Source: Bacteroidota bacterium
GTDB lineage: Bacteria > Bacteroidota > Bacteroidia > Bacteroidales > JAAUTT01
Length of the DNA: 64,000 nucleotides
Reading direction: 5' to 3'
NCBI GenBank assembly: GCA_021779665.1
Contig: JAJYAG010000013.1
Span: 4,076 to 68,075, forward strand
Made by a program: the position numbers and the translations under genes. The notes below the pieces were generated by a model that was not told the origin of the DNA, searched no databases, and saw nothing but the letters and a program-made list of their open reading frames with translations. How positions within the stretch are numbered: the first letter of the stretch is position 1; each line of letters begins with the position of its first letter. This document shows positions 1 to 64,000 of this stretch, piece after piece.

Positions 1-99
1 ATTAGCGGCTTAGGCCGCGAGGAACAGGCTCATAGTTTTTACAGGAAAATGGGATATCAGGTTACAGGGTATCTGTTTGAAAAGGTAAAACCATCTTAA
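1..99 (+). CDS. GNAT-family N-acetyltransferase, C-terminal fragment (5' part outside window)
   Basis: Frame 1 is open from base 1 and reads ISGLGREEQAHSFYRKMGYQVTGYLFEKVKPS, with stop TAA at 97-99. The FY-x-K-x-GY tail is the usual GNAT C-terminus. The fragment is truncated, so the call is weak. Confidence 0.4.
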   Translation: MSGLGREEQAHSFYRKMGYQVTGYLFEKVKPS

Positions 100-299
100 T
101 TATTTGATAGTGTTTCTTTTATCGGAAGCGCCTTTTCAAGGGTTTTTCCGGAGGAATCTTTTTTTCTAATTAATAGAGGTTTTGTGCAGTAGTAATTCAG
201 CGCGAAACCTCTGTTTTTATATAGCAGCCGAAATTTGATGTTTAATGGTTTATTAGCAGTAACTCTAAAAATGTTTTAAATTTACTGTTTTTCAATACC

Positions 300-1151
300 A
301 TGGAATTTACATCATCTGTTATCGATCTTATTCGCAAAAGGAGATCAGTACGAAGCTATAGAAATGAAAAGCTGGCTCCCGAAACTATCACCATAATCGA
401 AAAAATTCTACAGTCTTCTTCTTCAGGCCCCTTTGGGAACCAAGTCAGCTTTCGTCTTGTGGAAAAATCGTGGGCGCGTGAGAACGCTGGTGTAAAGCTG
501 GGTACATACGGATTTATAACCGGTGCCGGATATTTTATTGCCGGTGAAGTAAAGCCGCACGACAACTGCTTTGAAGATTATGGCTTTCTGCTCGAAACTG
601 TAATGTTGCATCTTACGGATCTCAACCTGGGCACCTGTTGGCTGGGAGGAACTTTTAAGCGAAGTGATTTCGCCGAGGTGCTTGGTACCGATCAGGATAT
701 GGTTATTCCGGCTATTACTCCGGTTGGGTTTGCTGCCGATAAAAAATCAATACGGGAAAGTATTATCCGGTGGGGCGCAAAGTCGGATAACCGAAAGCCT
801 TGGACGGAGCTGTTTTTTGACAATGATTTTTCGACTCCCCTGACGGAAGCAAGTGCCGGAAAATTTCAGTTGCCTTTGGAAATGCTGCGGTTAGCTCCGT
901 CGGCATCGAACAAACAACCCTGGAGAATAGTAAAGACCAACGGTTTCTTTCATTTCTACCTGAAGAGAACACCAGGCTACGGAAAATTCGACGGGATGGA
1001 TCTTCAAAAAATTGATATGGGAATAGCCATGGCCCACTTTGCATTGAGCTGTGACTCGCAGCAACTGAAGGGCACATGGACAAAGCAAAACCCGGGTATT
1101 CCGGATCGGAATGCTGAGTATACAATAAGCTGGCAGATCGTTGCCGGATAA
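300..1151 (+). CDS. nitroreductase-family FMN oxidoreductase
   Basis: 283-aa ORF. It has the N-terminal RKRRSVRSY motif and the overall layout of the nitroreductase fold. Only shadow ORFs overlap it. Confidence 0.75.
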   Translation: MEFTSSVIDLIRKRRSVRSYRNEKLAPETITIIEKILQSSSSGPFGNQVSFRLVEKSWARENAGVKLGTYGFITGAGYFIAGEVKPHDNCFEDYGFLLETVMLHLTDLNLGTCWLGGTFKRSDFAEVLGTDQDMVIPAITPVGFAADKKSIRESIIRWGAKSDNRKPWTELFFDNDFSTPLTEASAGKFQLPLEMLRLAPSASNKQPWRIVKTNGFFHFYLKRTPGYGKFDGMDLQKIDMGIAMAHFALSCDSQQLKGTWTKQNPGIPDRNAEYTISWQIVAG

Positions 1152-1184
1152 GGCATACCACCCTATCCGGAACAGGTACTCCTA

Positions 1185-1697
1185 TCAAAAACGAATTTTT
1201 CTGAATTCGTCCTTCATTCTTTTGATGTCGGTGAGCCAGTCTTCAATGTCGTTCTCATGTTCCAGTTCCTCGTTGAGAATGGTTACAGCCATTTGATGCG
1301 TGCTGTGGTCTTTTCCGTTTGTGAAATCGGCGATATCCTTATACCGTTGAATAGCGCAACGTTCACCTTTGAGGTTCTGTTCCAGGATAACTTCAATATA
1401 AGGGTCGGCTGGTTCATCATAGGTACACCTGGCCAATTTCGTCCAGTTTTCGGGGTTAATAACCGGCGTTCCCCCCAGTTGTATAATCCGGTCGACAACC
1501 AAAACGGCATGACCGAGTTCCTGTGTGGCATGAAGCAAAAGTTCAGGCTCCACTTCGCTTCTCATCGGCCCTTCCATAAGGCGGGCACCGATCCAGTATT
1601 GGTAGTAAGCCAGCCATTCTTCCGAAAGAGCGGCATTTAGCATTTCAAGTAAACGGTTCACATCTACTGATGCGACATTGATAGCTTCTTTTCCCAT
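1185..1697 (-). CDS. ferritin-like (Dps-like / bacterioferritin-like) protein
   Basis: 170-aa ORF with a helix-bundle ferritin-like pattern. Paired E/H ligand motifs (QELGHA, EELEHE) are present. Confidence 0.6.
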   Translation of the reverse strand: MGKEAINVASVDVNRLLEMLNAALSEEWLAYYQYWIGARLMEGPMRSEVEPELLLHATQELGHAVLVVDRIIQLGGTPVINPENWTKLARCTYDEPADPYIEVILEQNLKGERCAIQRYKDIADFTNGKDHSTHQMAVTILNEELEHENDIEDWLTDIKRMKDEFRKIRF

Positions 1698-1889
1698 GAT
1701 ATTGTGTGTATAAAAAATGGTTTTGTAAATAATGAAACAATGTTGGGGGCGATTTTCATTCTTAATGTGTAATTTAAAATGATTCTAATTCGCTTTGGAG
1801 AGGCGAAGAGTTTCGATGCTACGACAAGTTTTCAGAATAAAAATCGTTATCAACATCAATCAATGCAGATAGCGTCAGTTTTCAATAAT

Positions 1890-3518
1890 TTACTTAATCC
1901 ACATCTTCTTCGCCGGTATAAATGGATTATCTGAATTAAATTTTGGCTTCACACCTTCGTTGGCATAATAAACTCCTATTTGCCTGGCAAGTTCAAGCTC
2001 TTGCAAAATACCGTCATATCTGAACCATGGTTTCACTTCATCAAACGGTGTATGGTAGTTTAATCCACCGTCATCCATAATGGCTTTTAACTGGCCTTTG
2101 CTTAAAGAAGGGTACTTTTCCGGAATTTGCTCAAACACCAGATTCATTACCAAAACGTCATGAAGCGCAAAAGGATAGCTCTCTACCCTGAAGTTTAAGT
2201 ATTCACTATCAGATTTTGATAGTTCTAATTCCAGATTTTCTTTGGCAGTAATTTCCTTTATTTGATTTATGGCATTCGTAAAAGCAAGGGGTTTCAATTC
2301 TATTGAACCTGCTTTTCCAAGGAAGTTCATCATATCGAGATTAATGCCTGCAACTGTTTTCTCCATCGGAATTACCGGGTTCTTTATATAATGAAGAATG
2401 CCCTGAAACGCCATTTCCTCGGCAGTTGTCGCCACAAAAATAACGGTTCGTTTTTGCGGATGAGTGGAAAAATAATGAGCCAGAAGAATTGTACCTGCAG
2501 TTCCGCTTGCATTATCAATAGCCCCGTTAAAAATGCTGTCGCCGTTTTCAGGTCGCAAAACGCCAAGGTGATCGTAATGCGACATGTAAATAAATGCCTC
2601 ATCCGGGTTTTCAGTTCCTTTTATATATCCCACAATATTGGGCGAAGTGAAATTTTTTACATGCTGTTCGAATGATGTATTGACTTGTAACGACATAGAA
2701 TAAGGAAGGAAATCCCTGTTATCTGCTTTTCTGACAAGATCACCTGTACTGGTTTTAAGGTTGTTTAGCACCCGATTGAAAGCATCTTCTTCAATAAACG
2801 ACACTAAATCTATTTTTGAGTCAATTGAATAATCGCCGAATGATATGTTTTTGATATAATTTTGCCATCCGGGAAATTGGAACTTACCATCTTTTTGGAC
2901 AATAAATATTATTCCCTTTGCTCCTTTTCTGAACGCCGTTTCTGCCTTGCTTTGAAAAGAGCCGTAATATGTAGTTTCTCCTTTTTTGTATAAAGGACTC
3001 TGAAAATCGGGATGGTTCAACAGGCATACAGCTATCTTGTTTTTTACATCTGCACCTTTATAATCGTCCCAGTTATACTCAGGCGCAACAACGCCATAAC
3101 CTACAAATACGAGTTCGCCTTCAATTTGGGCCGTTTTATTATCCTGTTTGCTGGTGAATACAATTTCATCAAAGGGAACAATTTGTTCTTTAAAATTTTT
3201 CCCCGAGATCACAAAACTTGTATGCTTATAATCGGGTTGATAAGAATGTATATTCACCTGCTGAAAGTATCCGTTATTTGAAACCGGTGTCAGCCCGATT
3301 TTTTTGAATTGTGAAGCTATATAATTCGCTGCTCTTGTTGCACCTTCAGTACCCGGCAAACGCCCCTGCATATTGTCGTCCGAAAGTATTGCCAGGTTGT
3401 TTTTATATTCCAGTGTGTCGAAATTACTTGTTTTCAGCCGTTCGGATTTACCGCATGCAATTAAAATAAACAGGCAACAAGGTACAAAGCAGGTTAGGGA
3501 TAAGTTTTTCATAGCCAT
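1890..3518 (-). CDS. M28-family zinc aminopeptidase, probable lipoprotein
   Basis: 542-aa ORF. The signal peptide ends in LIAC. HYDHLG, DNASG and TTAEE motifs match the peptidase M28 metal ligands. Confidence 0.8.
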   Translation of the reverse strand: MAMKNLSLTCFVPCCLFILIACGKSERLKTSNFDTLEYKNNLAILSDDNMQGRLPGTEGATRAANYIASQFKKIGLTPVSNNGYFQQVNIHSYQPDYKHTSFVISGKNFKEQIVPFDEIVFTSKQDNKTAQIEGELVFVGYGVVAPEYNWDDYKGADVKNKIAVCLLNHPDFQSPLYKKGETTYYGSFQSKAETAFRKGAKGIIFIVQKDGKFQFPGWQNYIKNISFGDYSIDSKIDLVSFIEEDAFNRVLNNLKTSTGDLVRKADNRDFLPYSMSLQVNTSFEQHVKNFTSPNIVGYIKGTENPDEAFIYMSHYDHLGVLRPENGDSIFNGAIDNASGTAGTILLAHYFSTHPQKRTVIFVATTAEEMAFQGILHYIKNPVIPMEKTVAGINLDMMNFLGKAGSIELKPLAFTNAINQIKEITAKENLELELSKSDSEYLNFRVESYPFALHDVLVMNLVFEQIPEKYPSLSKGQLKAIMDDGGLNYHTPFDEVKPWFRYDGILQELELARQIGVYYANEGVKPKFNSDNPFIPAKKMWIK

Positions 3519-3828
3519 TGCGTTTAGGTTTTATAGAAATATAAGGATTGCATAATTAGCCCGAATTAGGTAATTGTAAATGCTTTACTGACTCTTTATA
3601 AAGTTAAAGTGATGAAAGACGTTTGTCAAGTAAATGAGCTTATTTATTTGTTCATCTTTATGTTAAAGAGTGATAAAAACGGATATGTTAACAATGCAGG
3701 ATCGAGTTGGTAAAAGTTAAAAGTAACTCTGCTCTGCGCGAAAGCTGGTTGGTGAGTAGTCTTTAATTTCCGTCTGACAGAATTGAGTTTTTACACTTTT
3801 CGGGGAATATCCGGGGATTTTCAATAAA

Positions 3829-3871
3829 CAAAAAACCCGAAAGCTTGATTTTACTCGCTTCCGGGTTTTTT
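3829..3871 (-). terminator. hairpin terminator downstream of the orphan tRNA-Cys 3' fragment (ancestral tRNA-Cys terminator)
   Basis: ACCCGAAAGC (3835-3844) pairs with GCTTCCGGGT (3857-3866) with one mismatch. A-runs and T-runs flank it on both sides. Confidence 0.45.
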
Positions 3872-3872
3872 A

Positions 3873-3889
3873 TTGAGGTCGATGGCGGA
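3873..3889. repeat. attL core (TTGAGGTCGATGGCGGA)
   Basis: Exact copy of 10366-10382. It corresponds to the last 14 nt of tRNA-Cys plus 3 flanking nt, with no tRNA body attached. Confidence 0.8.
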
Positions 3890-4006
3890 CGCCAAATGTT
3901 TATTTTCTTTATTATTTACCTTTATTGTTAACCCTCTGTAAATACTGAATTATAAGTACATTCAAGTTAAAATAAATTAAAAGGAATTAAAATAAAATAA
4001 GGTTTC

Positions 4007-4026
4007 ACTGAGAAAATACTGAGAAA
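4007..4026 (+). repeat. 20-bp repeat ACTGAGAAAATACTGAGAAA (putative integrase arm-type site, left)
   Basis: Identical 20-mer at 10291-10310 in the same orientation. Each copy contains the tandem CTGAGAAA-ATA-CTGAGAAA. Confidence 0.5.
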
Positions 4027-4063
4027 GTATTAAATTTACATAACTATTGAAATATCAATATTT

Positions 4064-5425
4064 ATGGCAGCAATAAAATATATCGTAAAATCTGTTGAAA
4101 AGAAACGCCTTGCAAGTATTTACTTAAGGTTTGTTTCAAGCAATGATATTAATATTTGGGTTTCCATACCTTTAAAAGTTTACCCTGAATATTGGAGTAA
4201 TAAAAAGGAGGGTTTTATTAATAAGATTGCTTATGATGATCTTTTCACAGAAGCGGAAAAAATAGGGATTGAAAAGGAGCTTAATGATTTAAGGAGCTTT
4301 ATACTTAGCCAATATAACGAGAGCGCAAAAACAGGTTTTACTTTGAATAGAGAATGGTTGAAATCTGTTATTGACAAGTATTTTAATAAACAGGTTGTTG
4401 TAAAAGAAAACCTCAACCAATATATTACCAGGTTCATTAAGGAAATTGAATCCGGCGAACGGCTCTATACTCATAACGATAAAACGAAACGTTATGAAAA
4501 AGGATCAATCAAAAACTTTAAAGGTTTTCAGGTTCAGTTTGATTTATACCAAAGTGAAAAAAGGGTGAAATTAAATTTTGATTCAATCACGTTGGATTTT
4601 TACGACTTGTTTGTAAAGCATTTTATTAAAAAGGATTATTCAGCTAACACCATTGGAAAACACGTTGCACGTCTCAAAACTATAATGAGATGTTCAAAGG
4701 ATGAAGGATTGCACACTTCGCAGGAATTTGAGCGAAAGAAGTTCAAAACCATGAAAGAAAAAGTTGAAAACATTTATTTGACTGAAAAAGAGGTTGGTTT
4801 AATGCAGTCCTTTGATTTTTCAAAGTTGACGCCTGAACAGATTGTTATTATGCAGGAAAACGGAATAACCAACATTAATCATTTAGACATTGCCAGGGAT
4901 GTTTTTTTAGTGGGCGTTTATACGGCTCAAAGATTTTCCGATTTTTCAAAGATCAAACCTGAAAATATTCAGAATAGGCAAGGCGGATTGAAAATTATAA
5001 GCCTTATACAGCAAAAGACAGGCGAAAGGGTAATCATTCCAATAAGGCCGGAATTAGATGTTATTTTGAATAAATACGGGTATAGATTGCCCAAAGTATT
5101 TGAACAGAAAATTAATAAGGCTATCAAGGTTATTGGATCTATTTTGGATATAAACGAACCTACTTTAATTGAGGAAACTAAAGGCGGATTCAAGGTTAAA
5201 AAGACCGTTCCCAAATACGACCTAATTAAAACCCATACCGCCCGGCGGACTGGTTGCACCCTTATGTATTTGGCCGGGGTTCCTACAATTGATATTATGA
5301 AAATATCAGGACATAAAACAGAACGTGAGTTTTTGAATTATATCAAAGTTGGCAAAGAAGAAACCGCCATAAATCTTTCAAAACATCCTTATTTTTTAGG
5401 TAACAATTTAAAGTTAGTAATGTAA
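4064..5425 (+). CDS. int: tyrosine recombinase / integrase (Bacteroidota phage-integrase type)
   Basis: 453-aa ORF. Catalytic-domain motifs are AQRFSD (Arg), HTARRTG (H-x-x-R) and GHKTEREFLNYIK (His...Tyr). The long N-terminal arm-binding/SAM-like region is typical of Bacteroidota integrases. Confidence 0.85.
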   Translation: MAAIKYIVKSVEKKRLASIYLRFVSSNDINIWVSIPLKVYPEYWSNKKEGFINKIAYDDLFTEAEKIGIEKELNDLRSFILSQYNESAKTGFTLNREWLKSVIDKYFNKQVVVKENLNQYITRFIKEIESGERLYTHNDKTKRYEKGSIKNFKGFQVQFDLYQSEKRVKLNFDSITLDFYDLFVKHFIKKDYSANTIGKHVARLKTIMRCSKDEGLHTSQEFERKKFKTMKEKVENIYLTEKEVGLMQSFDFSKLTPEQIVIMQENGITNINHLDIARDVFLVGVYTAQRFSDFSKIKPENIQNRQGGLKIISLIQQKTGERVIIPIRPELDVILNKYGYRLPKVFEQKINKAIKVIGSILDINEPTLIEETKGGFKVKKTVPKYDLIKTHTARRTGCTLMYLAGVPTIDIMKISGHKTEREFLNYIKVGKEETAINLSKHPYFLGNNLKLVM

Positions 5426-6609
5426 TGTACAAGCCAATAAGTATAGATAAAGGCCAATTAAATAGGCCGAAATCCATTGAAAGTTTACATGCCTATTTAA
5501 TGCAGCTTTATAAAGAATATGAAGGTACCCAGTTTGAATTTTGTGAAGTTATATTAGGTGAATGTTTACAAGATATTACCTATTTAGAAGATTTGGAGGA
5601 GAAATTGAAAAATCAACCTCAATCAGATTCCGTTTTTTCTTCTCGAGATAGACACCAGACAGTTAAAGAAAATTTAGAATCAATAAAAGACATTATTCTT
5701 ACTATAAGGAACAATATTATTATTGAATTCGAAAAGTTAATTTACTCTGACAAACTAAAAAAATGGTATGAAATTGCGGGATCCTATGGATATTCTGGTA
5801 AAGGTTATACAGACGAAAACGGGAACGAAAAAATACTTTCAATTTTTCCGGGAAAAGAGAACAAGGAAGATATTTACCTATATAATTTGGAACGTTTGGA
5901 ATACACATACGATGCTTTAAATCCATATTTTAACGATCCTCATAATAACGGGACTATCAAGCCTTTAAAAATGCTCATGGATGACTTTTTATATAAGGTT
6001 GAATCAATGGCATTGCCTTCAAAAGAGCGTTTTACCGGGTTAGAAATTGAAAAATGTATCAAGTCTCAAAAGACCGATTTTTATATAAGTCAATGGAATC
6101 TTTATGGCATTTTAGACCTAAAGAAAATAACTGTGGTTATCGATCCTGTTCATTATATTATGGTTTATTCTACCGAAAAATATTTAGAATTTTTAATGGG
6201 ATATAAAGAAAATGGATATTGTATTAAACTTGAAAAGGAAAACCTCAGTCTGTCAAAGATATATGATGAAGGACTTAAACCAATTCAAGTACAACCCTCA
6301 AAAACATCTGAGAAACTTTCTCACCGGGAAATTGCATTTATTTGTCAGTATGAAGACATTTACCTTGATAAAAATTTAGCAATTGAAAAGTTAAAAAAAT
6401 TTGATCTTCCAATAAGCCCCACATCAGGAAAACAGTTAATAGATGATTATAATAAATTCAATACTCCAAGCCAAAGGACTGCTGAAAACGTGCGAACCGT
6501 TAACGTTATTCGTAAAATATTGCCGTTATTATCTGAAAAGGCTAAATTATTAGCTGAAAGTGAATTGCAAATTGCTATTAATAAGCAAAGTAAAAAAAGA
6601 GAAGAATAG
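5425..6609 (+). CDS. hypothetical protein (ORFan), start overlaps the integrase stop
   Basis: 394-aa ORF. Its ATG shares the A of the int stop codon (TAATG at 5423-5427). I recognise no motif in it. Confidence 0.7.
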   Translation: MYKPISIDKGQLNRPKSIESLHAYLMQLYKEYEGTQFEFCEVILGECLQDITYLEDLEEKLKNQPQSDSVFSSRDRHQTVKENLESIKDIILTIRNNIIIEFEKLIYSDKLKKWYEIAGSYGYSGKGYTDENGNEKILSIFPGKENKEDIYLYNLERLEYTYDALNPYFNDPHNNGTIKPLKMLMDDFLYKVESMALPSKERFTGLEIEKCIKSQKTDFYISQWNLYGILDLKKITVVIDPVHYIMVYSTEKYLEFLMGYKENGYCIKLEKENLSLSKIYDEGLKPIQVQPSKTSEKLSHREIAFICQYEDIYLDKNLAIEKLKKFDLPISPTSGKQLIDDYNKFNTPSQRTAENVRTVNVIRKILPLLSEKAKLLAESELQIAINKQSKKREE

Positions 6610-6700
6610 ATTAATTTTTTAACCAGTTTGTAACCGGTTCTAAACCGGTGCAAGTGATTAAGCGAGTGTAAGTTTGCGTAAATAAATAAAAGAAACGCAA

Positions 6701-6994
6701 ATGGAAAACTCAATTATCTTATCAAATGTAACCCCGGAGCAATTGTATAATGCTTTCAGGGGTATTGTCAGGGAGGAACTTTCAAACCTTAAGCCTACCA
6801 AAGAAGAAACTAAGTACCGCACCCGCAAAGAAGTAAAAGACCTTCTTAAAATTTCATTACCCACACTTAATAGCTATACCCGCAAAGGAATTTTAAAAGG
6901 TTCCCGGATTGGTTCCCGTGTATTGTATTCTGAACAGGATATTGAACAGGCTGTAAAAGATATTCCTGTTTTAAAGTATAGGAGGGTTAAATAA
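6701..6994 (+). CDS. HTH_17 / AlpA-excisionase-like DNA-binding protein
   Basis: 97-aa ORF. The segment RKEVKDLLKISLPTLNSYTRKGILKGSRIGSRVLYSEQDIEQAV fits the MerR-like excisionase/AlpA helix-turn-helix pattern. Confidence 0.65.
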   Translation: MENSIILSNVTPEQLYNAFRGIVREELSNLKPTKEETKYRTRKEVKDLLKISLPTLNSYTRKGILKGSRIGSRVLYSEQDIEQAVKDIPVLKYRRVK

Positions 6995-7263
6995 TGAAAC
7001 ATACACCTTCTATTTTGGAGAATCTTTCCGCCCCTGGCGAATACGAAAAGATACAAAAACGAATTCAAAAACTTCTATTATCAGGTGAAACGTTAACGAC
7101 ATTCACCGGGAATAAATTAGCTCATACCGTTGATTTTAGAAAGGCCGTTTCTGATTTAAGAAGGAAAGGGTTGCCCATACTCGATGCATGGGAAAAGAAC
7201 GGGCGTAAACGCTATAAACGGTATTGGATTAATCCTGAATATATCAAAACATTGGCAAAATGA
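6994..7263 (+). CDS. small winged-helix-like DNA-binding protein
   Basis: 89-aa ORF with a TAATG overlap on the upstream gene. The segment FRKAVSDLRRKGLPILDAWEKNGRKRYKRYWI matches the R-I-x-x-LR-x-x-G-x-x-I...Y wHTH pattern seen in small phage/plasmid proteins. Confidence 0.5.
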   Translation: MKHTPSILENLSAPGEYEKIQKRIQKLLLSGETLTTFTGNKLAHTVDFRKAVSDLRRKGLPILDAWEKNGRKRYKRYWINPEYIKTLAK

Positions 7264-8549
7264 TTGACGGGATTGAATGTTATAACGTGGCCGTTAATAT
7301 TGATGAACTTTTAAAGAATCCATTATTAGAATGGCAATTTAAAGGAAGTGCCACAACAGGCGAAATAAAACAGCATAATTCATCCGTTAAAGGGTTATTC
7401 TTTAGGATTAAGGATGAAAAGGCTGTTAAACTTGCCGGAAGTATTCATAAGTATTTCAATGAAGGGTTATTTAATTCAAACGACTTTTATTTTCTTGACA
7501 TCTGTTTTACAATCAATAAACTTCAATCAGATTTTGATATAAACCTTAAGGAAACAAAGATTAATAATGTTGAATTTGGGGTTAATGTTGAGGTTGATTT
7601 CAACGAACTATCAAAACACCTGGTTAAATATTATTGCGGACATGGGATGAAGTTTAATGACTTGCCCGGCGTTGAGGTTGAATTGTCAAAGTACATTCTT
7701 AAGATTTATAAAAAGTTGCCGAATGTTACCAGGTTTGAAATACATGTGAAAAAGATGCAATATTTATCAGGCCGGAAAGATCCTATTTGCTTAAATGTTC
7801 TTTCAGATCTTTTAACCCCTGAGATATACCCCAAATTAAAAGAAATACTGGTAAGTACTATTGATGATTTATTGTTTATTGAACCGTCTGTTTTAACCAA
7901 TATTAAGGGCGAAAATTCAAACAATTATATGTATTTTGAATATTGGCTAAACCTCAACAGTAATCAAAGAGAATACCACTTAAAACGGTTTAGGGAAATT
8001 GGAGAAAGTACCGGAGGGAATTGGATGCAAAAACGACTAAAAGAATCAGTTTCCCAAAAATGTGATGAACTATTTAACAACCCGGCAAAAGTACCGATTT
8101 TAAGTACTCATTATATTCAACCAGTTTCAAAACATTACCCGGCAAAAGTACCGATTGAAAATAAGAGTACCCGGCTAAAGTACACTTTAGATAAAATGTA
8201 CTTTAGACATCCTGATAAATTAGTTTGTCAGGTTACCGGGATAGATATTTCCATGCAAAAACCAGGTTCAAAGTTTTTATCCATTGTTGGTTTAAAATGG
8301 ATTTATGAAAATGATAAACCAACATTTGAAAGCTTGAAAAAAGAAAGGTTAACACAACGGTGGGAAAATGAACCGTTAAATATTCAGATCCGGGAAATTG
8401 CCCACAACATCCGCAATAAATATTTTAACCCTGGCAATAATCCGAGAAACAACACAAAGAACAGCATCAAAAAAGTATTGCAGCATCCTTCTTTATTCAA
8501 TACACTCGAATTAATAAGACCTGAAAAACGGGCAATTGCCGGAATATAA
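7260..8549 (+). CDS. putative replication initiator (Rep_trans / phage gene-II-like) or Rep-type relaxase
   Basis: 429-aa ORF with an ATGA overlap on the upstream gene. It starts MIDG and contains GSIHKYFNEGLFNSNDF, VEFGVNVEVD and ILKIYKK...TRFEIHVKK. These resemble the GS-x-x-K-x-x-x-G-x-N, RlDla-D and RiYDK...R-x-E motifs of Rep_trans/II-X initiators. There is no P-loop. This is a recollection-based call. Confidence 0.45.
   Translation: MIDGIECYNVAVNIDELLKNPLLEWQFKGSATTGEIKQHNSSVKGLFFRIKDEKAVKLAGSIHKYFNEGLFNSNDFYFLDICFTINKLQSDFDINLKETKINNVEFGVNVEVDFNELSKHLVKYYCGHGMKFNDLPGVEVELSKYILKIYKKLPNVTRFEIHVKKMQYLSGRKDPICLNVLSDLLTPEIYPKLKEILVSTIDDLLFIEPSVLTNIKGENSNNYMYFEYWLNLNSNQREYHLKRFREIGESTGGNWMQKRLKESVSQKCDELFNNPAKVPILSTHYIQPVSKHYPAKVPIENKSTRLKYTLDKMYFRHPDKLVCQVTGIDISMQKPGSKFLSIVGLKWIYENDKPTFESLKKERLTQRWENEPLNIQIREIAHNIRNKYFNPGNNPRNNTKNSIKKVLQHPSLFNTLELIRPEKRAIAGI
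8080..8183 (+). repeat. iteron-like direct repeats inside the rep ORF
   Basis: ACCCGGCAAAAGTACCGATT occurs at 8080-8099 and 8137-8156, exact and 57 bp apart. A third partial copy, ACCCGGCTAAAGTAC, is at 8169-8183. GTAC(A)CTTTAG x2 follows. Confidence 0.6.
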
Positions 8550-8575
8550 TTTGTAAACAACAAAACATCAAAACA

Positions 8576-8869
8576 ATGGGATTACAAAAAGGAAAGACAA
8601 ACAACCCCGCCGGAAGGCCGACAGGATCCTTAAACAAACTTTCAAAAGATCTTAGAAAAAATATAACTGATTTCTTAGAAGAAAATTTTGACGTTGTAAA
8701 ATCAGAATGGCAGAAACTTGAAGGAAAGGACAAACTTCAATTTTATAAGGATCTTATTCAATATGCTATTCCTAAAATGCAAACAATGGAATTTCAATCC
8801 GAATTCGAACGTCTATCGGATGAAGATTTAGACCGGATTATAAATGAATTAAAAGGAGGTGCAAAATGA
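8576..8869 (+). CDS. small basic protein with N-terminal NPAGRPTG motif
   Basis: 97-aa ORF. The N-terminus KGKTNNPAGRPTGSLNK resembles N-termini of some phage small-terminase-like/DUF5681-like proteins. This is a weak recollection. Confidence 0.55.
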   Translation: MGLQKGKTNNPAGRPTGSLNKLSKDLRKNITDFLEENFDVVKSEWQKLEGKDKLQFYKDLIQYAIPKMQTMEFQSEFERLSDEDLDRIINELKGGAK

Positions 8870-9099
8870 ACCGGAGCGAAAAAATTAAAATCTTACATGA
8901 TATAAAGGAAGGTAAGGCCAATATTGAGGACTTACACGAAACTCTTTTGGATTATTCAAAAATGACAGACGATGAGTTGAGAAAGGCTCTCCATTATACT
9001 GAAATTTATAATTTGCAGGATCCTTCTCTTATATTGCCTGATGATGCATTCGAGTTTTTTATTTACCTGAAAAATAAATATGGCTATGCGAAAAAGTAA
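8866..9099 (+). CDS. small hypothetical protein, paralog 1
   Basis: 77-aa ORF with an ATGA overlap on the upstream gene. Its N-terminus RSEKIKILHDIKEGKANIEDL is shared with the next two ORFs. Confidence 0.55.
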   Translation: MNRSEKIKILHDIKEGKANIEDLHETLLDYSKMTDDELRKALHYTEIYNLQDPSLILPDDAFEFFIYLKNKYGYAKK

Positions 9100-9340
9100 G
9101 ATCACAATTTTAGAGAGTATTAAGAAGGGCGCAATGCCATTAGCCGTCTTATCTTTCGAAACGGGTAATTATATCCGAATTCCAAATACTGCGAACTATA
9201 AACTAATGAATAAAGATGTAGTTTTCAGCTATCAGGAATTAATAAAGATAGCAGAAAATGAATGTTTTGAAATCCTAAACCCTTTATTTTCGACCGATAG
9301 CGAGAAATTCCCTTTTTGCATTACAATTACAACCAAATGA
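9080..9340 (+). CDS. small hypothetical protein, paralog 2
   Basis: 86-aa ORF overlapping the previous gene by 20 nt. RKSKITILESIKKGAMPLAVLSFETGNYIRIPN aligns with paralog 3. Confidence 0.55.
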   Translation: MAMRKSKITILESIKKGAMPLAVLSFETGNYIRIPNTANYKLMNKDVVFSYQELIKIAENECFEILNPLFSTDSEKFPFCITITTK

Positions 9341-9693
9341 AAATTAATACAATGGATAGACAAAAGAAAATTGAATTGTTGCAACAAATAGAATCCGGCG
9401 AACTTCCTTCCAATATTCTAAATATAGAACCGGGATTGTATTTGCGAACCGATGAGCCGAATATTTACCGAAATCAAAAAGGCTATACTTTAAAATATCC
9501 TGATGTTATCCAACAAAGTAAAGTACTTTCTTTATTATGCGAAATAACAAACATCACAGGCGAACATACACCCGCTTTCATTCGTGTAATGCCTTTCCCG
9601 GTTGGCTGGATAGAGCAAAAGGAATATGCTTCAATGGAAATGCCAACAGAAGAAAGGGCGAATTCAATGGCAAAATTTTGGAATATGGAATAG
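9337..9693 (+). CDS. small hypothetical protein, paralog 3
   Basis: The track ORF starts at 9316. The ATG at 9337 gives an ATGA overlap with the upstream stop. RQKKIELLQQIESGELPSNILNIEPGLYLRTDEPN aligns with paralog 2. Confidence 0.55.
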   Translation: MKINTMDRQKKIELLQQIESGELPSNILNIEPGLYLRTDEPNIYRNQKGYTLKYPDVIQQSKVLSLLCEITNITGEHTPAFIRVMPFPVGWIEQKEYASMEMPTEERANSMAKFWNME

Positions 9694-9708
9694 TATTATT
9701 TTTCAATC

Positions 9709-10203
9709 TCAATAGTAAATATCATCATTCTCAGCTCTCCTTTGCTTAATATCAGTTATATACTCTAATTCACCTCCAAGTAGCTTTGCAATATTTAGCA
9801 TTTCAGTAAATGATTCCCGATACCCTGATGATTTAATACCTTTATTTTCTATTCTAAAAAAATCAACCTTATACGTAAACATACCTGATTGCGCTCCAAG
9901 TGGTGAATAAACTTTCCCGGTAACAATAATACAGCTATCCTTTATAACAAAATCTAAAGAGCAATCGCAATCAGATTTATTTATATGTTTCTTGCCGCTT
10001 CCAATAGTGTAAAATTCTTTATCCTTATTTGCTATTTGAAAATCATTTTCAATCAAAGTTTGTCCGACTTTAAGAAAGTTATCGTCTTTCGTAAGGTTGT
10101 TTTTAATAATAATCTTATAGGTTCCTTTTGGCGGTTCCTGAGCGGAAATGCAAAATACATTCAATAGAAAAATGATCAGGATTAAAGTTGAATAGGTTTT
10201 CAT
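9709..10203 (-). CDS. secreted hypothetical protein (only minus-strand gene of the element)
   Basis: 164-aa ORF with N-terminal signal peptide MKTYSTLILIIFLLNVFCISAQ. It lies next to attR and converges on the small-gene array. Confidence 0.65.
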   Translation of the reverse strand: MKTYSTLILIIFLLNVFCISAQEPPKGTYKIIIKNNLTKDDNFLKVGQTLIENDFQIANKDKEFYTIGSGKKHINKSDCDCSLDFVIKDSCIIVTGKVYSPLGAQSGMFTYKVDFFRIENKGIKSSGYRESFTEMLNIAKLLGGELEYITDIKQRRAENDDIYY

Positions 10204-10290
10204 AAAGTAAGGTTTTGCACTAAAATTAACCCTTAAAATTTACAAAATCAAATTACGCTGGGAAATTACTTGACCGAAGAAAATCTACTA

Positions 10291-10310
10291 ACTGAGAAAA
10301 TACTGAGAAA
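10291..10310 (+). repeat. 20-bp repeat ACTGAGAAAATACTGAGAAA (putative integrase arm-type site, right)
   Basis: Identical to 4007-4026 and in the same orientation. Confidence 0.5.
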
Positions 10311-10322
10311 ATTCATGAAATG

Positions 10323-10360
10323 AAAAACCCCGTTAGCTTATTTTACGGGCTTCCGGGGTT
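10323..10360 (-). terminator. element-borne hairpin terminator following the reconstituted tRNA-Cys
   Basis: AACCCCG (10326-10332) pairs with CGGGGTT (10354-10360). On the minus strand a T-run follows. The sequence is homologous to the hairpin at 3829-3871. Confidence 0.45.
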
Positions 10361-10365
10361 CATTG

Positions 10366-10382
10366 TTGAGGTCGATGGCGGA
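10366..10382. repeat. attR core (TTGAGGTCGATGGCGGA)
   Basis: Exact copy of 3873-3889. It overlaps the T-stem 3' strand, acceptor 3' strand and discriminator of tRNA-Cys. Confidence 0.8.
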
Positions 10383-10439
10383 TTCGAACCGCCGTAAACG
10401 GTTTTGCAGACCGCTGCCTAGCCACTCGGCCAACCGACC
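10369..10439 (-). tRNA. tRNA-Cys (anticodon GCA)
   Basis: The reverse complement folds as a 71-nt cloverleaf. Acceptor GGTCGGT pairs with ATCGACC. The anticodon stem is GCGGT/ACCGT with loop CTGCAAA. The T arm is GGCGG-TTCGAAT-CCGCC. The discriminator is U73, as expected for tRNA-Cys. CCA is not encoded. Confidence 0.9.
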
Positions 10440-10457
10440 ATTTTTACTTTGGGTGTG

Positions 10458-10465
10458 CAAAGATA
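10458..10465 (-). promoter_or_regulatory. Bacteroidota -7 promoter motif (TATCTTTG) for tRNA-Cys
   Basis: The minus strand reads TATCTTTG, matching TAnnTTTG. It lies 19 nt upstream of the mature tRNA 5' end. Confidence 0.4.
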
Positions 10466-10588
10466 TAAAAAAAATAATTACTTCCTAAGGTAGGTGTTAG
10501 GTTTTTAGGAGTTCAGGCTTTAGGCCTTTGTTTGTCAAATTCAGTAATCCCCTGGAAGTGCATTTTCCTAAAGCCTAAAGCCTATAAC

Positions 10589-10795
10589 CTAAATCCCTAA
10601 GTCGCTATTTCTTAATTGTTCCTTATTTTCTGCAAATTCTTTCAAACATTCCGGGCACAGACAATTATCCCAGGTTTTGCGGATATAATAGAGGTTTTTG
10701 GGCAATATCTGGTATTGTTCGCACCAGCAATCTTCGCCCATACACTTAAATCCGGTGCCACATTTGGGGCATTCTTTATTTTTTGGAGTCGACAT
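10589..10795 (-). CDS. cysteine-rich CWC-family small protein
   Basis: 68-aa ORF containing CPKCG...CMGEDCWCE...CLCPEC, the pattern of the cysteine-rich CWC family. Confidence 0.55.
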   Translation of the reverse strand: MSTPKNKECPKCGTGFKCMGEDCWCEQYQILPKNLYYIRKTWDNCLCPECLKEFAENKEQLRNSDLGI

Positions 10796-10836
10796 TTTTG
10801 TAATATTTTATATGTATTTGAAATACAGTCCTTTAC

Positions 10837-10976
10837 CTCGTCTAAAAAAGGTACGAGGCTGTGTGAAAAATTTGGAAAGACTTCGACTACGCTCAGTCTG
10901 ACTGTTGACAATCTGCTGTTTGTCATATTGAGCGGAGTCGAAATATGACTGAGAATTGACTTTTCACACGGCCTCG
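10837..10976. repeat. compound three-tier palindrome (structured RNA or MITE/REP-like element)
   Basis: The outer arms are 10854-10869 and 10961-10976 (16 bp, one G-T). The middle arms are 10883-10895 and 10929-10941 (13 bp, one mismatch). The inner pair is GACAA/TTGTC at 10907-10924. A competing hairpin CCTCGT/ACGAGG lies at 10837-10858. Confidence 0.6.
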
Positions 10977-10987
10977 TGAGGCTCTTT

Positions 10988-11338
10988 CTATCTTTCATAT
11001 TCAACACTTACACTTCTTATCTGGCCGCCCATGGGAGGATGAAGCTTGGCAATCTTTATGGTCGCTTTCTTTAATTGCGGGAAATTCTGATACAAAGCAT
11101 CCATAACTCTTTTAGCAATATTTTCAAGCAGGTTCGACCTGATCATCATCTGTTCCTTTACAATGTTATAAGCATGATGATAGTTGAGTGCATCGCCAAT
11201 ATTGTCACTTTGCGAAGGTGTTGTAATATCGGTTTCCATAACAAGATCTACCAGAAATTTATTACCTACAATTTGTTCCGCCTCATAACAGCCGTGATAG
11301 GCGAAAAACTCCATTCCTTCTATGCGTATCAGTCCCAT
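10988..11338 (-). CDS. folB: dihydroneopterin aldolase
   Basis: 116-aa ORF. It reads MGLIRIEGMEFFAYHGCYEAEQIVGNKF...; its length and pattern are typical of FolB. Confidence 0.8.
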   Translation of the reverse strand: MGLIRIEGMEFFAYHGCYEAEQIVGNKFLVDLVMETDITTPSQSDNIGDALNYHHAYNIVKEQMMIRSNLLENIAKRVMDALYQNFPQLKKATIKIAKLHPPMGGQIRSVSVEYER

Positions 11339-11345
11339 ATAAATT

Positions 11346-12767
11346 TTAAAATATGCTATAAGAACAGCTTAAGTTAAAAGAAGTAGCAAAATTATTCTTT
11401 TTTATTGTTTCTGTCATCACTTCGGAGTTGCTTCCGCCATATCTTAAGCCTAAAGTGTAATTAATATTAAACCTTTCCGAAAGATATAAATATCCATTCA
11501 GCCAAAGAGTTACATTATAAACCAGGTCCGTAGATACATTAGAGGTACTGTTTTTCGGTTTTACCCATTCCTTTTGAATATTCGGATTAAGCGATAATAC
11601 ATGATATGATCTCGAGTCGGGATAAAATCCATAACCCCAGTTAAAGTTGAGGTAAGCCCATTCGTTGTTTAAAGTTTCTTTGGTTGTCGGTGAATTTTTT
11701 TCTTCACGGGTATTTTTTACATCAGCAATCCTGTAACCCGTTTCAAGTCGGATGCTGCGTTGCCACTTCAGATTTATCGGCTTTTCAAAGTCGCCAAGTA
11801 TAGAGATCCCCAATCCATTATTAAAGCTGAAGTTTTTCTCGGCCGATAAATGGTTATTAATCGAATAGCCAAGGGAGGGGCCCATACCTATTGAAAATCT
11901 GTTTCCCGAAACTCGCCAGGGATTGTTTGCATACCCCCAGTTGTCAATTATACCTGAGAAATAAACAGCATTCTGTGCGCCGCTAAATCCGTTATCTCTG
12001 ATAAAACTATCAAGCGCCTGTATCTCATAAATCCTTCTTTTTCGCGCGTCGAAATGGCGCTTATTTCTCAGCTGTGTTATTTTGGTCGCAAATGCCAGGA
12101 TGTCCTCGTCCGAAATAGCTTTTGCGAGTTGATTATTCTTTTGTAAATCTTCCAGAATGAAAATGGCCATCCTTGCGTCTTCAACATTCTCCAGTCGCCC
12201 TAATCCAAATCGTACAGGCAGGGAAATATTGCTGTATAGGGTTCTTTTATCCTCTGTAAATTTGGTGGTAATATTACTTGAAGTGTTTTCCGATTTATAG
12301 TTTTGGAGCGATACATCAACAAAACCAACAGGATTTATCTCGAAAAACATATTCCTTCTGAAGTATAATCTGTTTTCCGAATTGAAGTTAAAAGCAGCAT
12401 TGTAAGTATTGTTCGTTAATTTCGATTGGGAGGGATCGGTAATCTTATTTTGCCGGTTGAAGGTAGATAAATAGTTATTGGGCTTTATCTCCAAATTAAT
12501 GAATGTTTGTTTTTGGATTTTTCTGGTGTTTTGAATTGAGGAATAATCAAGTTTGAGATTCGGATAAATGTTTGTTGTATGACTATGAGCGTCTTCTGAA
12601 TCCTTATTGTTTTCTTCGTATCCTCCATTTATAAATCCCGAGAAATCCAACATACGCCTGGAATAATCGGCTGTTTTATACTTCGATAAATCGAACGAAT
12701 TGAATTGAGCATGAACAATGGTTGTGCAAAAAAGCATTGCAATCAGCGAAAGAATTGATAATTTCAT
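11346..12767 (-). CDS. hypothetical outer-membrane beta-barrel-like protein
   Basis: 473-aa ORF. It has a signal peptide ending VHAQ, alternating-hydrophobic segments rich in Y/N/S, and a C-terminal aromatic residue (YSIF). Confidence 0.6.
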   Translation of the reverse strand: MKLSILSLIAMLFCTTIVHAQFNSFDLSKYKTADYSRRMLDFSGFINGGYEENNKDSEDAHSHTTNIYPNLKLDYSSIQNTRKIQKQTFINLEIKPNNYLSTFNRQNKITDPSQSKLTNNTYNAAFNFNSENRLYFRRNMFFEINPVGFVDVSLQNYKSENTSSNITTKFTEDKRTLYSNISLPVRFGLGRLENVEDARMAIFILEDLQKNNQLAKAISDEDILAFATKITQLRNKRHFDARKRRIYEIQALDSFIRDNGFSGAQNAVYFSGIIDNWGYANNPWRVSGNRFSIGMGPSLGYSINNHLSAEKNFSFNNGLGISILGDFEKPINLKWQRSIRLETGYRIADVKNTREEKNSPTTKETLNNEWAYLNFNWGYGFYPDSRSYHVLSLNPNIQKEWVKPKNSTSNVSTDLVYNVTLWLNGYLYLSERFNINYTLGLRYGGSNSEVMTETIKKNNFATSFNLSCSYSIF

Positions 12768-12964
12768 AACGGTTAGATTTAGGTTATTCTTTGGAATTGT
12801 AAATGATTTATAAAAAGTTAAGCTTCCAAAAATTATTCCGTTTCTAAGAATAATTTATCATGTATATTTGATGTTTAATAAAATTGATGAACTTCAGCCT
12901 TTAAAATTAGAGGAATAGATTGAAAAAGCGATATAAATATAAAAATTGTTAAAGTTTACTTTAC

Positions 12965-14686
12965 ATGGAAATTTCGGACGATAAGAAGATAGGTGATAAG
13001 GAACTTGAATCAAAAAATTTCATTCATAATATTATTGAAGAAGATATCCGTACCCAAAAGTATGGCGGAAGGGTTCATACGCGTTTCCCGCCGGAACCTA
13101 ACGGGTACCTGCATATAGGTCATGCCAAGTCTATTTGCCTTAACTTTGGCACTGCCACCAAGTACAACGGCAAGTGTAACCTGCGTTTCGACGATACCAA
13201 CCCTGCCAAAGAGGATACCGAATATGTCGATTCCATTAAGGAAGATGTTCATTGGCTTGGTTTCGATTGGGAAGGCCGCGAGTTTTATGCAAGCGACTAT
13301 TTTGAAACGCTTTACGAATATGCCATAAAACTCATAAAAAAAGGTAAGGCTTATGTTTGCGACTTAAGTCAGGAAGAAATGGGCGCTTACCGCGGAACGG
13401 TGACTCAGCCGGGTAAGGACAGTCCTTACAGGAACCGCTCAGTTGAAGAAAATCTTCATCTCTTTGAGCAGATGCGCGCCGGAGTTTTTCACGACGGCTC
13501 CAAAGTTTTACGTGCCAAAATCGACATGGCTCATTCGAACATGCTGATGCGCGACCCGATTCTGTATCGCATTCTGCATACCGATCATCACCGTACCGGC
13601 GACAAATGGTGTATTTATCCCATGTACGACTTTGCCCATGGCCAGAGCGATTCCATTGAAGGTATCACCCACTCGCTCTGTACACTGGAGTTCGAAGTGC
13701 ATCGCCCGCTTTACGATTGGTTTGTCAAAGAACTTGAAATATATGCGCCGCAGCAGATCGAATTTGCACGATTAAACCTTACATATACCGTGATGAGCAA
13801 ACGTAAGCTGCTTACCCTGGTGAAAGAAGGCATAGTAAGGGGATGGGACGATCCGCGGATGCCAACCATTTGCGGTTTACGCCGTCGTGGTTACACTCCC
13901 GAAAGTGTGCGGAACTTTGCTGAAAGGGTAGGGGTTGCCCGCCGCGATCAGGTAATTGATGTTGCTCTGCTTGAGTTCTGCGTTCGCGAAGACCTGAACA
14001 AGAAAGCTAAACGCGTAATGGGCGTTTTTAATCCGTTAAAAGTTACTGTAACCAATTATCCCGAAGGTCAGGTTGAATGGCTCGAAGCCATCAATAACCC
14101 GGAGGATGAGACGGCTGGAACCCGGCAGGTGCCCTTTAGCAGGGAACTTTATATTGAACGCGACGACTTTATGGAAAATCCTCCTAAAAAGTTTTTCCGT
14201 CTCGCTCCCGGTGCTGAAGTGCGTTTACGCTATGCTTATTTCCTGAAATGTGAAGAAGTAGTAAAGGATACTGAAGGTAATGTTATAGAGTTGAAATGCT
14301 CCATCGATCCTGCATCAAAAGGAGGAAACTCTCCCGATGGCCGCAAAGTAAAAGGTACCATTCACTGGGTTTCGGCTAACCATGCGCTTAAGGCCGACGC
14401 AAGATTGTACGACAGACTGTTTTTGAAAGAAGATCCGGAAGATACAGGTGAGGACTGCGATTTTAAAGTCAATCTCAACCCTGAGTCTCTTGTTGTTAAA
14501 GAGTGCTATGTAGAACCTTTCCTGAAAGATGCTCAGAAAATGGATAAAATTCAATTTGAACGTATTGGTTATTTCTGTGTCGATCCCGATTCTACTGCCT
14601 CGAAACTGGTATTTAACCGCACGGTCACGTTAAAAGACAGTTGGGCAAAGATCGCAGGAAAAGAAGAAGGTGCTGATAACAAGTGA
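12965..14686 (+). CDS. glnS: glutaminyl-tRNA synthetase
   Basis: 573-aa ORF with class I signatures LHIGHAKS (HIGH) and VMSKR (KMSKS). The overall pattern is GlnRS-like. Confidence 0.9.
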
Positions 14687-14777
14687 TTAAAAGCCTGATT
14701 TTAATTTTTTCTATGATATAGCTAAGAAGCTGCTAAATTTTTTTTCAAAAAATGAGTACAACATATATTTTTTCAAT

Positions 14778-14785
14778 TAAATTTG
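14778..14785 (+). promoter_or_regulatory. Bacteroidota -7 promoter motif (TAAATTTG) for tRNA-Gln
   Basis: Matches TAnnTTTG and lies 14 nt upstream of the tRNA 5' end. The extended TTTGCAGCT-TTAAA context recurs at 48846. Confidence 0.4.
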
Positions 14786-14798
14786 CAGCTCTTAAAAT

Positions 14799-14871
14799 TG
14801 TCCTGTGGTGTAATTGGCAACACGTCAGATTCTGGATCTGAATAGTCCAGGTTCGACCCCTGGCAGGACAA
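14799..14871 (+). tRNA. tRNA-Gln (anticodon CTG)
   Basis: 73-nt cloverleaf. Acceptor TGTCCTG pairs with CAGGACA, giving U1-A72 as in bacterial tRNA-Gln. The anticodon stem is TCAGA/TCTGA with loop TTCTGGA. The T arm is CCAGG-TTCGACC-CCTGG. Confidence 0.9.
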
Positions 14872-14879
14872 CAACTCTG

Positions 14880-14912
14880 AACCCTTTCAATTCAATTTGA
14901 AGGGGTTTTTTA
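14880..14912 (+). terminator. rho-independent terminator after tRNA-Gln
   Basis: An 11-bp stem joins AACCCTTTCAA and TTGAAGGGGTT (one G-T). A TTTTTT run follows. Confidence 0.7.
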
Positions 14913-15043
14913 TTTGGATGAATTTTTCTTTTAGATGCTAACCAACATATCCGTTTCAAATGATGCCTAAATTTGATAACTTGCATTTGGTTTAATCCTG
15001 AAACAATCGCAAATACGAAGCAACTACTCAAAATATTAACTTA

Positions 15044-16603
15044 ATGAACAGAGAGCATTTTCTTCTCAGGTTAGAACAGGACCAGGAATGGGATCTTGTT
15101 GTAATCGGAGGAGGAGCATCAGGGATTGGTTCGGCCATTGAGGCTGTCACCCGCGGTTTAAAAACACTTCTGCTCGAACAGCACGATTTTTCCAAAGGCA
15201 CTTCCAGTCGAAGTACCAAACTTGTTCATGGTGGCGTCCGTTACCTTGCGCAGGGTAATATTTCCCTTGTACTGGAAGCGCTCCGCGAGAGAGGCAGACT
15301 CAGAAAAAATGCCCCACATCTGGTAAAACAGCAGGCTTTTATTATTCCAAATTATAACTTTTGGGGTGTTCCGTTTTACACCATTGGCCTCACCATATAC
15401 GATCTGATGGCTGGTAAATGGCGCTTTGGTTCCTCGAAACCCTATTCTGCAGCCACTACCTTAAAAAAAGCTCCAACATTAATTAAGCATCATTTAACAG
15501 GAGGTGTTCTTTACTATGACGGTCAATTTGATGATTCCCGGTTGGCGATAAATATGGTACAAACATTTTGCGAACATGGCGGAACGGCTTTAAACTATGT
15601 TAAGGTTACCGGTTTGTTGAAGGATAACTCAAAAATTTGCGCGGTAGAGGCTGTTGATTTGGAAACAGGAAAGAGCTTTATCATCAAAGCCAAAGCCGTT
15701 CTGAATGCTACCGGCATTTTTGTGGATCAGGTTTTGAAAATGGACGATCCGGAGGCGAAGGATATTGTTCGCCCAAGTCAGGGTGTTCACCTGGTGGTTG
15801 ATAAAAAATTTCTTCCGGGCGATTGTGCCATCATGATTCCCAAAACTTCCGATGGGCGCGTGTTTTTTGCTGTTCCCTGGCACAATAAGGTTGTGTTGGG
15901 AACTACCGATGTAAAAAAGGACGCCATTGAACTTGAACCGCGTGCACTGGATGAGGAGGTGAATTTTATTCTCGAAACCGCTTCTCAGTTCCTGGAATTA
16001 CCGCCGCTCAGGTCCGATGTTCGGAGCGTTTTTGCCGGATTACGTCCATTGGCTGCTCCGGCAGGCACGAGTACTAAAACCAAAGAAATTTCGAGAGGGC
16101 ATGTTATCAAAGTTTCTCCATCGAGTCTTGTATCGCTCATTGGAGGGAAGTGGACTACTTACCGGCAAATGGGAGAGGATACAATTGACCGCATCGCCGA
16201 AGTGCATCAGTTGAATATAAAACCTTCGGCTACTGCCGATTTGAAAATCCATGGGTATAAAGAAAAGGGTGACTCATCCTCTCCAAGAGACTTTTATGGA
16301 GCCGATGAAGATGTGCTGGATAATCTGACAACAGAAAATCCTGCATTAGCTGATGCTTTGGGCATCGACCTCGGTATGATTAAAGCTCAGATTGTGCTGG
16401 CAGTTCGCAACGAAATGGCTCGTACCGTTGAAGATGTGCTTGCGCGTCGTACCCGGGCTCTTTTCCTCGATGCAAAACAAAGTATTGCCATGGCTCCGGA
16501 GGTGGCCCGAATTATGGCCGATGAACTCGGCAAGGATGAAGATTGGCAAAAACAACAGATTGAAGAATACACAATTCTTGCAAACAGATATCTTTTGAGT
16601 TAA
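15044..16603 (+). CDS. glpD: FAD-dependent glycerol-3-phosphate dehydrogenase
   Basis: 519-aa ORF with the N-terminal dinucleotide fold [11 protein letters not shown]. The length and pattern are GlpD/GlpA-like, and glpK and glpF follow it. Confidence 0.85.
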
Positions 16604-16634
16604 TTTCAGCATTTACTACTTAACTATCTTCCTT

Positions 16635-18110
16635 ATGAAAAAGTACATTCTGGCTTTCGATCAGGGCACAACAAGCTCCCGTACCATTATTTTCGACAAG
16701 GATGGAAAAGTGATCCATCAGGCACAAAAGGAATTTCCGCAGATTTTCCCTAAACCTGGCTGGGTGGAACACAATCCCGACGATATAATTAATTCCCAGC
16801 TCGAAACTGCCGGAGAAGTGCTGGCTAAAGTCGACATTTCGGAAATTGCAGCCATTGGAATTACCAATCAGCGCGAAACAGCGATATTGTGGGATCGCGA
16901 AACCGGTAATCCTGTTTATAACGCAATTGTGTGGCAGGATCGCAGAACAGCTCCATATTGCGATGAACTCAAAGACAAGGGTTATCTTGATTTGTACCGG
17001 GATAAAACAGGCTTAATCATCGACTCCTATTTTTCGGCTACTAAAATAAAATGGATACTTGATACGGTTCCCGGAGCGCGCGAAAAAGCTAATCTGGGCA
17101 AACTGGCTTTTGGCACGGTTGATACCTGGCTCATCTGGAAGCTTACCGGCGGAAAATGTCATATTACAGATGTTACCAACGCCAGTCGCACCATGGTTTA
17201 TAATATCCATAAGCTGGAATGGGATACCGAATTGCTTAAAATTATGGATATTCCCGAAAGCATTCTTCCTCAGGTTAAATCATCTTCGGAGGTTTATGGG
17301 CATACGCTGACTTCTTTCTTCGGAGCTGAAATTCCTATTGCCGGTATTGCCGGCGATCAGCAGGCTGCCACATTCGGTCAAATGTGTCTTGAAACAGGTA
17401 ATGTTAAGAATACTTATGGCACCGGTTGTTTTATGCTTTGCAATACAGGGACAAAACCTGTAAAATCCAACAACAACCTGCTAACAACCATTGCCTGGCA
17501 GCTCAATGGTAAAACTTTATATGCGCTCGAAGGCAGTATTTACATTGCCGGTGCTGTTGTTCAGTGGCTCCGCGATAGCTTGGGTATCATAAAATCTTCT
17601 TCCGAAATTGAAAAATTGGCTTCTACAGTTGAGGATAACGGTGGGGTTTATTTTGTTCCTGCTTTTACGGGCTTGGGCGCTCCGCACTGGAATCAGTATG
17701 CCAAAGGTTCCATCACAGGTCTAACGCGAGGTTCCACTGCTGCACATATTGCCCGCGCTGCCCTCGAAGGAATTGCTTTTCAAACCTTAGATGTACTGAA
17801 GGCGATGGAAGCTGATATGGGTAATCCTATTACCGAACTGAAGGTGGACGGTGGTGCCGCAGTTGATAACCTGCTGATGCAGATTCAGGCTGACGTGCTT
17901 GGGGTACCGGTAATCAGACCTCAAACTCTTGAAACTACAGCTCTGGGAGTTGCTTACCTCGCTGGCCTGGCCGTTGGTTTCTGGAGTGGCGTTGATGAAA
18001 TTCGCAAACAATGGGCTGTGGATTCCAGGTTTATGAGGAAAATTGACGAATCAGAATTCAATAGAATGATAACCGGCTGGAAAGAAGCACTAGGAAAAAC
18101 TTTAAATTAA
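16635..18110 (+). CDS. glpK: glycerol kinase
   Basis: 491-aa ORF with N-terminus [13 protein letters not shown] and the FGGY kinase pattern. Confidence 0.9.
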
Positions 18111-18159
18111 CCAATGGGTTGCGAGTTACGGGATTCATGTTGCGGTAAAAGAATAGCAA

Positions 18160-18201
18160 CCTAAAACCTAACACCTACAGCCTAATACCTAAATCTTAAC
18201 T
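18160..18201 (+). repeat. five to six tandem heptads CCTAnnn in the glpF leader
   Basis: The heptads read CCTAAAA CCTAACA CCTACAG CCTAATA CCTAAAT CTTAACT. They end 2 nt before the glpF ATG. Confidence 0.7.
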
Positions 18202-18203
18202 AT

Positions 18204-18941
18204 ATGAATGAATTTTTCGCTGAATTTATTGGAACCATGTTGCTGATACTGCTGGGCAATGGTGTGGTTGCCAACGTTAATCTGAATAAAACATACGGTA
18301 ATTCCGGAGGGTGGATTGTAATTACCATGGGATGGGGGCTGGGAGTATTTATTGGCGTAACTGTCGCCGGACCTTATTCAGGGGCGCATCTCAATCCGGC
18401 TGTGACTCTGGGTTTTTCAATTGCCGGACTATTCCCATGGGCTAAAGCTGCGGTATTTATTGTTGCTCAGCTTTTGGGCGCGGCCATGGGTGCCTTTTTG
18501 GTATGGACATTTTACCGGGAACATTTTAACGAAACTGACAACCAGGGTGCCATTCGCGCATGCTACTGCACCAGTCCTGCCATACGTAAACCTCTCAGCA
18601 ATTTGATCTGTGAGTTTATTGGAACTTTTGTGTTGATTTTTGTGATTTTTTACATTCAGGGTGCTACATTTGAAGCAGATGGTGTTTCGGGGGTAAAAAT
18701 AGGTTTAGGAACCATTGGTGCTTTTCCGGTTGCTTTTCTGGTGGTGGCCATTGGTCTTTCCCTGGGAGGAACTACCGGATATGCCATCAATCCTGCCCGT
18801 GACCTGATGCCAAGGATTATGCATGCCGTTTTGCCAATGAAATATAAAGGACCATCGGGTTGGGAATACGCTTATGTTCCAGTTATAGGGCCGGTTGCAG
18901 GAGCTGCATTTGCTGCAGTTTTATATTTGTGGTTGCTGTAA
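18204..18941 (+). CDS. glpF: aquaglyceroporin / glycerol uptake facilitator
   Basis: 245-aa membrane ORF with two NPA boxes (HLNPAVT, AINPARD). Confidence 0.9.
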   Translation: MNEFFAEFIGTMLLILLGNGVVANVNLNKTYGNSGGWIVITMGWGLGVFIGVTVAGPYSGAHLNPAVTLGFSIAGLFPWAKAAVFIVAQLLGAAMGAFLVWTFYREHFNETDNQGAIRACYCTSPAIRKPLSNLICEFIGTFVLIFVIFYIQGATFEADGVSGVKIGLGTIGAFPVAFLVVAIGLSLGGTTGYAINPARDLMPRIMHAVLPMKYKGPSGWEYAYVPVIGPVAGAAFAAVLYLWLL

Positions 18942-19172
18942 TTTATTGTGAGTTTCGGTTTTTAATAAGGTTAAAGATAGATCTTATCCTCTTGTATTAA
19001 GGGTTCAAATGCAGGAAGAAATACGGTTCTAAGATAAACCTTATTTTTAATCAGCAACCTTCTAGAAAAAGTAAATAAATCTTGTATTTAACCTTATTAT
19101 TGATATTTAATAAAGACTTTTATTTGGGAAATTATTGGTAATCTGCTTTGAAAACGGTTTAAAAAAAAGAAT

Positions 19173-20018
19173 ATGATGAGGTTAGTTAGTCTGTTTGTGT
19201 TGTTAATGTTTGCAATTGGTGCTTTTGCTCAGGAGAAAGTGGAACGTAAAACCTATTTTCCAAAGTCGGAAATTCAACCTGATAAAATTCCTTCTTTTAA
19301 GAATACGTGGGTATTTATTATGGCTGGTCAGTCGAATATGGCTGGCCGTGGCCAGGTAGAACCTCAGGATACATTGCCAAATCCAAGGATTTTGACTATA
19401 AATTCCCAGGGGAAATTAATCCTTGCCAAAGAGCCTTTACATTTTTATGAACCCACGATGTCGGGGCTTGATTGCGGTGTTTCTTTCGCACAGACGCTTC
19501 TTAAATCAGTTCCCGACTCCATTACAATTCTGATGATACCCACTGCTGTTGGTGGAAGTGCTATTGACCAGTGGCTGGGCGATTCCATTCACAGAAATGT
19601 GAAACTGCTGACTAATTTTCGCGACAAGGTGGACATAGCCCGGAAATATGGTGAAGTGAAAGCGATTATCTGGCATCAGGGCGAAAGCGATTCAAATGCT
19701 AAGTTGATTGGGTCGTACGAAGGTAAACTCAGGAATCTTTTTGGTCAGTTTCGCAATTACGTGAATAAGCCCAATTTACCAATTGTGATTGGCGAAATCG
19801 GAATTTTTACTGATAATGCCGAGAATAAAAAGTTGATGAACCAGACAATCCATCATTTTGCCGGCACAGAGCCTAACGCTGCCTGTGTTTCAACCGGCGA
19901 CTTAAAACATCGTGGCGATAAGCTGCATTTCGATTCCGCATCTCAGAGAATAATGGGAGAGAGGATGGCGCAAGCCTGGTTGAACCTTTACGGAATTAAC
20001 ATTCAGAATAATAAATGA
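19173..20018 (+). CDS. SGNH-type sialate O-acetylesterase-like carbohydrate esterase
   Basis: 281-aa ORF with a signal peptide. The GQSNMAGRG and HQGESD motifs belong to the DUF303/sialate O-acetylesterase family. Confidence 0.6.
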   Translation: MMRLVSLFVLLMFAIGAFAQEKVERKTYFPKSEIQPDKIPSFKNTWVFIMAGQSNMAGRGQVEPQDTLPNPRILTINSQGKLILAKEPLHFYEPTMSGLDCGVSFAQTLLKSVPDSITILMIPTAVGGSAIDQWLGDSIHRNVKLLTNFRDKVDIARKYGEVKAIIWHQGESDSNAKLIGSYEGKLRNLFGQFRNYVNKPNLPIVIGEIGIFTDNAENKKLMNQTIHHFAGTEPNAACVSTGDLKHRGDKLHFDSASQRIMGERMAQAWLNLYGINIQNNK

Positions 20019-21676
20019 GTACAAAAGTGAAAATTTTTAAGGCAATTATTGTTTCGATACTTTTAACTTCGGTTGTAAGTGTCAATTGTCAGACAAGGTT
20101 TGATGCCTCATTGACGAATAGTAAAGTTGAGGTTTACGCTGTTGCCGATTTTGTCTTTAAGGTTAAAGCAAAAATTTCTCAGGGTTTGCTGGATGAGCCT
20201 TTTGGTGCTGTTTTCACAGCTCCCGATAATTCTTCTTTGAATATCCCGGGTTTTTACAACGAAAACAATGAGTTCGTTCTTCGGTTCTCGCCTACGATGC
20301 AGGGAAGCTGGAGTTATTCAACCTATTCTTCACTGCCTCAATTGTCTGGTTTAAAGGGAAGTGTTGATGCTATAGCTAACTCCAATTCGGAAATTCATGG
20401 TGCTGTTACAATTAATCCACAGAATCCTCAGAAATTTATTTACCAGGATGGGAACTCCTGTTTTGCCCTGGCTTTTGAACTCGACTGGCTATTTGCGCTC
20501 GATTACGATAATCCTTCGGCCCTGCCTAAAACAACACAGATTATCGACGATGTTAAAGCGAACGGTTTTAACCAGGTGGTGATGAATGTTTATGCGTACG
20601 ATGTCAACTGGAAAGTCTCGCCCGATGTGCCTAAGGAATATAGTTTCAAAAGGCCGGCATATTCTCCTTTTGAAGGGACGAATGAAAAACCTGATTTCAC
20701 TTCACTGAACATTCATTTCTTTAAACATTTCGACCGCGTTATCAATCATCTGAATCAAAATGGAATTACGGCTCATGTGATGATTTATGTGTGGAATAAA
20801 AATGTGAACTGGCCAAAAATGTATTCTGTTGAGGATAACCGGTATTTCGATTATATCATTAAAAGATATCAGGCTTATTCAAATATCATCTGGGATGTTT
20901 CGAAAGAAGCGCTGGATTACGGACGGTGCGATATTCCTTACATAAATGAGCGCATCGAACGCATTCGCCGGATCGACGCCTACAAACGCCTGGTTACGGT
21001 TCACGATTATGAATATTGTTCGCGCGAGCCCGACAGGGTTGATTTTATTTCTATCCAGAACTGGCGTTCCGACTTGTATTCTCTTAGCCTTGAAGCTCTC
21101 CTGAAGCATAGCAACAAACCTGTAATGAATATTGAACATGGTGGCTATGAGGAAGGTCCTTATTTATCTTTCGAAGGAAATTATGTTAACCCCGAGGCTT
21201 GTCTGGTGCGTAACTACGAATGTGTGTTTGCCGGAGTTTATTCATGCTACTACTGGCAGAATACTTCCTGGAATATTGTGGTTTATGACCCTATGAATCC
21301 AAAGCATTCCTTCAAAAAGCCGCGATTCGATTATTATAAAAATTTGCAGGCGCTCTTTACCGGTTACGATTTCAATACTTTATATCCATACAAATCCAAG
21401 CTTACTACCAATAGCAGGATCGGAAACGATAATTTCTCTTCCAGCGGATATCCGCTTACCAATGGTAAGGATCTTTATTTATATTTTATCCCTGCTGAGA
21501 ATTTCCAGATAAATGCTGTAATTCCTCAACCGCAAAGTAAAAAACTCGAAGTTACCTGGTTTAACCCATTTACAGGTGAGTTCAAAAATGCCGGATTAAC
21601 TGACTGGGGTGTATGGAAAGGATTTAAAAGTCCCTGGCCCGGCACTGCTAGTGTTTTAATTTTAAAAGCAAAATAA
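20015..21676 (+). CDS. DUF5060 plus TIM-barrel glycoside hydrolase-like protein (DUF4038/GH140- or GH5-like)
   Basis: 553-aa ORF with an ATGA overlap on the esterase gene. It has a signal peptide. The N-terminal pattern PGFYNENNEFVLRFSPTMQGSWSY is typical of DUF5060. Confidence 0.5.
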   Translation: MSTKVKIFKAIIVSILLTSVVSVNCQTRFDASLTNSKVEVYAVADFVFKVKAKISQGLLDEPFGAVFTAPDNSSLNIPGFYNENNEFVLRFSPTMQGSWSYSTYSSLPQLSGLKGSVDAIANSNSEIHGAVTINPQNPQKFIYQDGNSCFALAFELDWLFALDYDNPSALPKTTQIIDDVKANGFNQVVMNVYAYDVNWKVSPDVPKEYSFKRPAYSPFEGTNEKPDFTSLNIHFFKHFDRVINHLNQNGITAHVMIYVWNKNVNWPKMYSVEDNRYFDYIIKRYQAYSNIIWDVSKEALDYGRCDIPYINERIERIRRIDAYKRLVTVHDYEYCSREPDRVDFISIQNWRSDLYSLSLEALLKHSNKPVMNIEHGGYEEGPYLSFEGNYVNPEACLVRNYECVFAGVYSCYYWQNTSWNIVVYDPMNPKHSFKKPRFDYYKNLQALFTGYDFNTLYPYKSKLTTNSRIGNDNFSSSGYPLTNGKDLYLYFIPAENFQINAVIPQPQSKKLEVTWFNPFTGEFKNAGLTDWGVWKGFKSPWPGTASVLILKAK

Positions 21677-21837
21677 TTTTAAATCCCGACATCAGGCTGC
21701 TCCAAAACAGTTAGAAAAATGTTTTATCAAAAGGCGGATTTCAGAAAGGTTTTCACTATATTTTCCAATATTTTGAAGATGGAATTATTGTTGAACTACT
21801 AATCTAATCTCCTGAGGGATATTAAAATTTTGGCAGT

Positions 21838-23715
21838 ATGGAAAAGGAAAGCCCGAACGAAAAACAGCATCCTATATTAGGAACTTATATAAAGAAAATA
21901 ACCAACGACGAAATGTCGGGAACTTATTTGTTTGAAGTTGCCTGGGAAGTTTGTAACCAGGTAGGTGGGATTTATACCGTTATTCAGTCGAAAGTTTTAT
22001 CGGTGCTCGATAAGTGGAGAAAGGAAAACTATGTTTTGCTCGGTCCTTATTTTGAGAAGAATGCGGCATCAAATTTTGAGCCCATATACGATCCTTCTGA
22101 TCCGATGTCGCAGACAGTGGAGGAAATGAACAGTATGGGATTTAAGGTTTATTATGGTCAGTGGCTCATTGCCGGAAGACCTAAAGTAATCCTTTTCGAT
22201 CCTTTTGCTTCTTTCCATCAATTGGCTGAAATTAAATATTTTCTGTGGGAACATCACAGGATATCTACCCCGGCTCACGACGATCTTACCGATCAGGTAA
22301 TTTCCTTCGGACATCAGGTGCATCAGTTTTTCCAGATTTTTTCGGCAAAGTTTGGTCAGGGACATCGTATGATCGCTCATTTTCACGAATGGATGGCCGG
22401 AACGCCTATTCCGAATATGCGACGCGATCAGCTTCCTATTAAAATTGTGTTTACTACGCACGCAACTTTGCTTGGGCGCTATCTGGCCATGAACGATCCT
22501 CAGTTTTACGATAATCTTCCTAATTATAACTGGCATTACGAAGCTGATCATTTCCAGGTGATGCATATTGTTGAGATTGAGCGTGCGGCGGCTCATGGGG
22601 CTCATGTGTTTACAACCGTAAGCGAAGTAACCGTTCCCGAGTGCGAAGTATTCCTGGGTAGAAAGCCGGATGTGGTTTTACCCAACGGATTGAATATCGA
22701 CCGGTTTGAAGCCATGCACGAGTTTCAGAATTTACACCGGTTTTATAAGGAAAAGATTAATGAGTTTGTGATGGGGCATTTCTTCCAGAGCTATTCATTC
22801 AACCTGGATAAAACGCTGTACTTTTTTACCTCCGGCAGGTTCGAATATAACAACAAAGGTTACGACCTTACGCTTGAAGCGCTTAACCGTCTTAACCGCA
22901 AAATGAAACAGGCTAAAATAGACATGACCGTGGTTATGTTTATCATTACCCGGAACCCTTATCATAGTATCAATGCCGATGTTTTGCAGATGAAAGCCTT
23001 ATTGGAAGAAATTCTGCGTAACTGCGAACAGATGCAGGAGAAGATGGCTCAGAAGCTTTTTTATGCTATCACTTCCAACGAAAAGGGGTTTGCAATGCCC
23101 GATCTCAACCAGTTGATTGACGACTATATGGTGCTGAGACTGAGAACGAATTTTCAATCGTGGCGTACAAAGCGGCTTCCTTCTGTTGTTACTCATAATC
23201 TGGTAAACGAGCATGGTGATCCAGTTCTGAATTATCTTCATTACAATGGTTTGGTTAATCTTCCGCAGGATAAGGTGAAAATAGTTTACCACCCGGATTT
23301 TGTTGCCACCTCCAATCCGTTGTTCCGCATGGAATATTATCAGTTTATCCGGGGTTGTCATATGGGAATTTTTCCAAGTTATTATGAGCCCTGGGGATAT
23401 ACACCACTCGAATGTATTGCCAGTGGTATTCCTTCAGTTACCAGCGATCTGGCGGGCTTTGGCTCTTTTGTCGATTCTGCAATTCCCGACAGCGAGAATT
23501 CAGGTATTTATGTTTTGAAACGGAAACACAAAGGCTTCCATGAAGCTGCGGAGAATCTTGCCAATATTTTATTCGATTTTGTGAAAATGAGCCGGCGCGA
23601 CCGGATCATGCAACGAAACCGCGTGGAAGCTACCTCCGTAATGTTCGACTGGGGTAAGCTCGGAAAATATTACGATAAGGCTTACGGCATGGCTATCAGG
23701 AATAAAGAGTTGTGA
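21838..23715 (+). CDS. GT3-type (eukaryote-like) glycogen synthase
   Basis: 625-aa ORF. The N-terminus YLFEVAWEVCNQVGGIYTVIQSK is the hallmark of family GT3 glycogen synthases. Confidence 0.8.
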   Translation: MEKESPNEKQHPILGTYIKKITNDEMSGTYLFEVAWEVCNQVGGIYTVIQSKVLSVLDKWRKENYVLLGPYFEKNAASNFEPIYDPSDPMSQTVEEMNSMGFKVYYGQWLIAGRPKVILFDPFASFHQLAEIKYFLWEHHRISTPAHDDLTDQVISFGHQVHQFFQIFSAKFGQGHRMIAHFHEWMAGTPIPNMRRDQLPIKIVFTTHATLLGRYLAMNDPQFYDNLPNYNWHYEADHFQVMHIVEIERAAAHGAHVFTTVSEVTVPECEVFLGRKPDVVLPNGLNIDRFEAMHEFQNLHRFYKEKINEFVMGHFFQSYSFNLDKTLYFFTSGRFEYNNKGYDLTLEALNRLNRKMKQAKIDMTVVMFIITRNPYHSINADVLQMKALLEEILRNCEQMQEKMAQKLFYAITSNEKGFAMPDLNQLIDDYMVLRLRTNFQSWRTKRLPSVVTHNLVNEHGDPVLNYLHYNGLVNLPQDKVKIVYHPDFVATSNPLFRMEYYQFIRGCHMGIFPSYYEPWGYTPLECIASGIPSVTSDLAGFGSFVDSAIPDSENSGIYVLKRKHKGFHEAAENLANILFDFVKMSRRDRIMQRNRVEATSVMFDWGKLGKYYDKAYGMAIRNKEL

Positions 23716-23737
23716 AATTCTTTTATAATCATAATAA

Positions 23738-23766
23738 GGCAAAGTTTCGGCTTTGTCTTTTTTGTT
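23738..23766 (+). terminator. rho-independent terminator after glycogen synthase
   Basis: GGCAAAG pairs with CTTTGTC (7-bp stem, one G-T) across loop TTTCGG. A T-run follows. Confidence 0.55.
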
Positions 23767-24153
23767 TATAGGTGGCAGGTCTTCAAAAAATTGGTGGAAG
23801 AATAATAATTGTTTACTCACCTTTGCTTTTATTGACTCAGTTCAGTTAATTTTAAACCTTATCAGGTTGGTAGGTTTAAAATATTATTCCTGAAAAGTCG
23901 TTACTTATTCTCCAAATATATTCATTCGTAAATAAATTGCGACCTTTGGTCAAATACATAAAAAAATGTAACTTTATTTAAGCATGAATTTTTCAAAAGT
24001 TTAAAAAATTGTAATTTAGAATTGTGTTAAATAACTGCTATAAACCTTTGATAATTTTGCGATTGCAATTGTGTTATTTTTGTAACAATATGATTTTTAT
24101 TCATTTATCGTGTATCAACGACTTTAGTCGTGCTTAAAATTTGCGACTTTTTA

Positions 24154-24161
24154 TATATTTG
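24154..24161 (+). promoter_or_regulatory. Bacteroidota -7 promoter motif (TATATTTG) upstream of nuoA
   Basis: Matches TAnnTTTG, 58 nt upstream of the nuoA ATG. A second match, TAATTTTG, is at 24052-24059. Confidence 0.35.
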
Positions 24162-24218
24162 CGCGCCTTAAGAGGTTGAGTTTTTAATTCTCTGTAAGTT
24201 CATTAAAATGTAGATAAT

Positions 24219-24569
24219 ATGGGTGCTGCTTCAATAATAATTCTTTTATTCTGCGGGGTAACTTTCGCCGTTTTAGCCATTGGAGTCGGAAAGTTTTTTG
24301 GATTGTCGTCCATGAATCCTGAAAAAGGACAGCCATACGAGTGTGGTATCGAAACTCAGGGCGTCACATGGGTTCAGTTTAATGTGGGTTATTATCTTTT
24401 CTCTCTCGTGTTTCTGGTGTTCGATGTCGAAATTATTTTCCTCTACCCCTGGGCAACCGTTTTGAAAGATTTGGGTATGATTGCCTTCGTTGAGATTCTG
24501 CTCTTTACACTGTTCCTGTTTATGGGACTTCTTTATGCATATAAAAAGAAAGCGCTTGCATGGATGTAA
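24219..24569 (+). CDS. nuoA: NADH-quinone oxidoreductase subunit A
   Basis: 116-aa 3-TM ORF, first in the nuo series, with the YECG motif. Confidence 0.9.
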
Positions 24570-25111
24570 ATAAAGATTTTATCCCGGAATTTCCGGGCGA
24601 TATATATAAAGACGATACAGGTAAAACAAATTTCATTGTTACCAGTGTCGATGCTATTGCCAACTGGGCCCGCAGTAATTCACTCTGGCCTCTGTCGTTC
24701 GGAACCAGCTGTTGTGCAATCGAACTCATGTCGACTGTTTCGGCTAAATACGACTGGTCGCGTTTCGGGTTCGAAGTTATGAGAGCCAGTCCACGCCAGT
24801 GCGACCTGATCATCGTTGCCGGTACAATTACCTATAAAATGGCTCCGGTTTTAAAACGTTTGTACAACCAAATGCCGGAACCCCGTTACGTTATTGCTAT
24901 GGGTGCATGCGCTATCTCAGGCGGCCCCTTCTTCTATAATTCCTATTCTGTAGTGAAAGGTGTGGACAATTTAATTCCTGTGGATGTGTATATCCCCGGC
25001 TGTCCTCCCCGCCCTGAAGCATTAATTCACGGTATGATGACACTTCAGAACAAGATCAAAAATTCAAAGGCTTACGTGATCGAAAAGCCTAAGAAAAATG
25101 ACGAAGAATAA
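24560..25111 (+). CDS. nuoB: NADH-quinone oxidoreductase subunit B
   Basis: 183-aa ORF carrying the GTSCCAIE...GACA...PGCPP cysteine ligands of cluster N2. Confidence 0.9.
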
Positions 25112-25138
25112 TCAGTTTCAGAAAAATATCTGTTGATA

Positions 25139-25597
25139 ATGACAAAGGAAGAACTGAAAACATACCTTGAACAAACGTTTCCGCAGAACAAAGTGGAGGA
25201 AACCTTTGATTTCCCGCTTTTGTATGCCGATAAGTCGGAACTGTTTATCATTGCTAAAAAGCTGAAGGAGTCACCCGAAACCTTATTCGATTTTCTTTTT
25301 TGCGAAACAGCGGTAGACCGCACTCCGAACCTGGAAATGGTTTATCACCTGAACTCAACTACGCACCGTCACGATATGGTGTTGAAAGTTGTGCTTGAAG
25401 ATCGCGAAAATCCCGAAATACATTCGGTAAACGAATTATGGAAAGCTGCCGAGCTCTACGAAAACGAAATTTACGATATGTTCGGAATTCGTTTCACAGG
25501 TCATCCCAATCTCCGCAGAATCATGCTTGGTGATGAATGGCCCGGATTTCCCCTCCGCAAAGATTATAAAGACGATATTAATATAGTAACCTTGTAG
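25139..25597 (+). CDS. nuoC: NADH-quinone oxidoreductase subunit C
   Basis: The track ORF begins at TTG 25133. The first ATG is at 25139. The ERE-x-YDMFGI-x-F-x-GHP motif is present as YENEIYDMFGIRFTGHP. Confidence 0.85.
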   Translation: MTKEELKTYLEQTFPQNKVEETFDFPLLYADKSELFIIAKKLKESPETLFDFLFCETAVDRTPNLEMVYHLNSTTHRHDMVLKVVLEDRENPEIHSVNELWKAAELYENEIYDMFGIRFTGHPNLRRIMLGDEWPGFPLRKDYKDDINIVTL

Positions 25598-25606
25598 AAC
25601 TTTCCA

Positions 25607-26731
25607 ATGGAAAACCTAAATACGGAGTTACCAAAAGAAATGACCGAAGAATTTGTTGTGAATATCGGGCCTCAACACCCCTCCACTCACGGCGTTCTCC
25701 GACTTCAGGCCACCCTCGATGGCGAAACCATAAAAGACCTTCTTCCACACTTAGGATACATTCACCGTGGTATTGAAAAGATGTGCGAATCGCTTGGTTA
25801 CAAGCAGTTCATCTATCTTACAAGCCGCATGGATTATCTTTCGGCTCACATCAATAACCAGGCCTGCTCCCTTGCCATTGAAAAAGGTTTGCAGGTTGAA
25901 GTTCCCGCCCGTGCCAAAGCCATCCGTATTCTGATGGCCGAATTGCAGCGTCTTACTTCGCACGAGTTATGGTGGGGTTCCTGTGCCATGGACCTTGGTG
26001 CTGTTACTCCTTTCTTCCTTGCTTTCCGCGACCGCGAACGTATTCTTGAGATCTTCGAGGAGAATACCGGCAACCGTCTTACCATGAATTATATTACTCC
26101 TGGTGGCGTAATGACCGATATTAATTCCGATTTTGTTACTCGTCTCAAAACTTTGCTGGTTAAAATAAAGGAACATCTGAAAGAATACGAGACATTAATT
26201 ACAGGTAACATTATTTTTCAGCGTCGTTTGAAAGGTGTTGGCGTTTTACCGAAAGAGCTTGCTATTTCTTTAGGCTGTACCGGTCCAACTGCCCGTGCAT
26301 CGGGATTAAGCTGCGATGTTCGCAAGTATTATCCTTACGATGGGTACGAAAAACTCGACTTCAAAGAAATAGTTGCTGACGGATGCGATAGCTGGAGCCG
26401 CTATGTGGTTCGTATGGAAGAGATGAGGCAATCGATTCACATCATCGAGCAGATAATCGATAACATTCCCGAAGGTGAATATCGCGCCAAGTTAAAAGGT
26501 ATTGTGAAATTACCCGTTGGCGAATATTACCAGAGAGTTGAAACTGCCCGTGGCGAGCTTGGAGTGTATATTGTGAGCGATGGTGGCAACAAACCTTACC
26601 GTTTAAAATTGAGAGCACCTAACTTCTCAAATCTTGGAGCCTTAAAGCCTATTACTGTAGGTTCAAAAATCGGTGACCTGATGGCCAGCATGGCAACAAT
26701 TGATTTGGTAATTCCTGATATTGACAGATAA
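25607..26731 (+). CDS. nuoD: NADH-quinone oxidoreductase subunit D
   Basis: 374-aa ORF with NIGPQHPSTHGVLRL and a C-terminal LVIPDIDR. Confidence 0.9.
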   Translation: MENLNTELPKEMTEEFVVNIGPQHPSTHGVLRLQATLDGETIKDLLPHLGYIHRGIEKMCESLGYKQFIYLTSRMDYLSAHINNQACSLAIEKGLQVEVPARAKAIRILMAELQRLTSHELWWGSCAMDLGAVTPFFLAFRDRERILEIFEENTGNRLTMNYITPGGVMTDINSDFVTRLKTLLVKIKEHLKEYETLITGNIIFQRRLKGVGVLPKELAISLGCTGPTARASGLSCDVRKYYPYDGYEKLDFKEIVADGCDSWSRYVVRMEEMRQSIHIIEQIIDNIPEGEYRAKLKGIVKLPVGEYYQRVETARGELGVYIVSDGGNKPYRLKLRAPNFSNLGALKPITVGSKIGDLMASMATIDLVIPDIDR

Positions 26732-26764
26732 ACAAGCAGGTTGTCTGCCTATAAAAATATTTGT

Positions 26765-27850
26765 ATGACATTAACTATTCAATTTTCTGATATAACAAAA
26801 TGGATTCACGAGACGCTGAATGCGTCTATGTCGCCAGGTTGGGCTCTTTTCAGTGAGTTTGTGCTTGCCGGTGTAGCCATGATATTACTGGTAGTGGTTC
26901 TGGCAGTTTTGTTTGTTTACATGGAACGTAAGGTTGCTGGTTTTATGCAGTTGCGCCTTGGTCCGCACCGCGTTGGTCCCTGGGGTACCATGCAGGTTTT
27001 TGCCGACGTATTCAAACTCCTTTTAAAGGAAAGTTTTGCTCCCTTTACAGTAGATAAGTTTCTTTTCAACTTTGCTCCAATCCTGGTTCTGGCTGTAGCC
27101 TTCATGGCAATGGCCCCGATTTCGTTTGCGCCGGGATTACAGCTTTGGGACATGAACATTGGTATTTTGTATGTTACGGCAGTTTCTTCCATCGGGGTTA
27201 TCGGAATTCTGATGGCAGGCTGGTCCAGTAACAATAAATATTCACTTTTAGGAGCCATGCGAAGTGGTGCCCAGATTGTGAGTTACGAGTTATCGGCCGG
27301 TTTAAGTCTGGTTGCAGTAATCGCTATGTGCGGAAGTCTTTCAATCTCCGACATAATTGCCTCTCAGGCCGATGGCTGGTGGATCTTCAAAGGCCACTTG
27401 CCCATTATGTTTGCCTTCGTGGTTTATGTAATTGCCGGAACCGCCGAAACAAACCGTGCACCGTTCGACCTTGCCGAAGCTGAATCGGAATTAACTGCCG
27501 GTTATCACACGGAATTTTCGGGAATGCAGTTTGGTATGTTCTACCTTACTGAATACATCAATATGGCTGTGATATCGATGGTTGCTACAACTGTATTTCT
27601 TGGCGGCTGGCTTCCATTCCATATTTACGGGTTCGATGCATTTAACAACGTTATGAACTTCATTCCGAGCTGGATCTGGTTCTTTGGAAAAACATTCTTT
27701 ATCATCTTTTTAATGATGTGGTTCCGCTGGACTTTCCCCCGTCTCCGTATAGACCAATTGCTGAAACTCGAGTGGAAGTATCTTCTGCCGCTTAGCATTA
27801 TCAATGTTGTAATTGTTGCATTCCTCGTGGTAATGGGTTGGCACTTTTAA
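26765..27850 (+). CDS. nuoH: NADH-quinone oxidoreductase subunit H
   Basis: Polytopic membrane ORF containing ERKVAGFMQLRLGP and AETNRAPFDLAEAESEL. The track start at TTG 26741 is probably an extension. The first ATG is at 26765. Confidence 0.85.
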   Translation: MTLTIQFSDITKWIHETLNASMSPGWALFSEFVLAGVAMILLVVVLAVLFVYMERKVAGFMQLRLGPHRVGPWGTMQVFADVFKLLLKESFAPFTVDKFLFNFAPILVLAVAFMAMAPISFAPGLQLWDMNIGILYVTAVSSIGVIGILMAGWSSNNKYSLLGAMRSGAQIVSYELSAGLSLVAVIAMCGSLSISDIIASQADGWWIFKGHLPIMFAFVVYVIAGTAETNRAPFDLAEAESELTAGYHTEFSGMQFGMFYLTEYINMAVISMVATTVFLGGWLPFHIYGFDAFNNVMNFIPSWIWFFGKTFFIIFLMMWFRWTFPRLRIDQLLKLEWKYLLPLSIINVVIVAFLVVMGWHF

Positions 27851-27870
27851 ATGATTAAAAAATTGAAAGA

Positions 27871-28353
27871 ATGAGAGCATTAATTCAATATATAAAAGAT
27901 GTGGCGCAGGGCTTCTATTCCTTATCGCAGGGATTGCTGCTCACGCTCAAATATTTTGTCCGTCCGTGGAAACACATCGTGGAACAGTACCCTGAAAACC
28001 GTACTACCACCATTTATATTCCCGAAAAATTTGCCGGCGAAGTTGTATTGCCTCACGACGAGAACAACCGCCACAAATGTACAGCCTGTACACTTTGCGA
28101 AATGGCTTGTCCGAACGGTACAATCAAAATTATTTCGGCTACCATCGAAGGCGAGGACGGAAAGAAAAAGAAAGTACTTGATAAATGGGTGTATAACCTT
28201 GGTATGTGTACTATGTGCGGTCAGTGCGTTGATGCTTGTCCCCAGGATGCCATTACCATGAAAAACTCGTTCGAGTTGAGCGTTTATAACCGCAACGATT
28301 TGATCAAAGTACTTAACAAACCAGGTTCAAAACTTAAAGAAAAAGAATCATGA
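27871..28353 (+). CDS. nuoI: NADH-quinone oxidoreductase subunit I
   Basis: 160-aa ORF with two 4Fe-4S motifs, CTACTLCEMACP and CTMCGQCVDACP. Confidence 0.9.
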   Translation: MRALIQYIKDVAQGFYSLSQGLLLTLKYFVRPWKHIVEQYPENRTTTIYIPEKFAGEVVLPHDENNRHKCTACTLCEMACPNGTIKIISATIEGEDGKKKKVLDKWVYNLGMCTMCGQCVDACPQDAITMKNSFELSVYNRNDLIKVLNKPGSKLKEKES

Positions 28354-28862
28354 GCGCATCAGCAGTTATGTTTTATATTTTAGGTGCCTTAGTTCTAACT
28401 TTTGGGGTATTAACAGTTTTTACCCGTAAGATTTTCAGGGCTGCGGTTTATCTGCTCCTTTCGTTAATTGGTATTGCTGCAATATACATCATCATGGACA
28501 TGCAGTTTATTGCTGCATTGCAAATTGTAATTTATGTAGGTGGTATTGTGGTACTGATTATTTTCTCCATATTTCTTACCCATCAGGCTGGAGAGCGGCT
28601 TCCATCACGATTGCCCAAACATTTGCTCTGGTCTATATTATTATCAGGAGTCGGATTGCTTTTAGCCACCCATATTCTGTATCACTTTAGCTATAAGCCA
28701 TCAATTGAGCCTGCCATTGAGCATTCGGTGAAGAATATTGGTACCCAGCTCATCGATTTCAGATCGTATGGCTATGTGTTCCCCTTTGAAGTTGTGAGTA
28801 TCCTGTTACTTGCTGCCATGGTGGGAAGTATAATAATTGCAATGAAAACAAAGAAAAACTAA
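28350..28862 (+). CDS. nuoJ: NADH-quinone oxidoreductase subunit J
   Basis: 170-aa membrane ORF with an ATGA overlap on nuoI. Its position in the operon supports the call. Confidence 0.85.
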   Translation: MSASAVMFYILGALVLTFGVLTVFTRKIFRAAVYLLLSLIGIAAIYIIMDMQFIAALQIVIYVGGIVVLIIFSIFLTHQAGERLPSRLPKHLLWSILLSGVGLLLATHILYHFSYKPSIEPAIEHSVKNIGTQLIDFRSYGYVFPFEVVSILLLAAMVGSIIIAMKTKKN

Positions 28863-28920
28863 AGGCTGTTCCTGCTCCCCTCTTTTGGAGGGGTTGGGGG
28901 AGGCTTCAAAAAAATATACT

Positions 28921-29235
28921 ATGGAACAAGTACCATTATCGCACGTGTTAATTTTAAGCTCCTGTTTATTCTTTCTGGGAATTTACGGTTTCTTTTCACG
29001 TCGTAATATGATTACCATGCTGATGTCGATAGAGCTGATACTTAACAGTATCAACATAAACTTCATCGCTTTCAACAAATATTTATACCCACATCAGCTC
29101 GAGGGTGTTTTCTTTACCCTTTTTATCATTACCGTTGCTGCTGCCGAAGTTTCACTGGCAATAGCCATTATTATTAATCTGTATCGTAAGTTCAATACGA
29201 TCGATGTAGAAGATACTAACACAATGAAATTTTAA
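28921..29235 (+). CDS. nuoK: NADH-quinone oxidoreductase subunit K
   Basis: 104-aa 3-TM ORF from the first ATG. The track start at TTG 28885 would translate the GC-rich hairpin spacer. Confidence 0.85.
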   Translation: MEQVPLSHVLILSSCLFFLGIYGFFSRRNMITMLMSIELILNSININFIAFNKYLYPHQLEGVFFTLFIITVAAAEVSLAIAIIINLYRKFNTIDVEDTNTMKF

Positions 29236-29240
29236 CCGAT

Positions 29241-31178
29241 ATGAGTACCTACGATATTGCAGCTTTACTCATTCTTCTTTTACCGATTTTAAGTTTTGCG
29301 GGATTGAGTTTTCTGGGTAAAAGAATCACCCCCTGCACCGCAGGAATTGTTGGAACCACAGTGTTATTTGTTGCAGCAGGTTTAGCTTTATTTACTGCTT
29401 ACGGATACTTTTTTCAGTTTGGCGAAGTCGCCGGAGCTTATGCGCATCACACTTCACTCGAAATAAACTGGCTGCAGTTTAACGAGAATTTGTCCATCAA
29501 CCTGAGTATCATTCTCGACCCTATTTCCGTAATGATGCTTGTGGTGATCACCGTTATTTCGGCAATGGTTCATCTTTACAGCTTCAAGTACATGCATGGC
29601 GAAGAAAGATTCGCAACCTATTATGCTTACCTGGCGCTGTTTACTTTTTCAATGTTAGGGCTGGTTGTTTCCGGTAACCTTTTCCAGATGTATATTTTTT
29701 GGGAATTGGTGGGCGTTTCATCCTTCCTGCTCATTGGCTTTTATTTTACAAAACCATCGGCCATCGCTGCTGCAAAAAAAGCGTTTATTGTCACCCGTTT
29801 CGCCGACCTCGGTTTCCTGCTGGGAATTCTGATGTTAAGCTACGGTGCCGAAACACTTGACTTTTTTGTTTTAATCGAACGTTTAACACAGCCCGATTCA
29901 GTTTACCTGGCTTCTTTTACAGCCACCTCGTTTATGGGTCTTTCGGCGCTTTCGTGGGGATTACTTCTGGTATTTACTGGAGGTGCAGGTAAATCGGCCA
30001 TGTTCCCGCTGCATATCTGGTTGCCCGATGCGATGGAAGGTCCGACTCCGGTTTCAGCTTTAATCCACGCTGCTACCATGGTTGTTGCAGGTGTTTACTT
30101 AGTTGCCAGGTTATTCCCGGTGTTCGCCATCTCTGCTCCCGATGCACTTGCCATTGTTGGATACATTGGCGTATTTACAGCCTTGTTTGCTGCCGTAATT
30201 GCCTGTACACAAACCGATATCAAACGTGTTCTTGCGTATTCAACCATATCGCAGATTGCCTTTATGATGTTTGCCCTGGGCGTTGCCGGTTGGGGCGAAG
30301 AAAAGGCCGAAGGTTTCACAGCATCCATGTTCCACCTGTTTACGCATGCTTTCTTCAAAGCACTGCTGTTCCTTGGTGCCGGTGCCGTAATTCATGCTGT
30401 TCACAGCAACGAAATGAAAGATATGGGCGGTCTTCGTAAGTCGATGCCGATTACGCATATTACTTTTTTAATTGCATGTCTTGCCATCGCCGGTGTTCCA
30501 TTGCTTTCCGGATTCTTCAGTAAGGAAGCTATTCTTAACGCCGCTTATCATGGCAATCCGATGATTTTTTACGTTGCTCTTTTAACAAGTGGCTTAACAG
30601 CTTTCTATATGTTCCGTCTTTATTTCCGTATTTTCTGGTATAAAGCCGACGAACATGGTCATCACAATCACGAAAAAGGAATGTGGGCCATGAACCTGCC
30701 GCTTATTATTCTTGCAATTGGTGCTGCATTTACAGGTTATATTCCTTTCGGCGATTTTGTAAGTGCCGATGGAAAACCTTTTGAGCTGCCTTTCCATCTT
30801 ACATTTTCAATTGCTCCGGTGTTAGCAGGTGTTATCGGTATTGGCATTGCATGGATGATGTATTCGAAACAGAATTCAAATCCCGATAAAGTTTCAGCCT
30901 CTTTCGGACGCTTTTACAATTGGGCTTATCATAAATTTTATATCGACGAAATTTACTTATTTGTTACCAAGAAGGTTCTCTTTAATCTTGTGGGTCGTCC
31001 GGCTGCCTGGTTCGATAAAAATGTTGTCGACGGAATGATCAATGGCTATGCTTCCATTACCTCTACAACTTCCGAAGCTATCAAAGGGATGCAGAGCGGG
31101 CGGTTACAGACATATACTTTGTTCTTCCTGGGAGGTGTTTTGGTTGTTGCCATTCTCCTGATTGTAAATTTTATTTAG
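29241..31178 (+). CDS. nuoL: NADH-quinone oxidoreductase subunit L
   Basis: 645-aa antiporter-like subunit. The call rests on operon position and the WLPDAMEGPTPVSALIHAATMV motif. Confidence 0.9.
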   Translation: MSTYDIAALLILLLPILSFAGLSFLGKRITPCTAGIVGTTVLFVAAGLALFTAYGYFFQFGEVAGAYAHHTSLEINWLQFNENLSINLSIILDPISVMMLVVITVISAMVHLYSFKYMHGEERFATYYAYLALFTFSMLGLVVSGNLFQMYIFWELVGVSSFLLIGFYFTKPSAIAAAKKAFIVTRFADLGFLLGILMLSYGAETLDFFVLIERLTQPDSVYLASFTATSFMGLSALSWGLLLVFTGGAGKSAMFPLHIWLPDAMEGPTPVSALIHAATMVVAGVYLVARLFPVFAISAPDALAIVGYIGVFTALFAAVIACTQTDIKRVLAYSTISQIAFMMFALGVAGWGEEKAEGFTASMFHLFTHAFFKALLFLGAGAVIHAVHSNEMKDMGGLRKSMPITHITFLIACLAIAGVPLLSGFFSKEAILNAAYHGNPMIFYVALLTSGLTAFYMFRLYFRIFWYKADEHGHHNHEKGMWAMNLPLIILAIGAAFTGYIPFGDFVSADGKPFELPFHLTFSIAPVLAGVIGIGIAWMMYSKQNSNPDKVSASFGRFYNWAYHKFYIDEIYLFVTKKVLFNLVGRPAAWFDKNVVDGMINGYASITSTTSEAIKGMQSGRLQTYTLFFLGGVLVVAILLIVNFI

Positions 31179-31205
31179 GAACCTGACTAATTAGAAAAAT
31201 ATTAT

Positions 31206-32714
31206 ATGAACGTTTTATCAATTTTGATCCTGATTCCGCTCATCACAGCGCTTGTCCTCCTGATGGTCAGGAAGGAATTACATATGAAGCTTATCGCTTT
31301 GTTTGGCAGCATCGCTCAATTGGGTTATTCGGTATGGCTTACCAATTATTATATCAATTTCAGGAAAGCCGGCGATACTGCCGAAATGCTTTTTCAAACT
31401 TCTTTAGGCTGGTTCAAACCTTTAAATATTTACTTCAGCACCGGAGTTGACGGTATTTCTTTAACCATGATTCTGTTAACCGCAATGGTAGTAGTTGCCG
31501 GTATTCTGGTTTCATGGAAAATTCAACATCAGGTAAAGGAATTTTTCTTCCTGATAGTACTGCTGAGTTTAGGAGCCTATGGTTTCTTTATCTCTACCGA
31601 CCTTTTCATGATGTTCTTCTTCCTCGAACTAGCTGTGATTCCTAAGTATTTATTAATTGGAATCTGGGGTAGCGGTAAGAAAGAATACAGCGCCATGAAA
31701 CTCGCGTTGATGTTAATGGCTGGTTCTGCTCTTGTATTTTTGGGAATTGCAGCGCTTTATTTTGCTTCAGGGATTTACGGAGGTCAGTATACATGGAACA
31801 TTCATGAATTGACACAAATTAATTTCCCGATGAGTGTTCAGGTGCCTATTTACCTTCTTATTTTCACGGGTTTTGGTGTCTTCACCGCTATGTTCCCTTT
31901 TCACACCTGGGCTCCCGACGGTCACTCCTCTGCACCCACTGCTGCATCCATGTTTCTTGCCGGTATTTCGATGAAGTTAGGCGGTTACGGTGCTTTACGG
32001 GTTGCTACTTATCTTTTACCCAACGCAGCACAGGAATGGTCATGGATTTTCATTATTCTGGCTTCGATTGCAATCATCTACGGAGCTTTCGCCACCATGA
32101 TGCAAAAGGACCTGAAATATATGAACGCATACTCTTCGGTTAGTCACTGCGGATTTGTAATTCTAGGTATAGCAATGCTTACCAAGACAGCCTTTATGGG
32201 TGCGGTGATGCAGATGGTTTCACATGGTATCATGACAGCTCTTTTCTTTGCCGCTATCGGGATGATTTACGATCGTGCTCACACGCGTCAGGCTAACGAA
32301 CTGGGAGGTATGCTCAAGCAAATGCCCTTTATTGGTACAGCTTTTATTATTGCAGGTTTAACTTCACTTGGATTACCAGGTTTTAGTGGTTTTGTTTCGG
32401 AAATGACTGTATTTGTCGGATCGTGGGAAAGAACCGGAATATTCTACAGGGTAGCAACAATTCTTGCTTGCGCATCCATCGTGGTAACTGCAGTTTATAT
32501 TTTGAGATCGGTTGGTTTTGCAATCTGGGGAACTATCACCAATAAAGAATATGAAACCCTTAAGGATGCTACCTGGAATGAAAAGGCTGCTGCCGTACTT
32601 TTAATTGCCGGTATTGTTTTTATCGGGGTGTTACCTTTCTGGGTTGTGAATCTGATTTCGAACGATACAATTACAATATTTAATAAATTTATTTCGGTGG
32701 CTGTTGCCAACTAA
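31206..32714 (+). CDS. nuoM: NADH-quinone oxidoreductase subunit M
   Basis: 502-aa antiporter-like subunit at the expected position in the operon. Confidence 0.9.
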   Translation: MNVLSILILIPLITALVLLMVRKELHMKLIALFGSIAQLGYSVWLTNYYINFRKAGDTAEMLFQTSLGWFKPLNIYFSTGVDGISLTMILLTAMVVVAGILVSWKIQHQVKEFFFLIVLLSLGAYGFFISTDLFMMFFFLELAVIPKYLLIGIWGSGKKEYSAMKLALMLMAGSALVFLGIAALYFASGIYGGQYTWNIHELTQINFPMSVQVPIYLLIFTGFGVFTAMFPFHTWAPDGHSSAPTAASMFLAGISMKLGGYGALRVATYLLPNAAQEWSWIFIILASIAIIYGAFATMMQKDLKYMNAYSSVSHCGFVILGIAMLTKTAFMGAVMQMVSHGIMTALFFAAIGMIYDRAHTRQANELGGMLKQMPFIGTAFIIAGLTSLGLPGFSGFVSEMTVFVGSWERTGIFYRVATILACASIVVTAVYILRSVGFAIWGTITNKEYETLKDATWNEKAAAVLLIAGIVFIGVLPFWVVNLISNDTITIFNKFISVAVAN

Positions 32715-32734
32715 CTTTTGTTAATGATGATATT

Positions 32735-34147
32735 ATGAGTATATACTCTTATTTGATGTTACGGTTTGAAGTAGTGATCACCCTGATCATCTTCATTTTG
32801 CTTGTATTGAAGCTTAACGATGCCGACAAAAAAGAAAAGTCGTTGTTGATCGGAATCAATATTATGTTGCTGCTAAATTTTATTGTCGGTCTTCTTCCAA
32901 TGGCCGAAGGGAATCTTTTTATGGGATTCTTCAGGTCGAATGGTCTTCTGGTGTTGCAAAAGAATATTCTTAATCTGGGATTATTGCTGATATCACTTAC
33001 ATCGTACAACTATTTGCTTAAGAACAATAACAGAATCGAGTTTTATATTCTTATGCTTAGCAGTATGCTTGGCGTTTTTGCGATGCTCTCAAGCGGACAT
33101 ATTCTGGTTCTTTATTTAGGACTTGAAATGTCGACTATTCCTATTGCTGCTTTGGCCAATTTCAATAAGAGTATGAAGAATTCCTCGGAGGCTGGTATCA
33201 AGTTAATTTTATCCTCGGCATTCTCAACCGGTATATTGCTTTTTGGTATTTCGTTACTCTACGGAGCCGTTGGAAACCTGAGTTTCGAAAATATTCAGGC
33301 AAATCTTCAGTTAAACGAACTTACACTGTTGGCTTTTGCTTTTATCCTCGGTGGATTTGCCTTTAAAATGTCAATTGTTCCATTTCATTTATGGACTGCC
33401 GATGTATACGAAGGATCGCCTGTGGCTGTGACCAATTATCTTTCAGTTATATCAAAAGGTTCGGTAATTTTTGTTTTCATCAGCGTTTTATATTCCATAT
33501 TTTCAAGTTTTACCGATGCCTGGTTATATGCGATCACCATCCTCTCGATATTGAGTATGACGGTGGGTAACCTGTTTGCAATGCGTCAGCAGAATCTCAA
33601 ACGGTTCTTCGCATTCTCTTCCATTGCCCAGGTTGGTTTTGTGCTGGTGGGTATTGCCGGAGCTTCCAAAATTGGTTTGACGTCGGCAACTTATTTTGTG
33701 CTGATATATCTCTTAAGCAATATCGCCTCGTTTGGTGTTATCAGTGCTATTTTCGATGCTACCGGAAAAGAAACCATTAACGATTATAAAGGACTTTACA
33801 AGTCGAACCCTTATTTTGCCCTGATTCTGGCTGTCAGCCTCTTTTCTTTAGCGGGAATTCCTCCAACCGCAGGGTTCTTTGGTAAAATGTTCCTGTTAAC
33901 CTCCAGTATGGGAAATGGCATGTACGTTTTGTTGGCCTTTGCTGCGATTAATATTGTTATTTCTTTATACAATTACCTGCGAATTGTTAAAACCATGTTC
34001 ATCGACGATGCAGTTGAAGTTTTGCCTGTTGTAGGACGGAATTTCGGAATGAAAATGGCTTTGGCGGTATGCACAATCGGTATTATTATAATTGGCTTTG
34101 TAACGCCTTTATTTCAATATATTGATGTTTTAAGTATAGTTAAGTAG
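32735..34147 (+). CDS. nuoN: NADH-quinone oxidoreductase subunit N
   Basis: 470-aa antiporter-like subunit and the last gene of the operon. Confidence 0.9.
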   Translation: MSIYSYLMLRFEVVITLIIFILLVLKLNDADKKEKSLLIGINIMLLLNFIVGLLPMAEGNLFMGFFRSNGLLVLQKNILNLGLLLISLTSYNYLLKNNNRIEFYILMLSSMLGVFAMLSSGHILVLYLGLEMSTIPIAALANFNKSMKNSSEAGIKLILSSAFSTGILLFGISLLYGAVGNLSFENIQANLQLNELTLLAFAFILGGFAFKMSIVPFHLWTADVYEGSPVAVTNYLSVISKGSVIFVFISVLYSIFSSFTDAWLYAITILSILSMTVGNLFAMRQQNLKRFFAFSSIAQVGFVLVGIAGASKIGLTSATYFVLIYLLSNIASFGVISAIFDATGKETINDYKGLYKSNPYFALILAVSLFSLAGIPPTAGFFGKMFLLTSSMGNGMYVLLAFAAINIVISLYNYLRIVKTMFIDDAVEVLPVVGRNFGMKMALAVCTIGIIIIGFVTPLFQYIDVLSIVK

Positions 34148-34226
34148 GCTATAGACTTTAGGTATTAGGCTTTAGAGAATACATCCTGGCCTGACACCTA
34201 AACACCTAATCCCTAAACACCTAAAA
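34146..34226 (+). repeat. TTAGG-type arm, spacer, then CCTAA-type octamer/heptamer repeats abutting the next start codon
   Basis: The left arm CTTTAGGTATTAGGCTTTAG starts at 34156. The right arm CCTAAACA CCTAATC CCTAAACA CCTAAAAT occupies 34197-34227. Positions 34157-34169 can pair with 34205-34217 (13 bp, one mismatch). Confidence 0.65.
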
Positions 34227-34227
34227 T

Positions 34228-34527
34228 ATGGCAATTAATCCTTATCATACAGTAGAAGATATCAACGGAGTAAGATGCTCGGTTGTAGAGAAAAAAGTTA
34301 CGGAAGAAAGAGCTGCTTTTGTTAAAAAAGTGCTTGAGTATAACAAATTGAATGTTCAGGTTGCACAAGGAGAAGACGGAACCTTTATTGTTGGCGTGGA
34401 TAACATTATTTTCAATCCGGTTCATGCTATTTATAACCGATCGTTGAAAACCCCTGAGGGCAAAGTTTTAACCGTCGCCTATTGGAATCAGAAGCAGCAA
34501 AAAGACGAATATTATTGGAACTATTAG
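34228..34527 (+). CDS. hypothetical protein
   Basis: 99-aa ORF followed by a strong terminator. No motif recognised. Confidence 0.55.
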   Translation: MAINPYHTVEDINGVRCSVVEKKVTEERAAFVKKVLEYNKLNVQVAQGEDGTFIVGVDNIIFNPVHAIYNRSLKTPEGKVLTVAYWNQKQQKDEYYWNY

Positions 34528-34531
34528 ATAC

Positions 34532-34560
34532 AAAAAAAGAGGCCCGAAAGCCTCTTTTTT
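34532..34560. terminator. bidirectional rho-independent terminator
   Basis: The sequence is AAAAAAAGAGGC-CCGAAA-GCCTCTTTTTT. It lies between convergent genes. Confidence 0.75.
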
Positions 34561-34573
34561 GATTATATGGTGA

Positions 34574-35071
34574 TTATGGCATTACCGTTGGTTTGAATTT
34601 AACTTCTGCTTCAAGCTCTTTCAGAATCTCCGAGAATTGTTCTTTTTGCTCATACTGCTGTATTATTTTTGATTCAGCCGGATTATATTTAACCAAAGGT
34701 ATCAGCTCATTCGAAATTTCCTTTGCCAGTTGTTCCTGTTCATATTTCATCAACAATGAAGCATTCGGTCTGTATTTAACATCTCCTTCCAGTTCTTTCA
34801 GAACATTTGTCCAAAAATTAGATTCAATTGTTTCGTTATATTCCATTGAACTGGTTTTAGGAGTGAACTTAACGTATTCTGTTATTTTTGAAAGTTGATC
34901 ATACAGATCATCTTTTGCAATAAGAAAGGAATTCTTTCTTTCAGCACTTGCAAGAAGTTTGTTGTCACTTTTTAAGGTCACATAATAACTCTTTGTGTTT
35001 TGAGCAGTGGCAGTAATTGAAATTATGCTTAAAGCTGCTATTACGATCAGGTTGTAAATTTTTGTTTTCAT
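34574..35071 (-). CDS. secreted protein with internal VK[YF]xP repeats
   Basis: 165-aa ORF with a signal peptide ending ATAQ. Repeated segments are VLKELEGDVKYRP / ILKELEAEVKFKP and KYEQEQ / QYEQKEQ. Confidence 0.65.
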   Translation of the reverse strand: MKTKIYNLIVIAALSIISITATAQNTKSYYVTLKSDNKLLASAERKNSFLIAKDDLYDQLSKITEYVKFTPKTSSMEYNETIESNFWTNVLKELEGDVKYRPNASLLMKYEQEQLAKEISNELIPLVKYNPAESKIIQQYEQKEQFSEILKELEAEVKFKPTVMP

Positions 35072-35105
35072 TTTGGTTTTTATTTTCAGTTATGCACATA
35101 AATAA

Positions 35106-35120
35106 TCAACACTTGTGCCA
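35106..35120 (-). promoter_or_regulatory. sigma-54-like -24/-12 box (TGGCACAAGTGTTGA)
   Basis: The minus strand reads TGGCAC-A-N4-TTGA. It has canonical spacing against the TGGCACG-N4-TTGCW consensus. It lies 35 nt upstream of the ATG at 35071. Confidence 0.4.
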
Positions 35121-35238
35121 TTACTTGCAAAATGAAAATAATCAGACATTTACAACGGATTCTTTTTTATAACAATTTCAAAGGACCTGTATTTTCTTCG
35201 TACATAAGTGTTCGATTCTGAACATCCGGATTAAAAAA

Positions 35239-35268
35239 AGTGAGCGCAGTCAATTGATCACGCTCACT
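35239..35268 (-). terminator. rho-independent terminator after the last tonB paralog
   Basis: AGTGAGCG pairs with CGCTCACT (8-bp stem). A-runs and T-runs flank it. Confidence 0.7.
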
Positions 35269-35283
35269 TTTTTATAGTAAATA

Positions 35284-36066
35284 TTAGTTATCCTGAAGTT
35301 TGAAAATTACGGGCAGGGTAAAGAGTTGTTTAACGGGTCGTCCACCCTGTTTCGGAGGTGTCCATAAAGGAGAGGATGTTATCACCCTTTTGGCTTCTTC
35401 GTCCAGAGATGGATCTACACCCCTCAAAATTGAGGCACTTTCCACCTTCCCTTTTGCATTAACTACAAACTGTACTGTTACTTTTCCCTGAATCTGATTT
35501 TCTATAGCCAGTTGAGGATATTTTAGATTTTGAGCAACCCATTTGTTAAACTCCATCAGGTTTCCCCCATTAAACTGGGCCGGTTCTTCAACAACCATAT
35601 GTATTGTTGTTTCTTCATTCATTATCGGATCCGGTTCAGCCTGCATACCTGGTAAGGGAGGAAGTTCAATGGTAGGGTTGCTTGCGAGAATCTTGTCTAT
35701 TGCATCAAAGGGGTCCGTTGTAGAATCAGCGTCTTCTACCACCCTTGGCGGTATGAAACGGGCTACATTCTGATCTATATTGATCTTAGGAGGTTCAGGA
35801 GGAGTGACTCTTAGCGATGTATCCAGTTCTGAAATTACTACCAGGGAATCGACCGAAAACGGACCTGAGCCGTTGCCTTTAATGTGATTGTAAATCATAG
35901 GCGTTAATACCGATGAGGTCACAAATAAGAAAGCTGATATAAAAGCTATGATCAGATATCCTTTCTGTTTTTTTCGCAGCATATATGCGCCATATGCTTT
36001 ATTTCGGTTACTGAAAACAATTTCCTCGAAACTGTTACCGATAATTACATTTTGGTAGGGTGTCAT
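35284..36066 (-). CDS. tonB: TonB-family energy transducer, paralog a
   Basis: 260-aa ORF. It has the N-terminal anchor NSFEEIVFSNRNKAYGAY and a TM helix. The C-terminal TonB domain runs AQFNGG...YPQLAIENQIQGKVTVQFVV...GRPVKQLFTLPVIFKL. Confidence 0.85.
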   Translation of the reverse strand: MTPYQNVIIGNSFEEIVFSNRNKAYGAYMLRKKQKGYLIIAFISAFLFVTSSVLTPMIYNHIKGNGSGPFSVDSLVVISELDTSLRVTPPEPPKINIDQNVARFIPPRVVEDADSTTDPFDAIDKILASNPTIELPPLPGMQAEPDPIMNEETTIHMVVEEPAQFNGGNLMEFNKWVAQNLKYPQLAIENQIQGKVTVQFVVNAKGKVESASILRGVDPSLDEEAKRVITSSPLWTPPKQGGRPVKQLFTLPVIFKLQDN

Positions 36067-36141
36067 GGCTGTAAGGTTTAAAATTGTTAGTAAAACTGAA
36101 ACATAGTTGTTTAATAGTTCCTGTTGTCAGGAGTTGATACT

Positions 36142-36915
36142 TTACCTTTCGTCCAGCTTAAAGTTAACAGGTAATGTAAATAGCTGCTTTACCGGTTTTC
36201 CTCCCTGTAATGGAGCACTCCATTTTGGAGAAGATTCAATTACTCTGATGGCTTCCTGGTCCATCAGTGGATCAGCGCCTCTTAAGACCTTAACACTTTC
36301 GACTTGTCCTGTTTTATTTACAACAAATTGTACAAAGACTTTACCGGTTACACCGTTTTCAGCGCAAACCTGAGGGTATTTGATGTTAGCAGCCACCCAC
36401 TTGTTGAAACTAAGCAGGTCTCCTCCCTGAAATTTAGCTTCAATTTCCACTTTTACAAACGGAGGCTCAACCACCTCAATAACATCGTCGTGTGTAACTA
36501 CCTCCGTAATCAAATCCGGAGGGGTTAAATTATCACTATTGTCAACCAGGTCTTCCATGGTGGCAAATACCGGTTCGTTTTCAGTTATTGTATCTACAAT
36601 TACAGGAGGTACATTTACCGGGCGATCGATTTTGATATCCGGAATTTCCGGAGGTACTATCTGGATTGTTGTATCCAACTCTACACCGGTGGTACCAAGT
36701 CCATTAAGTTGGGGTTTCTCATTTCCCCTATAATGATTATAAATCATGGGGGTAATTACCGAAGAAAGAACGAATAAAAAAGCTATACTAAAGGCAATAA
36801 TTACATACCCTTTTTGCTTTTTGCGAAGCATATATGCTCCGTATTCTTTGTTTCTGTTATTGAAAACAATTTCCTCGAAACTATTTCCAACTATTACATT
36901 TTCGTAAGGTGTCAT
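36142..36915 (-). CDS. tonB: TonB-family energy transducer, paralog b
   Basis: 257-aa ORF. Its N- and C-terminal regions are near-identical in pattern to paralog a, and the linker has diverged. Confidence 0.85.
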   Translation of the reverse strand: MTPYENVIVGNSFEEIVFNNRNKEYGAYMLRKKQKGYVIIAFSIAFLFVLSSVITPMIYNHYRGNEKPQLNGLGTTGVELDTTIQIVPPEIPDIKIDRPVNVPPVIVDTITENEPVFATMEDLVDNSDNLTPPDLITEVVTHDDVIEVVEPPFVKVEIEAKFQGGDLLSFNKWVAANIKYPQVCAENGVTGKVFVQFVVNKTGQVESVKVLRGADPLMDQEAIRVIESSPKWSAPLQGGKPVKQLFTLPVNFKLDER

Positions 36916-37168
36916 GGTTGCGAAATTTTAACGTTAGTAAACTGATGTGTGCTGGTTTTTTTTAATTAGGTAACCTAACGGTTAAAGTGTGCGTGAATCT
37001 ATTTAGAAGTTGAAATGGCAAGCCCAATACCGGTTTTTCAAGGCCTGTTGTTTACTTAAAAATAGTGATAGATTAGCTATCGGGCTTAAGAAAAACTACT
37101 CAAAATGTCGATGTAATAATTTCTTAATCAGTTCGGTACGTTTAATAGTTGAGCTCAATTAACTAATT

Positions 37169-37183
37169 TCAAAAGATGTGCCA
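37169..37183 (-). promoter_or_regulatory. sigma-54-like -24/-12 box (TGGCACATCTTTTGA)
   Basis: The minus strand reads TGGCAC-A-N4-TTGA. It lies in the 380-nt region upstream of tonB paralog b. Confidence 0.35.
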
Positions 37184-37246
37184 AACAGCTCAATTGACTG
37201 CGGAACGTTTGATAAAATATAAAGTTTTTCCTGGTTTGAAGCGATT

Positions 37247-37272
37247 AAAAAAGCCTTCCATTGCTGGAAGGC
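37247..37272 (-). terminator. rho-independent terminator after exbD paralog c
   Basis: The minus strand reads GCCTTCCA-GCAA-TGGAAGGC followed by TTTTTT. A near-identical copy is at 38156-38181. Confidence 0.7.
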
Positions 37273-37298
37273 CATAAAGAATTATTTATTTGGAGTGT

Positions 37299-37949
37299 TT
37301 ATTGAATTTCAACGTTTTTTCCTTCAAGAGCATCCTTCAGCATCTTCTTTTCAATATAGTTCATGTCCACTACCGCATATCGTGCAATGTTGGTGATGGC
37401 CATTTCATCCAGGACATCAACTATATTCCCATATTTTACACCATCTGCTGCTTTTATAAGCACAATCGGTCCTTCTTTATCGCTGTTTTTCATTTTCCTT
37501 AACTGCCGGTTGATCGAATCTTTAGGGTAATTGGCATAATTTCCCATTTCGCGCCCTACACTATCTTTATAATAGTACGACTTTTCGAACAATGCTTTAT
37601 TTCGTGCCAGTAATACTTTTCTTATTCCCTTTTCGCTAAAATTCGATTTGAACATGGTCGGGAGTTTTCCTTCGGTTGGATCGGCAAAGCCATTGTAAAA
37701 GAAAATCTGGTCCTTTTCTGCCAGAATAATAGTAAGGGCTTTTGATGGATTGATATCTCTGGGTTCGCCTTTCTGCGGCATTACTATCTCCATTACTTTA
37801 GGTTCATTGAAGGCAGTTGTAAGGATGAAGAAAGTGAGGAGAAGACAGGCTAAATCAACCATTGGGGTCATGTCGATGTGAGCGGGGAGTAATCTGGCTC
37901 GGCGTTTGCCTCTCTGGGCAGTGGCGCTTTCATTAATAATTTCGGCCAT
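37299..37949 (-). CDS. exbD: ExbD/TolR-family biopolymer transport protein, paralog c
   Basis: I take the start as MAEIINE (ATG at 37949). The track ORF extends to 37994. The IDMTPMVDLACLLLTFFILT motif is present. It is closely similar to the ORF at 39002-39664. Confidence 0.85.
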   Translation of the reverse strand: MAEIINESATAQRGKRRARLLPAHIDMTPMVDLACLLLTFFILTTAFNEPKVMEIVMPQKGEPRDINPSKALTIILAEKDQIFFYNGFADPTEGKLPTMFKSNFSEKGIRKVLLARNKALFEKSYYYKDSVGREMGNYANYPKDSINRQLRKMKNSDKEGPIVLIKAADGVKYGNIVDVLDEMAITNIARYAVVDMNYIEKKMLKDALEGKNVEIQ

Positions 37950-38089
37950 GGCTATTGGTTTTAAAAGGTTAAACAATAGTTTACCAGTTAGCATTCAATC
38001 TGATATTTGTTTATCAAACGGAGATCAGCTAAGGTATTTAGTTAAATATGAGTTGTTTGAAATATTTAAGCGCGCTTAATCTTATTAAT

Positions 38090-38104
38090 TCAAAACATGT
38101 GCCA
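38090..38104 (-). promoter_or_regulatory. sigma-54-like -24/-12 box (TGGCACATGTTTTGA)
   Basis: The minus strand reads TGGCAC-A-N4-TTGA. It lies about 140 nt upstream of the exbD paralog c ATG. Confidence 0.35.
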
Positions 38105-38155
38105 AACCTACCCGAATTTATAGCAATGGTTCGTTGATTTAAAAAAAATAAAAAC

Positions 38156-38181
38156 AAAAAAGCCCTCCATTGCTGGAAGGC
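38156..38181 (-). terminator. rho-independent terminator after tonB paralog c
   Basis: The minus strand reads GCCTTCCA-GCAA-TGGAGGGC followed by a T-run. It is a duplicate of the hairpin at 37247-37272. Confidence 0.65.
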
Positions 38182-38204
38182 TTTTCTTGTGTTTTGAGTA
38201 TTTA

Positions 38205-38981
38205 TTATTCCTGTAACTTGAAAATTACCGGAAGTGTAAATAACTGTTTTACAGGACGACCACCTTGCTTAGGAGGAGTCCACTTCGGAGAGGACTGTAC
38301 AACGCGGATAGCTTCCTGGTCTAATGAGGGGTCAACACCACGTAATACCTTGGCATCAACAACCTGACCTTTTGCATTAACAGCAAATTGTACGTAAACT
38401 TTACCTGAGATACCGTTCTCAACTGCAAGCTGAGGGTATTTAATATTCTGGCCAACCCAGGCATTGAAGTTACTAAGGTCACCACCCTGGAAAGTAGCTG
38501 GTTCTTCAACTACAAGGAAGGCTGGCTCTTCTTTCTCAATAACTTCTTCTTTTTTCTCTTCTACTATAATCTCAGTAGGAGGAGCTTCAGCTACAGCTGC
38601 ATCGATACTTTCTTCGAAAGTTGCAAGTTGAACTTCTTCTTTAACAGTATCTACAACCACCGGAGCCACAAACTTAACCTGAGCTTCGAGAGCTGCAGGA
38701 GGAGGTGGGGGAGGAGGTGGTGGAGGTGCATCTTCCAGATCTTCCAATTCAACAGTTACAGCTTTTTCTAAAAGCTTTTTCTGTTTGTTTTTATTGTAAT
38801 AGCTGTTAACCAAAGGAACTACTACAGCTGAAGATATAATGAAGAAGGAAAGGAAAAAAGCTACCATAAGGTACTTTTTGTATCTTCTTCTTAAATCGTA
38901 AGCTCCATATTCTTTGTTCCTATGACTGAAAACTATTTCCTCAAAACTATTTAATACTACGATGTCTTCTCTTGGCGACAT
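38205..38981 (-). CDS. tonB: TonB-family energy transducer, paralog c (Pro-rich linker)
   Basis: 258-aa ORF. It shares the N-terminal anchor and C-terminal domain of paralogs a and b. It is the only copy with a poly-Pro run (11 P). Confidence 0.85.
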   Translation of the reverse strand: MSPREDIVVLNSFEEIVFSHRNKEYGAYDLRRRYKKYLMVAFFLSFFIISSAVVVPLVNSYYNKNKQKKLLEKAVTVELEDLEDAPPPPPPPPPPAALEAQVKFVAPVVVDTVKEEVQLATFEESIDAAVAEAPPTEIIVEEKKEEVIEKEEPAFLVVEEPATFQGGDLSNFNAWVGQNIKYPQLAVENGISGKVYVQFAVNAKGQVVDAKVLRGVDPSLDQEAIRVVQSSPKWTPPKQGGRPVKQLFTLPVIFKLQE

Positions 38982-39001
38982 AATTTTTTTCTGTTTTAAG
39001 A

Positions 39002-39664
39002 TTATTGAACTTCGACATTTTTACCGGCAAGTGCATCGCTCAGCATCTTCTTTTCTACGAAGTTAAGGTCCGACACAGTATAACGAGCTATATTGGTAAT
39101 AGCCATTTCGTCCATTATATCAACAAAGTTTCCATAAGTTACTCCGTCAGCAGCTTTGATAAGCACAATAGGACCTTTTTTGTCGCCAGATCTGAATCTT
39201 TTAACCTGACTTTTGATAGAATCTTTAGGCTGATTGGCTTTGTATTTACCCAATCCCCTGCTCAAACTATCGTTGTAGAAATACACTTTTTCAAAAAGGT
39301 CTTTGTTTCTTTCCAAAAGAATTTTGCGGATACCATCTTTACTGTAGTTTGTCTTAATAAGAATGGGCAATGAACCCTTGGTAGGGTCGGCCAAACCATT
39401 GTAGTAAAAAATCTGGTCGTTCTCAGCCATGATAACGTTAATTACACGGCTATCATCAACCTTAGGAGGATCTTTAACCTTTTCCTTGCTTGGCATAACA
39501 ATCTCCATAATCTTAGGCTCGTTAAAAGCTGTCGTTAATATGAAGAATGTAAGCAAAAGACAAGCTAAGTCCACCATGGGTGTCATGTCGATGTGGGTGC
39601 TGTGCTTTTTCGCACGGCGCTTACCTTTTTTATGCCCACTATCACTTTCAATTATTTCTGCCAT
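39002..39664 (-). CDS. exbD: ExbD/TolR-family protein, paralog b
   Basis: 220-aa ORF with the IDMTPMVDLACLLLTFFILT motif. Confidence 0.85.
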   Translation of the reverse strand: MAEIIESDSGHKKGKRRAKKHSTHIDMTPMVDLACLLLTFFILTTAFNEPKIMEIVMPSKEKVKDPPKVDDSRVINVIMAENDQIFYYNGLADPTKGSLPILIKTNYSKDGIRKILLERNKDLFEKVYFYNDSLSRGLGKYKANQPKDSIKSQVKRFRSGDKKGPIVLIKAADGVTYGNFVDIMDEMAITNIARYTVSDLNFVEKKMLSDALAGKNVEVQ

Positions 39665-39667
39665 GGC

Positions 39668-40297
39668 TTATTTAGTATTTTGAGGTTTAACTTCTACCTT
39701 CTCCAGCGTAGATGTAAGGTTAAATCTATCAATTTTCTTATCCTGTACCATATCCATAACTTTCTTCACCACTTTATAATCACTTTCAGCATCACCTTTG
39801 ATGGTAACCTCAGCTTCAGGATTGTTTAAGCGGGCAAAATGAATCCACATGGCTAATTGATTGTCAAGTGAATCCATAGGGATCCCCGTTTGAAGTTGTT
39901 CCCTTTGACCACTTTCGGCATTTATCCAAAGTCTAACATCTTTAACGGGCATGCCGAATGATGCTAATCCTTCAAACTTTTTAACTTCCTCTGGGGTAAA
40001 AGGTACGCGAAAATAATCTCCCATGTTTTTAAGGAGCTTAGAACGCACGTGGCTGGTTGAATCCGGACCATTATCGATATTGAAAAATGCTTTATTGTCT
40101 TTCGATACGTAAATGGTAAATACATTCAACTTAGGAGCTATAATCTCCGAAGATGTAGTTGGGGTATCAACCTGCGCAGCTTCATCAGGACGAAACGTTG
40201 CAGTTAAAATGAAGAAAGTAAGAAGAAGGAGGAATAAGTCCACCATCGGCGTCATATCGATGCGAGGCGTTCTATGTGGAATCTTAAATTTTGACAT
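39668..40297 (-). CDS. exbD: ExbD/TolR-family protein, paralog a
   Basis: 209-aa ORF with the IDMTPMVDLFLLLLTFFILT motif. It is more divergent than the other two copies. Confidence 0.85.
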   Translation of the reverse strand: MSKFKIPHRTPRIDMTPMVDLFLLLLTFFILTATFRPDEAAQVDTPTTSSEIIAPKLNVFTIYVSKDNKAFFNIDNGPDSTSHVRSKLLKNMGDYFRVPFTPEEVKKFEGLASFGMPVKDVRLWINAESGQREQLQTGIPMDSLDNQLAMWIHFARLNNPEAEVTIKGDAESDYKVVKKVMDMVQDKKIDRFNLTSTLEKVEVKPQNTK

Positions 40298-40316
40298 ATT
40301 CTATTCCCTTCTAAAT

Positions 40317-41135
40317 TTATTTCTTAAGAGTTGTAGCAAAAGTTTGTGTTAAACTAAAAGCAGCTTCATCAATTTTGTAAGTCATAGCATCGATTTTCGA
40401 CGAGAAGAAGTTGTAGAAAACGATTGCTATAGTCGAACCGGAAATACCAAAAGCAGTGTTAATAAGAGCTTCAGAGATACCGGTTGAAAGAGCTAATGCA
40501 TCAGGAGCACCAGAAGTTGCTAACGCACCGAATGCACGGATCATACCAAGTACTGTACCAATAAGACCAATAAGCACCGAGATTGAAGCAACAGTTGAAA
40601 GAATAACCAGGTTTTTCGAAAGAATTGGTAATTCAAGAGCTGTAGCTTCTTCTAATTCCTTCTGCATAGCAATTACTTTCTGGTCGTTAGGCAAACTAGC
40701 ATCGTTTTGTAAGCTTCTGTAACGGTGTAAGCCAGCTTTTAAAACGTTTGCAAGCGAACCTCTCTGTTTGTCACAAAGTTGAACAGCTTCTTCAATTTTG
40801 TCTTCCTTTAAAAGGGTCTGTATGTTACGAACAAAAGTTGAAATTCTTCCTCTGCCTTTTGCACGGGCTAAGGTGATCCATCTTTCTACTGTAAAGGTAA
40901 GTAACACGATAATTACGGTGATCAGAACCGGTACAATAGGTCCTCCTTTATAGATCATACCTAAGTAATTTCCCTGAATCGGGTGACCTTTTGGGTTACC
41001 ACCTTCGAAGTTAACAGGGTCGCCCATTACAAATAAATAAATAGCAACCGCAACACCAAACGATAAAATAATTACCGATGCGGCAAAAATGGATTGCAAA
41101 GCTTCCTTTAAAGATTGTTGTCCTTTATTACTCAT
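40317..41135 (-). CDS. exbB: MotA/TolQ/ExbB proton-channel protein
   Basis: 272-aa ORF with 3 TM segments. It has the C-terminal pattern GLIGTVLGMIRAF...ISEALINTAFGI. Confidence 0.85.
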   Translation of the reverse strand: MSNKGQQSLKEALQSIFAASVIILSFGVAVAIYLFVMGDPVNFEGGNPKGHPIQGNYLGMIYKGGPIVPVLITVIIVLLTFTVERWITLARAKGRGRISTFVRNIQTLLKEDKIEEAVQLCDKQRGSLANVLKAGLHRYRSLQNDASLPNDQKVIAMQKELEEATALELPILSKNLVILSTVASISVLIGLIGTVLGMIRAFGALATSGAPDALALSTGISEALINTAFGISGSTIAIVFYNFFSSKIDAMTYKIDEAAFSLTQTFATTLKK

Positions 41136-41190
41136 ACCAAATTAATTTTAAAAAAGATTAAACATTATTATTCATTAGTTACTTTAGTTA

Positions 41191-43011
41191 CTACTTTAAG
41201 TTGTTAATCATATTGATCTGCTTCTGAATACTATTAATAGCAGTAGAAGCAGTCTTGTTCGAAGGATCTAATTTTAATAATTCCTGGAACATACTTTTGG
41301 CTTGCTCCCATCTGCCAGTGCCTCCAGAATTGGGGGCAAGGTCGGTATAAAGAGATGCAAGACCACCGTAGGCCACTTTCAGCCATTCCTTGTTATTAGG
41401 ATCTAAAGATAGGATTTTTTTGAAGTATTCTTCACTTTGTATTTTGGCTCCTTTATCATCGCCATAGAGGTAGAAAGAGGCCATGTATTTATAAGCATCG
41501 AATAATTCTCTTGCATACTTTTTCGGATCGGTGTTACCCAACGCAATAACAGCCTCATATTTTGGTTTGGCAAGCCCTAATTTTGATTCAGGGTCCTGGT
41601 TTGCATAAGCATTAGCCGCCCTGTTGAGAGCTTCCATATTTTTAGGATCAATAACAACAACTTTGTCGTAGGTTTCGCCTGCTTTTACAAAATCTTTGGT
41701 ATTCATATAAGCCCTTCCTAATTGCATCAGGTCGAATACGGTGGCGGTACCTGCTGTAACCTTTTTGTTAAAGGTGTTAATAGCATTCTGGTAATCCTCG
41801 ATGTACATATACGATGCTCCAATTTCGGTAATCAGGTTTTCGTCCTTGGTCATTTCGTACGATTTATAAACCATTTCAACACCTTTGGAGATAGAAACAG
41901 AGTCTTTTTTCAATTTGATAAGAGTACGACCGTAGTATAAATAGTCCTTTGGTGTAATACTGCTTGGTTTGGCATTTGCAAAGAATGCAGACATAAACTT
42001 TTCTGCTTCTTCGTAATTCGGGTTCTTTTTGTCGAAACTTGAATAACCAGCTACGCGGTTCAGGTAGTTTCTTGTGTTATCCAAAGCCTGAATTTCTTTT
42101 ATTACTGCAATTGCTTCTTCATAATCTTTGGTTTTATAAAGAGAACCCACGTAACTTACTTTTGCAGGAATATTATTGCCTGATAATGCGAGATATTTTC
42201 TGAAGTTTTCTTTTGCAAGCTGATATTTACCGGCAATGCTCCATAATTCACCATAACTTCTGTAAACCGAAGCATTGGTCGAGTCAATTTCTTTCGCCTG
42301 GTCATAATAGCTGCGGCTTAAATCGTAGTTTTTAGCGGCAAGGTATAAGTCTCCTTTTCTGATTAAAGGTAATGGCGATTTATCATTAAGAGATTCTGCT
42401 GCGCTGAAGTTCTGAATTGCGTTGGATCCATCCTTGCGGTCGAGATATATATCGCCGGCCTGCATAGCAACTTCGAAGCTTTGGGGGGCAATTTCCTTAG
42501 CTTTGGCTATGTAGTTTGAGGCGGTTTGAAATCTTTTTTTATCGCCCAGCATGCATGCAAAAGCCATTTTTACATACACCAAACCATGCATTTCAGTGTA
42601 TTTCTTCTTGTTTTTTGGAAATTTGATAAGAGCTCTTTGAAAATATGCATTTGCACCAGCTGTGTCATTTTCACAAAGTTGTTTAACCATGCTCATACCA
42701 GCATAGTTGAGAAGATACATTGAATCTTTCTGTAGACCTGTTTCAAAGGCTTTTTTAGAATCGGTACAAACATCACTTATGGAGTTCGAAAGAGAGTCGG
42801 CTAGGTACTCACGAATAATTGTTTGTCCTAAATAAAAGTAAGCACTGGCATTGTTTGGTTCACTTTGAATGATTTTATTGAGCAATTCCTTTGCATCATC
42901 AAATCTTTCTGCTAAAGCATAATTTCTGGCTGTTTCAAGATTTTGCCCAAAAAGGTTGGTAATCCCTAAAAAGAAAATTACTACAACTGTAGCTAGTTTA
43001 ATCCTCACCAT
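41191..43011 (-). CDS. tetratricopeptide-repeat protein
   Basis: 606-aa ORF with a signal/anchor. It has many A-x-x-Y-x-x-A TPR-like repeats. Its position beside exbB is as in other Bacteroidota. Confidence 0.7.
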   Translation of the reverse strand: MVRIKLATVVVIFFLGITNLFGQNLETARNYALAERFDDAKELLNKIIQSEPNNASAYFYLGQTIIREYLADSLSNSISDVCTDSKKAFETGLQKDSMYLLNYAGMSMVKQLCENDTAGANAYFQRALIKFPKNKKKYTEMHGLVYVKMAFACMLGDKKRFQTASNYIAKAKEIAPQSFEVAMQAGDIYLDRKDGSNAIQNFSAAESLNDKSPLPLIRKGDLYLAAKNYDLSRSYYDQAKEIDSTNASVYRSYGELWSIAGKYQLAKENFRKYLALSGNNIPAKVSYVGSLYKTKDYEEAIAVIKEIQALDNTRNYLNRVAGYSSFDKKNPNYEEAEKFMSAFFANAKPSSITPKDYLYYGRTLIKLKKDSVSISKGVEMVYKSYEMTKDENLITEIGASYMYIEDYQNAINTFNKKVTAGTATVFDLMQLGRAYMNTKDFVKAGETYDKVVVIDPKNMEALNRAANAYANQDPESKLGLAKPKYEAVIALGNTDPKKYARELFDAYKYMASFYLYGDDKGAKIQSEEYFKKILSLDPNNKEWLKVAYGGLASLYTDLAPNSGGTGRWEQAKSMFQELLKLDPSNKTASTAINSIQKQINMINNLK

Positions 43012-43041
43012 AATTAGTTAAATATAGATTAGTAAAAAATT

Positions 43042-43974
43042 TTATTCATTTGCAACTTTCACAAATCGAATAGGCATCGTTGCAGGTACCAACTTCGACT
43101 TAAGAATAATTCTCTGACCCTGATCCCCTGCCATGAATGAAGCAAAACCTGATCCAAGTCCTGAAAAAGTTTCGCGGCTAATATAATACACTTCTCTGAC
43201 AAATGGATAAGATTGATCTGCAATATATGCCTGAAATGGTTTAACAAATGTTTCTTCGTCATAAACAGGACTTACTGCCACTACCTTAACTTTTTGCAGG
43301 AATGTGTGAGAAATCGAATCATGTTTATCACTGATCCAATTAACGCTTACTACCCCGATAGCGTTCGTATGTTTTTCAACATAATTTATTACGTCTGAAT
43401 TGGTAGACACCGCCTGACAATAAGCCGGAAGGGAATCTTTAATGCCAAATCTTTCCATCAGATAACGAACATTTCCTGACTTTTTATTGTCGAAAACGAC
43501 TCTGATATCCTGCATGGAAGAACCACTGTTAATTTTTTTCCAGCTGTTATTTTCGCCTGTAAAAATTTTCTTTATATCAAGGAATGATAGAGTAGAATCC
43601 GGGTTTTGATTGTTTACGATAAAAGCAAGTCCGTCATAAGCAATTTTTGTTGCTCTGGGAACATATTGCTGACTGTTCAGGTATTCTTTCTCTTTTTCGT
43701 TTAAGGGGCGGTTTACTATGATGTTCTTTAAAGAATCCTTTAGAAACAATTCGATAATTTCTTGTTCGTTAGAATAGATAGGATTTATTTTCGCGTATTT
43801 ATAAATCGTTTGAAATGTATAAATCTCGGTATCTAAAAGAAGTTGATAGGATTCGTCCACCCCGATTTTGATATTTCCTTTGGTAGGAGTTTCGTCGTTT
43901 TGTTTTGGTCCGCTGACACAGGAAAACAAAAGTGGCAAAGCCAGTGAAATGAACAATAATTTACTCAGCCTCAT
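43042..43974 (-). CDS. PstS-like periplasmic substrate-binding lipoprotein
   Basis: 310-aa ORF with lipobox LFSC. The PBP-like pattern is commonly found in this TonB cluster context. Confidence 0.55.
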   Translation of the reverse strand: MRLSKLLFISLALPLLFSCVSGPKQNDETPTKGNIKIGVDESYQLLLDTEIYTFQTIYKYAKINPIYSNEQEIIELFLKDSLKNIIVNRPLNEKEKEYLNSQQYVPRATKIAYDGLAFIVNNQNPDSTLSFLDIKKIFTGENNSWKKINSGSSMQDIRVVFDNKKSGNVRYLMERFGIKDSLPAYCQAVSTNSDVINYVEKHTNAIGVVSVNWISDKHDSISHTFLQKVKVVAVSPVYDEETFVKPFQAYIADQSYPFVREVYYISRETFSGLGSGFASFMAGDQGQRIILKSKLVPATMPIRFVKVANE

Positions 43975-44176
43975 GATTATTAGTGTTAAGCTTGTTTATA
44001 AGTGATATTATTCGTATCAAACCATATGCCAAAAGGATAACCCCCACCACTTTTTTCATTTCTCCCGGAATGTATACAAATAAGTCTGTAAATAGCAATA
44101 CCGATCCAAAAATGAGGAACAAGCTGCTGATAGCAAAGCTGAATATAATTAATATCTTACTAAAATCGAGCTTCAT
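43961..44176 (-). CDS. small two-TM membrane protein
   Basis: I take the start as MKLDFSK (ATG at 44176). The stop overlaps the downstream start by 14 nt. Confidence 0.45.
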   Translation of the reverse strand: MKLDFSKILIIFSFAISSLFLIFGSVLLFTDLFVYIPGEMKKVVGVILLAYGLIRIISLINKLNTNNHEAE

Positions 44177-44542
44177 TTTTAACGCAAACAAATGTATATA
44201 AAAATTAATTACAATCAAATCAATTATTTATATGTATTTATCTCTACTTTGAAAAGTTTCGAATTTACACTTTATTTAAAATTATTGTTAAAAATTGATG
44301 GAAAAAATAAAGCTTAATTTGTTTAAAATTCAGTCTCAGGTAAAAAGCAATAATCAATTTTAATTAGCATTGATAAGAAAAATGGCTGAATTACTGAAAT
44401 ATATAAAGTTTATGTATTAATAACAGCTAACGTCGGCCATAGTTTTAAATTAACATGTGTTTATGATTTTTTCATTATATTATTTTTACCAAATTATTTA
44501 ATTTCACCCATATAAATTATTACTAATCTAACCTTTCACTCT

Positions 44543-44983
44543 ATGAAAAAAATGGCCCAATCATTCGTGCTTTTAATGCTTCCGATTTCTTTAATTTTCC
44601 TTGGCGGATGCAGCTCTTCAAAGAAAACAGCGTCTGCTCCAGCTGCAGCTACTCAACCGGCAACCAGTCAACAGGCTCCGGCTGCTGTTATTTCCGGACC
44701 GTATATTGGTACCTGGAGTTTTACAGTAACAGGTACACCCGATGGCGATACAAAAGGTGATATGATTATTTCCCAAGCGGGTAATGTTTTGAAAGGAACT
44801 ATTAGCTCCGGAGGCGGACAGTCAGAAATTAAGGATCTTAAAATTGTAAATAATGTTCTAACCGGATTGTTCGATTATAATGGAATGTCCATCAATATGA
44901 CCGGAACTTTCAATGGGAATTCTTATGAGGGTAAAGTTGAAGCACAGGGTTATGCCTTCCCTATGACAGCAACAAAAAAATAA
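44543..44983 (+). CDS. hypothetical lipoprotein
   Basis: 146-aa ORF with lipobox LGGC followed by a low-complexity A/P/Q linker. Confidence 0.65.
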   Translation: MKKMAQSFVLLMLPISLIFLGGCSSSKKTASAPAAATQPATSQQAPAAVISGPYIGTWSFTVTGTPDGDTKGDMIISQAGNVLKGTISSGGGQSEIKDLKIVNNVLTGLFDYNGMSINMTGTFNGNSYEGKVEAQGYAFPMTATKK

Positions 44984-44994
44984 TGAAATAAAAA

Positions 44995-45044
44995 GGTCAA
45001 TTATTTGTCGGTTCGTAAGTAACAAGACAAATAATTGACCTTTT
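44995..45044. terminator. bidirectional terminator with 15-bp perfect stem
   Basis: GGTCAATTATTTGTC (44995-45009) pairs perfectly with GACAAATAATTGACC (45026-45040). An A-run precedes it and a T-run follows. Confidence 0.8.
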
Positions 45045-45082
45045 GCACGCTCTCTGGCTTTGACCTGATGCCTCGTTCGTTT

Positions 45083-47185
45083 TTAATTAAGTCCTCTTCG
45101 GTTTAAAAAAGGTTCTATCACAGGCTCTTTACCTCTGAATTGTACATAAAGCTTCAATAAATCGTCAGTTCCACTCTTAGCAAGAATGTTGTTGCGGAAA
45201 GCATCAGCAGTAGCTTTATTAAAAATCCCCTTTTCTTTAAAAGCTTCAAAAGCATCAGCATCGAGCATTTCGGCCCAGATATAGCCATAGTAACCTGCCG
45301 AATAGCCTCCGCTAAAGATGTGCTGATAATAGGTACTTCTGTAGCGGCTTACTATTTCAGGGATAAGGCCGAGTTTATCAAGCGCTTGTTTTTCAAATCC
45401 TGTTACATCAAAATTCTCTGGCATCTGGGATAGGGTATGATAACTCATATCCAGAAAGGAGGCGGCAAGATATTCGGTTGTCGCAAATCCCTGGTTAAAG
45501 TGCCCGCTTTTTACAATTTTATCGACCAGTTCCTTAGGGATTACTTCACCTGTTTCGTAATGTTTAGCATAAAAATTCAAAACTTCGGGTTCTACAGCCC
45601 AGTTTTCCATTATTTGTGAAGGAAGTTCAACAAAATCCGGAGGTACTGGCAATCCAGGATAAGTTGCGTCGTAAAGCAAATAATTTAAACCATGACCAAA
45701 TTCGTGAAAGAAGGTCGATACTTCGTCGAATGTAAGTAACGAAGGGGCATTTCCGGCAGGTTTAGAGAAATTACAAACGATGGAAACTACGGGGTCGATT
45801 TTTTTACCATCTTTCTTGTGTTCGCTGCGGAAAGTTGTCATCCAGGCTCCTCCTCTTTTACTTGCGCGTGGATGCATATCGAGGTACAGAATTCCCTGGT
45901 GGTTGCCGGCTGAATCGGTAACTTCATAAACCGTAACATCGGGATGGTATTTGGGGATATCCTTCAACTCTTTAAAGTTGAGACCATACAATTTATTCGA
46001 TACCTTGAAAATTCCTTCTCTTACATTGTCGAGTTTAAAATATGGCTTAGCCTGCGATTCATCCAGATCGTATTTTAATTTACGTTGCTTCTCGGCATAA
46101 TAGCGCCAGTCCCAGGCTTCAAGTTTAAAGTTGCCTCCTTCTTTTTTGATAATGTCCTGAAGTTCGGTTACTTCTCTTTTGGCAACCGGGAGGGTAGCTT
46201 TCCATATTTTATTTAACAGATCGAAAACCCGTCCGGGCGTTTTGGCCATATTTTCGGCTAAAACATATTCGGCATAGTTATTATATCCCAGAAGTTTTGC
46301 TTTTTCAATGCGCAGTTCTAAAATGCGTGCTATATTCTTTTTATTATCAAGAGAATCGTTGTTATTTCCGCGATTTATATAAGCCTGTTGAATTTGTTTA
46401 CGTAATTCGCGATTTGACGCATATTGCAGAAAGGGCATAATGCTTGGGTTATGGAGTGTAAAAACCCATTTTCCTTCGAGATTGTTTTCTTTGGCAGCAT
46501 CGGCAGCAGCATCAATAACTGTCTGAGGAAGGCCTGCTAAATCTTCTTTCTTTTCAATTATTAGTTTATAGCGGTTGTTTTCGGCTAAAACATTCTGACC
46601 AAATTTTAATGTTAATAGCGATAACTCTGAATTAATTTTTTTAAGTTTTTCTTTTTGCTCAGCCGGCAGACTTACTCCTGAACGTATAAAACTGCGATAG
46701 GTGTATCCTAGTAATGTATTTTGCTCGGGATTTAGATTCAGAGAGTCCTTTTTCTCATAAATCTCTTTAACACGGCCAAAAAGTTTTTCATTCATGAAAA
46801 GCTCATCATAAAAGGCCGAAATCTTGGGTGTGATTTTTTCGGCAACTTTTTGAAGTGTATCGTTTGTATTAGCCTCATTCAGGTTAGAGAATACTGAATA
46901 AACTTCTGTCAGCAGCTTTCCGCTGTATGCGATAGCCTCAACCGTGTTTTCAAAAGTAGCAGGAGCTGAGATACCGGCAACAGAATCAATTTCCTGCTTC
47001 GCCAGTTGAATAGCTGAGTCAATGGCCGGCTCGTAATGCTCCGGTCGGATCTGATCAAACGGCGGTACCTGAAATGGTGTATTAAAAGAACTTAATAAAG
47101 GGTTTCCCATCTTTTCTTGTTTTGTATTTTTACATGAAACAACAAAGATGGCCAGAATTGATAGTGAGAACAAAATTTTTTTCAT
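45083..47185 (-). CDS. dcp: M3-family peptidyl-dipeptidase
   Basis: 700-aa ORF with a signal peptide and the HEFGHG zinc motif (FFHEFGHGLN). Confidence 0.85.
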   Translation of the reverse strand: MKKILFSLSILAIFVVSCKNTKQEKMGNPLLSSFNTPFQVPPFDQIRPEHYEPAIDSAIQLAKQEIDSVAGISAPATFENTVEAIAYSGKLLTEVYSVFSNLNEANTNDTLQKVAEKITPKISAFYDELFMNEKLFGRVKEIYEKKDSLNLNPEQNTLLGYTYRSFIRSGVSLPAEQKEKLKKINSELSLLTLKFGQNVLAENNRYKLIIEKKEDLAGLPQTVIDAAADAAKENNLEGKWVFTLHNPSIMPFLQYASNRELRKQIQQAYINRGNNNDSLDNKKNIARILELRIEKAKLLGYNNYAEYVLAENMAKTPGRVFDLLNKIWKATLPVAKREVTELQDIIKKEGGNFKLEAWDWRYYAEKQRKLKYDLDESQAKPYFKLDNVREGIFKVSNKLYGLNFKELKDIPKYHPDVTVYEVTDSAGNHQGILYLDMHPRASKRGGAWMTTFRSEHKKDGKKIDPVVSIVCNFSKPAGNAPSLLTFDEVSTFFHEFGHGLNYLLYDATYPGLPVPPDFVELPSQIMENWAVEPEVLNFYAKHYETGEVIPKELVDKIVKSGHFNQGFATTEYLAASFLDMSYHTLSQMPENFDVTGFEKQALDKLGLIPEIVSRYRSTYYQHIFSGGYSAGYYGYIWAEMLDADAFEAFKEKGIFNKATADAFRNNILAKSGTDDLLKLYVQFRGKEPVIEPFLNRRGLN

Positions 47186-47303
47186 GTTATAGTTTTGTTA
47201 TTTAACCTCGAAAAATATGGCTTATAGGTATTATCCAAAATGATTAATTGCATGTTTCTTAATTTTATTTTAATCTTGATCATTTGTTCAAATTTTTAAA
47301 CAA

Positions 47304-48824
47304 ATGAAGTTCATTCTAAAACTCCTTTTTGTTGCAGTATCGGCTTTGACTATTTGCTGTTCTCAACCCAGATCGCATGCTTATTATATTGACTTCCGGA
47401 GCGGAAGAGATGATAATTCCGGCAGATCACCTTCTGCTCCGTGGAAAACAGTCAGAAATTTGCCGAAAATTATCGCGGGCGACAGTATTCTTTTTAAAGG
47501 AGGAATAGTGTACTCAGGAAATATCCTTTTCGATTCGATTAATGGCAGCGCTGAAAGCCCGGTTGTAATTTCTTCGTATGGAAAGGGTAAGGTAGTTATC
47601 GATGCCGGTGATTCTTCGGGCCTGGTAGTTAGAAACAGTGATCATTTTGTGATGAGTAATTTTTTGGTGAAAGGAAGTGGCAGGTTGAAAGGAAACGTAG
47701 GAAGCGGAGTGAAAGTGCTAAAATGTAACTTCTTTAAAATTGATAGTATTGAAGCCACCGGGTTTTTGTGGAGTGGATTAAATGTTTCCGGGGGAAGCAA
47801 TATCGAAGTTACCCGGGTTTATGCTCACGACAATGGGTTTTGTGGAATTTATGCCGAATCGGGCGAGAAGGAATATGGCCCGGATGGCTCTAAGTTCAGG
47901 ACACTGAGGAATCTCAGAATCGCTTTCTCAACTGCCGAAAATAATCCTGGTTGCCCCGTTATAACGGACAACCATAGCGGAAACGGGATTTTGATTGCCG
48001 GAGTTGTGAACGGTGTTATCGAACACTGTGAAGCCATGCTTAACGGGTGGGATATGCCCCGTGAAGGAAACGGTCCTGTTGGTATATGGGCTTATATGAG
48101 CGATAGTGTTCTTATAAGGCATTGTTATTCGCATCATAATAAAACATCGGCAAAGGGGAAGGATGGAGGCGGCTTTGATTTTGACGGTGGCGTCACAAAT
48201 TCTATGATGCAGTATAATACTTCCGCATTTAACGAAGGGGCCGGATATGGAATCTTTCAATATGCCGGCGCCACAGCATGGAACAATAACATAATTTGTT
48301 ACAATATTAGTTATGCTGATGGAATCAAAAACGGAAACGCTGGTATTTTTATGTGGTACGATCCTGTTGCTGTGCCAATGAAGAATTTTCATGCTTTTAA
48401 TAATACCATTGTTTCCAGCCAGCGATATGCGGTCAATTTTGATCCGGGTGTTTACGAGGACTTTCTGTTTGAGAATAATGTCTTTTTGCTGACCGGGACT
48501 GCTGAAAGGTTTATCGGTGGAAATTTTACGCGTGCAAATTTCAGAAATAATATTTATTGGTCGGTTGGAAATGGCCCTATGATTTCCCAGCCAAGGGTTA
48601 TTTACGAAAATTCGCCATTAGTTTTGGATCCTCTGATTGTCTTACCTGATTCTACTGATTTTAAACCTGTAATTGGTAAGCTGGAATTGTTACCATATTT
48701 CAGGCTAAAGGTGAATTCTCCATGTATCGGGAAAGGGAATTTAATTAGAATCGTAGGACTTGATTTCTGGGGAAACAGGGTGTCGGATAATATTGGAGCA
48801 GATGCATCGCAACCACGAAAGTAG
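47304..48824 (+). CDS. right-handed parallel beta-helix repeat protein (secreted)
   Basis: 506-aa ORF with a signal peptide. Repeated G-x-x-V/I-x-N coils are typical of pectate-lyase-fold proteins. Confidence 0.5.
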   Translation: MKFILKLLFVAVSALTICCSQPRSHAYYIDFRSGRDDNSGRSPSAPWKTVRNLPKIIAGDSILFKGGIVYSGNILFDSINGSAESPVVISSYGKGKVVIDAGDSSGLVVRNSDHFVMSNFLVKGSGRLKGNVGSGVKVLKCNFFKIDSIEATGFLWSGLNVSGGSNIEVTRVYAHDNGFCGIYAESGEKEYGPDGSKFRTLRNLRIAFSTAENNPGCPVITDNHSGNGILIAGVVNGVIEHCEAMLNGWDMPREGNGPVGIWAYMSDSVLIRHCYSHHNKTSAKGKDGGGFDFDGGVTNSMMQYNTSAFNEGAGYGIFQYAGATAWNNNIICYNISYADGIKNGNAGIFMWYDPVAVPMKNFHAFNNTIVSSQRYAVNFDPGVYEDFLFENNVFLLTGTAERFIGGNFTRANFRNNIYWSVGNGPMISQPRVIYENSPLVLDPLIVLPDSTDFKPVIGKLELLPYFRLKVNSPCIGKGNLIRIVGLDFWGNRVSDNIGADASQPRK

Positions 48825-48841
48825 TGTTTAAGAATTATTTC

Positions 48842-48849
48842 TACCTTTG
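48842..48849 (+). promoter_or_regulatory. Bacteroidota -7 promoter motif (TACCTTTG)
   Basis: Matches TAnnTTTG and lies 18 nt upstream of the ATG at 48867. Confidence 0.35.
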
Positions 48850-48866
48850 CAGCTTAAATTTTTTTG

Positions 48867-49463
48867 ATGATGCTGTTAGATGTTGATCCAAGGGCTAAAG
48901 CCCTGATCTTTGACCTGGATGGTACCCTCGCCGATTCCCTTCCGGTTCATATGGAATGCTGGGATGTGGTTTGCGATCAGTTTGGTTACCATTTCAGTAA
49001 GGAAGTGATGCTCGAAATGACCGGGATGCCTACTATAAAATTTGCCGAATACGTTAAGGAACAAAGCGGATGCAGTTTTACGCCCGAAGAAATTGCTAAA
49101 ATGAAGCAGGCAGAGTTTTTTAAACGGGTTGACCAAATTACCTTATTCGATCCTATTTTTGCTTTGGTGCTGAAATATCATAAGAAAATTCCTATGGCCA
49201 TCGGAACAGGAGGAAGCCGTAAAAGCGTGGAGCTAATGCTTGACTGGTTGCAGATTAAAGATTACTTCGATTATATTGTTACCGCCAATGACGTGGAGAA
49301 GCATAAACCGGAGCCGGATACATTTCTTGAATGTGCCCGTTTGATGGGCGTTGAACCTCAGTTTTGTCAGGTTTTTGAAGATGGTGATATGGGAATTCAG
49401 GCAGCACAAACTGCCGGAATGATTGTAACTGATGTTCGTCCTTATGTAGGCCATCCCATTTAA
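48867..49463 (+). CDS. HAD-superfamily hydrolase (beta-phosphoglucomutase-like)
   Basis: It carries the motif I sequence FDLDGTLADS and the terminal motif EDGDMGIQAA. The track ORF starts one codon earlier at TTG. Confidence 0.8.
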   Translation: MMLLDVDPRAKALIFDLDGTLADSLPVHMECWDVVCDQFGYHFSKEVMLEMTGMPTIKFAEYVKEQSGCSFTPEEIAKMKQAEFFKRVDQITLFDPIFALVLKYHKKIPMAIGTGGSRKSVELMLDWLQIKDYFDYIVTANDVEKHKPEPDTFLECARLMGVEPQFCQVFEDGDMGIQAAQTAGMIVTDVRPYVGHPI

Positions 49464-49474
49464 TTTCCCGGATA

Positions 49475-50389
49475 ATGCAGACCATCCTTCCCATTTTTTT
49501 AATTATTATTCTCGGCGCTTTCTTTTACAGGATTAAACTTGCAAAGTACACCTGGATTGAAGTTTTGAATGAATTTGTAGTTCGGATTGGATTTCCTTCC
49601 CTTATATTTTCAACCCTTGTAAAGCTGGAATGGGACGTGCAACTGCACGGTAAAATATTGTTGATGAACAGCATATTTGTACTTTTCTTTTTTGGTTTGG
49701 CGCTGGTTATAAGTCACCTTCTTGGTTTAAGCAAAAAACTGAGGCGTACACTTTTTCTGGCTGCCACTTATGGGAATATTGCTTATCTGGGCATTCCGGT
49801 TATCGAAATGTTCTTAGGCAAGGCCTTTTTGCCGGAGGCGTCTTTGATAACGGCTTGTTACCTGTTCTGGATTTTTACAGTTGGAATGATTTATCTAGAA
49901 TATTCAAAAACAGGCGAAGTAAGTATTGGTCCCGTTTTTATTAAGCTTTTGAAAAACCCGCTTATTATTTCGGTATTAGCAGGTGGCTTGGTTCTTCTGC
50001 TGGATATTTCTATACCCAAAATAATATTAAAGCCTTTCGAAATGATTTCCGCCGGAGTAACTCCGGTAATTCTTTTCTCGCTGGGTATATTCCTTGGTAA
50101 TTCAAAAATCGGAAAAATAAAGGATTGGATCCCTGTAATGGCACTCATTATTTTTGTATTAGCAATAAAACCTGCTATTTATTTATTGAGTGTTATGGGT
50201 CTGTCTTTGCCGGTTGCCAGCTTTCATACCTCCATTCTGGATGCGGGAATGCCGCTGGCGCTTACTCCGTTTGCCCTTTCGGGAGAGTTCGACCTCGATG
50301 CTGATTTTCTGGCCAGAGGCATTGTGTTAAGTACAATTCTTTCGCTGGTTTCCTTATCTTTGTGGCACAACGTGTTGTTGGGCTTATAA
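49475..50389 (+). CDS. AEC-family (auxin efflux carrier-like) transporter
   Basis: 304-aa polytopic membrane ORF with an N-terminal pattern typical of the Mem_trans family. Confidence 0.55.
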   Translation: MQTILPIFLIIILGAFFYRIKLAKYTWIEVLNEFVVRIGFPSLIFSTLVKLEWDVQLHGKILLMNSIFVLFFFGLALVISHLLGLSKKLRRTLFLAATYGNIAYLGIPVIEMFLGKAFLPEASLITACYLFWIFTVGMIYLEYSKTGEVSIGPVFIKLLKNPLIISVLAGGLVLLLDISIPKIILKPFEMISAGVTPVILFSLGIFLGNSKIGKIKDWIPVMALIIFVLAIKPAIYLLSVMGLSLPVASFHTSILDAGMPLALTPFALSGEFDLDADFLARGIVLSTILSLVSLSLWHNVLLGL

Positions 50390-50396
50390 AATTAAT

Positions 50397-51524
50397 ATGA
50401 TTATTGCCGTTAATACCCGGCTGTTGTTACCTCGTAAACTCGATGGCATTGGGTGGTTTACCTATCAGACATTAAAACGGATTACCCAAAGTCATCCTGA
50501 GCATCAATTTATTTTTTTGTTCGATCGCCCTTTCGATTCCCAATTTGTATTTCATAGCAATGTAATGCCATTGGTTGTTCCTCCTCCGGCACGTCATCCG
50601 GTGCTTTGGTATTTATGGCTAGAATGGCGTTTACCTCGCGTACTCAGGCGTTACAAAGCTGACGTCTTTCTGTCACCGGATGGTTTTTTGCCATTATCAC
50701 TTAATATTCCTACTGTTACGGTTATTCACGATATAAACTTCCACCATCGTCCTCTCGATTTGCCTTTTACATCCCGTTTGTACTACAAAACTTTCTTTCC
50801 TAAGTTTGCGCTTAAAGCAACCTGTATTGCTACTGTTTCCGAATATTCCAAAAACGATATTGTGAGTTCTTATGGCATCCAGCCCTCTAAAGTGAAGGTT
50901 GTTTATAATGGAGCGCACGAATGTTATAAACCTTTATCCACCGAAGAGAAAGCAGTTGTGAGGATGAAGTATACCGGCGGATCGGAATACTTCGTTTTTG
51001 TCGGGAGTTTGCATCCCCGCAAGAATGTTGATGGACTACTGAAGGGTTTTGACAGGTTTAAGAGTTTAACTTCTTCAACCTTTAAACTTGTTATTGTCGG
51101 GGAAAAGTTTTTCTTGAACTCCCATCTTGAGAAAACTTACCGGGAAATGAAATTCATGGATGATGTTTTTTTTACGGGCAGAAAAGAACCGGAAGAGCTT
51201 TCACAGATAGTGGGCGCTGCCTGGGCATTGGCTTTTGTTCCACATTTCGAGGGTTTTGGCATTCCTTTGCTGGAGGCAATGCAGTGCAATGTACCATCAG
51301 TTGCATCCAATGTAACGTCGATTCCTGAAGTTGCCGGAGATACAGCGGTATATGCAGATCCTTCTGATGTTAACTCCATTGCCAATGGTCTTTCATCCAT
51401 GGCTTTTAACCTGGAACTTCGTGAAAAACTTATTCAAAATTGCTCGGTACAACGTAGTAAGTTTTCATGGGATACAACTGCCAGTAAGCTATGGAATCTT
51501 ATTGAGTCAATCTTTCCTGAATAG
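50397..51524 (+). CDS. GT4-family glycosyltransferase
   Basis: 375-aa ORF with the C-terminal EGFGIPLLEAM motif of GT-B retaining glycosyltransferases. Confidence 0.8.
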   Translation: MIIAVNTRLLLPRKLDGIGWFTYQTLKRITQSHPEHQFIFLFDRPFDSQFVFHSNVMPLVVPPPARHPVLWYLWLEWRLPRVLRRYKADVFLSPDGFLPLSLNIPTVTVIHDINFHHRPLDLPFTSRLYYKTFFPKFALKATCIATVSEYSKNDIVSSYGIQPSKVKVVYNGAHECYKPLSTEEKAVVRMKYTGGSEYFVFVGSLHPRKNVDGLLKGFDRFKSLTSSTFKLVIVGEKFFLNSHLEKTYREMKFMDDVFFTGRKEPEELSQIVGAAWALAFVPHFEGFGIPLLEAMQCNVPSVASNVTSIPEVAGDTAVYADPSDVNSIANGLSSMAFNLELREKLIQNCSVQRSKFSWDTTASKLWNLIESIFPE

Positions 51525-51608
51525 CGCAATTTTTTCTTTCAAACTCTGTTTACAACTTCATACGTATCTGGTTTTTCAGATTAGGCCAAATTTCTATCTT
51601 TGTTGCAA

Positions 51609-52226
51609 ATGGTTGCTATGTCACTATTAAGCTACTTTCATCCCGATTTTATTGAAGCAGGCTGCGACGAAGCTGGTCGTGGATGCCTTGCCGGTCCGGT
51701 AGTAGCTGCTGCGGTCATCTTCTCAAAAGAGTATACCCATTGTGATCTCAACGATTCAAAACAGCTTTCGGCCAAAAACAGGCAAAGGCTTCGTTGCGAA
51801 ATCGAGCGTGATGCTCTTGCTTATGCAGTTGCATTTGTAAATAACGAGGAGATAGATCGTATCAACATTGTAAAAGCCTCGGTAAAGGCAATGCATATTG
51901 CTCTCGACAAGCTTACAATCAGGCCTCAGTTTATAATTATCGATGGTAATTATTTTATACCATATAAAAAGGTACCTCATAAATGCCATGTTAAAGGCGA
52001 TGGTAAATTTCTTTCCATTGCTGCCGCCTCTATTCTTGCAAAAACTTACCGCGACGAATACATGCAGCAACTTCATAAGGAGCATCCCAATTATTTATGG
52101 TGCGAGAATAAGGGCTACGCTACTGCCGACCATCGTCAGGCTGTACAGCAATATGGATTAACCAGTTACCACCGTAAGTCATTTTGTTCCAGTTTTGAAC
52201 AGTTAAGTCTGGACTTTGGCCAGTGA
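51609..52226 (+). CDS. rnhB: ribonuclease HII
   Basis: The GCDEAGRGCLAGPV active-site motif is present. The start is uncertain (ATG 51609 or 51618; track TTG 51600). A TATCTTTG -7 motif sits at 51595-51602. Confidence 0.85.
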   Translation: MVAMSLLSYFHPDFIEAGCDEAGRGCLAGPVVAAAVIFSKEYTHCDLNDSKQLSAKNRQRLRCEIERDALAYAVAFVNNEEIDRINIVKASVKAMHIALDKLTIRPQFIIIDGNYFIPYKKVPHKCHVKGDGKFLSIAAASILAKTYRDEYMQQLHKEHPNYLWCENKGYATADHRQAVQQYGLTSYHRKSFCSSFEQLSLDFGQ

Positions 52227-52393
52227 ATTTCAGAATATTTTCTGCTCTCTTTCAATAATAGCGGACTAAAGCCACAAACTAAGTAAATTTCGATATCCAT
52301 TTCACCTGTTGTTTAGCACAATTCATCGATTAAAATTGTTATCCTTTAATAAAAAATTAAAATTGCGAACTGTAAACCTAAAAAATTGAAGTT

Positions 52394-54547
52394 ATGAAGA
52401 AATTTATGGCACTGCTTCTGTCAGCGCTTATGTTTTTTACGTTCACGGCAAAAGCCGATGAGGGAATGTGGCTGCTCACCCTGCTGCAGGAACTGAATAT
52501 TAAAAAGATGAATGAAATGGGCTGTAAATTATCAGCCGATGACATCTACAGCATTAACAAATCCAGTTTAAAGGATGCTATTATTATTTTCGGTGGTGGA
52601 TGTACAGGTGAAATTGTATCCGATAAAGGATTGATTTTTACCAATCATCACTGTGGTTACGACGCTATTCAGTACCATAGTTCCCTGGAGCATAATTATC
52701 TCGAGGATGGTTTTTGGGCGAAAAATAACTCAGAGGAACTGTATACTCCCGATTTGAAAGCTACATTCCTTATTCGTATTGAAGATGTAACTTCCAAGGT
52801 TATGGCTGTGGTAAAGCCTGGAATGAAAGAAGAAGATCGTGAAGGCGCCATCGAACAGATAAAAAATCAGATTCAGAGTGAAGCTACCGCCGGAACTCAT
52901 TACACAGCTTCTGTTGACGATTTCTTTGGCGGTAACAATTTTTACCTGCTGGTATATGAAGTCTATAACGATGTCAGGTTGGTAGGAACTCCTCCAAATT
53001 CTATCGGAAAATTTGGTCACGATACTGATAACTGGATGTGGCCCCGTCATACCGGCGATTTTAGCGTGTTCCGGGTTTATAGTGGTCCTGATGGCAAACC
53101 GGCTCCTTATTCCAAAGATAACGTTCCTTTAAAGCCTCGTTACTATCTGCCTGTATCTACCAAAGGCGTTGAAAAGGGCGATTTTACAATGGTGATGGGT
53201 TATCCGGGCAGCACCGACCGGTATATGACTTCCTATGAAGTTTTGGAAACGATGAATATAACCAATCCTAACAGAATTAAAATTCGGGGAGTCCGTCAGG
53301 AAATTCTGATGAATGATATGATGGCCGATCCGAAAGTAAAAATTCAATACTCGTCCAAATACAGCGAATCCAGTAATTATTGGAAATACTCGATTGGCCA
53401 GAATCAGGGACTTGAGCGTCTTGATGTGGTCGATCGCAAACAACAGGACGAGAAAGAATTTCAGAATTGGGCAGATGCAGATCCTTCGCGTAAAGAAATG
53501 TACGGCAACGTTTTGTCATCTATTCAGCAGGCCATAGAAGCTCGTAAACCTTATACTCATTCCTTTCAATATCTTACCGAATGCTTTTTTCAGGCTTCTG
53601 AGATATTTCAGCAGGGGATTGGTTTTTACAGTTTATATGGTACTATGATGCTTACTCCCGATAGTACAGCAAAAATCAATCAATTGGTCGATAAGATTAA
53701 AAAATCGCAGGATGCCTTTTTTAAAGATTTCAATATTGAAACGGATAAAAAGGTTTCTGCCGCTATTTTTAAGTTATATGCGGATAACGTTCCAGCAGAA
53801 TTTCATCCGGAATTTCTTAAACTGATAAAGTCGAAATACAAGGGTAATTATGTAAAGTATGTTGAAAATCTCTACAAGAAGTCGTTTTTTGTGGACCGGG
53901 CTAAAATGGATGCTTTCCTGAGCAAGCCTTCAGCTGCTACTCTTACAAAAGACCCGGGATTTAAAGCTACGATGGATGTTATCAATGTTTATTTTGCGCT
54001 GCATTCAGCATCGGAAGAACTGGATAATCAGGTTAAAAAAGCCATGAGGAAATACATTGCCGGAACGATAGCCAAAAACAGCAATAAGACATTTTATCCG
54101 GATGCAAATTTTACCATGAGATTGACTTATGGTACTGTTGGTGATTATAAACCACGCGATGCGGTGTTCTATGATTATTATACCACATTAACCGGCGTGA
54201 TGGAAAAGGAAGATTCGACCAATTTCGAGTTCAATGTGCCTAAAAAACTCAAGGAACTTTATAAAACGAAGGATTTTGGTTCTTACGGTCAGGACGGAAA
54301 GTTGAGGGTTTGTTTTACAACTAATAATGATATTACCGGAGGTAATTCCGGAAGTCCTGTGCTTAACGGTAATGGCGAATTGATCGGTTTGGCTTTCGAT
54401 GGCAACTGGGAAGCAATGAGTGGAGATATTGTTTATGAGCCTGAACTGCAGAAATGCATTTGTGTTGATATCCGCTATGTTTTATTTGTAATCGACAAAT
54501 ATGCCGGTGCAAAACATCTTGTTGATGAATTGAAACTGGTGAATTAG
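52394..54547 (+). CDS. S46-family dipeptidyl-peptidase (DPP7/DPP11-like)
   Basis: 717-aa ORF with a signal peptide. The catalytic motifs are TNHHCG (His) and GGNSGSPV (Ser). Confidence 0.85.
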   Translation: MKKFMALLLSALMFFTFTAKADEGMWLLTLLQELNIKKMNEMGCKLSADDIYSINKSSLKDAIIIFGGGCTGEIVSDKGLIFTNHHCGYDAIQYHSSLEHNYLEDGFWAKNNSEELYTPDLKATFLIRIEDVTSKVMAVVKPGMKEEDREGAIEQIKNQIQSEATAGTHYTASVDDFFGGNNFYLLVYEVYNDVRLVGTPPNSIGKFGHDTDNWMWPRHTGDFSVFRVYSGPDGKPAPYSKDNVPLKPRYYLPVSTKGVEKGDFTMVMGYPGSTDRYMTSYEVLETMNITNPNRIKIRGVRQEILMNDMMADPKVKIQYSSKYSESSNYWKYSIGQNQGLERLDVVDRKQQDEKEFQNWADADPSRKEMYGNVLSSIQQAIEARKPYTHSFQYLTECFFQASEIFQQGIGFYSLYGTMMLTPDSTAKINQLVDKIKKSQDAFFKDFNIETDKKVSAAIFKLYADNVPAEFHPEFLKLIKSKYKGNYVKYVENLYKKSFFVDRAKMDAFLSKPSAATLTKDPGFKATMDVINVYFALHSASEELDNQVKKAMRKYIAGTIAKNSNKTFYPDANFTMRLTYGTVGDYKPRDAVFYDYYTTLTGVMEKEDSTNFEFNVPKKLKELYKTKDFGSYGQDGKLRVCFTTNNDITGGNSGSPVLNGNGELIGLAFDGNWEAMSGDIVYEPELQKCICVDIRYVLFVIDKYAGAKHLVDELKLVN

Positions 54548-54590
54548 AAAATTAAGTCGAAAGTATTTAGTCGTAAGTCCTAAGAAAATA

Positions 54591-54630
54591 AAAAAGGAGC
54601 CTTGAAAGTTGATTCACGGCTCCTTTTTTT
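54591..54630. terminator. bidirectional terminator between the DPP gene and glmS
   Basis: GGAGCC pairs with GGCTCC. AAAAA precedes the stem and TTTTTTT follows it. Confidence 0.65.
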
Positions 54631-54643
54631 ATGCGGAAATATT

Positions 54644-56479
54644 TTATTCTACTGTAACCGATTTTGCAAGGTTTCTTGGCTGGTCTACATTGCAACCTCT
54701 CATAACAGCAATGTGATAAGAGAGAAGCTGAAGCGGAATTATGGAAACTAATGGCGAAACGCAAAAATCGGATTCGGGTACTTCAAGCACGTAATCTGCC
54801 ATTCCCTGAATTGTTGTATCTCCTTCGGGAACAACAGCAATTACTAATCCTTTACGAGCTTTCACCTCTTGTATGTTGCTAACGATTTTTTCGTAGGTAT
54901 GATCTTTAGAAGCAATTACCACAACAGGCATAAGCTGATCAATCAAAGCTATAGGACCATGTTTCATTTCAGCTGCCGGATAGCCTTCAGCATGTATATA
55001 GGAAATTTCCTTCAGCTTCAATGCTCCTTCCAGAGCCACAGGGAATAAAACGCCACGACCTAAATAAAGGAAGTTGGTTGCATTTTTAAATAACGAAGCA
55101 ATTTCTTTGTAACGTTCGTTATTCTGAAGCGCTTTCTCTATTTTTTCAGGGATTTGGTCTAATTCATTGATGAGTCTTGCTCCTTCTTCCTGCGAGATTG
55201 TATTTCGCGCCATTCCGATAGCAATAGCCATCATAGTAATTACTGTAACCTGAGCTGTAAACGCTTTTGTTGAGGCAACTCCAATTTCGGGACCTGCATG
55301 TGTATAAACTCCGGCATGGGTTTCCCTCGGAATGCTTGAGCCTACCACATTGCAAATGCCAAGTACCAATGCCCCGGCTTCTTTTGCCTGCTTGATGGCA
55401 GCTAAGGTATCTGCAGTTTCGCCACTCTGACTAATTGCAATTACCACGTCGTCCTTGTAAATTACAGGATGACGGTAACGAAATTCCGATGCATATTCCA
55501 CTTCTACAGGAATGCGGGCAAATTCTTCAAAGAGATATTCGCCAACCAGCCCTGCGTGCCACGAGGTGCCGCAACCAATAAATATGATCCGTTTGGCTTT
55601 CACCAACTGAGGCATTACATTGTATAAACCGCCAAGGTTGATGCTTTTTTTGTCTGCCGAAATTCTTCCTCTGAAAGTATCGAGAATGGAACGGGGCTGT
55701 TCAAAAATTTCCTTAAGCATGAAATGCTCGAAATTGTTCTTTTCAATTTCGCCAATTTCGAGGTTCAGCTTTTGAATATTAGGAGTGAGCTGATCGTTCT
55801 GAACAGTTTTGAGTGTTAACTCATTCGATTTGATGATGGCAACATCGTTATCGTTTAAATAAATAACGCTGTTGGTGTGTTCTATAATTGGAGTAGCGTC
55901 TGAGGCTACAAAATATTCTTCGTTTCCTACACCAATAACAAGCGGACTTCCTTTCCGGGCAGCAATAATTTTATCAGGTTCGCTGCTGCAGAGAATTACC
56001 AATCCATAAGCGCCTACTACCTTTGAAAGGGCAAGACGAACTGCCAGTTCAGCAGAAATATTGCCCTTCAGATAAATATATTCTATGAGATTGGCAAGAA
56101 CTTCAGTATCCGTCTGGCTTTTGAATTTATATCCGCGTTGTTCAAGTTTCTTTTTTAACGGAGCATAGTTCTCGATAATTCCATTATGGATAATAATGAA
56201 ATGGCTATTCATAGAAGTATGCGGATGTGCATTTACGTCGTTGGGTTCACCATGGGTAGCCCAGCGGGTATGTCCCATACCGATGCATCCGCTGATATCT
56301 TTACCACTAACAAAGTTTTCGAGATCGCTTACCTTACCTTTTTTTTTGAATGTTTTTGCTTCTCCATTTACAAGAGAAATGCCGGTCGAGTCGTATCCTC
56401 TGTATTCCAAACGTTTAAGGCCATTAATAAGTATCGGGTAGGCTTGTTTATGCCCGATGTAACCTACAATTCCACACAT
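54644..56479 (-). CDS. glmS: glutamine-fructose-6-phosphate aminotransferase
   Basis: 611-aa ORF. It has the N-terminal MCGIVGY (Ntn Cys), two SIS domains and a C-terminal KSVTVE. Confidence 0.9.
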   Translation of the reverse strand: MCGIVGYIGHKQAYPILINGLKRLEYRGYDSTGISLVNGEAKTFKKKGKVSDLENFVSGKDISGCIGMGHTRWATHGEPNDVNAHPHTSMNSHFIIIHNGIIENYAPLKKKLEQRGYKFKSQTDTEVLANLIEYIYLKGNISAELAVRLALSKVVGAYGLVILCSSEPDKIIAARKGSPLVIGVGNEEYFVASDATPIIEHTNSVIYLNDNDVAIIKSNELTLKTVQNDQLTPNIQKLNLEIGEIEKNNFEHFMLKEIFEQPRSILDTFRGRISADKKSINLGGLYNVMPQLVKAKRIIFIGCGTSWHAGLVGEYLFEEFARIPVEVEYASEFRYRHPVIYKDDVVIAISQSGETADTLAAIKQAKEAGALVLGICNVVGSSIPRETHAGVYTHAGPEIGVASTKAFTAQVTVITMMAIAIGMARNTISQEEGARLINELDQIPEKIEKALQNNERYKEIASLFKNATNFLYLGRGVLFPVALEGALKLKEISYIHAEGYPAAEMKHGPIALIDQLMPVVVIASKDHTYEKIVSNIQEVKARKGLVIAVVPEGDTTIQGMADYVLEVPESDFCVSPLVSIIPLQLLSYHIAVMRGCNVDQPRNLAKSVTVE

Positions 56480-56485
56480 TATATT

Positions 56486-57826
56486 TTATTGTTTTGAGTA
56501 AATAATGTAAAGCTTAGCTCCTGAAAAATTAAGTCCGACATTGCCGAAAGAATTTGTAAGACCTTCTTTGTAGTTATCTGCCAAAATCATAAGGTCGGTA
56601 TTTTCAACCTGTGTCAGACTAAATTTGCTGTTAGCAATTTTCTGGATATGCTTTGCAAGGTTAAAGATATATGCTTTTTTTGCGGAATTGTATGCGCCAT
56701 TTAGAAAAGTTTGACCAAATCCATATTCAATAAAGTCAAAATTGTTCTCCCCGGTTTTCACTGCTTTGATATAAAGTCCTTTGGGATAAATAGAATCGCT
56801 TACTGAAGCCATACTGGCAACAGGAATTACAAGCTCGGCCCTGCTTATGGAAACGGGAGCAAGATCTTTCCATTTTGCAAGATCAGGAATGCTGATCCGT
56901 GTGCCAAGGCCGCTTAATCCTTGTACATAAGTAATTTTTTGACTAAGGTCAGGATTTTGCAGAGCAGCAGCTACAGGGGTATTGGTATAATTGTGCGAGA
57001 AATTATTTACTCTTGTATCAACAAAATATTGGTATTTTAGAGAATCGGTGGTGGAATTCTGATAGTATAGTGTTAATCGAGTCTCATGACGGGGAACGGT
57101 TCTGGAAGAATGTCGCCAAGGGTCAAACAGCATGTATAAGCCTGGAGATGCACTTTTAACTTCAATGTAAAGTCCTTTAAAGCTTTGTTGAAAGGAAAGC
57201 ATTCCTTCAGCATCATTTTTTGCTGATGCTGGTATTTGAACAATTCTGTTTGCAAGATCCTGATCCAGTTTTATTTTAACTGTATCGTTAAACTTCATTG
57301 TTTTGGAGGCAACAAGATTACCTTTATATTCAACTTCAGATAAATTAGAATTATAAAAAGATCTGAAAGAAACACCTTTCTTTAATTCATATATACTGAA
57401 TTCAACGTCGGCCGATTTGTTTCCGAAGAGAGAATCGAGCTTGAGTTGAAGGGATAAAGAATCGGCTTTGCGACCATCGCCGAAAGAATATGTGGCACTG
57501 TCAGGATAAAAGTTTAAGATCATGGAAGCCTTGGTATAACCAAATTCCGGATTGGTATAATCGCCTAAAATATAAATAGGGCGTGGAGGATAAGGACGTT
57601 CTAAAGAAGCCGTGTCTGGCGAATATGACAATACCGACTCAAAATTTACTGTTGTTGCCAGAATTGTCGCGGACGAATCGAGTTTAATCAAAAGGTTATC
57701 CTGACCTGGAAGTATATCTTTACCTAAACTGTCGGCTTCTTTTTCGCACGATGCAAAAAGAACTATAAGCAGAATAACCGAACTGAGAGATATAAGCTGA
57801 TTTAGTTGGCTTTTAAATTTAATCAT
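56486..57826 (-). CDS. DUF4270-like lipoprotein
   Basis: The likely start is MIKFKSQLNQ... (ATG at 57826), with lipobox LFASC. The track ORF extends to 57967, inside the upstream gene. Confidence 0.6.
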   Translation of the reverse strand: MIKFKSQLNQLISLSSVILLIVLFASCEKEADSLGKDILPGQDNLLIKLDSSATILATTVNFESVLSYSPDTASLERPYPPRPIYILGDYTNPEFGYTKASMILNFYPDSATYSFGDGRKADSLSLQLKLDSLFGNKSADVEFSIYELKKGVSFRSFYNSNLSEVEYKGNLVASKTMKFNDTVKIKLDQDLANRIVQIPASAKNDAEGMLSFQQSFKGLYIEVKSASPGLYMLFDPWRHSSRTVPRHETRLTLYYQNSTTDSLKYQYFVDTRVNNFSHNYTNTPVAAALQNPDLSQKITYVQGLSGLGTRISIPDLAKWKDLAPVSISRAELVIPVASMASVSDSIYPKGLYIKAVKTGENNFDFIEYGFGQTFLNGAYNSAKKAYIFNLAKHIQKIANSKFSLTQVENTDLMILADNYKEGLTNSFGNVGLNFSGAKLYIIYSKQ

Positions 57827-58643
57827 TGCGTTGTGGAAGTATTTTGTCATATAGTAACGAATAATCTTGTGTAAAATTATTGCCGGCTTCACTATTATGC
57901 CGGATATAGGGTTTACTGCTTGTTTCGATATGTTTAACAAGGTCGGGATTAACCCTGTCGTTAACAATCACAGCACCATCGGAGTAATTGATTCCAAGCT
58001 TCATTAAACTTAAGTAATCGGGAGTGTCAAGTATCGAAACGTCTTTTTTCGATACGCCTTCCATAATTACTTTTTGTTTGAAATTCTTATTCAGAGGAGC
58101 AGTGAATTCATCGTCGTATGCGGAGAGAACCATTTTAGAATGGGCAAAGAGGGGATCATCCCTGAAACTCTTTTTGATATAGAGGGGCAGCAGCGCTGTA
58201 AACCATCCGTGGCAATGAATGACATCCGGACTCCACCGAAGTTTGCGAACGGTTTCTATTACGCCCCTGCAGAAAAATATAGCTCTTTCATCATTATCGG
58301 CAAAAGTTTCGCCATTTTCATCCGTAAGCGTATGCTTCCGCGAGAAATAATCTTCATTGTCGATGAAATAAACCTGCATTCTGGCCGACTGTATCGAAGC
58401 CACCTTGATGATAAGCGGGTGGTCGGTATCATTAATAATAAGGTTCATTCCTGAAAGCCTGATCACTTCGTGCAACTGGTTCCGACGTTCATTTATGCAC
58501 CCAAACCGGGGCATAAAAGTCCTGATTTCTTTACCTTGCTCCTGAATTGCTTGTGGAAGTGTCCGACAAATCAATGACATCTCAGTTTCCGGCAGATAGG
58601 GAGTGATTTCCTGGGAAACAAACAATACCTTGATGCTTTCCAT
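57819..58643 (-). CDS. short glycogen-synthase-like (GT5 N-terminal half) protein
   Basis: 274-aa ORF. The stretches VLFVSQEITPY...HCHGWFTAL resemble the N-terminal Rossmann half of GlgA. There is no C-terminal half. Confidence 0.65.
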   Translation of the reverse strand: MESIKVLFVSQEITPYLPETEMSLICRTLPQAIQEQGKEIRTFMPRFGCINERRNQLHEVIRLSGMNLIINDTDHPLIIKVASIQSARMQVYFIDNEDYFSRKHTLTDENGETFADNDERAIFFCRGVIETVRKLRWSPDVIHCHGWFTALLPLYIKKSFRDDPLFAHSKMVLSAYDDEFTAPLNKNFKQKVIMEGVSKKDVSILDTPDYLSLMKLGINYSDGAVIVNDRVNPDLVKHIETSSKPYIRHNSEAGNNFTQDYSLLYDKILPQRND

Positions 58644-58756
58644 TAATTTTCGTAATTTTCATTTAGATTGCAAAATTAGCAAAAATTATTGAAGTTCTAA
58701 ATTTTAGCTAAATTCAACAATATTTCTGCTATACAACAATCGTTCCATGTAACCCG

Positions 58757-58764
58757 TACTTTTG
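58757..58764 (+). promoter_or_regulatory. Bacteroidota -7 promoter motif (TACTTTTG) upstream of panC
   Basis: Matches TAnnTTTG and lies 39 nt upstream of the ATG at 58803. Confidence 0.35.
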
Positions 58765-58802
58765 TTTGATTTGTAGTTTTGTCATTTTTTATCGAATTCA
58801 CT

Positions 58803-59648
58803 ATGAAAGTATTTGAAACAGCTTCTGGTCTTAATCAGGCTATTAACGAAATAAAAGCGAAGTCTCCCCGAATTGGATTTGTTCCCACTATGGGCGCATT
58901 GCATCCCGGACATATTTCGCTGGTTAAGCGTTCAGTTTCCGAAAATGACATAACTGTAGTTAGTATCTTTGTTAACCCCACTCAGTTTAATGATAAGAAC
59001 GACCTGGCAAATTATCCCCGCATGCTGGACAAGGATTTGAATCTTCTGGAAGAAAATGGTTGTGATTTTGTGTTTGCTCCAACGGAAAAGGAGATGTATC
59101 CGGAAGCCGACACCCGTCAGTTTGCATTTGGCTCTATTGAAGAAGTAATGGAAGGAAAACACAGGCCTGGCCATTTCAACGGAGTAGGCCAGGTTGTAAG
59201 CAAACTGTTTGAGATAGTTCCTGCTCAAAAAGCTTATTTTGGCGAAAAGGATTTTCAGCAGGTGGCTATTATCCGCAAGTTGGTTGATATGTTGCAAATT
59301 CCTGTCGGGATTATTTCTTGTCCCATTTTCAGAGAAACCGACGGCCTTGCTATGAGCTCGAGAAATATGCTGCTGGATGAGGCCCAGCGAAAAAATGCTC
59401 CTTTTATTTATCAGACATTAAAAGAAAGTCTTTCTAAAACTGGTTCCATGAGTGTTGAACAGCTTAAGCTATGGGTCGTAAATACAATAAATACGAATCC
59501 GTATCTCGAAACCGAATATTTTGATATTGTGGACGAACTCAGCCTTCAGAGTATTGGTACCTGGGATCATAAGGGCGGAAAAGTTGGATGCATTGCCGTA
59601 CGGGTTGGGAAAATTCGGTTAATAGACAATATCAGATATAATTTATAA
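58803..59648 (+). CDS. panC: pantoate-beta-alanine ligase
   Basis: The PTMGALHPGH motif is present. The track ORF starts at TTG 58779, and the first ATG is at 58803. Confidence 0.9.
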   Translation: MKVFETASGLNQAINEIKAKSPRIGFVPTMGALHPGHISLVKRSVSENDITVVSIFVNPTQFNDKNDLANYPRMLDKDLNLLEENGCDFVFAPTEKEMYPEADTRQFAFGSIEEVMEGKHRPGHFNGVGQVVSKLFEIVPAQKAYFGEKDFQQVAIIRKLVDMLQIPVGIISCPIFRETDGLAMSSRNMLLDEAQRKNAPFIYQTLKESLSKTGSMSVEQLKLWVVNTINTNPYLETEYFDIVDELSLQSIGTWDHKGGKVGCIAVRVGKIRLIDNIRYNL

Positions 59649-59683
59649 CTTTGTTTTCCTAAATACTCTTATTTTTAAATGTC

Positions 59684-60034
59684 ATGCATATCGAAATACT
59701 CAAATCGAAAATACACAGGGTAACAGTAACCGAGGCGAACCTGAATTATGTAGGAAGTATTACTATTGACGAAGATTTGACTGATGCAGCTAACCTGATT
59801 GAAAACGAAAAGGTGCAGGTTGTAAATATTAATAACGGCGAACGTTTGGAAACTTACGTGATAAAAGGCGAACGCGGATCCGGGGTTATTTGCCTTAATG
59901 GTCCTGCTGCCCGTAAAGTTGCAGTGGGCGATGTTGTGATTATCATGTCGTATGCTTCCATGGATTTTGAGGAAGCTAAGAAATTTATTCCTAAAGTTAT
60001 TTTACCCGATACTTCTACCAATAAATTAGTTTAG
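59684..60034 (+). CDS. panD: aspartate 1-decarboxylase
   Basis: 116-aa ORF reading [23 protein letters not shown], with the Gly-Ser self-cleavage site. Confidence 0.9.
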
Positions 60035-60036
60035 CC

Positions 60037-61062
60037 TTGAAACGATTACTCATAAGGATATTGCAGTTTACCATATTTCTTGCCTTAACAGTTTTTTTGA
60101 TGTATTTGGTAATGAAAGGTATTGATTTTAAGCGAATCGTTGCCGACCTAAAAACTGCAAACTATTTCTGGGTAATTCTAGGGGTAACCTTTGGATTAAT
60201 TGCTTTTGTTGCCAGAGCCTACCGGTGGAATCTTCTTATTGAACCTCTGGGTTATCGGCCTTCAGTAAAAAACAGTTATCATGCAGTTGCAATAGGATAT
60301 ATTGCAAACATGGCCTTACCCAGGTTAGGTGAGTTTTCTAAATGTGTTTCTCTTAACCGCACAAACAGAATTCCTGTTGATAGCCTTGTCGGAACAATTC
60401 TTATTGAGCGGGCTATTGATATGGTAACGCTTTTCTTTTTACTGATTATAATTTTTGTCTGGAAGTTTGAGTCGTTCGGTAAATTTATTTCGGATAAGAT
60501 TTTTCTGCCACTTTATCAGAAGCTTAGTTCACTTGTGTTTCAATCGACCGATGTGTTGATTATTGGTGTTGTTTCTTTAATCGTTCTGGTGGTTTTAGGC
60601 TATATTTTCCGCAAGCAGCTTGCCAAAATTCATCTGCTCCGAAAAATTAAGAAAATTGTTGTCGGGATTTTGGGAGGTTTGAAAACTGTATACAAAATGC
60701 AAAAAAGATGGCAGTTTTTTGTTTCTACGGTTGTCATCTGGCTTTGCTACTTTTTCATGACTTACCTTATTTTTTTCACGATACCCGAAACTTCTCATCT
60801 GACACCCATCGATGGTCTCTTTATTTTGATTATCGGCTCTTTTGGTATGGTTATCCCGGTTCAGGGCGGATTTGGTGCCTTTCACGGAATGGTGATTCTG
60901 GGATTGTCTCTGTACGACATCTCTGTTGATAAGGCTTTCGTTTACGCAGTCTTATCGCACGAGTCGCAAACACTCATGGTAATAATTGCAGGGGCTATTT
61001 CACTCATTAAAGTGTTTTCTGCTCCTCCTTCAAAAGCTAAAATTATAACTGCAAAAACTTAG
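60037..61062 (+). CDS. flippase-like / lysyl-PG-synthase TM-domain (UPF0104) membrane protein
   Basis: 341-aa polytopic ORF with a TTG start. ARAYRWNLLI and LPRLGEFSKC are typical of UPF0104. Confidence 0.6.
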   Translation: MKRLLIRILQFTIFLALTVFLMYLVMKGIDFKRIVADLKTANYFWVILGVTFGLIAFVARAYRWNLLIEPLGYRPSVKNSYHAVAIGYIANMALPRLGEFSKCVSLNRTNRIPVDSLVGTILIERAIDMVTLFFLLIIIFVWKFESFGKFISDKIFLPLYQKLSSLVFQSTDVLIIGVVSLIVLVVLGYIFRKQLAKIHLLRKIKKIVVGILGGLKTVYKMQKRWQFFVSTVVIWLCYFFMTYLIFFTIPETSHLTPIDGLFILIIGSFGMVIPVQGGFGAFHGMVILGLSLYDISVDKAFVYAVLSHESQTLMVIIAGAISLIKVFSAPPSKAKIITAKT

Positions 61063-61066
61063 ATAT

Positions 61067-61558
61067 ATGGATTACTTTACCCTTCTTCAGTCGAAAATAG
61101 TTTATGATTACCAGGAATTGGCAAACGACCTTGCTTACTGGAAATTTAAAGAACGGAAAGTTGTCTTTACCAACGGGTGCTTCGATATTTTACATCGCGG
61201 ACATGTGGAATATCTCGCAAAAGCAGCATCATTGGCCGACGTTATGGTTGTAGGCCTGAATACCGATAGCTCGGTTAAACGGTTAAAAGGCTCGAACCGA
61301 CCAGTTCAGGATGAGACCTCGCGGGCTCATATACTTGCATCTCTGTCGTGCGTGTCCAAAGTAGTTTTGTTTGATGAGGATACTCCTTATGAATTGATTA
61401 AATATATTCAGCCGGATGTGCTTGTAAAAGGCAGCGATTACAAAGCTGAAAATATTGTTGGTTATGATATTGTTACCGCAAAAGGTGGTGAAGTTATGAC
61501 AATAGATATTGTTGATGGGTACTCTACAACAGCTATTGTCCGTAAGCTTATATCCTGA
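61067..61558 (+). CDS. RfaE-domain-II-like cytidylyl/adenylyltransferase
   Basis: 163-aa ORF with the TNGCFDILHRGHVEYL nucleotidyltransferase motif. Confidence 0.7.
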   Translation: MDYFTLLQSKIVYDYQELANDLAYWKFKERKVVFTNGCFDILHRGHVEYLAKAASLADVMVVGLNTDSSVKRLKGSNRPVQDETSRAHILASLSCVSKVVLFDEDTPYELIKYIQPDVLVKGSDYKAENIVGYDIVTAKGGEVMTIDIVDGYSTTAIVRKLIS

Positions 61559-61564
61559 AAATAA

Positions 61565-62929
61565 ATGGCAAAAGCCCGGACTGTTTTTATATGCCAGAAT
61601 TGCGGAGCCGAATCGTCTAAATGGCTTGGGAAATGTTCATCGTGCAACCAATGGAATACCTTTGTTGAGGAAGTTGTAAAAAAGGAGCCGGCTACACGTG
61701 GTGCTTCCGTTTCGTCGGTTTTGTCTTCCCGTCCTTTAAAACTTGACGAGATCACCTACACCAAAGGCGAGAGAATTGATACATTCTATGAAGAGTTTAA
61801 CCGCGTATTAGGCGGTGGTTTTGTAAAGGGATCACTGGTTTTGGTTGGCGGTGAGCCGGGGATAGGTAAATCCACACTTGCTTTGCAAACGGCTCTGTCT
61901 ATCAGAAATTATAAAACCTTATATGCCTCGGGCGAAGAAAGCCTTCAGCAGATTAAGCTTAGGGCCGATCGTCTTGAACTTCAGAGCGAAGATTGCTTTT
62001 TTATGAATGAGACCTCGCTCGAAACCATTTTGAATGAGTGTGAGTCCACAAAGCCCGATCTTTTAATTGTTGATTCTATTCAGACCATTTCTTCTGAAGT
62101 GATTGAAGCTTCGGTCGGATCGGTTTCCCAGGTAAGGGAATGTGCCTCGGCATTGCTAAGGTATGCCAAAAGAAGTCAAACAACCATTGTTTTAATTGGA
62201 CATATCAATAAGGAAGGAAATCTCGCCGGACCCAAAACACTCGAACATATTGTAGATGTTGTATTGCAGTTTGAAGGAGATAATAATCATTCTTACCGGA
62301 TGCTCCGCTCGTTGAAGAACCGTTTTGGTTCAACTTCCGAGATTGGTATTTTCGAGATGCAAAGCACCGGATTGGTTCAGATTGCAAACCCTTCCGATAT
62401 CTTAATTTCTCCCAATGATGAAAAACTTTCCGGCATTAGTATTGGGGTTACTATGGATGGTGTTCGCCCATTTCTGATAGAAGTGCAGGCGCTTGTGAGT
62501 ACAGCTGCTTATGGAACTCCTCAGCGTTCGGCCACCGGGTTCGATACGCGACGTTTGAATATGCTACTGGCGGTTCTGGAAAAAAGGGCTGGGTTTCATC
62601 TTATTTCAAAAGATGTGTTTCTCAATATTACCGGAGGTATTCGAATTGACGATCCTGCTATCGATATGGCTGTTGTCTCAGCTATTCTTTCATCCAACTT
62701 CGACAGGTATATCAATCATAAATATTGTGTTTGCGGTGAAGTTGGTCTTTCGGGCGAAATTCGTCCCGTGAGCCGGGTTGAGCAACGTATCCGTGAAGCC
62801 GAAAAACTAGGATTTCAAACCATCTTCATTTCTAAGTCAGGTCTAAAAAATTTTGATCCTTCGCGGTACCAGATTGAAGTTTTTCCCGTTGGAAAAATAG
62901 AACATCTGGTTAAAGCAATTTTTCATTAA
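61565..62929 (+). CDS. radA: DNA repair protein RadA
   Basis: 454-aa ORF. It has the N-terminal zinc finger CQNCG...CSSC, Walker A GEPGIGKST, and KNRFG followed by a Lon-like C-terminus. Confidence 0.9.
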   Translation: MAKARTVFICQNCGAESSKWLGKCSSCNQWNTFVEEVVKKEPATRGASVSSVLSSRPLKLDEITYTKGERIDTFYEEFNRVLGGGFVKGSLVLVGGEPGIGKSTLALQTALSIRNYKTLYASGEESLQQIKLRADRLELQSEDCFFMNETSLETILNECESTKPDLLIVDSIQTISSEVIEASVGSVSQVRECASALLRYAKRSQTTIVLIGHINKEGNLAGPKTLEHIVDVVLQFEGDNNHSYRMLRSLKNRFGSTSEIGIFEMQSTGLVQIANPSDILISPNDEKLSGISIGVTMDGVRPFLIEVQALVSTAAYGTPQRSATGFDTRRLNMLLAVLEKRAGFHLISKDVFLNITGGIRIDDPAIDMAVVSAILSSNFDRYINHKYCVCGEVGLSGEIRPVSRVEQRIREAEKLGFQTIFISKSGLKNFDPSRYQIEVFPVGKIEHLVKAIFH

Positions 62930-62930
62930 T

Positions 62931-64000
62931 ATGTCGCAAAACTCTCCTGTTTTACTTGATATCCGAAATCTCAGCATAAGTGTTGCAGATGATAATAAAA
63001 GGGTGCTTTGCAATCATGTGAGTTTTTCTGTTCAGCAAAACAAAGTTGTTGGTGTTGTTGGTGAGTCGGGATCGGGGAAAACTCTCACTGTTCTTTCTGT
63101 TTTAGGGTTACTGCATCCGGGTTTGAAGATTAATGGTGGCGAGATAGTTTTCCATACGGAAAAGGGAGAATTAATGCTTCATACCCTTTCTGTTGAAGAG
63201 ATGCAAAGTGTTCGTGGTGCACGGATTGGCATGATATTTCAGGAACCAATGACTTCTCTTAATCCATCGATGACCTGCGGAAAGCAGGTGATGGAAGCTA
63301 TACTTACGCACGAAAAAGTTTCGGAAGAAGATGCTATTCATCGTGTTATCGGGTTGTTTGAAAAAGTAAAATTACCAAATCCTGACAGTGTTTTTAAAAG
63401 CTTTCCCCATCAGCTTTCCGGGGGCCAACGCCAGCGGGTGATGATTGCCATGGCCGTAAGCTGTAACCCTCAACTCCTTATCGCCGATGAACCAACTACA
63501 GCGTTGGATGTTACCGTACAGAAATCAATTTTTGCTCTTCTTAAGGAGTTGCAGCAGGATTATAAAATGTCCATAATTTTCATTTCTCACGATTTGGGCA
63601 TTATTTCAGAGTTAGCAGATGAAGTAGTTGTTATGTATCAGGGAAATGTTGTTGAAAGCGGGCCGACTGAAAAAATTCTGAAGTCGCCCGAACATACTTA
63701 TACAAAGGCACTGCTTGCTTGTCGCCCATCACAGTACCATAAAGGGAAGCGATTAATTTCAATTCACGATAATACTCAACCGCAGGATGAGATGATTACC
63801 GGCAGTACATCTGAAAAAGAAGAGGTATTGCTTGAGGTTAAAGATCTTTCGGTTTATTTTTCTCAGCAGGGTAAAAGTAATTTTCTAAGCAAAAAGAAAA
63901 GTCAGGCTCTGCATAGTCTTTCTTTCAATGTCTATAAAGGCGAAACACTTGGCCTGGTGGGTGAATCAGGGTCCGGGAAAACAACATTGAGCCGGGCTAT
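62931..64000 (+). CDS. ABC transporter ATP-binding protein with duplicated ATPase domains (3' end outside window)
   Basis: It is not in the track because no stop falls in the window. The frame from ATG 62931 reads MSQNSPVLLDIRNLS...GESGSGKT...LSGGQRQRVMIA. A second Walker A (GESGSGKTT) begins near 63960. Confidence 0.8.
   Translation, partial: MSQNSPVLLDIRNLSISVADDNKRVLCNHVSFSVQQNKVVGVVGESGSGKTLTVLSVLGLLHPGLKINGGEIVFHTEKGELMLHTLSVEEMQSVRGARIGMIFQEPMTSLNPSMTCGKQVMEAILTHEKVSEEDAIHRVIGLFEKVKLPNPDSVFKSFPHQLSGGQRQRVMIAMAVSCNPQLLIADEPTTALDVTVQKSIFALLKELQQDYKMSIIFISHDLGIISELADEVVVMYQGNVVESGPTEKILKSPEHTYTKALLACRPSQYHKGKRLISIHDNTQPQDEMITGSTSEKEEVLLEVKDLSVYFSQQGKSNFLSKKKSQALHSLSFNVYKGETLGLVGESGSGKTTLSRA

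Follow-up and report, generated by a model that had tools for sequence, protein, structure and literature searches.

A 6.5-kb mobile element at a tRNA-Cys gene of a Bacteroidales bacterium, tentatively read as a helper-dependent rolling-circle replicon

INTRODUCTION

What is the AT-rich insert that lies against a tRNA-Cys gene in this Bacteroidota contig, and what carries it from one host to another? An earlier note, made from the letters alone, took it for a discrete integrated element, either a phage satellite or a minimal integrative mobilisable element (IME), and posing these two alternatives was reasonable. Several questions are raised by this view. How did the insert enter the tRNA gene without depriving it of its terminator? 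Which of its proteins could replicate it? Does it stand alone, or does it have relatives from which its vehicle can be guessed? Here, we address these questions by analysis of the window, that is, the whole 64-kb stretch of DNA examined, and of related loci in public genomes and metagenomes.

INTEGRATION AT THE 3′ END OF tRNA-Cys

The landmarks of the insertion are as follows:

3827-3874, minus strand: native tRNA-Cys terminator hairpin (inverted repeat), chromosomal, just outside the element
3873-3889, no strand: attL core, exact 17-mer, an orphan copy of the tRNA-Cys 3′ end with non-tRNA sequence downstream
4007-4026, plus strand: candidate integrase arm-type sites, int-proximal arm, two ACTGAGAAA with an 11-bp period; exact copy of 10291-10310
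10291-10310, plus strand: candidate integrase arm-type sites, tRNA-proximal arm; exact copy of 4007-4026
10323-10364, minus strand: element-supplied replacement terminator hairpin for tRNA-Cys (fold and U-run)
10366-10382, no strand: attR core, exact 17-mer
10368-10439, minus strand: tRNA-Cys(GCA), integration target (ARAGORN; Rfam, 60.5 bits)

The 17-mer TTGAGGTCGATGGCGGA has exactly two copies in the window, at the two att cores, and two matches were obtained in none of 100 shuffles. ARAGORN and Rfam agree on an intact tRNA-Cys(GCA) on the minus strand, and the right copy is thus the 3′ end of this tRNA; past the left copy the sequence diverges from the tRNA, as expected of the orphan fragment that the earlier note had described. 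The insert between them (3890-10365) has a GC content of 32.5% against 40.2% in the rest of the window and is its lowest-GC 6.5-kb stretch, which bears out the AT-richness that had been noticed by eye. The empty site proposed as a check was found in a related genome (L439), which has the same tRNA-Cys/CWC/folB/glnS synteny and a glutaminyl-tRNA synthetase 85% identical to that of the window. Since the exact repeat at the tRNA 3′ end, the empty site and the AT-rich composition all point the same way, the insert is almost certainly an integrated mobile element. It entered by site-specific recombination of a 17-bp attP core with the 3′ end of tRNA-Cys.

Both copies of the repeat extend imperfectly leftward into a terminator-like hairpin. 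That at 3827-3874 has a folding energy of −24.3 kcal/mol (z −6.6) and, read on the minus strand, leads into a U-run; in the empty site its counterpart, to which it aligns at 84.6%, stands immediately next to tRNA-Cys. That at 10323-10364 (−16.7 kcal/mol, z −3.2) also has a U-run; the attP of circular relatives likewise shows a hairpin and then the core, as at the 10323-10382 end. Insertion thus pushed the native terminator of tRNA-Cys aside and brought a replacement.

Just within both ends lies an exact 20-bp direct repeat, ACTGAGAAAATACTGAGAAA, which the earlier note does not mention, and the 9-mer from which it is built has only four copies in the window, all at these ends. The 20-bp repeat is kept at both ends of a sister element (L092), and three circular relatives have comparable tandem motifs on either side of attP.

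GENES OF THE ELEMENT

The element holds 10 ORFs, not the eleven counted in the earlier note, whose own blocks add up to ten:

4064-5425, plus strand: tyrosine integrase, 453 aa (Pfam Phage_int_SAM_5 and Phage_integrase above gathering score; phrog_1, 1.7e-24)
5425-6609, plus strand: integrase-overlapping ORFan, 394 aa, variable slot for cargo or an excision accessory (homology searches)
6701-6994, plus strand: HTH_17 excisionase/AlpA-like DNA-binding protein, 97 aa (PF12728, 6e-8; excisionase PHROGs)
6994-7263, plus strand: small winged-helix-like protein, 89 aa (weak HTH_39/HTH_91, 0.04; phrog_4973, 8e-5)
7260-8549, plus strand: Rep, putative nickase, 429 aa (AF2 fold, Foldseek, invariant residues)
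8080-8206, no strand: putative origin within rep (iterons and hairpin)
8576-8869, plus strand: p97, small helical protein (N-terminal motif KGxTNNPxGRPxG invariant in the family alignment)
8866-9099, plus strand: p77, small copy-specific gene (no family matches)
9080-9340, plus strand: p86, small protein, paralogue of p125 (blastp against p125, 1e-5)
9316-9693, plus strand: p125, small protein (ORF; 113 aa from an ATG at 9352 in the public annotation)
9709-10203, minus strand: secreted protein or lipoprotein, 164 aa, accessory gene at the attR end (N-terminal hydrophobic signal, Cys at position 18)

The translational coupling claimed for these genes was measured as 1 shared nucleotide for int and the ORFan (TAATG), 1 for the HTH_17 and winged-helix genes and 4 for winged-helix and rep, and as 4, 20 and 25 along the series p97, p77, p86 and p125. 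The integrase retains all six catalytic residues (R290, K318, H391, R394, H417 and Y426), which are invariant across 23 family integrases. The HTH_17 protein is kept in 22 of the 24 delimited family elements; the winged-helix assignment stands on weak matches, and its slot is occupied by a family of ~140 aa in 12 relatives. The ORFan has no match in Pfam, PHROG, NCBIfam or PDB, gave a single non-significant match (SIR2, E 0.017) in PADLOC and stands alone among 5.8e9 protein clusters; the sister element, 86-93% identical, has an unrelated 400-aa gene in its place.

The small genes after rep had been taken as packaging-related, a proposal that gained no support: p97 matches DUF5681 weakly and below threshold (5.5e-4), its AF2 model is poor (pLDDT 63.7) and no terminase link was found. 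Its gene follows rep in at least nine relatives, including all three circular contigs. In the sister element, the region 8880-9090 (p77) has no counterpart, p86 and p125 are 53 and 58% identical, respectively, and the 164-aa protein, which has no family or PDB match, is 86% identical. Among the genes of the element no capsid, portal, tail, lysis or large terminase gene and no relaxase, coupling-protein or T4SS gene was detected, in agreement with the earlier note, nor was any terminase, capsid-remodelling or anti-repressor gene.

Rep AND A PUTATIVE ORIGIN

No sequence model of Pfam, PHROG, NCBIfam or PDB matches Rep, and in 11 members scanned its region has no Pfam match; 3905 cluster representatives are related to it at E<=1e-3. 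In the AF2 model (pLDDT 83.8), an N-terminal part of ~205 aa with a TBP fold is joined by a disordered linker (277-318) to a conserved helical C-terminal domain. Foldseek relates this model to TBP in PDB (E ~6e-4, with a modest TM-score of ~0.4) and, as the best viral match in BFVD, to an Inoviridae Rep (1.3e-5); solved Rep_trans structures are absent among the 50 PDB matches listed. Rep_trans enzymes combine a TBP fold with an R-x-Y-x-K / R-x-E strand motif. The invariant residues of Rep are S61, H63, E105, N109, K148, Y150, K152, R158 and E160, of which K148-Y150-K152 and R158-E160 follow, by motif analogy, the RepDE pattern R189-x-Y191-x-K193 and R212-x-E214. From this predicted fold with its modest TM-scores and this motif analogy, no sequence profile joining the families, Rep is probably a rolling-circle initiator or nickase, and it may be a divergent Rep_trans-type nickase of the TBP fold with Tyr150 as the nucleophile. 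The Rep_trans likeness proposed earlier is thus upheld at the level of remote fold and residue pattern, not by any HMM or PDB sequence match.

The iterons, previously placed adjacent to the initiator gene, are actually inside it: three copies of ACCCGGC(A/T)AAAGTAC lie at 8080-8099, 8137-8156 and 8169-8183, with a hairpin whose 10-bp stem is formed by CTAAAGTACA (8175-8184) and TGTACTTTAG (8197-8206). The DNA fold of this region has a z of −4.1. Iterons and hairpin are identical in the sister element, the spacer between them carrying indels. Of 24 elements, 8 have lineage-specific repeat pairs at the matching relative position of rep, against 1.5 expected (P~1e-4), in a zone picked post hoc, after the data had been seen.

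A WIDESPREAD FAMILY

The core of int, variable gene, HTH_17, small protein and Rep was found repeatedly across Bacteroidota, and the element belongs to a very large, unnamed and undescribed family, with 64 genome and 80 metagenome loci. Twenty-four elements including this one (5.4-13 kb) could be delimited, at nine tRNA species. Three relatives are circular contigs of 5.0-6.3 kb with an intact attP, from a general metagenome collection; such circles are equally compatible with a plasmid-like state, and tandem integrated copies may also assemble as circles. Between the window and the sister locus, the element backbone is 85-100% identical and the flanks are 71-84% identical.

Two relatives (L113 and L111) carry a TerS gene and a tape-measure-like gene after rep, and another (L083) an Ant/Bro-N anti-repressor gene; phage-type genes were seen in only these three of ~30 relatives examined. 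In a viral contig (L088), a distant Rep N-domain is fused to HNH beside TerL, portal, protease and capsid genes. IMG/VR holds 11 loci with Rep relatives, all in larger contigs and none a stand-alone element, and a search of viral contigs for the att core gave nothing related.

WHAT CARRIES THE ELEMENT?

As neither capsid, packaging nor conjugation machinery is encoded, the element must be carried by something else. We tentatively regard it as an intact, helper-dependent integrative rolling-circle replicon, with a phage judged the most likely helper; that a phage is the vehicle is held at somewhat less than even confidence. The lean toward phage comes from a layout like that of PICMI satellites, the TerS, tape-measure-like and Ant genes of relatives, the viral context of the Rep N-domain and the absence of a canonical relaxase anywhere in the family census. 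In the proposed process, Int acting on the arm repeats and steered by the HTH_17 protein would excise a circle, the int-overlapping gene perhaps also directing excision as in PICMI. Rep would then bind the three iterons within its own gene and nick at the adjoining hairpin to drive rolling-circle replication, the products of which would be packaged by the phage helper, making the element a minimalist PICMI-like satellite.

The same genes could serve an IME, in which Rep, after excision, would be a relaxase, MOBT-like (Rep_trans-type), that uses the iteron and hairpin region as oriT, and the single strand would leave via the mating pore of a co-resident Bacteroidota conjugative element. Tn916, ICEBs1, ICESt3 and streptococcal IMEs that have little else indeed use Rep_trans proteins as relaxases; an integrase, an excision protein and one nickase make up a minimal IME layout, conjugative transposons of Bacteroidota mobilise small tRNA-integrated elements (NBU1, NBU2) in trans, and a hairpin with flanking repeats is as plausible an oriT as a replication origin. 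However, MOBT relaxases have been described only in Firmicutes, paired with a dedicated FtsK/pCW3-type coupling protein, whereas the 24 delimited elements gave neither a coupling protein nor a relaxosome accessory, and the known Bacteroidetes IMEs all have canonical MobP or MobV relaxases. Iterons situated within an initiator gene more often mark a replication origin, that of pT181 lying inside repC, and the phage-type extras of relatives point the opposite way. Mobilisation by conjugation seems rather unlikely.

Could the element do without a dedicated helper? An integrative plasmid, at times resident at the tRNA site and at times a rolling-circle episome, would be inherited mostly vertically, and its spread by transformation, vesicles or generalised transduction would be a matter of chance alone. 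Integration, excision, replication and an origin cover every recognisable function, the circular 5-6-kb contigs come from a general metagenome collection, and the smallest relatives (L099, 5.4 kb) stop right after rep, leaving no room for helper-interaction genes. Yet the family is very widespread, at nine or more tRNA species in several orders, and the element is far better conserved than its flanks between two hosts, which together indicate efficient horizontal transfer; moreover, no Rep was found in 72,556 catalogued plasmids, and some relatives carry TerS or Ant. We consider such a plasmid improbable. A filamentous, inovirus-like prophage is suggested by the Inoviridae Rep that comes first among the viral fold matches, and inovirus genomes resemble the element in size (6.5 kb) and in a run of small genes after rep, but a Walker A motif is missing from every protein and hence there is no Zot/pI-type morphogenesis ATPase, and the same-strand small proteins lack the transmembrane segment that coat proteins would be expected to have. 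Against a decayed, immobile remnant stand the exact att copies and arm repeats, the 10 intact ORFs, the catalytic residues of the integrase and the closeness of the sister element. Prophage or remnant, this reading is very improbable.

COMPARISON WITH KNOWN SATELLITES

The preferred reading of a phage-helped replicon is best set beside the known satellites. The PICI/PICMI-type layout claimed in the earlier note is only partly upheld: the element fails the membership tests for both PICMI and PICI, although its likeness to PICMI is closer than had been claimed. Gene for gene, both have int, an int-overlapping variable gene, alpA, a small gene, a replication gene and a small gene within ~6 kb, and the variable int-overlapping gene of the element mirrors the iolg of PICMI. 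The family may be the Bacteroidota equivalent of minimalist phage satellites.

Insertion Site and Boundaries of the Element

The interval between 3873 and 10382 holds a discrete, intact element at the 3' end of a tRNA-Cys gene, a member of a very large Bacteroidota family that has circular forms and bears signs of recent transfer. The 17-mer that bounds it occurs exactly twice in the window, and two matches were seen in none of 100 shuffled sequences. An intact tRNA-Cys(GCA) gene was located by both ARAGORN and Rfam at a position that makes the right copy of the 17-mer the 3' end of the tRNA, and the left copy runs on into unrelated, non-tRNA sequence; the exact repeat, the tRNA copy and the orphan copy described in the earlier note were thus reproduced. 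No other Rfam match was found in the interval. Windowed GC content, which that note had suggested computing, confirmed that the interval is AT-rich, with 32.5% GC between the two copies against 40.2% in the rest, the lowest value of any 6.5-kb stretch in the window. The ORFs overlap as had been described, but ten of them fill the interval, the figure of eleven having been a miscount. The features that delimit the element and the junctions expected on its excision are as follows.

3827-3874: hairpin left of attL
3873-3889: left copy of the 17-mer TTGAGGTCGATGGCGGA, attL core
4007-4026 and 10291-10310: 20-bp repeats, candidate arm sites, ACTGAGAAAATACTGAGAAA
10323-10364: hairpin at the right end of the element
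10366-10382: right copy of the 17-mer, attR core
10368-10439, minus strand: intact tRNA-Cys(GCA)
Expected attP junction of the excised element: ...CTTCCGGGGTTCATTG-TTGAGGTCGATGGCGGA-CGCCAAATGTTTATT...
Expected attB junction after excision: ...CTTCCGGGTTTTTTA-TTGAGGTCGATGGCGGA-TTCGAACCGCC...

Relatives with an empty tRNA-Cys site, for which the earlier note had proposed a search, do exist. The empty site was located via GlnRS and the att 17-mer: by the window GlnRS, which is 72-73% identical to those of Lentimicrobium and Bacteroidales MAGs, the host belongs with Bacteroidales-like Bacteroidota, and scanning with the 17-mer revealed 13 Bacteroidia genomes with a tRNA-Cys sharing the same 3' end, each with a hairpin terminator directly next to it and none with element genes near the tRNA-Cys. 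The peptidase of the left flank gave no such route, its best match being only 36% identical and in unrelated phyla. The closest of the 13, a Bacteroidetes MAG (L439), retains the gene order tRNA-Cys/CWC/folB/glnS, with GlnRS 85%, FolB 75% and a small Cys-rich protein 71% identical. Because its hairpin and tRNA end align with window 3826-3889 (84.6% alignment identity), the hairpin left of attL (-24.3 kcal/mol) is the native terminator of the tRNA, displaced by 6.5 kb, and the hairpin at the right end (-16.7 kcal/mol) is a replacement supplied by the element. A tRNA-3'-end direct repeat, an intact integrase gene beside attL and an empty site in relatives are the features by which a tRNA-integrating tyrosine-recombinase element is recognized, and all three are present here.

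The flanks offer some further observations. A 68-aa Cys-rich protein is encoded between tRNA-Cys and folB (10589-10795, minus strand; Pfam Cys_rich_CWC in the public annotation), and its conservation in the empty-site genome indicates that it is chromosomal and outside the element. On the other side, about 270 bp of non-coding DNA (3560-3826) extend from an M28 peptidase gene to the displaced hairpin; this flank differs both in L439 and beside the sister element L092 (GntP permease and a shorter M28 peptidase), so that relatives do not share synteny on the side of attB that faces away from the tRNA. The displaced native hairpin (3826-3889) is 95% identical to a hairpin inside the right end of L092 (13594-13658) and less similar to the right-end hairpin of the window element itself, which suggests that hairpins have been swapped between chromosome and elements, by crossovers outside the 17-bp core or through successive occupants of the site.

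Integrase, Excisionase-Like Protein and Candidate Arm Sites

Both Phage_int_SAM_5 and Phage_integrase match the 453-aa integrase above their Pfam thresholds, and among PHROGs it matches phrog_1 (1.7e-24); a search of PDB sequences with it gave no match. Decayed catalytic residues, named in the earlier note as a sign of a dead remnant, are not seen: all six (R290, K318, H391, R394, H417 and Y426) are present and invariant in an alignment of 23 family integrases. The 97-aa protein encoded downstream is of the HTH_17 excisionase/AlpA type (Pfam 6e-8). The exact 20-bp repeat lies 37 bp upstream of int and again 55 bp from the attR core; each copy consists of two 9-mers 11 bp apart, and all four copies of the 9-mer in the 64-kb window lie in these repeats, which are candidate arm-type integrase sites. 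Integrase, arm sites and the HTH_17 protein would together mediate excision.

A Family of Elements and its Circular Forms

Scans with an alignment of the replication protein (Rep) identified 64 loci in GTDB genomes (Spirosomataceae, Bacteroidales, Flavobacteriales, Chitinophagales, Saprospiraceae, Pedobacter and Chryseobacterium), 80 in metagenomes and 11 in IMG/VR. A direct repeat of 13-25 bp corresponding to a tRNA 3' end delimits 23 of these loci, the targets being tRNAs for Cys, Leu, Thr, Arg, Glu, Gln, Phe, Met and Ser. The delimited relatives measure 5.4-13 kb, mostly 5.4-7.4 kb, and a tandem motif of about 9-13 bp lies near both ends in at least 13 of the 23. The gene order is conserved across the family: integrase, one or more variable genes, HTH_17, a small protein and Rep, often followed by a gene of the p97 family (p97 being the 97-aa protein encoded after rep) and then variable cargo. 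The small-protein slot is occupied by a family of about 140 aa in 12 loci and by an 89-aa winged-helix protein in the window element. A large share of the 'hypothetical' islands of Bacteroidota could be annotated at once from the Rep family.

L092 sits in the same tRNA-Cys of a related host, and its proteins are 86-93% identical to those of the window element; it differs in an unrelated 400-aa gene after int, in lacking p77 and in an additional 216-aa reverse gene. The backbone DNA of the two is 85-100% identical (95-100% over 7271-7630), against 71-84% for the flanking chromosomal genes, which argues for recent horizontal movement.

Three metagenome contigs (L185, L196 and L233) have terminal overlaps of 123, 102 and 79 nt, giving circles of 5296, 6267 and 5005 bp, respectively. 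All three encode integrase, a variable gene, HTH_17, Rep and a p97-family protein, and two of the three also the small protein of about 140 aa. The attP region of each circle reads tandem arm motif, hairpin, a core resembling a tRNA 3' end, about 110 nt, tandem arm motif and int, which is exactly the junction predicted from the joined ends of the window element; the core of L196, TTGAGGTCGGTGGCG, resembles the end of tRNA-Cys. Tandem integrated copies could in principle assemble identically. The window element itself was not found as a separate circular contig, all three public contigs with ORF2, the 394-aa gene that overlaps int, being large chromosomal ones. Rep is absent from PLSDB, and among phage records it occurs in one unannotated 28-kb 'Bacteriophage sp.' entry; the att core 17-mer has 12 matches in IMG/VR, none related to the Rep family.

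Two groups of loci stand somewhat apart. In the isolate assembly of Spirosoma panaciterrae DSM 21099, a separate 5864-bp scaffold (L096) carries the variable gene, HTH_17, the protein of about 140 aa and Rep, with neither an integrase match nor overlapping ends; an episome and a copy collapsed as a repeat are both conceivable. A distant branch in Chryseobacterium (L143-L154), Riemerella and Bergeyella (P0107, P0117 and P0120) has HTH_17, the protein of about 140 aa and a shorter Rep (309-365 aa) in a different genomic context, with two proteins of about 1150-1220 aa encoded upstream and no adjacent integrase.

Rep, a Probable Divergent Relative of Rep_trans

Searches of Pfam, PHROG, NCBIfam and PADLOC found nothing for the 429-aa Rep, and in 11 members scanned against Pfam, including ten long or divergent ones, the Rep part matched no model. 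Homologues are nevertheless plentiful, most of them unnamed and any with a source name called 'hypothetical'. Searched with a Rep profile, 1.84 billion cluster representatives yielded 3905 matches at E<=1e-3, with 2063 of them reaching E<=1e-30, a family of about 3,900 representatives at 50% identity. A 54-sequence profile found nothing among PDB sequences at E<=10 and no similarity to the solved RepDE and RepSTK1.

Structure prediction with a fold search was another step proposed in the earlier note. In the AF2 model of Rep (pLDDT 83.8), residues 1-205 form two beta-alpha-beta4-alpha repeats, residues 277-318 are a linker without order, and helices make up the C-terminal domain. Foldseek matched the model to TATA-binding proteins (TBPs) in the PDB (E 6e-4 to 2e-3, probability 1.0, with a modest TM of about 0.4) and, among viral models, to Inoviridae Rep on top (1.3e-5); the same Foldseek pattern has linked the archaeal Rep-Arvir to Rep_trans (PMC13107129). 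The predicted model thus has the crescent-shaped, TBP-like duplicated beta-sheet that characterizes the Rep_trans catalytic domain, at a TM of about 0.4. In Rep_trans this domain of TBP topology has its tyrosine, flanked by R189 and K193, on an inner-face strand; in RepDE the strand after it bears R212-x-E214, and a third strand bears D142 (PMC4797284). Invariant in Rep are K148-x-Y150-x-K152 (strand 145-153), R158-x-E160 (strand 156-163) and E105/N109 (strand 103-110), which parallel R189-Y191-K193, R212-E214 and D142 of RepDE by motif order and predicted strands; D3 is nearly invariant. From the model and this pattern we conclude that Rep is probably a TBP-fold nickase, a divergent relative of Rep_trans. 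The label 'Rep_trans-like' was right in spirit, but Rep is no detectable member of PF02486, and neither Phage_CRI nor the solved structures are matched by its sequence. With Rep, the TBP-fold nickase superfamily, so far known from Rep_trans, Phage_CRI and the archaeal Rep-Arvir, would reach a further phylum.

A Candidate Origin within rep

Three iterons, ACCCGGC(A/T)AAAGTAC, lie at 8080, 8137 and 8169 in the DNA coding for the disordered linker of Rep, followed by a perfect 10-bp inverted repeat (8175-8184/8197-8206) with a 12-nt loop; the region folds with z = -4.1. Iterons and hairpin are identical in L092, where the stretch corresponding to 8159-8218 is 98% identical and indels fall in the spacer between iterons 1 and 2. 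Direct-repeat pairs of 16-24 nt occur at 0.6-0.7 of the rep length in 8 of 24 delimited elements, with lineage-specific sequences; 8 of 54 repeat pairs thus lie in a zone that makes up 2.8% of the sequence, where 1.5 would be expected (P ~1e-4, for a zone picked post hoc from the same data). The pattern resembles an initiator-specific origin, a function that it may well have. Tyr150 of Rep would nick at the intragenic hairpin, and rolling-circle replication would follow.

Variable Genes and Cargo

When all ten proteins were scanned against Pfam, PHROG, NCBIfam and PADLOC, the only signals were those of the integrase and HTH_17 and weak ones for wHTH/DUF5681, with no significant defence match. 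ORF2 (5425-6609) has no homologue among 5.8e9 clusters, and PDB sequence searches with it and with the reverse-oriented p164 gave no match. In L092 the slot of ORF2 (8148-9350) holds the unrelated 400-aa gene within a backbone of near-identical proteins, and across the family the int-coupled slot is filled by many unrelated domain-less proteins, including seven int-adjacent families without a Pfam domain. The slots beside int and at the tRNA end turn over between near-identical elements and are places to seek new defence or host-interaction genes; in relatives they hold MmeI-type restriction-modification, PIN, DUF3800 and surface proteins.

In a census by Pfam of 106 non-core proteins from 24 elements, MmeI-type restriction-modification was found in three elements, Bro-N and Terminase_2 in one each, together with DUF3800, DUF6932, PIN, HTH_3, GNAT and HIRAN domains, surface-repeat proteins and Por_Secre_tail. 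The Bro-N protein (L083) matches anti-repressor Ant PHROGs. Two Larkinella members of 12-13 kb carry MmeI-type (type IIL) restriction-modification cargo (L105, 13013-16459; L107, 12520-16011).

A role of p97 as small terminase was considered and dropped. In 50,697 phages, tblastn found weak matches only (best E 0.05), one to a hypothetical protein encoded next to the integrase gene of Bacteroides phage BKO1-TP3 and one to a DUF5681 protein of a Pseudomonas phage that is not adjacent to the terminase. Its AF2 model is too poor for a fold search. p86 (9080-9340) and p125 (9316-9693) are weakly paralogous to each other (24% over 84 aa, E 1e-5), and by eye they have an N-terminal K-I-x-x-L-x-x-I-x-x-G motif in common with p77 and a small protein of the circular L196; p86, p125 and p77 look like a small tandem gene family.

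Mode of Transfer

By what vehicle does the element move? We tentatively favour a phage helper, which would make it a satellite. Terminase_2 (3.2e-26) is encoded two genes after rep in L113, followed by a 1124-aa protein with tape-measure matches (TMP_3 below the Pfam threshold; PHROG at ~1e-16 for a census member taken to be the same protein), and this module (10992-15341) recurs in L111 (5324-8035) as rep, a 91-aa gene, the Terminase_2 small terminase and the 1124-aa tape-measure-like protein, in Spirosomataceae/Runella. Large terminase, portal and capsid genes were found in neither L113 nor L111. On a tailed-phage contig (L088, IMGVR_UViG_3300039008_000349, 3896-11432), a distant Rep N-domain (29% over 244 aa) is fused to an HNH nuclease upstream of three small genes and then TerL, portal, protease and major capsid. 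The fuller reading, held with more reserve, is that of a first recognized phage-satellite family in Bacteroidota, consisting of minimalist PICMI-like tRNA islands of 5-13 kb in which a TBP-fold, Rep_trans-related nickase of a type not modelled before would take the place of a primase and act on an origin in its own gene, rolling-circle products would enter helper capsids and the int-coupled slot would hold fast-swapping excision-control or anti-phage cargo. The helper capsids would be tailed-phage heads or possibly filamentous particles.

Rep_trans proteins double as MOBT relaxases in Firmicutes, which leaves room for a MOBT-like conjugative mobilisation through Rep; no relaxase domain was found in the ten element proteins, which sets the element apart from canonical IMEs with their MOB relaxase and oriT, and relaxase, coupling protein, T4SS, capsid, portal and large terminase are all absent from the 25 Pfam families listed in the census. 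No self-transfer genes were found in the window element. Conjugative mobilisation is a less likely vehicle than a phage helper, and movement with no dedicated helper is rated the same; other readings are improbable. An inovirus prophage, which the top viral match of Rep might bring to mind, is an unlikely reading, since the element encodes neither a protein with a Walker A motif, as in a Zot/pI-type ATPase, nor a coat-like transmembrane protein, the same-strand small proteins having no transmembrane segment.

The literature search found no phage-satellite family described for Bacteroidota, which dominate gut, freshwater and soil communities and whose small mobile elements, as far as they are known, are mobilisable transposons that carry canonical relaxases. 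Cultured carriers exist in Runella, Emticicia, Spirosoma, Larkinella, Arundinibacter, Fibrella, Lacihabitans and Pedobacter, among them Runella zeae DSM 19591 (L106), Runella defluvii DSM 17976 (L108), Emticicia aquatica CECT 8858 (L132), Arundinibacter roseus (L099) and Spirosoma fluviale DSM 29961 (L116), so that satellite and mobilisable element can be told apart directly by experiment.

Comparison with Known Systems

NBU1 and NBU2 integrate at tRNA 3' ends. Like the window element, they and Tn4555 are small Bacteroidota elements with a Bacteroidetes-type tyrosine integrase, and their transfer requires a helper, but they carry a canonical MobP/MobV relaxase and oriT, with a primase as well in NBU1, genes that the window element lacks; the known Bacteroidetes IMEs (NBU1/2, Tn4555, Tn4399) all have canonical MobP/MobV relaxases (PMC5704250).

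Rep shares with Rep_trans, Phage_CRI and MOBT proteins (RepD/RepC of pT181-type plasmids, CTXphi RstA, Tn916 Orf20) the predicted TBP-like two-repeat beta-sheet fold and a hairpin with repeats as candidate origin. On its predicted strands it parallels them by motif, with a tyrosine between basic neighbours on an inner-face strand (K-x-Y-x-K against R-x-Y-x-K), R-x-E on the strand that follows and an acidic residue on a further one. It differs in having no profile match to PF02486 or solved structures, in its conserved C-terminal domain, in the position of the candidate origin inside the linker-coding part of its own ORF and in the host phylum. The Foldseek outcome, TBPs and inovirus Rep, is like that of Rep-Arvir (PMC13107129).

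Site-specific integration is also combined with a rolling-circle initiator, the role predicted for Rep, in two other kinds of element. The pSAM2-type elements of actinomycetes integrate site-specifically and amplify the excised circle by a rolling-circle initiator, with an HUH Rep and an FtsK-like transfer protein. RS1/TLCphi are helper-dependent satellite filamentous phages built on a Rep_trans/Phage_CRI initiator, which lack an integrase of their own and rely on host XerCD to integrate at dif. VEIMEs, the virion-encapsidated integrative mobile elements of marine bacteria, are small and integrase-bearing, some of them integrated in Flavobacteria, often with AlpA and excisionase and sometimes with plasmid-like replication genes (bioRxiv 10.1101/2022.07.26.501625); they are defined by concatemers from virus particles, whereas the window element is known from sequence. 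No description of phage satellites or Rep_trans elements like it was found in the literature on Bacteroidota.

Among the satellites proper, head, packaging, primase and capsid-size hallmarks of PICI, cfPICI, P4-like elements and PLE have no PHROG or Pfam match in the window element, which by its gene content falls outside PICI, P4 and PLE. The hallmarks in question are a primase-replicase together with TerS or capsid-morphogenesis genes in PICI, capsid genes in cfPICI, alpha, sid, psu and delta in P4, and the genes peculiar to PLE. The closest likeness is to the PICMIs (phage-inducible chromosomal minimalist islands) of Vibrionaceae. PICMI115, of about 6 kb, carries int, the int-overlapping iolg, alpA, up1, primase and up2, and is packaged as concatemers in full-size capsids; its iolg slot, required for excision, is filled by 13 unrelated families of unknown function (PMC10803314). 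Size and gene order agree position for position: int, an int-overlapping gene of many unrelated families, an AlpA/HTH_17 protein, a small gene, a replication gene and small accessory genes, and neither kind has capsid-remodelling or packaging genes. The integrase and AlpA-type protein (PF05930 or PF12728) that help to define PICMIs are present, but no DUF3987/DUF5906 primase was found in the ten proteins, a predicted TBP-fold nickase standing in its place, and integration is at the 3' end of tRNA-Cys instead of beside fis, in another phylum; the element is therefore PICMI-like on paper but not a PICMI. Helper dependence and concatemer packaging have been shown for PICMIs, whereas the window element is known from its genes. 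It is a variation on known kinds, a minimal satellite or IME with a predicted initiator related to the Rep_trans superfamily, and calls for no new category; its type is widespread, unannotated and testable in cultured carriers.
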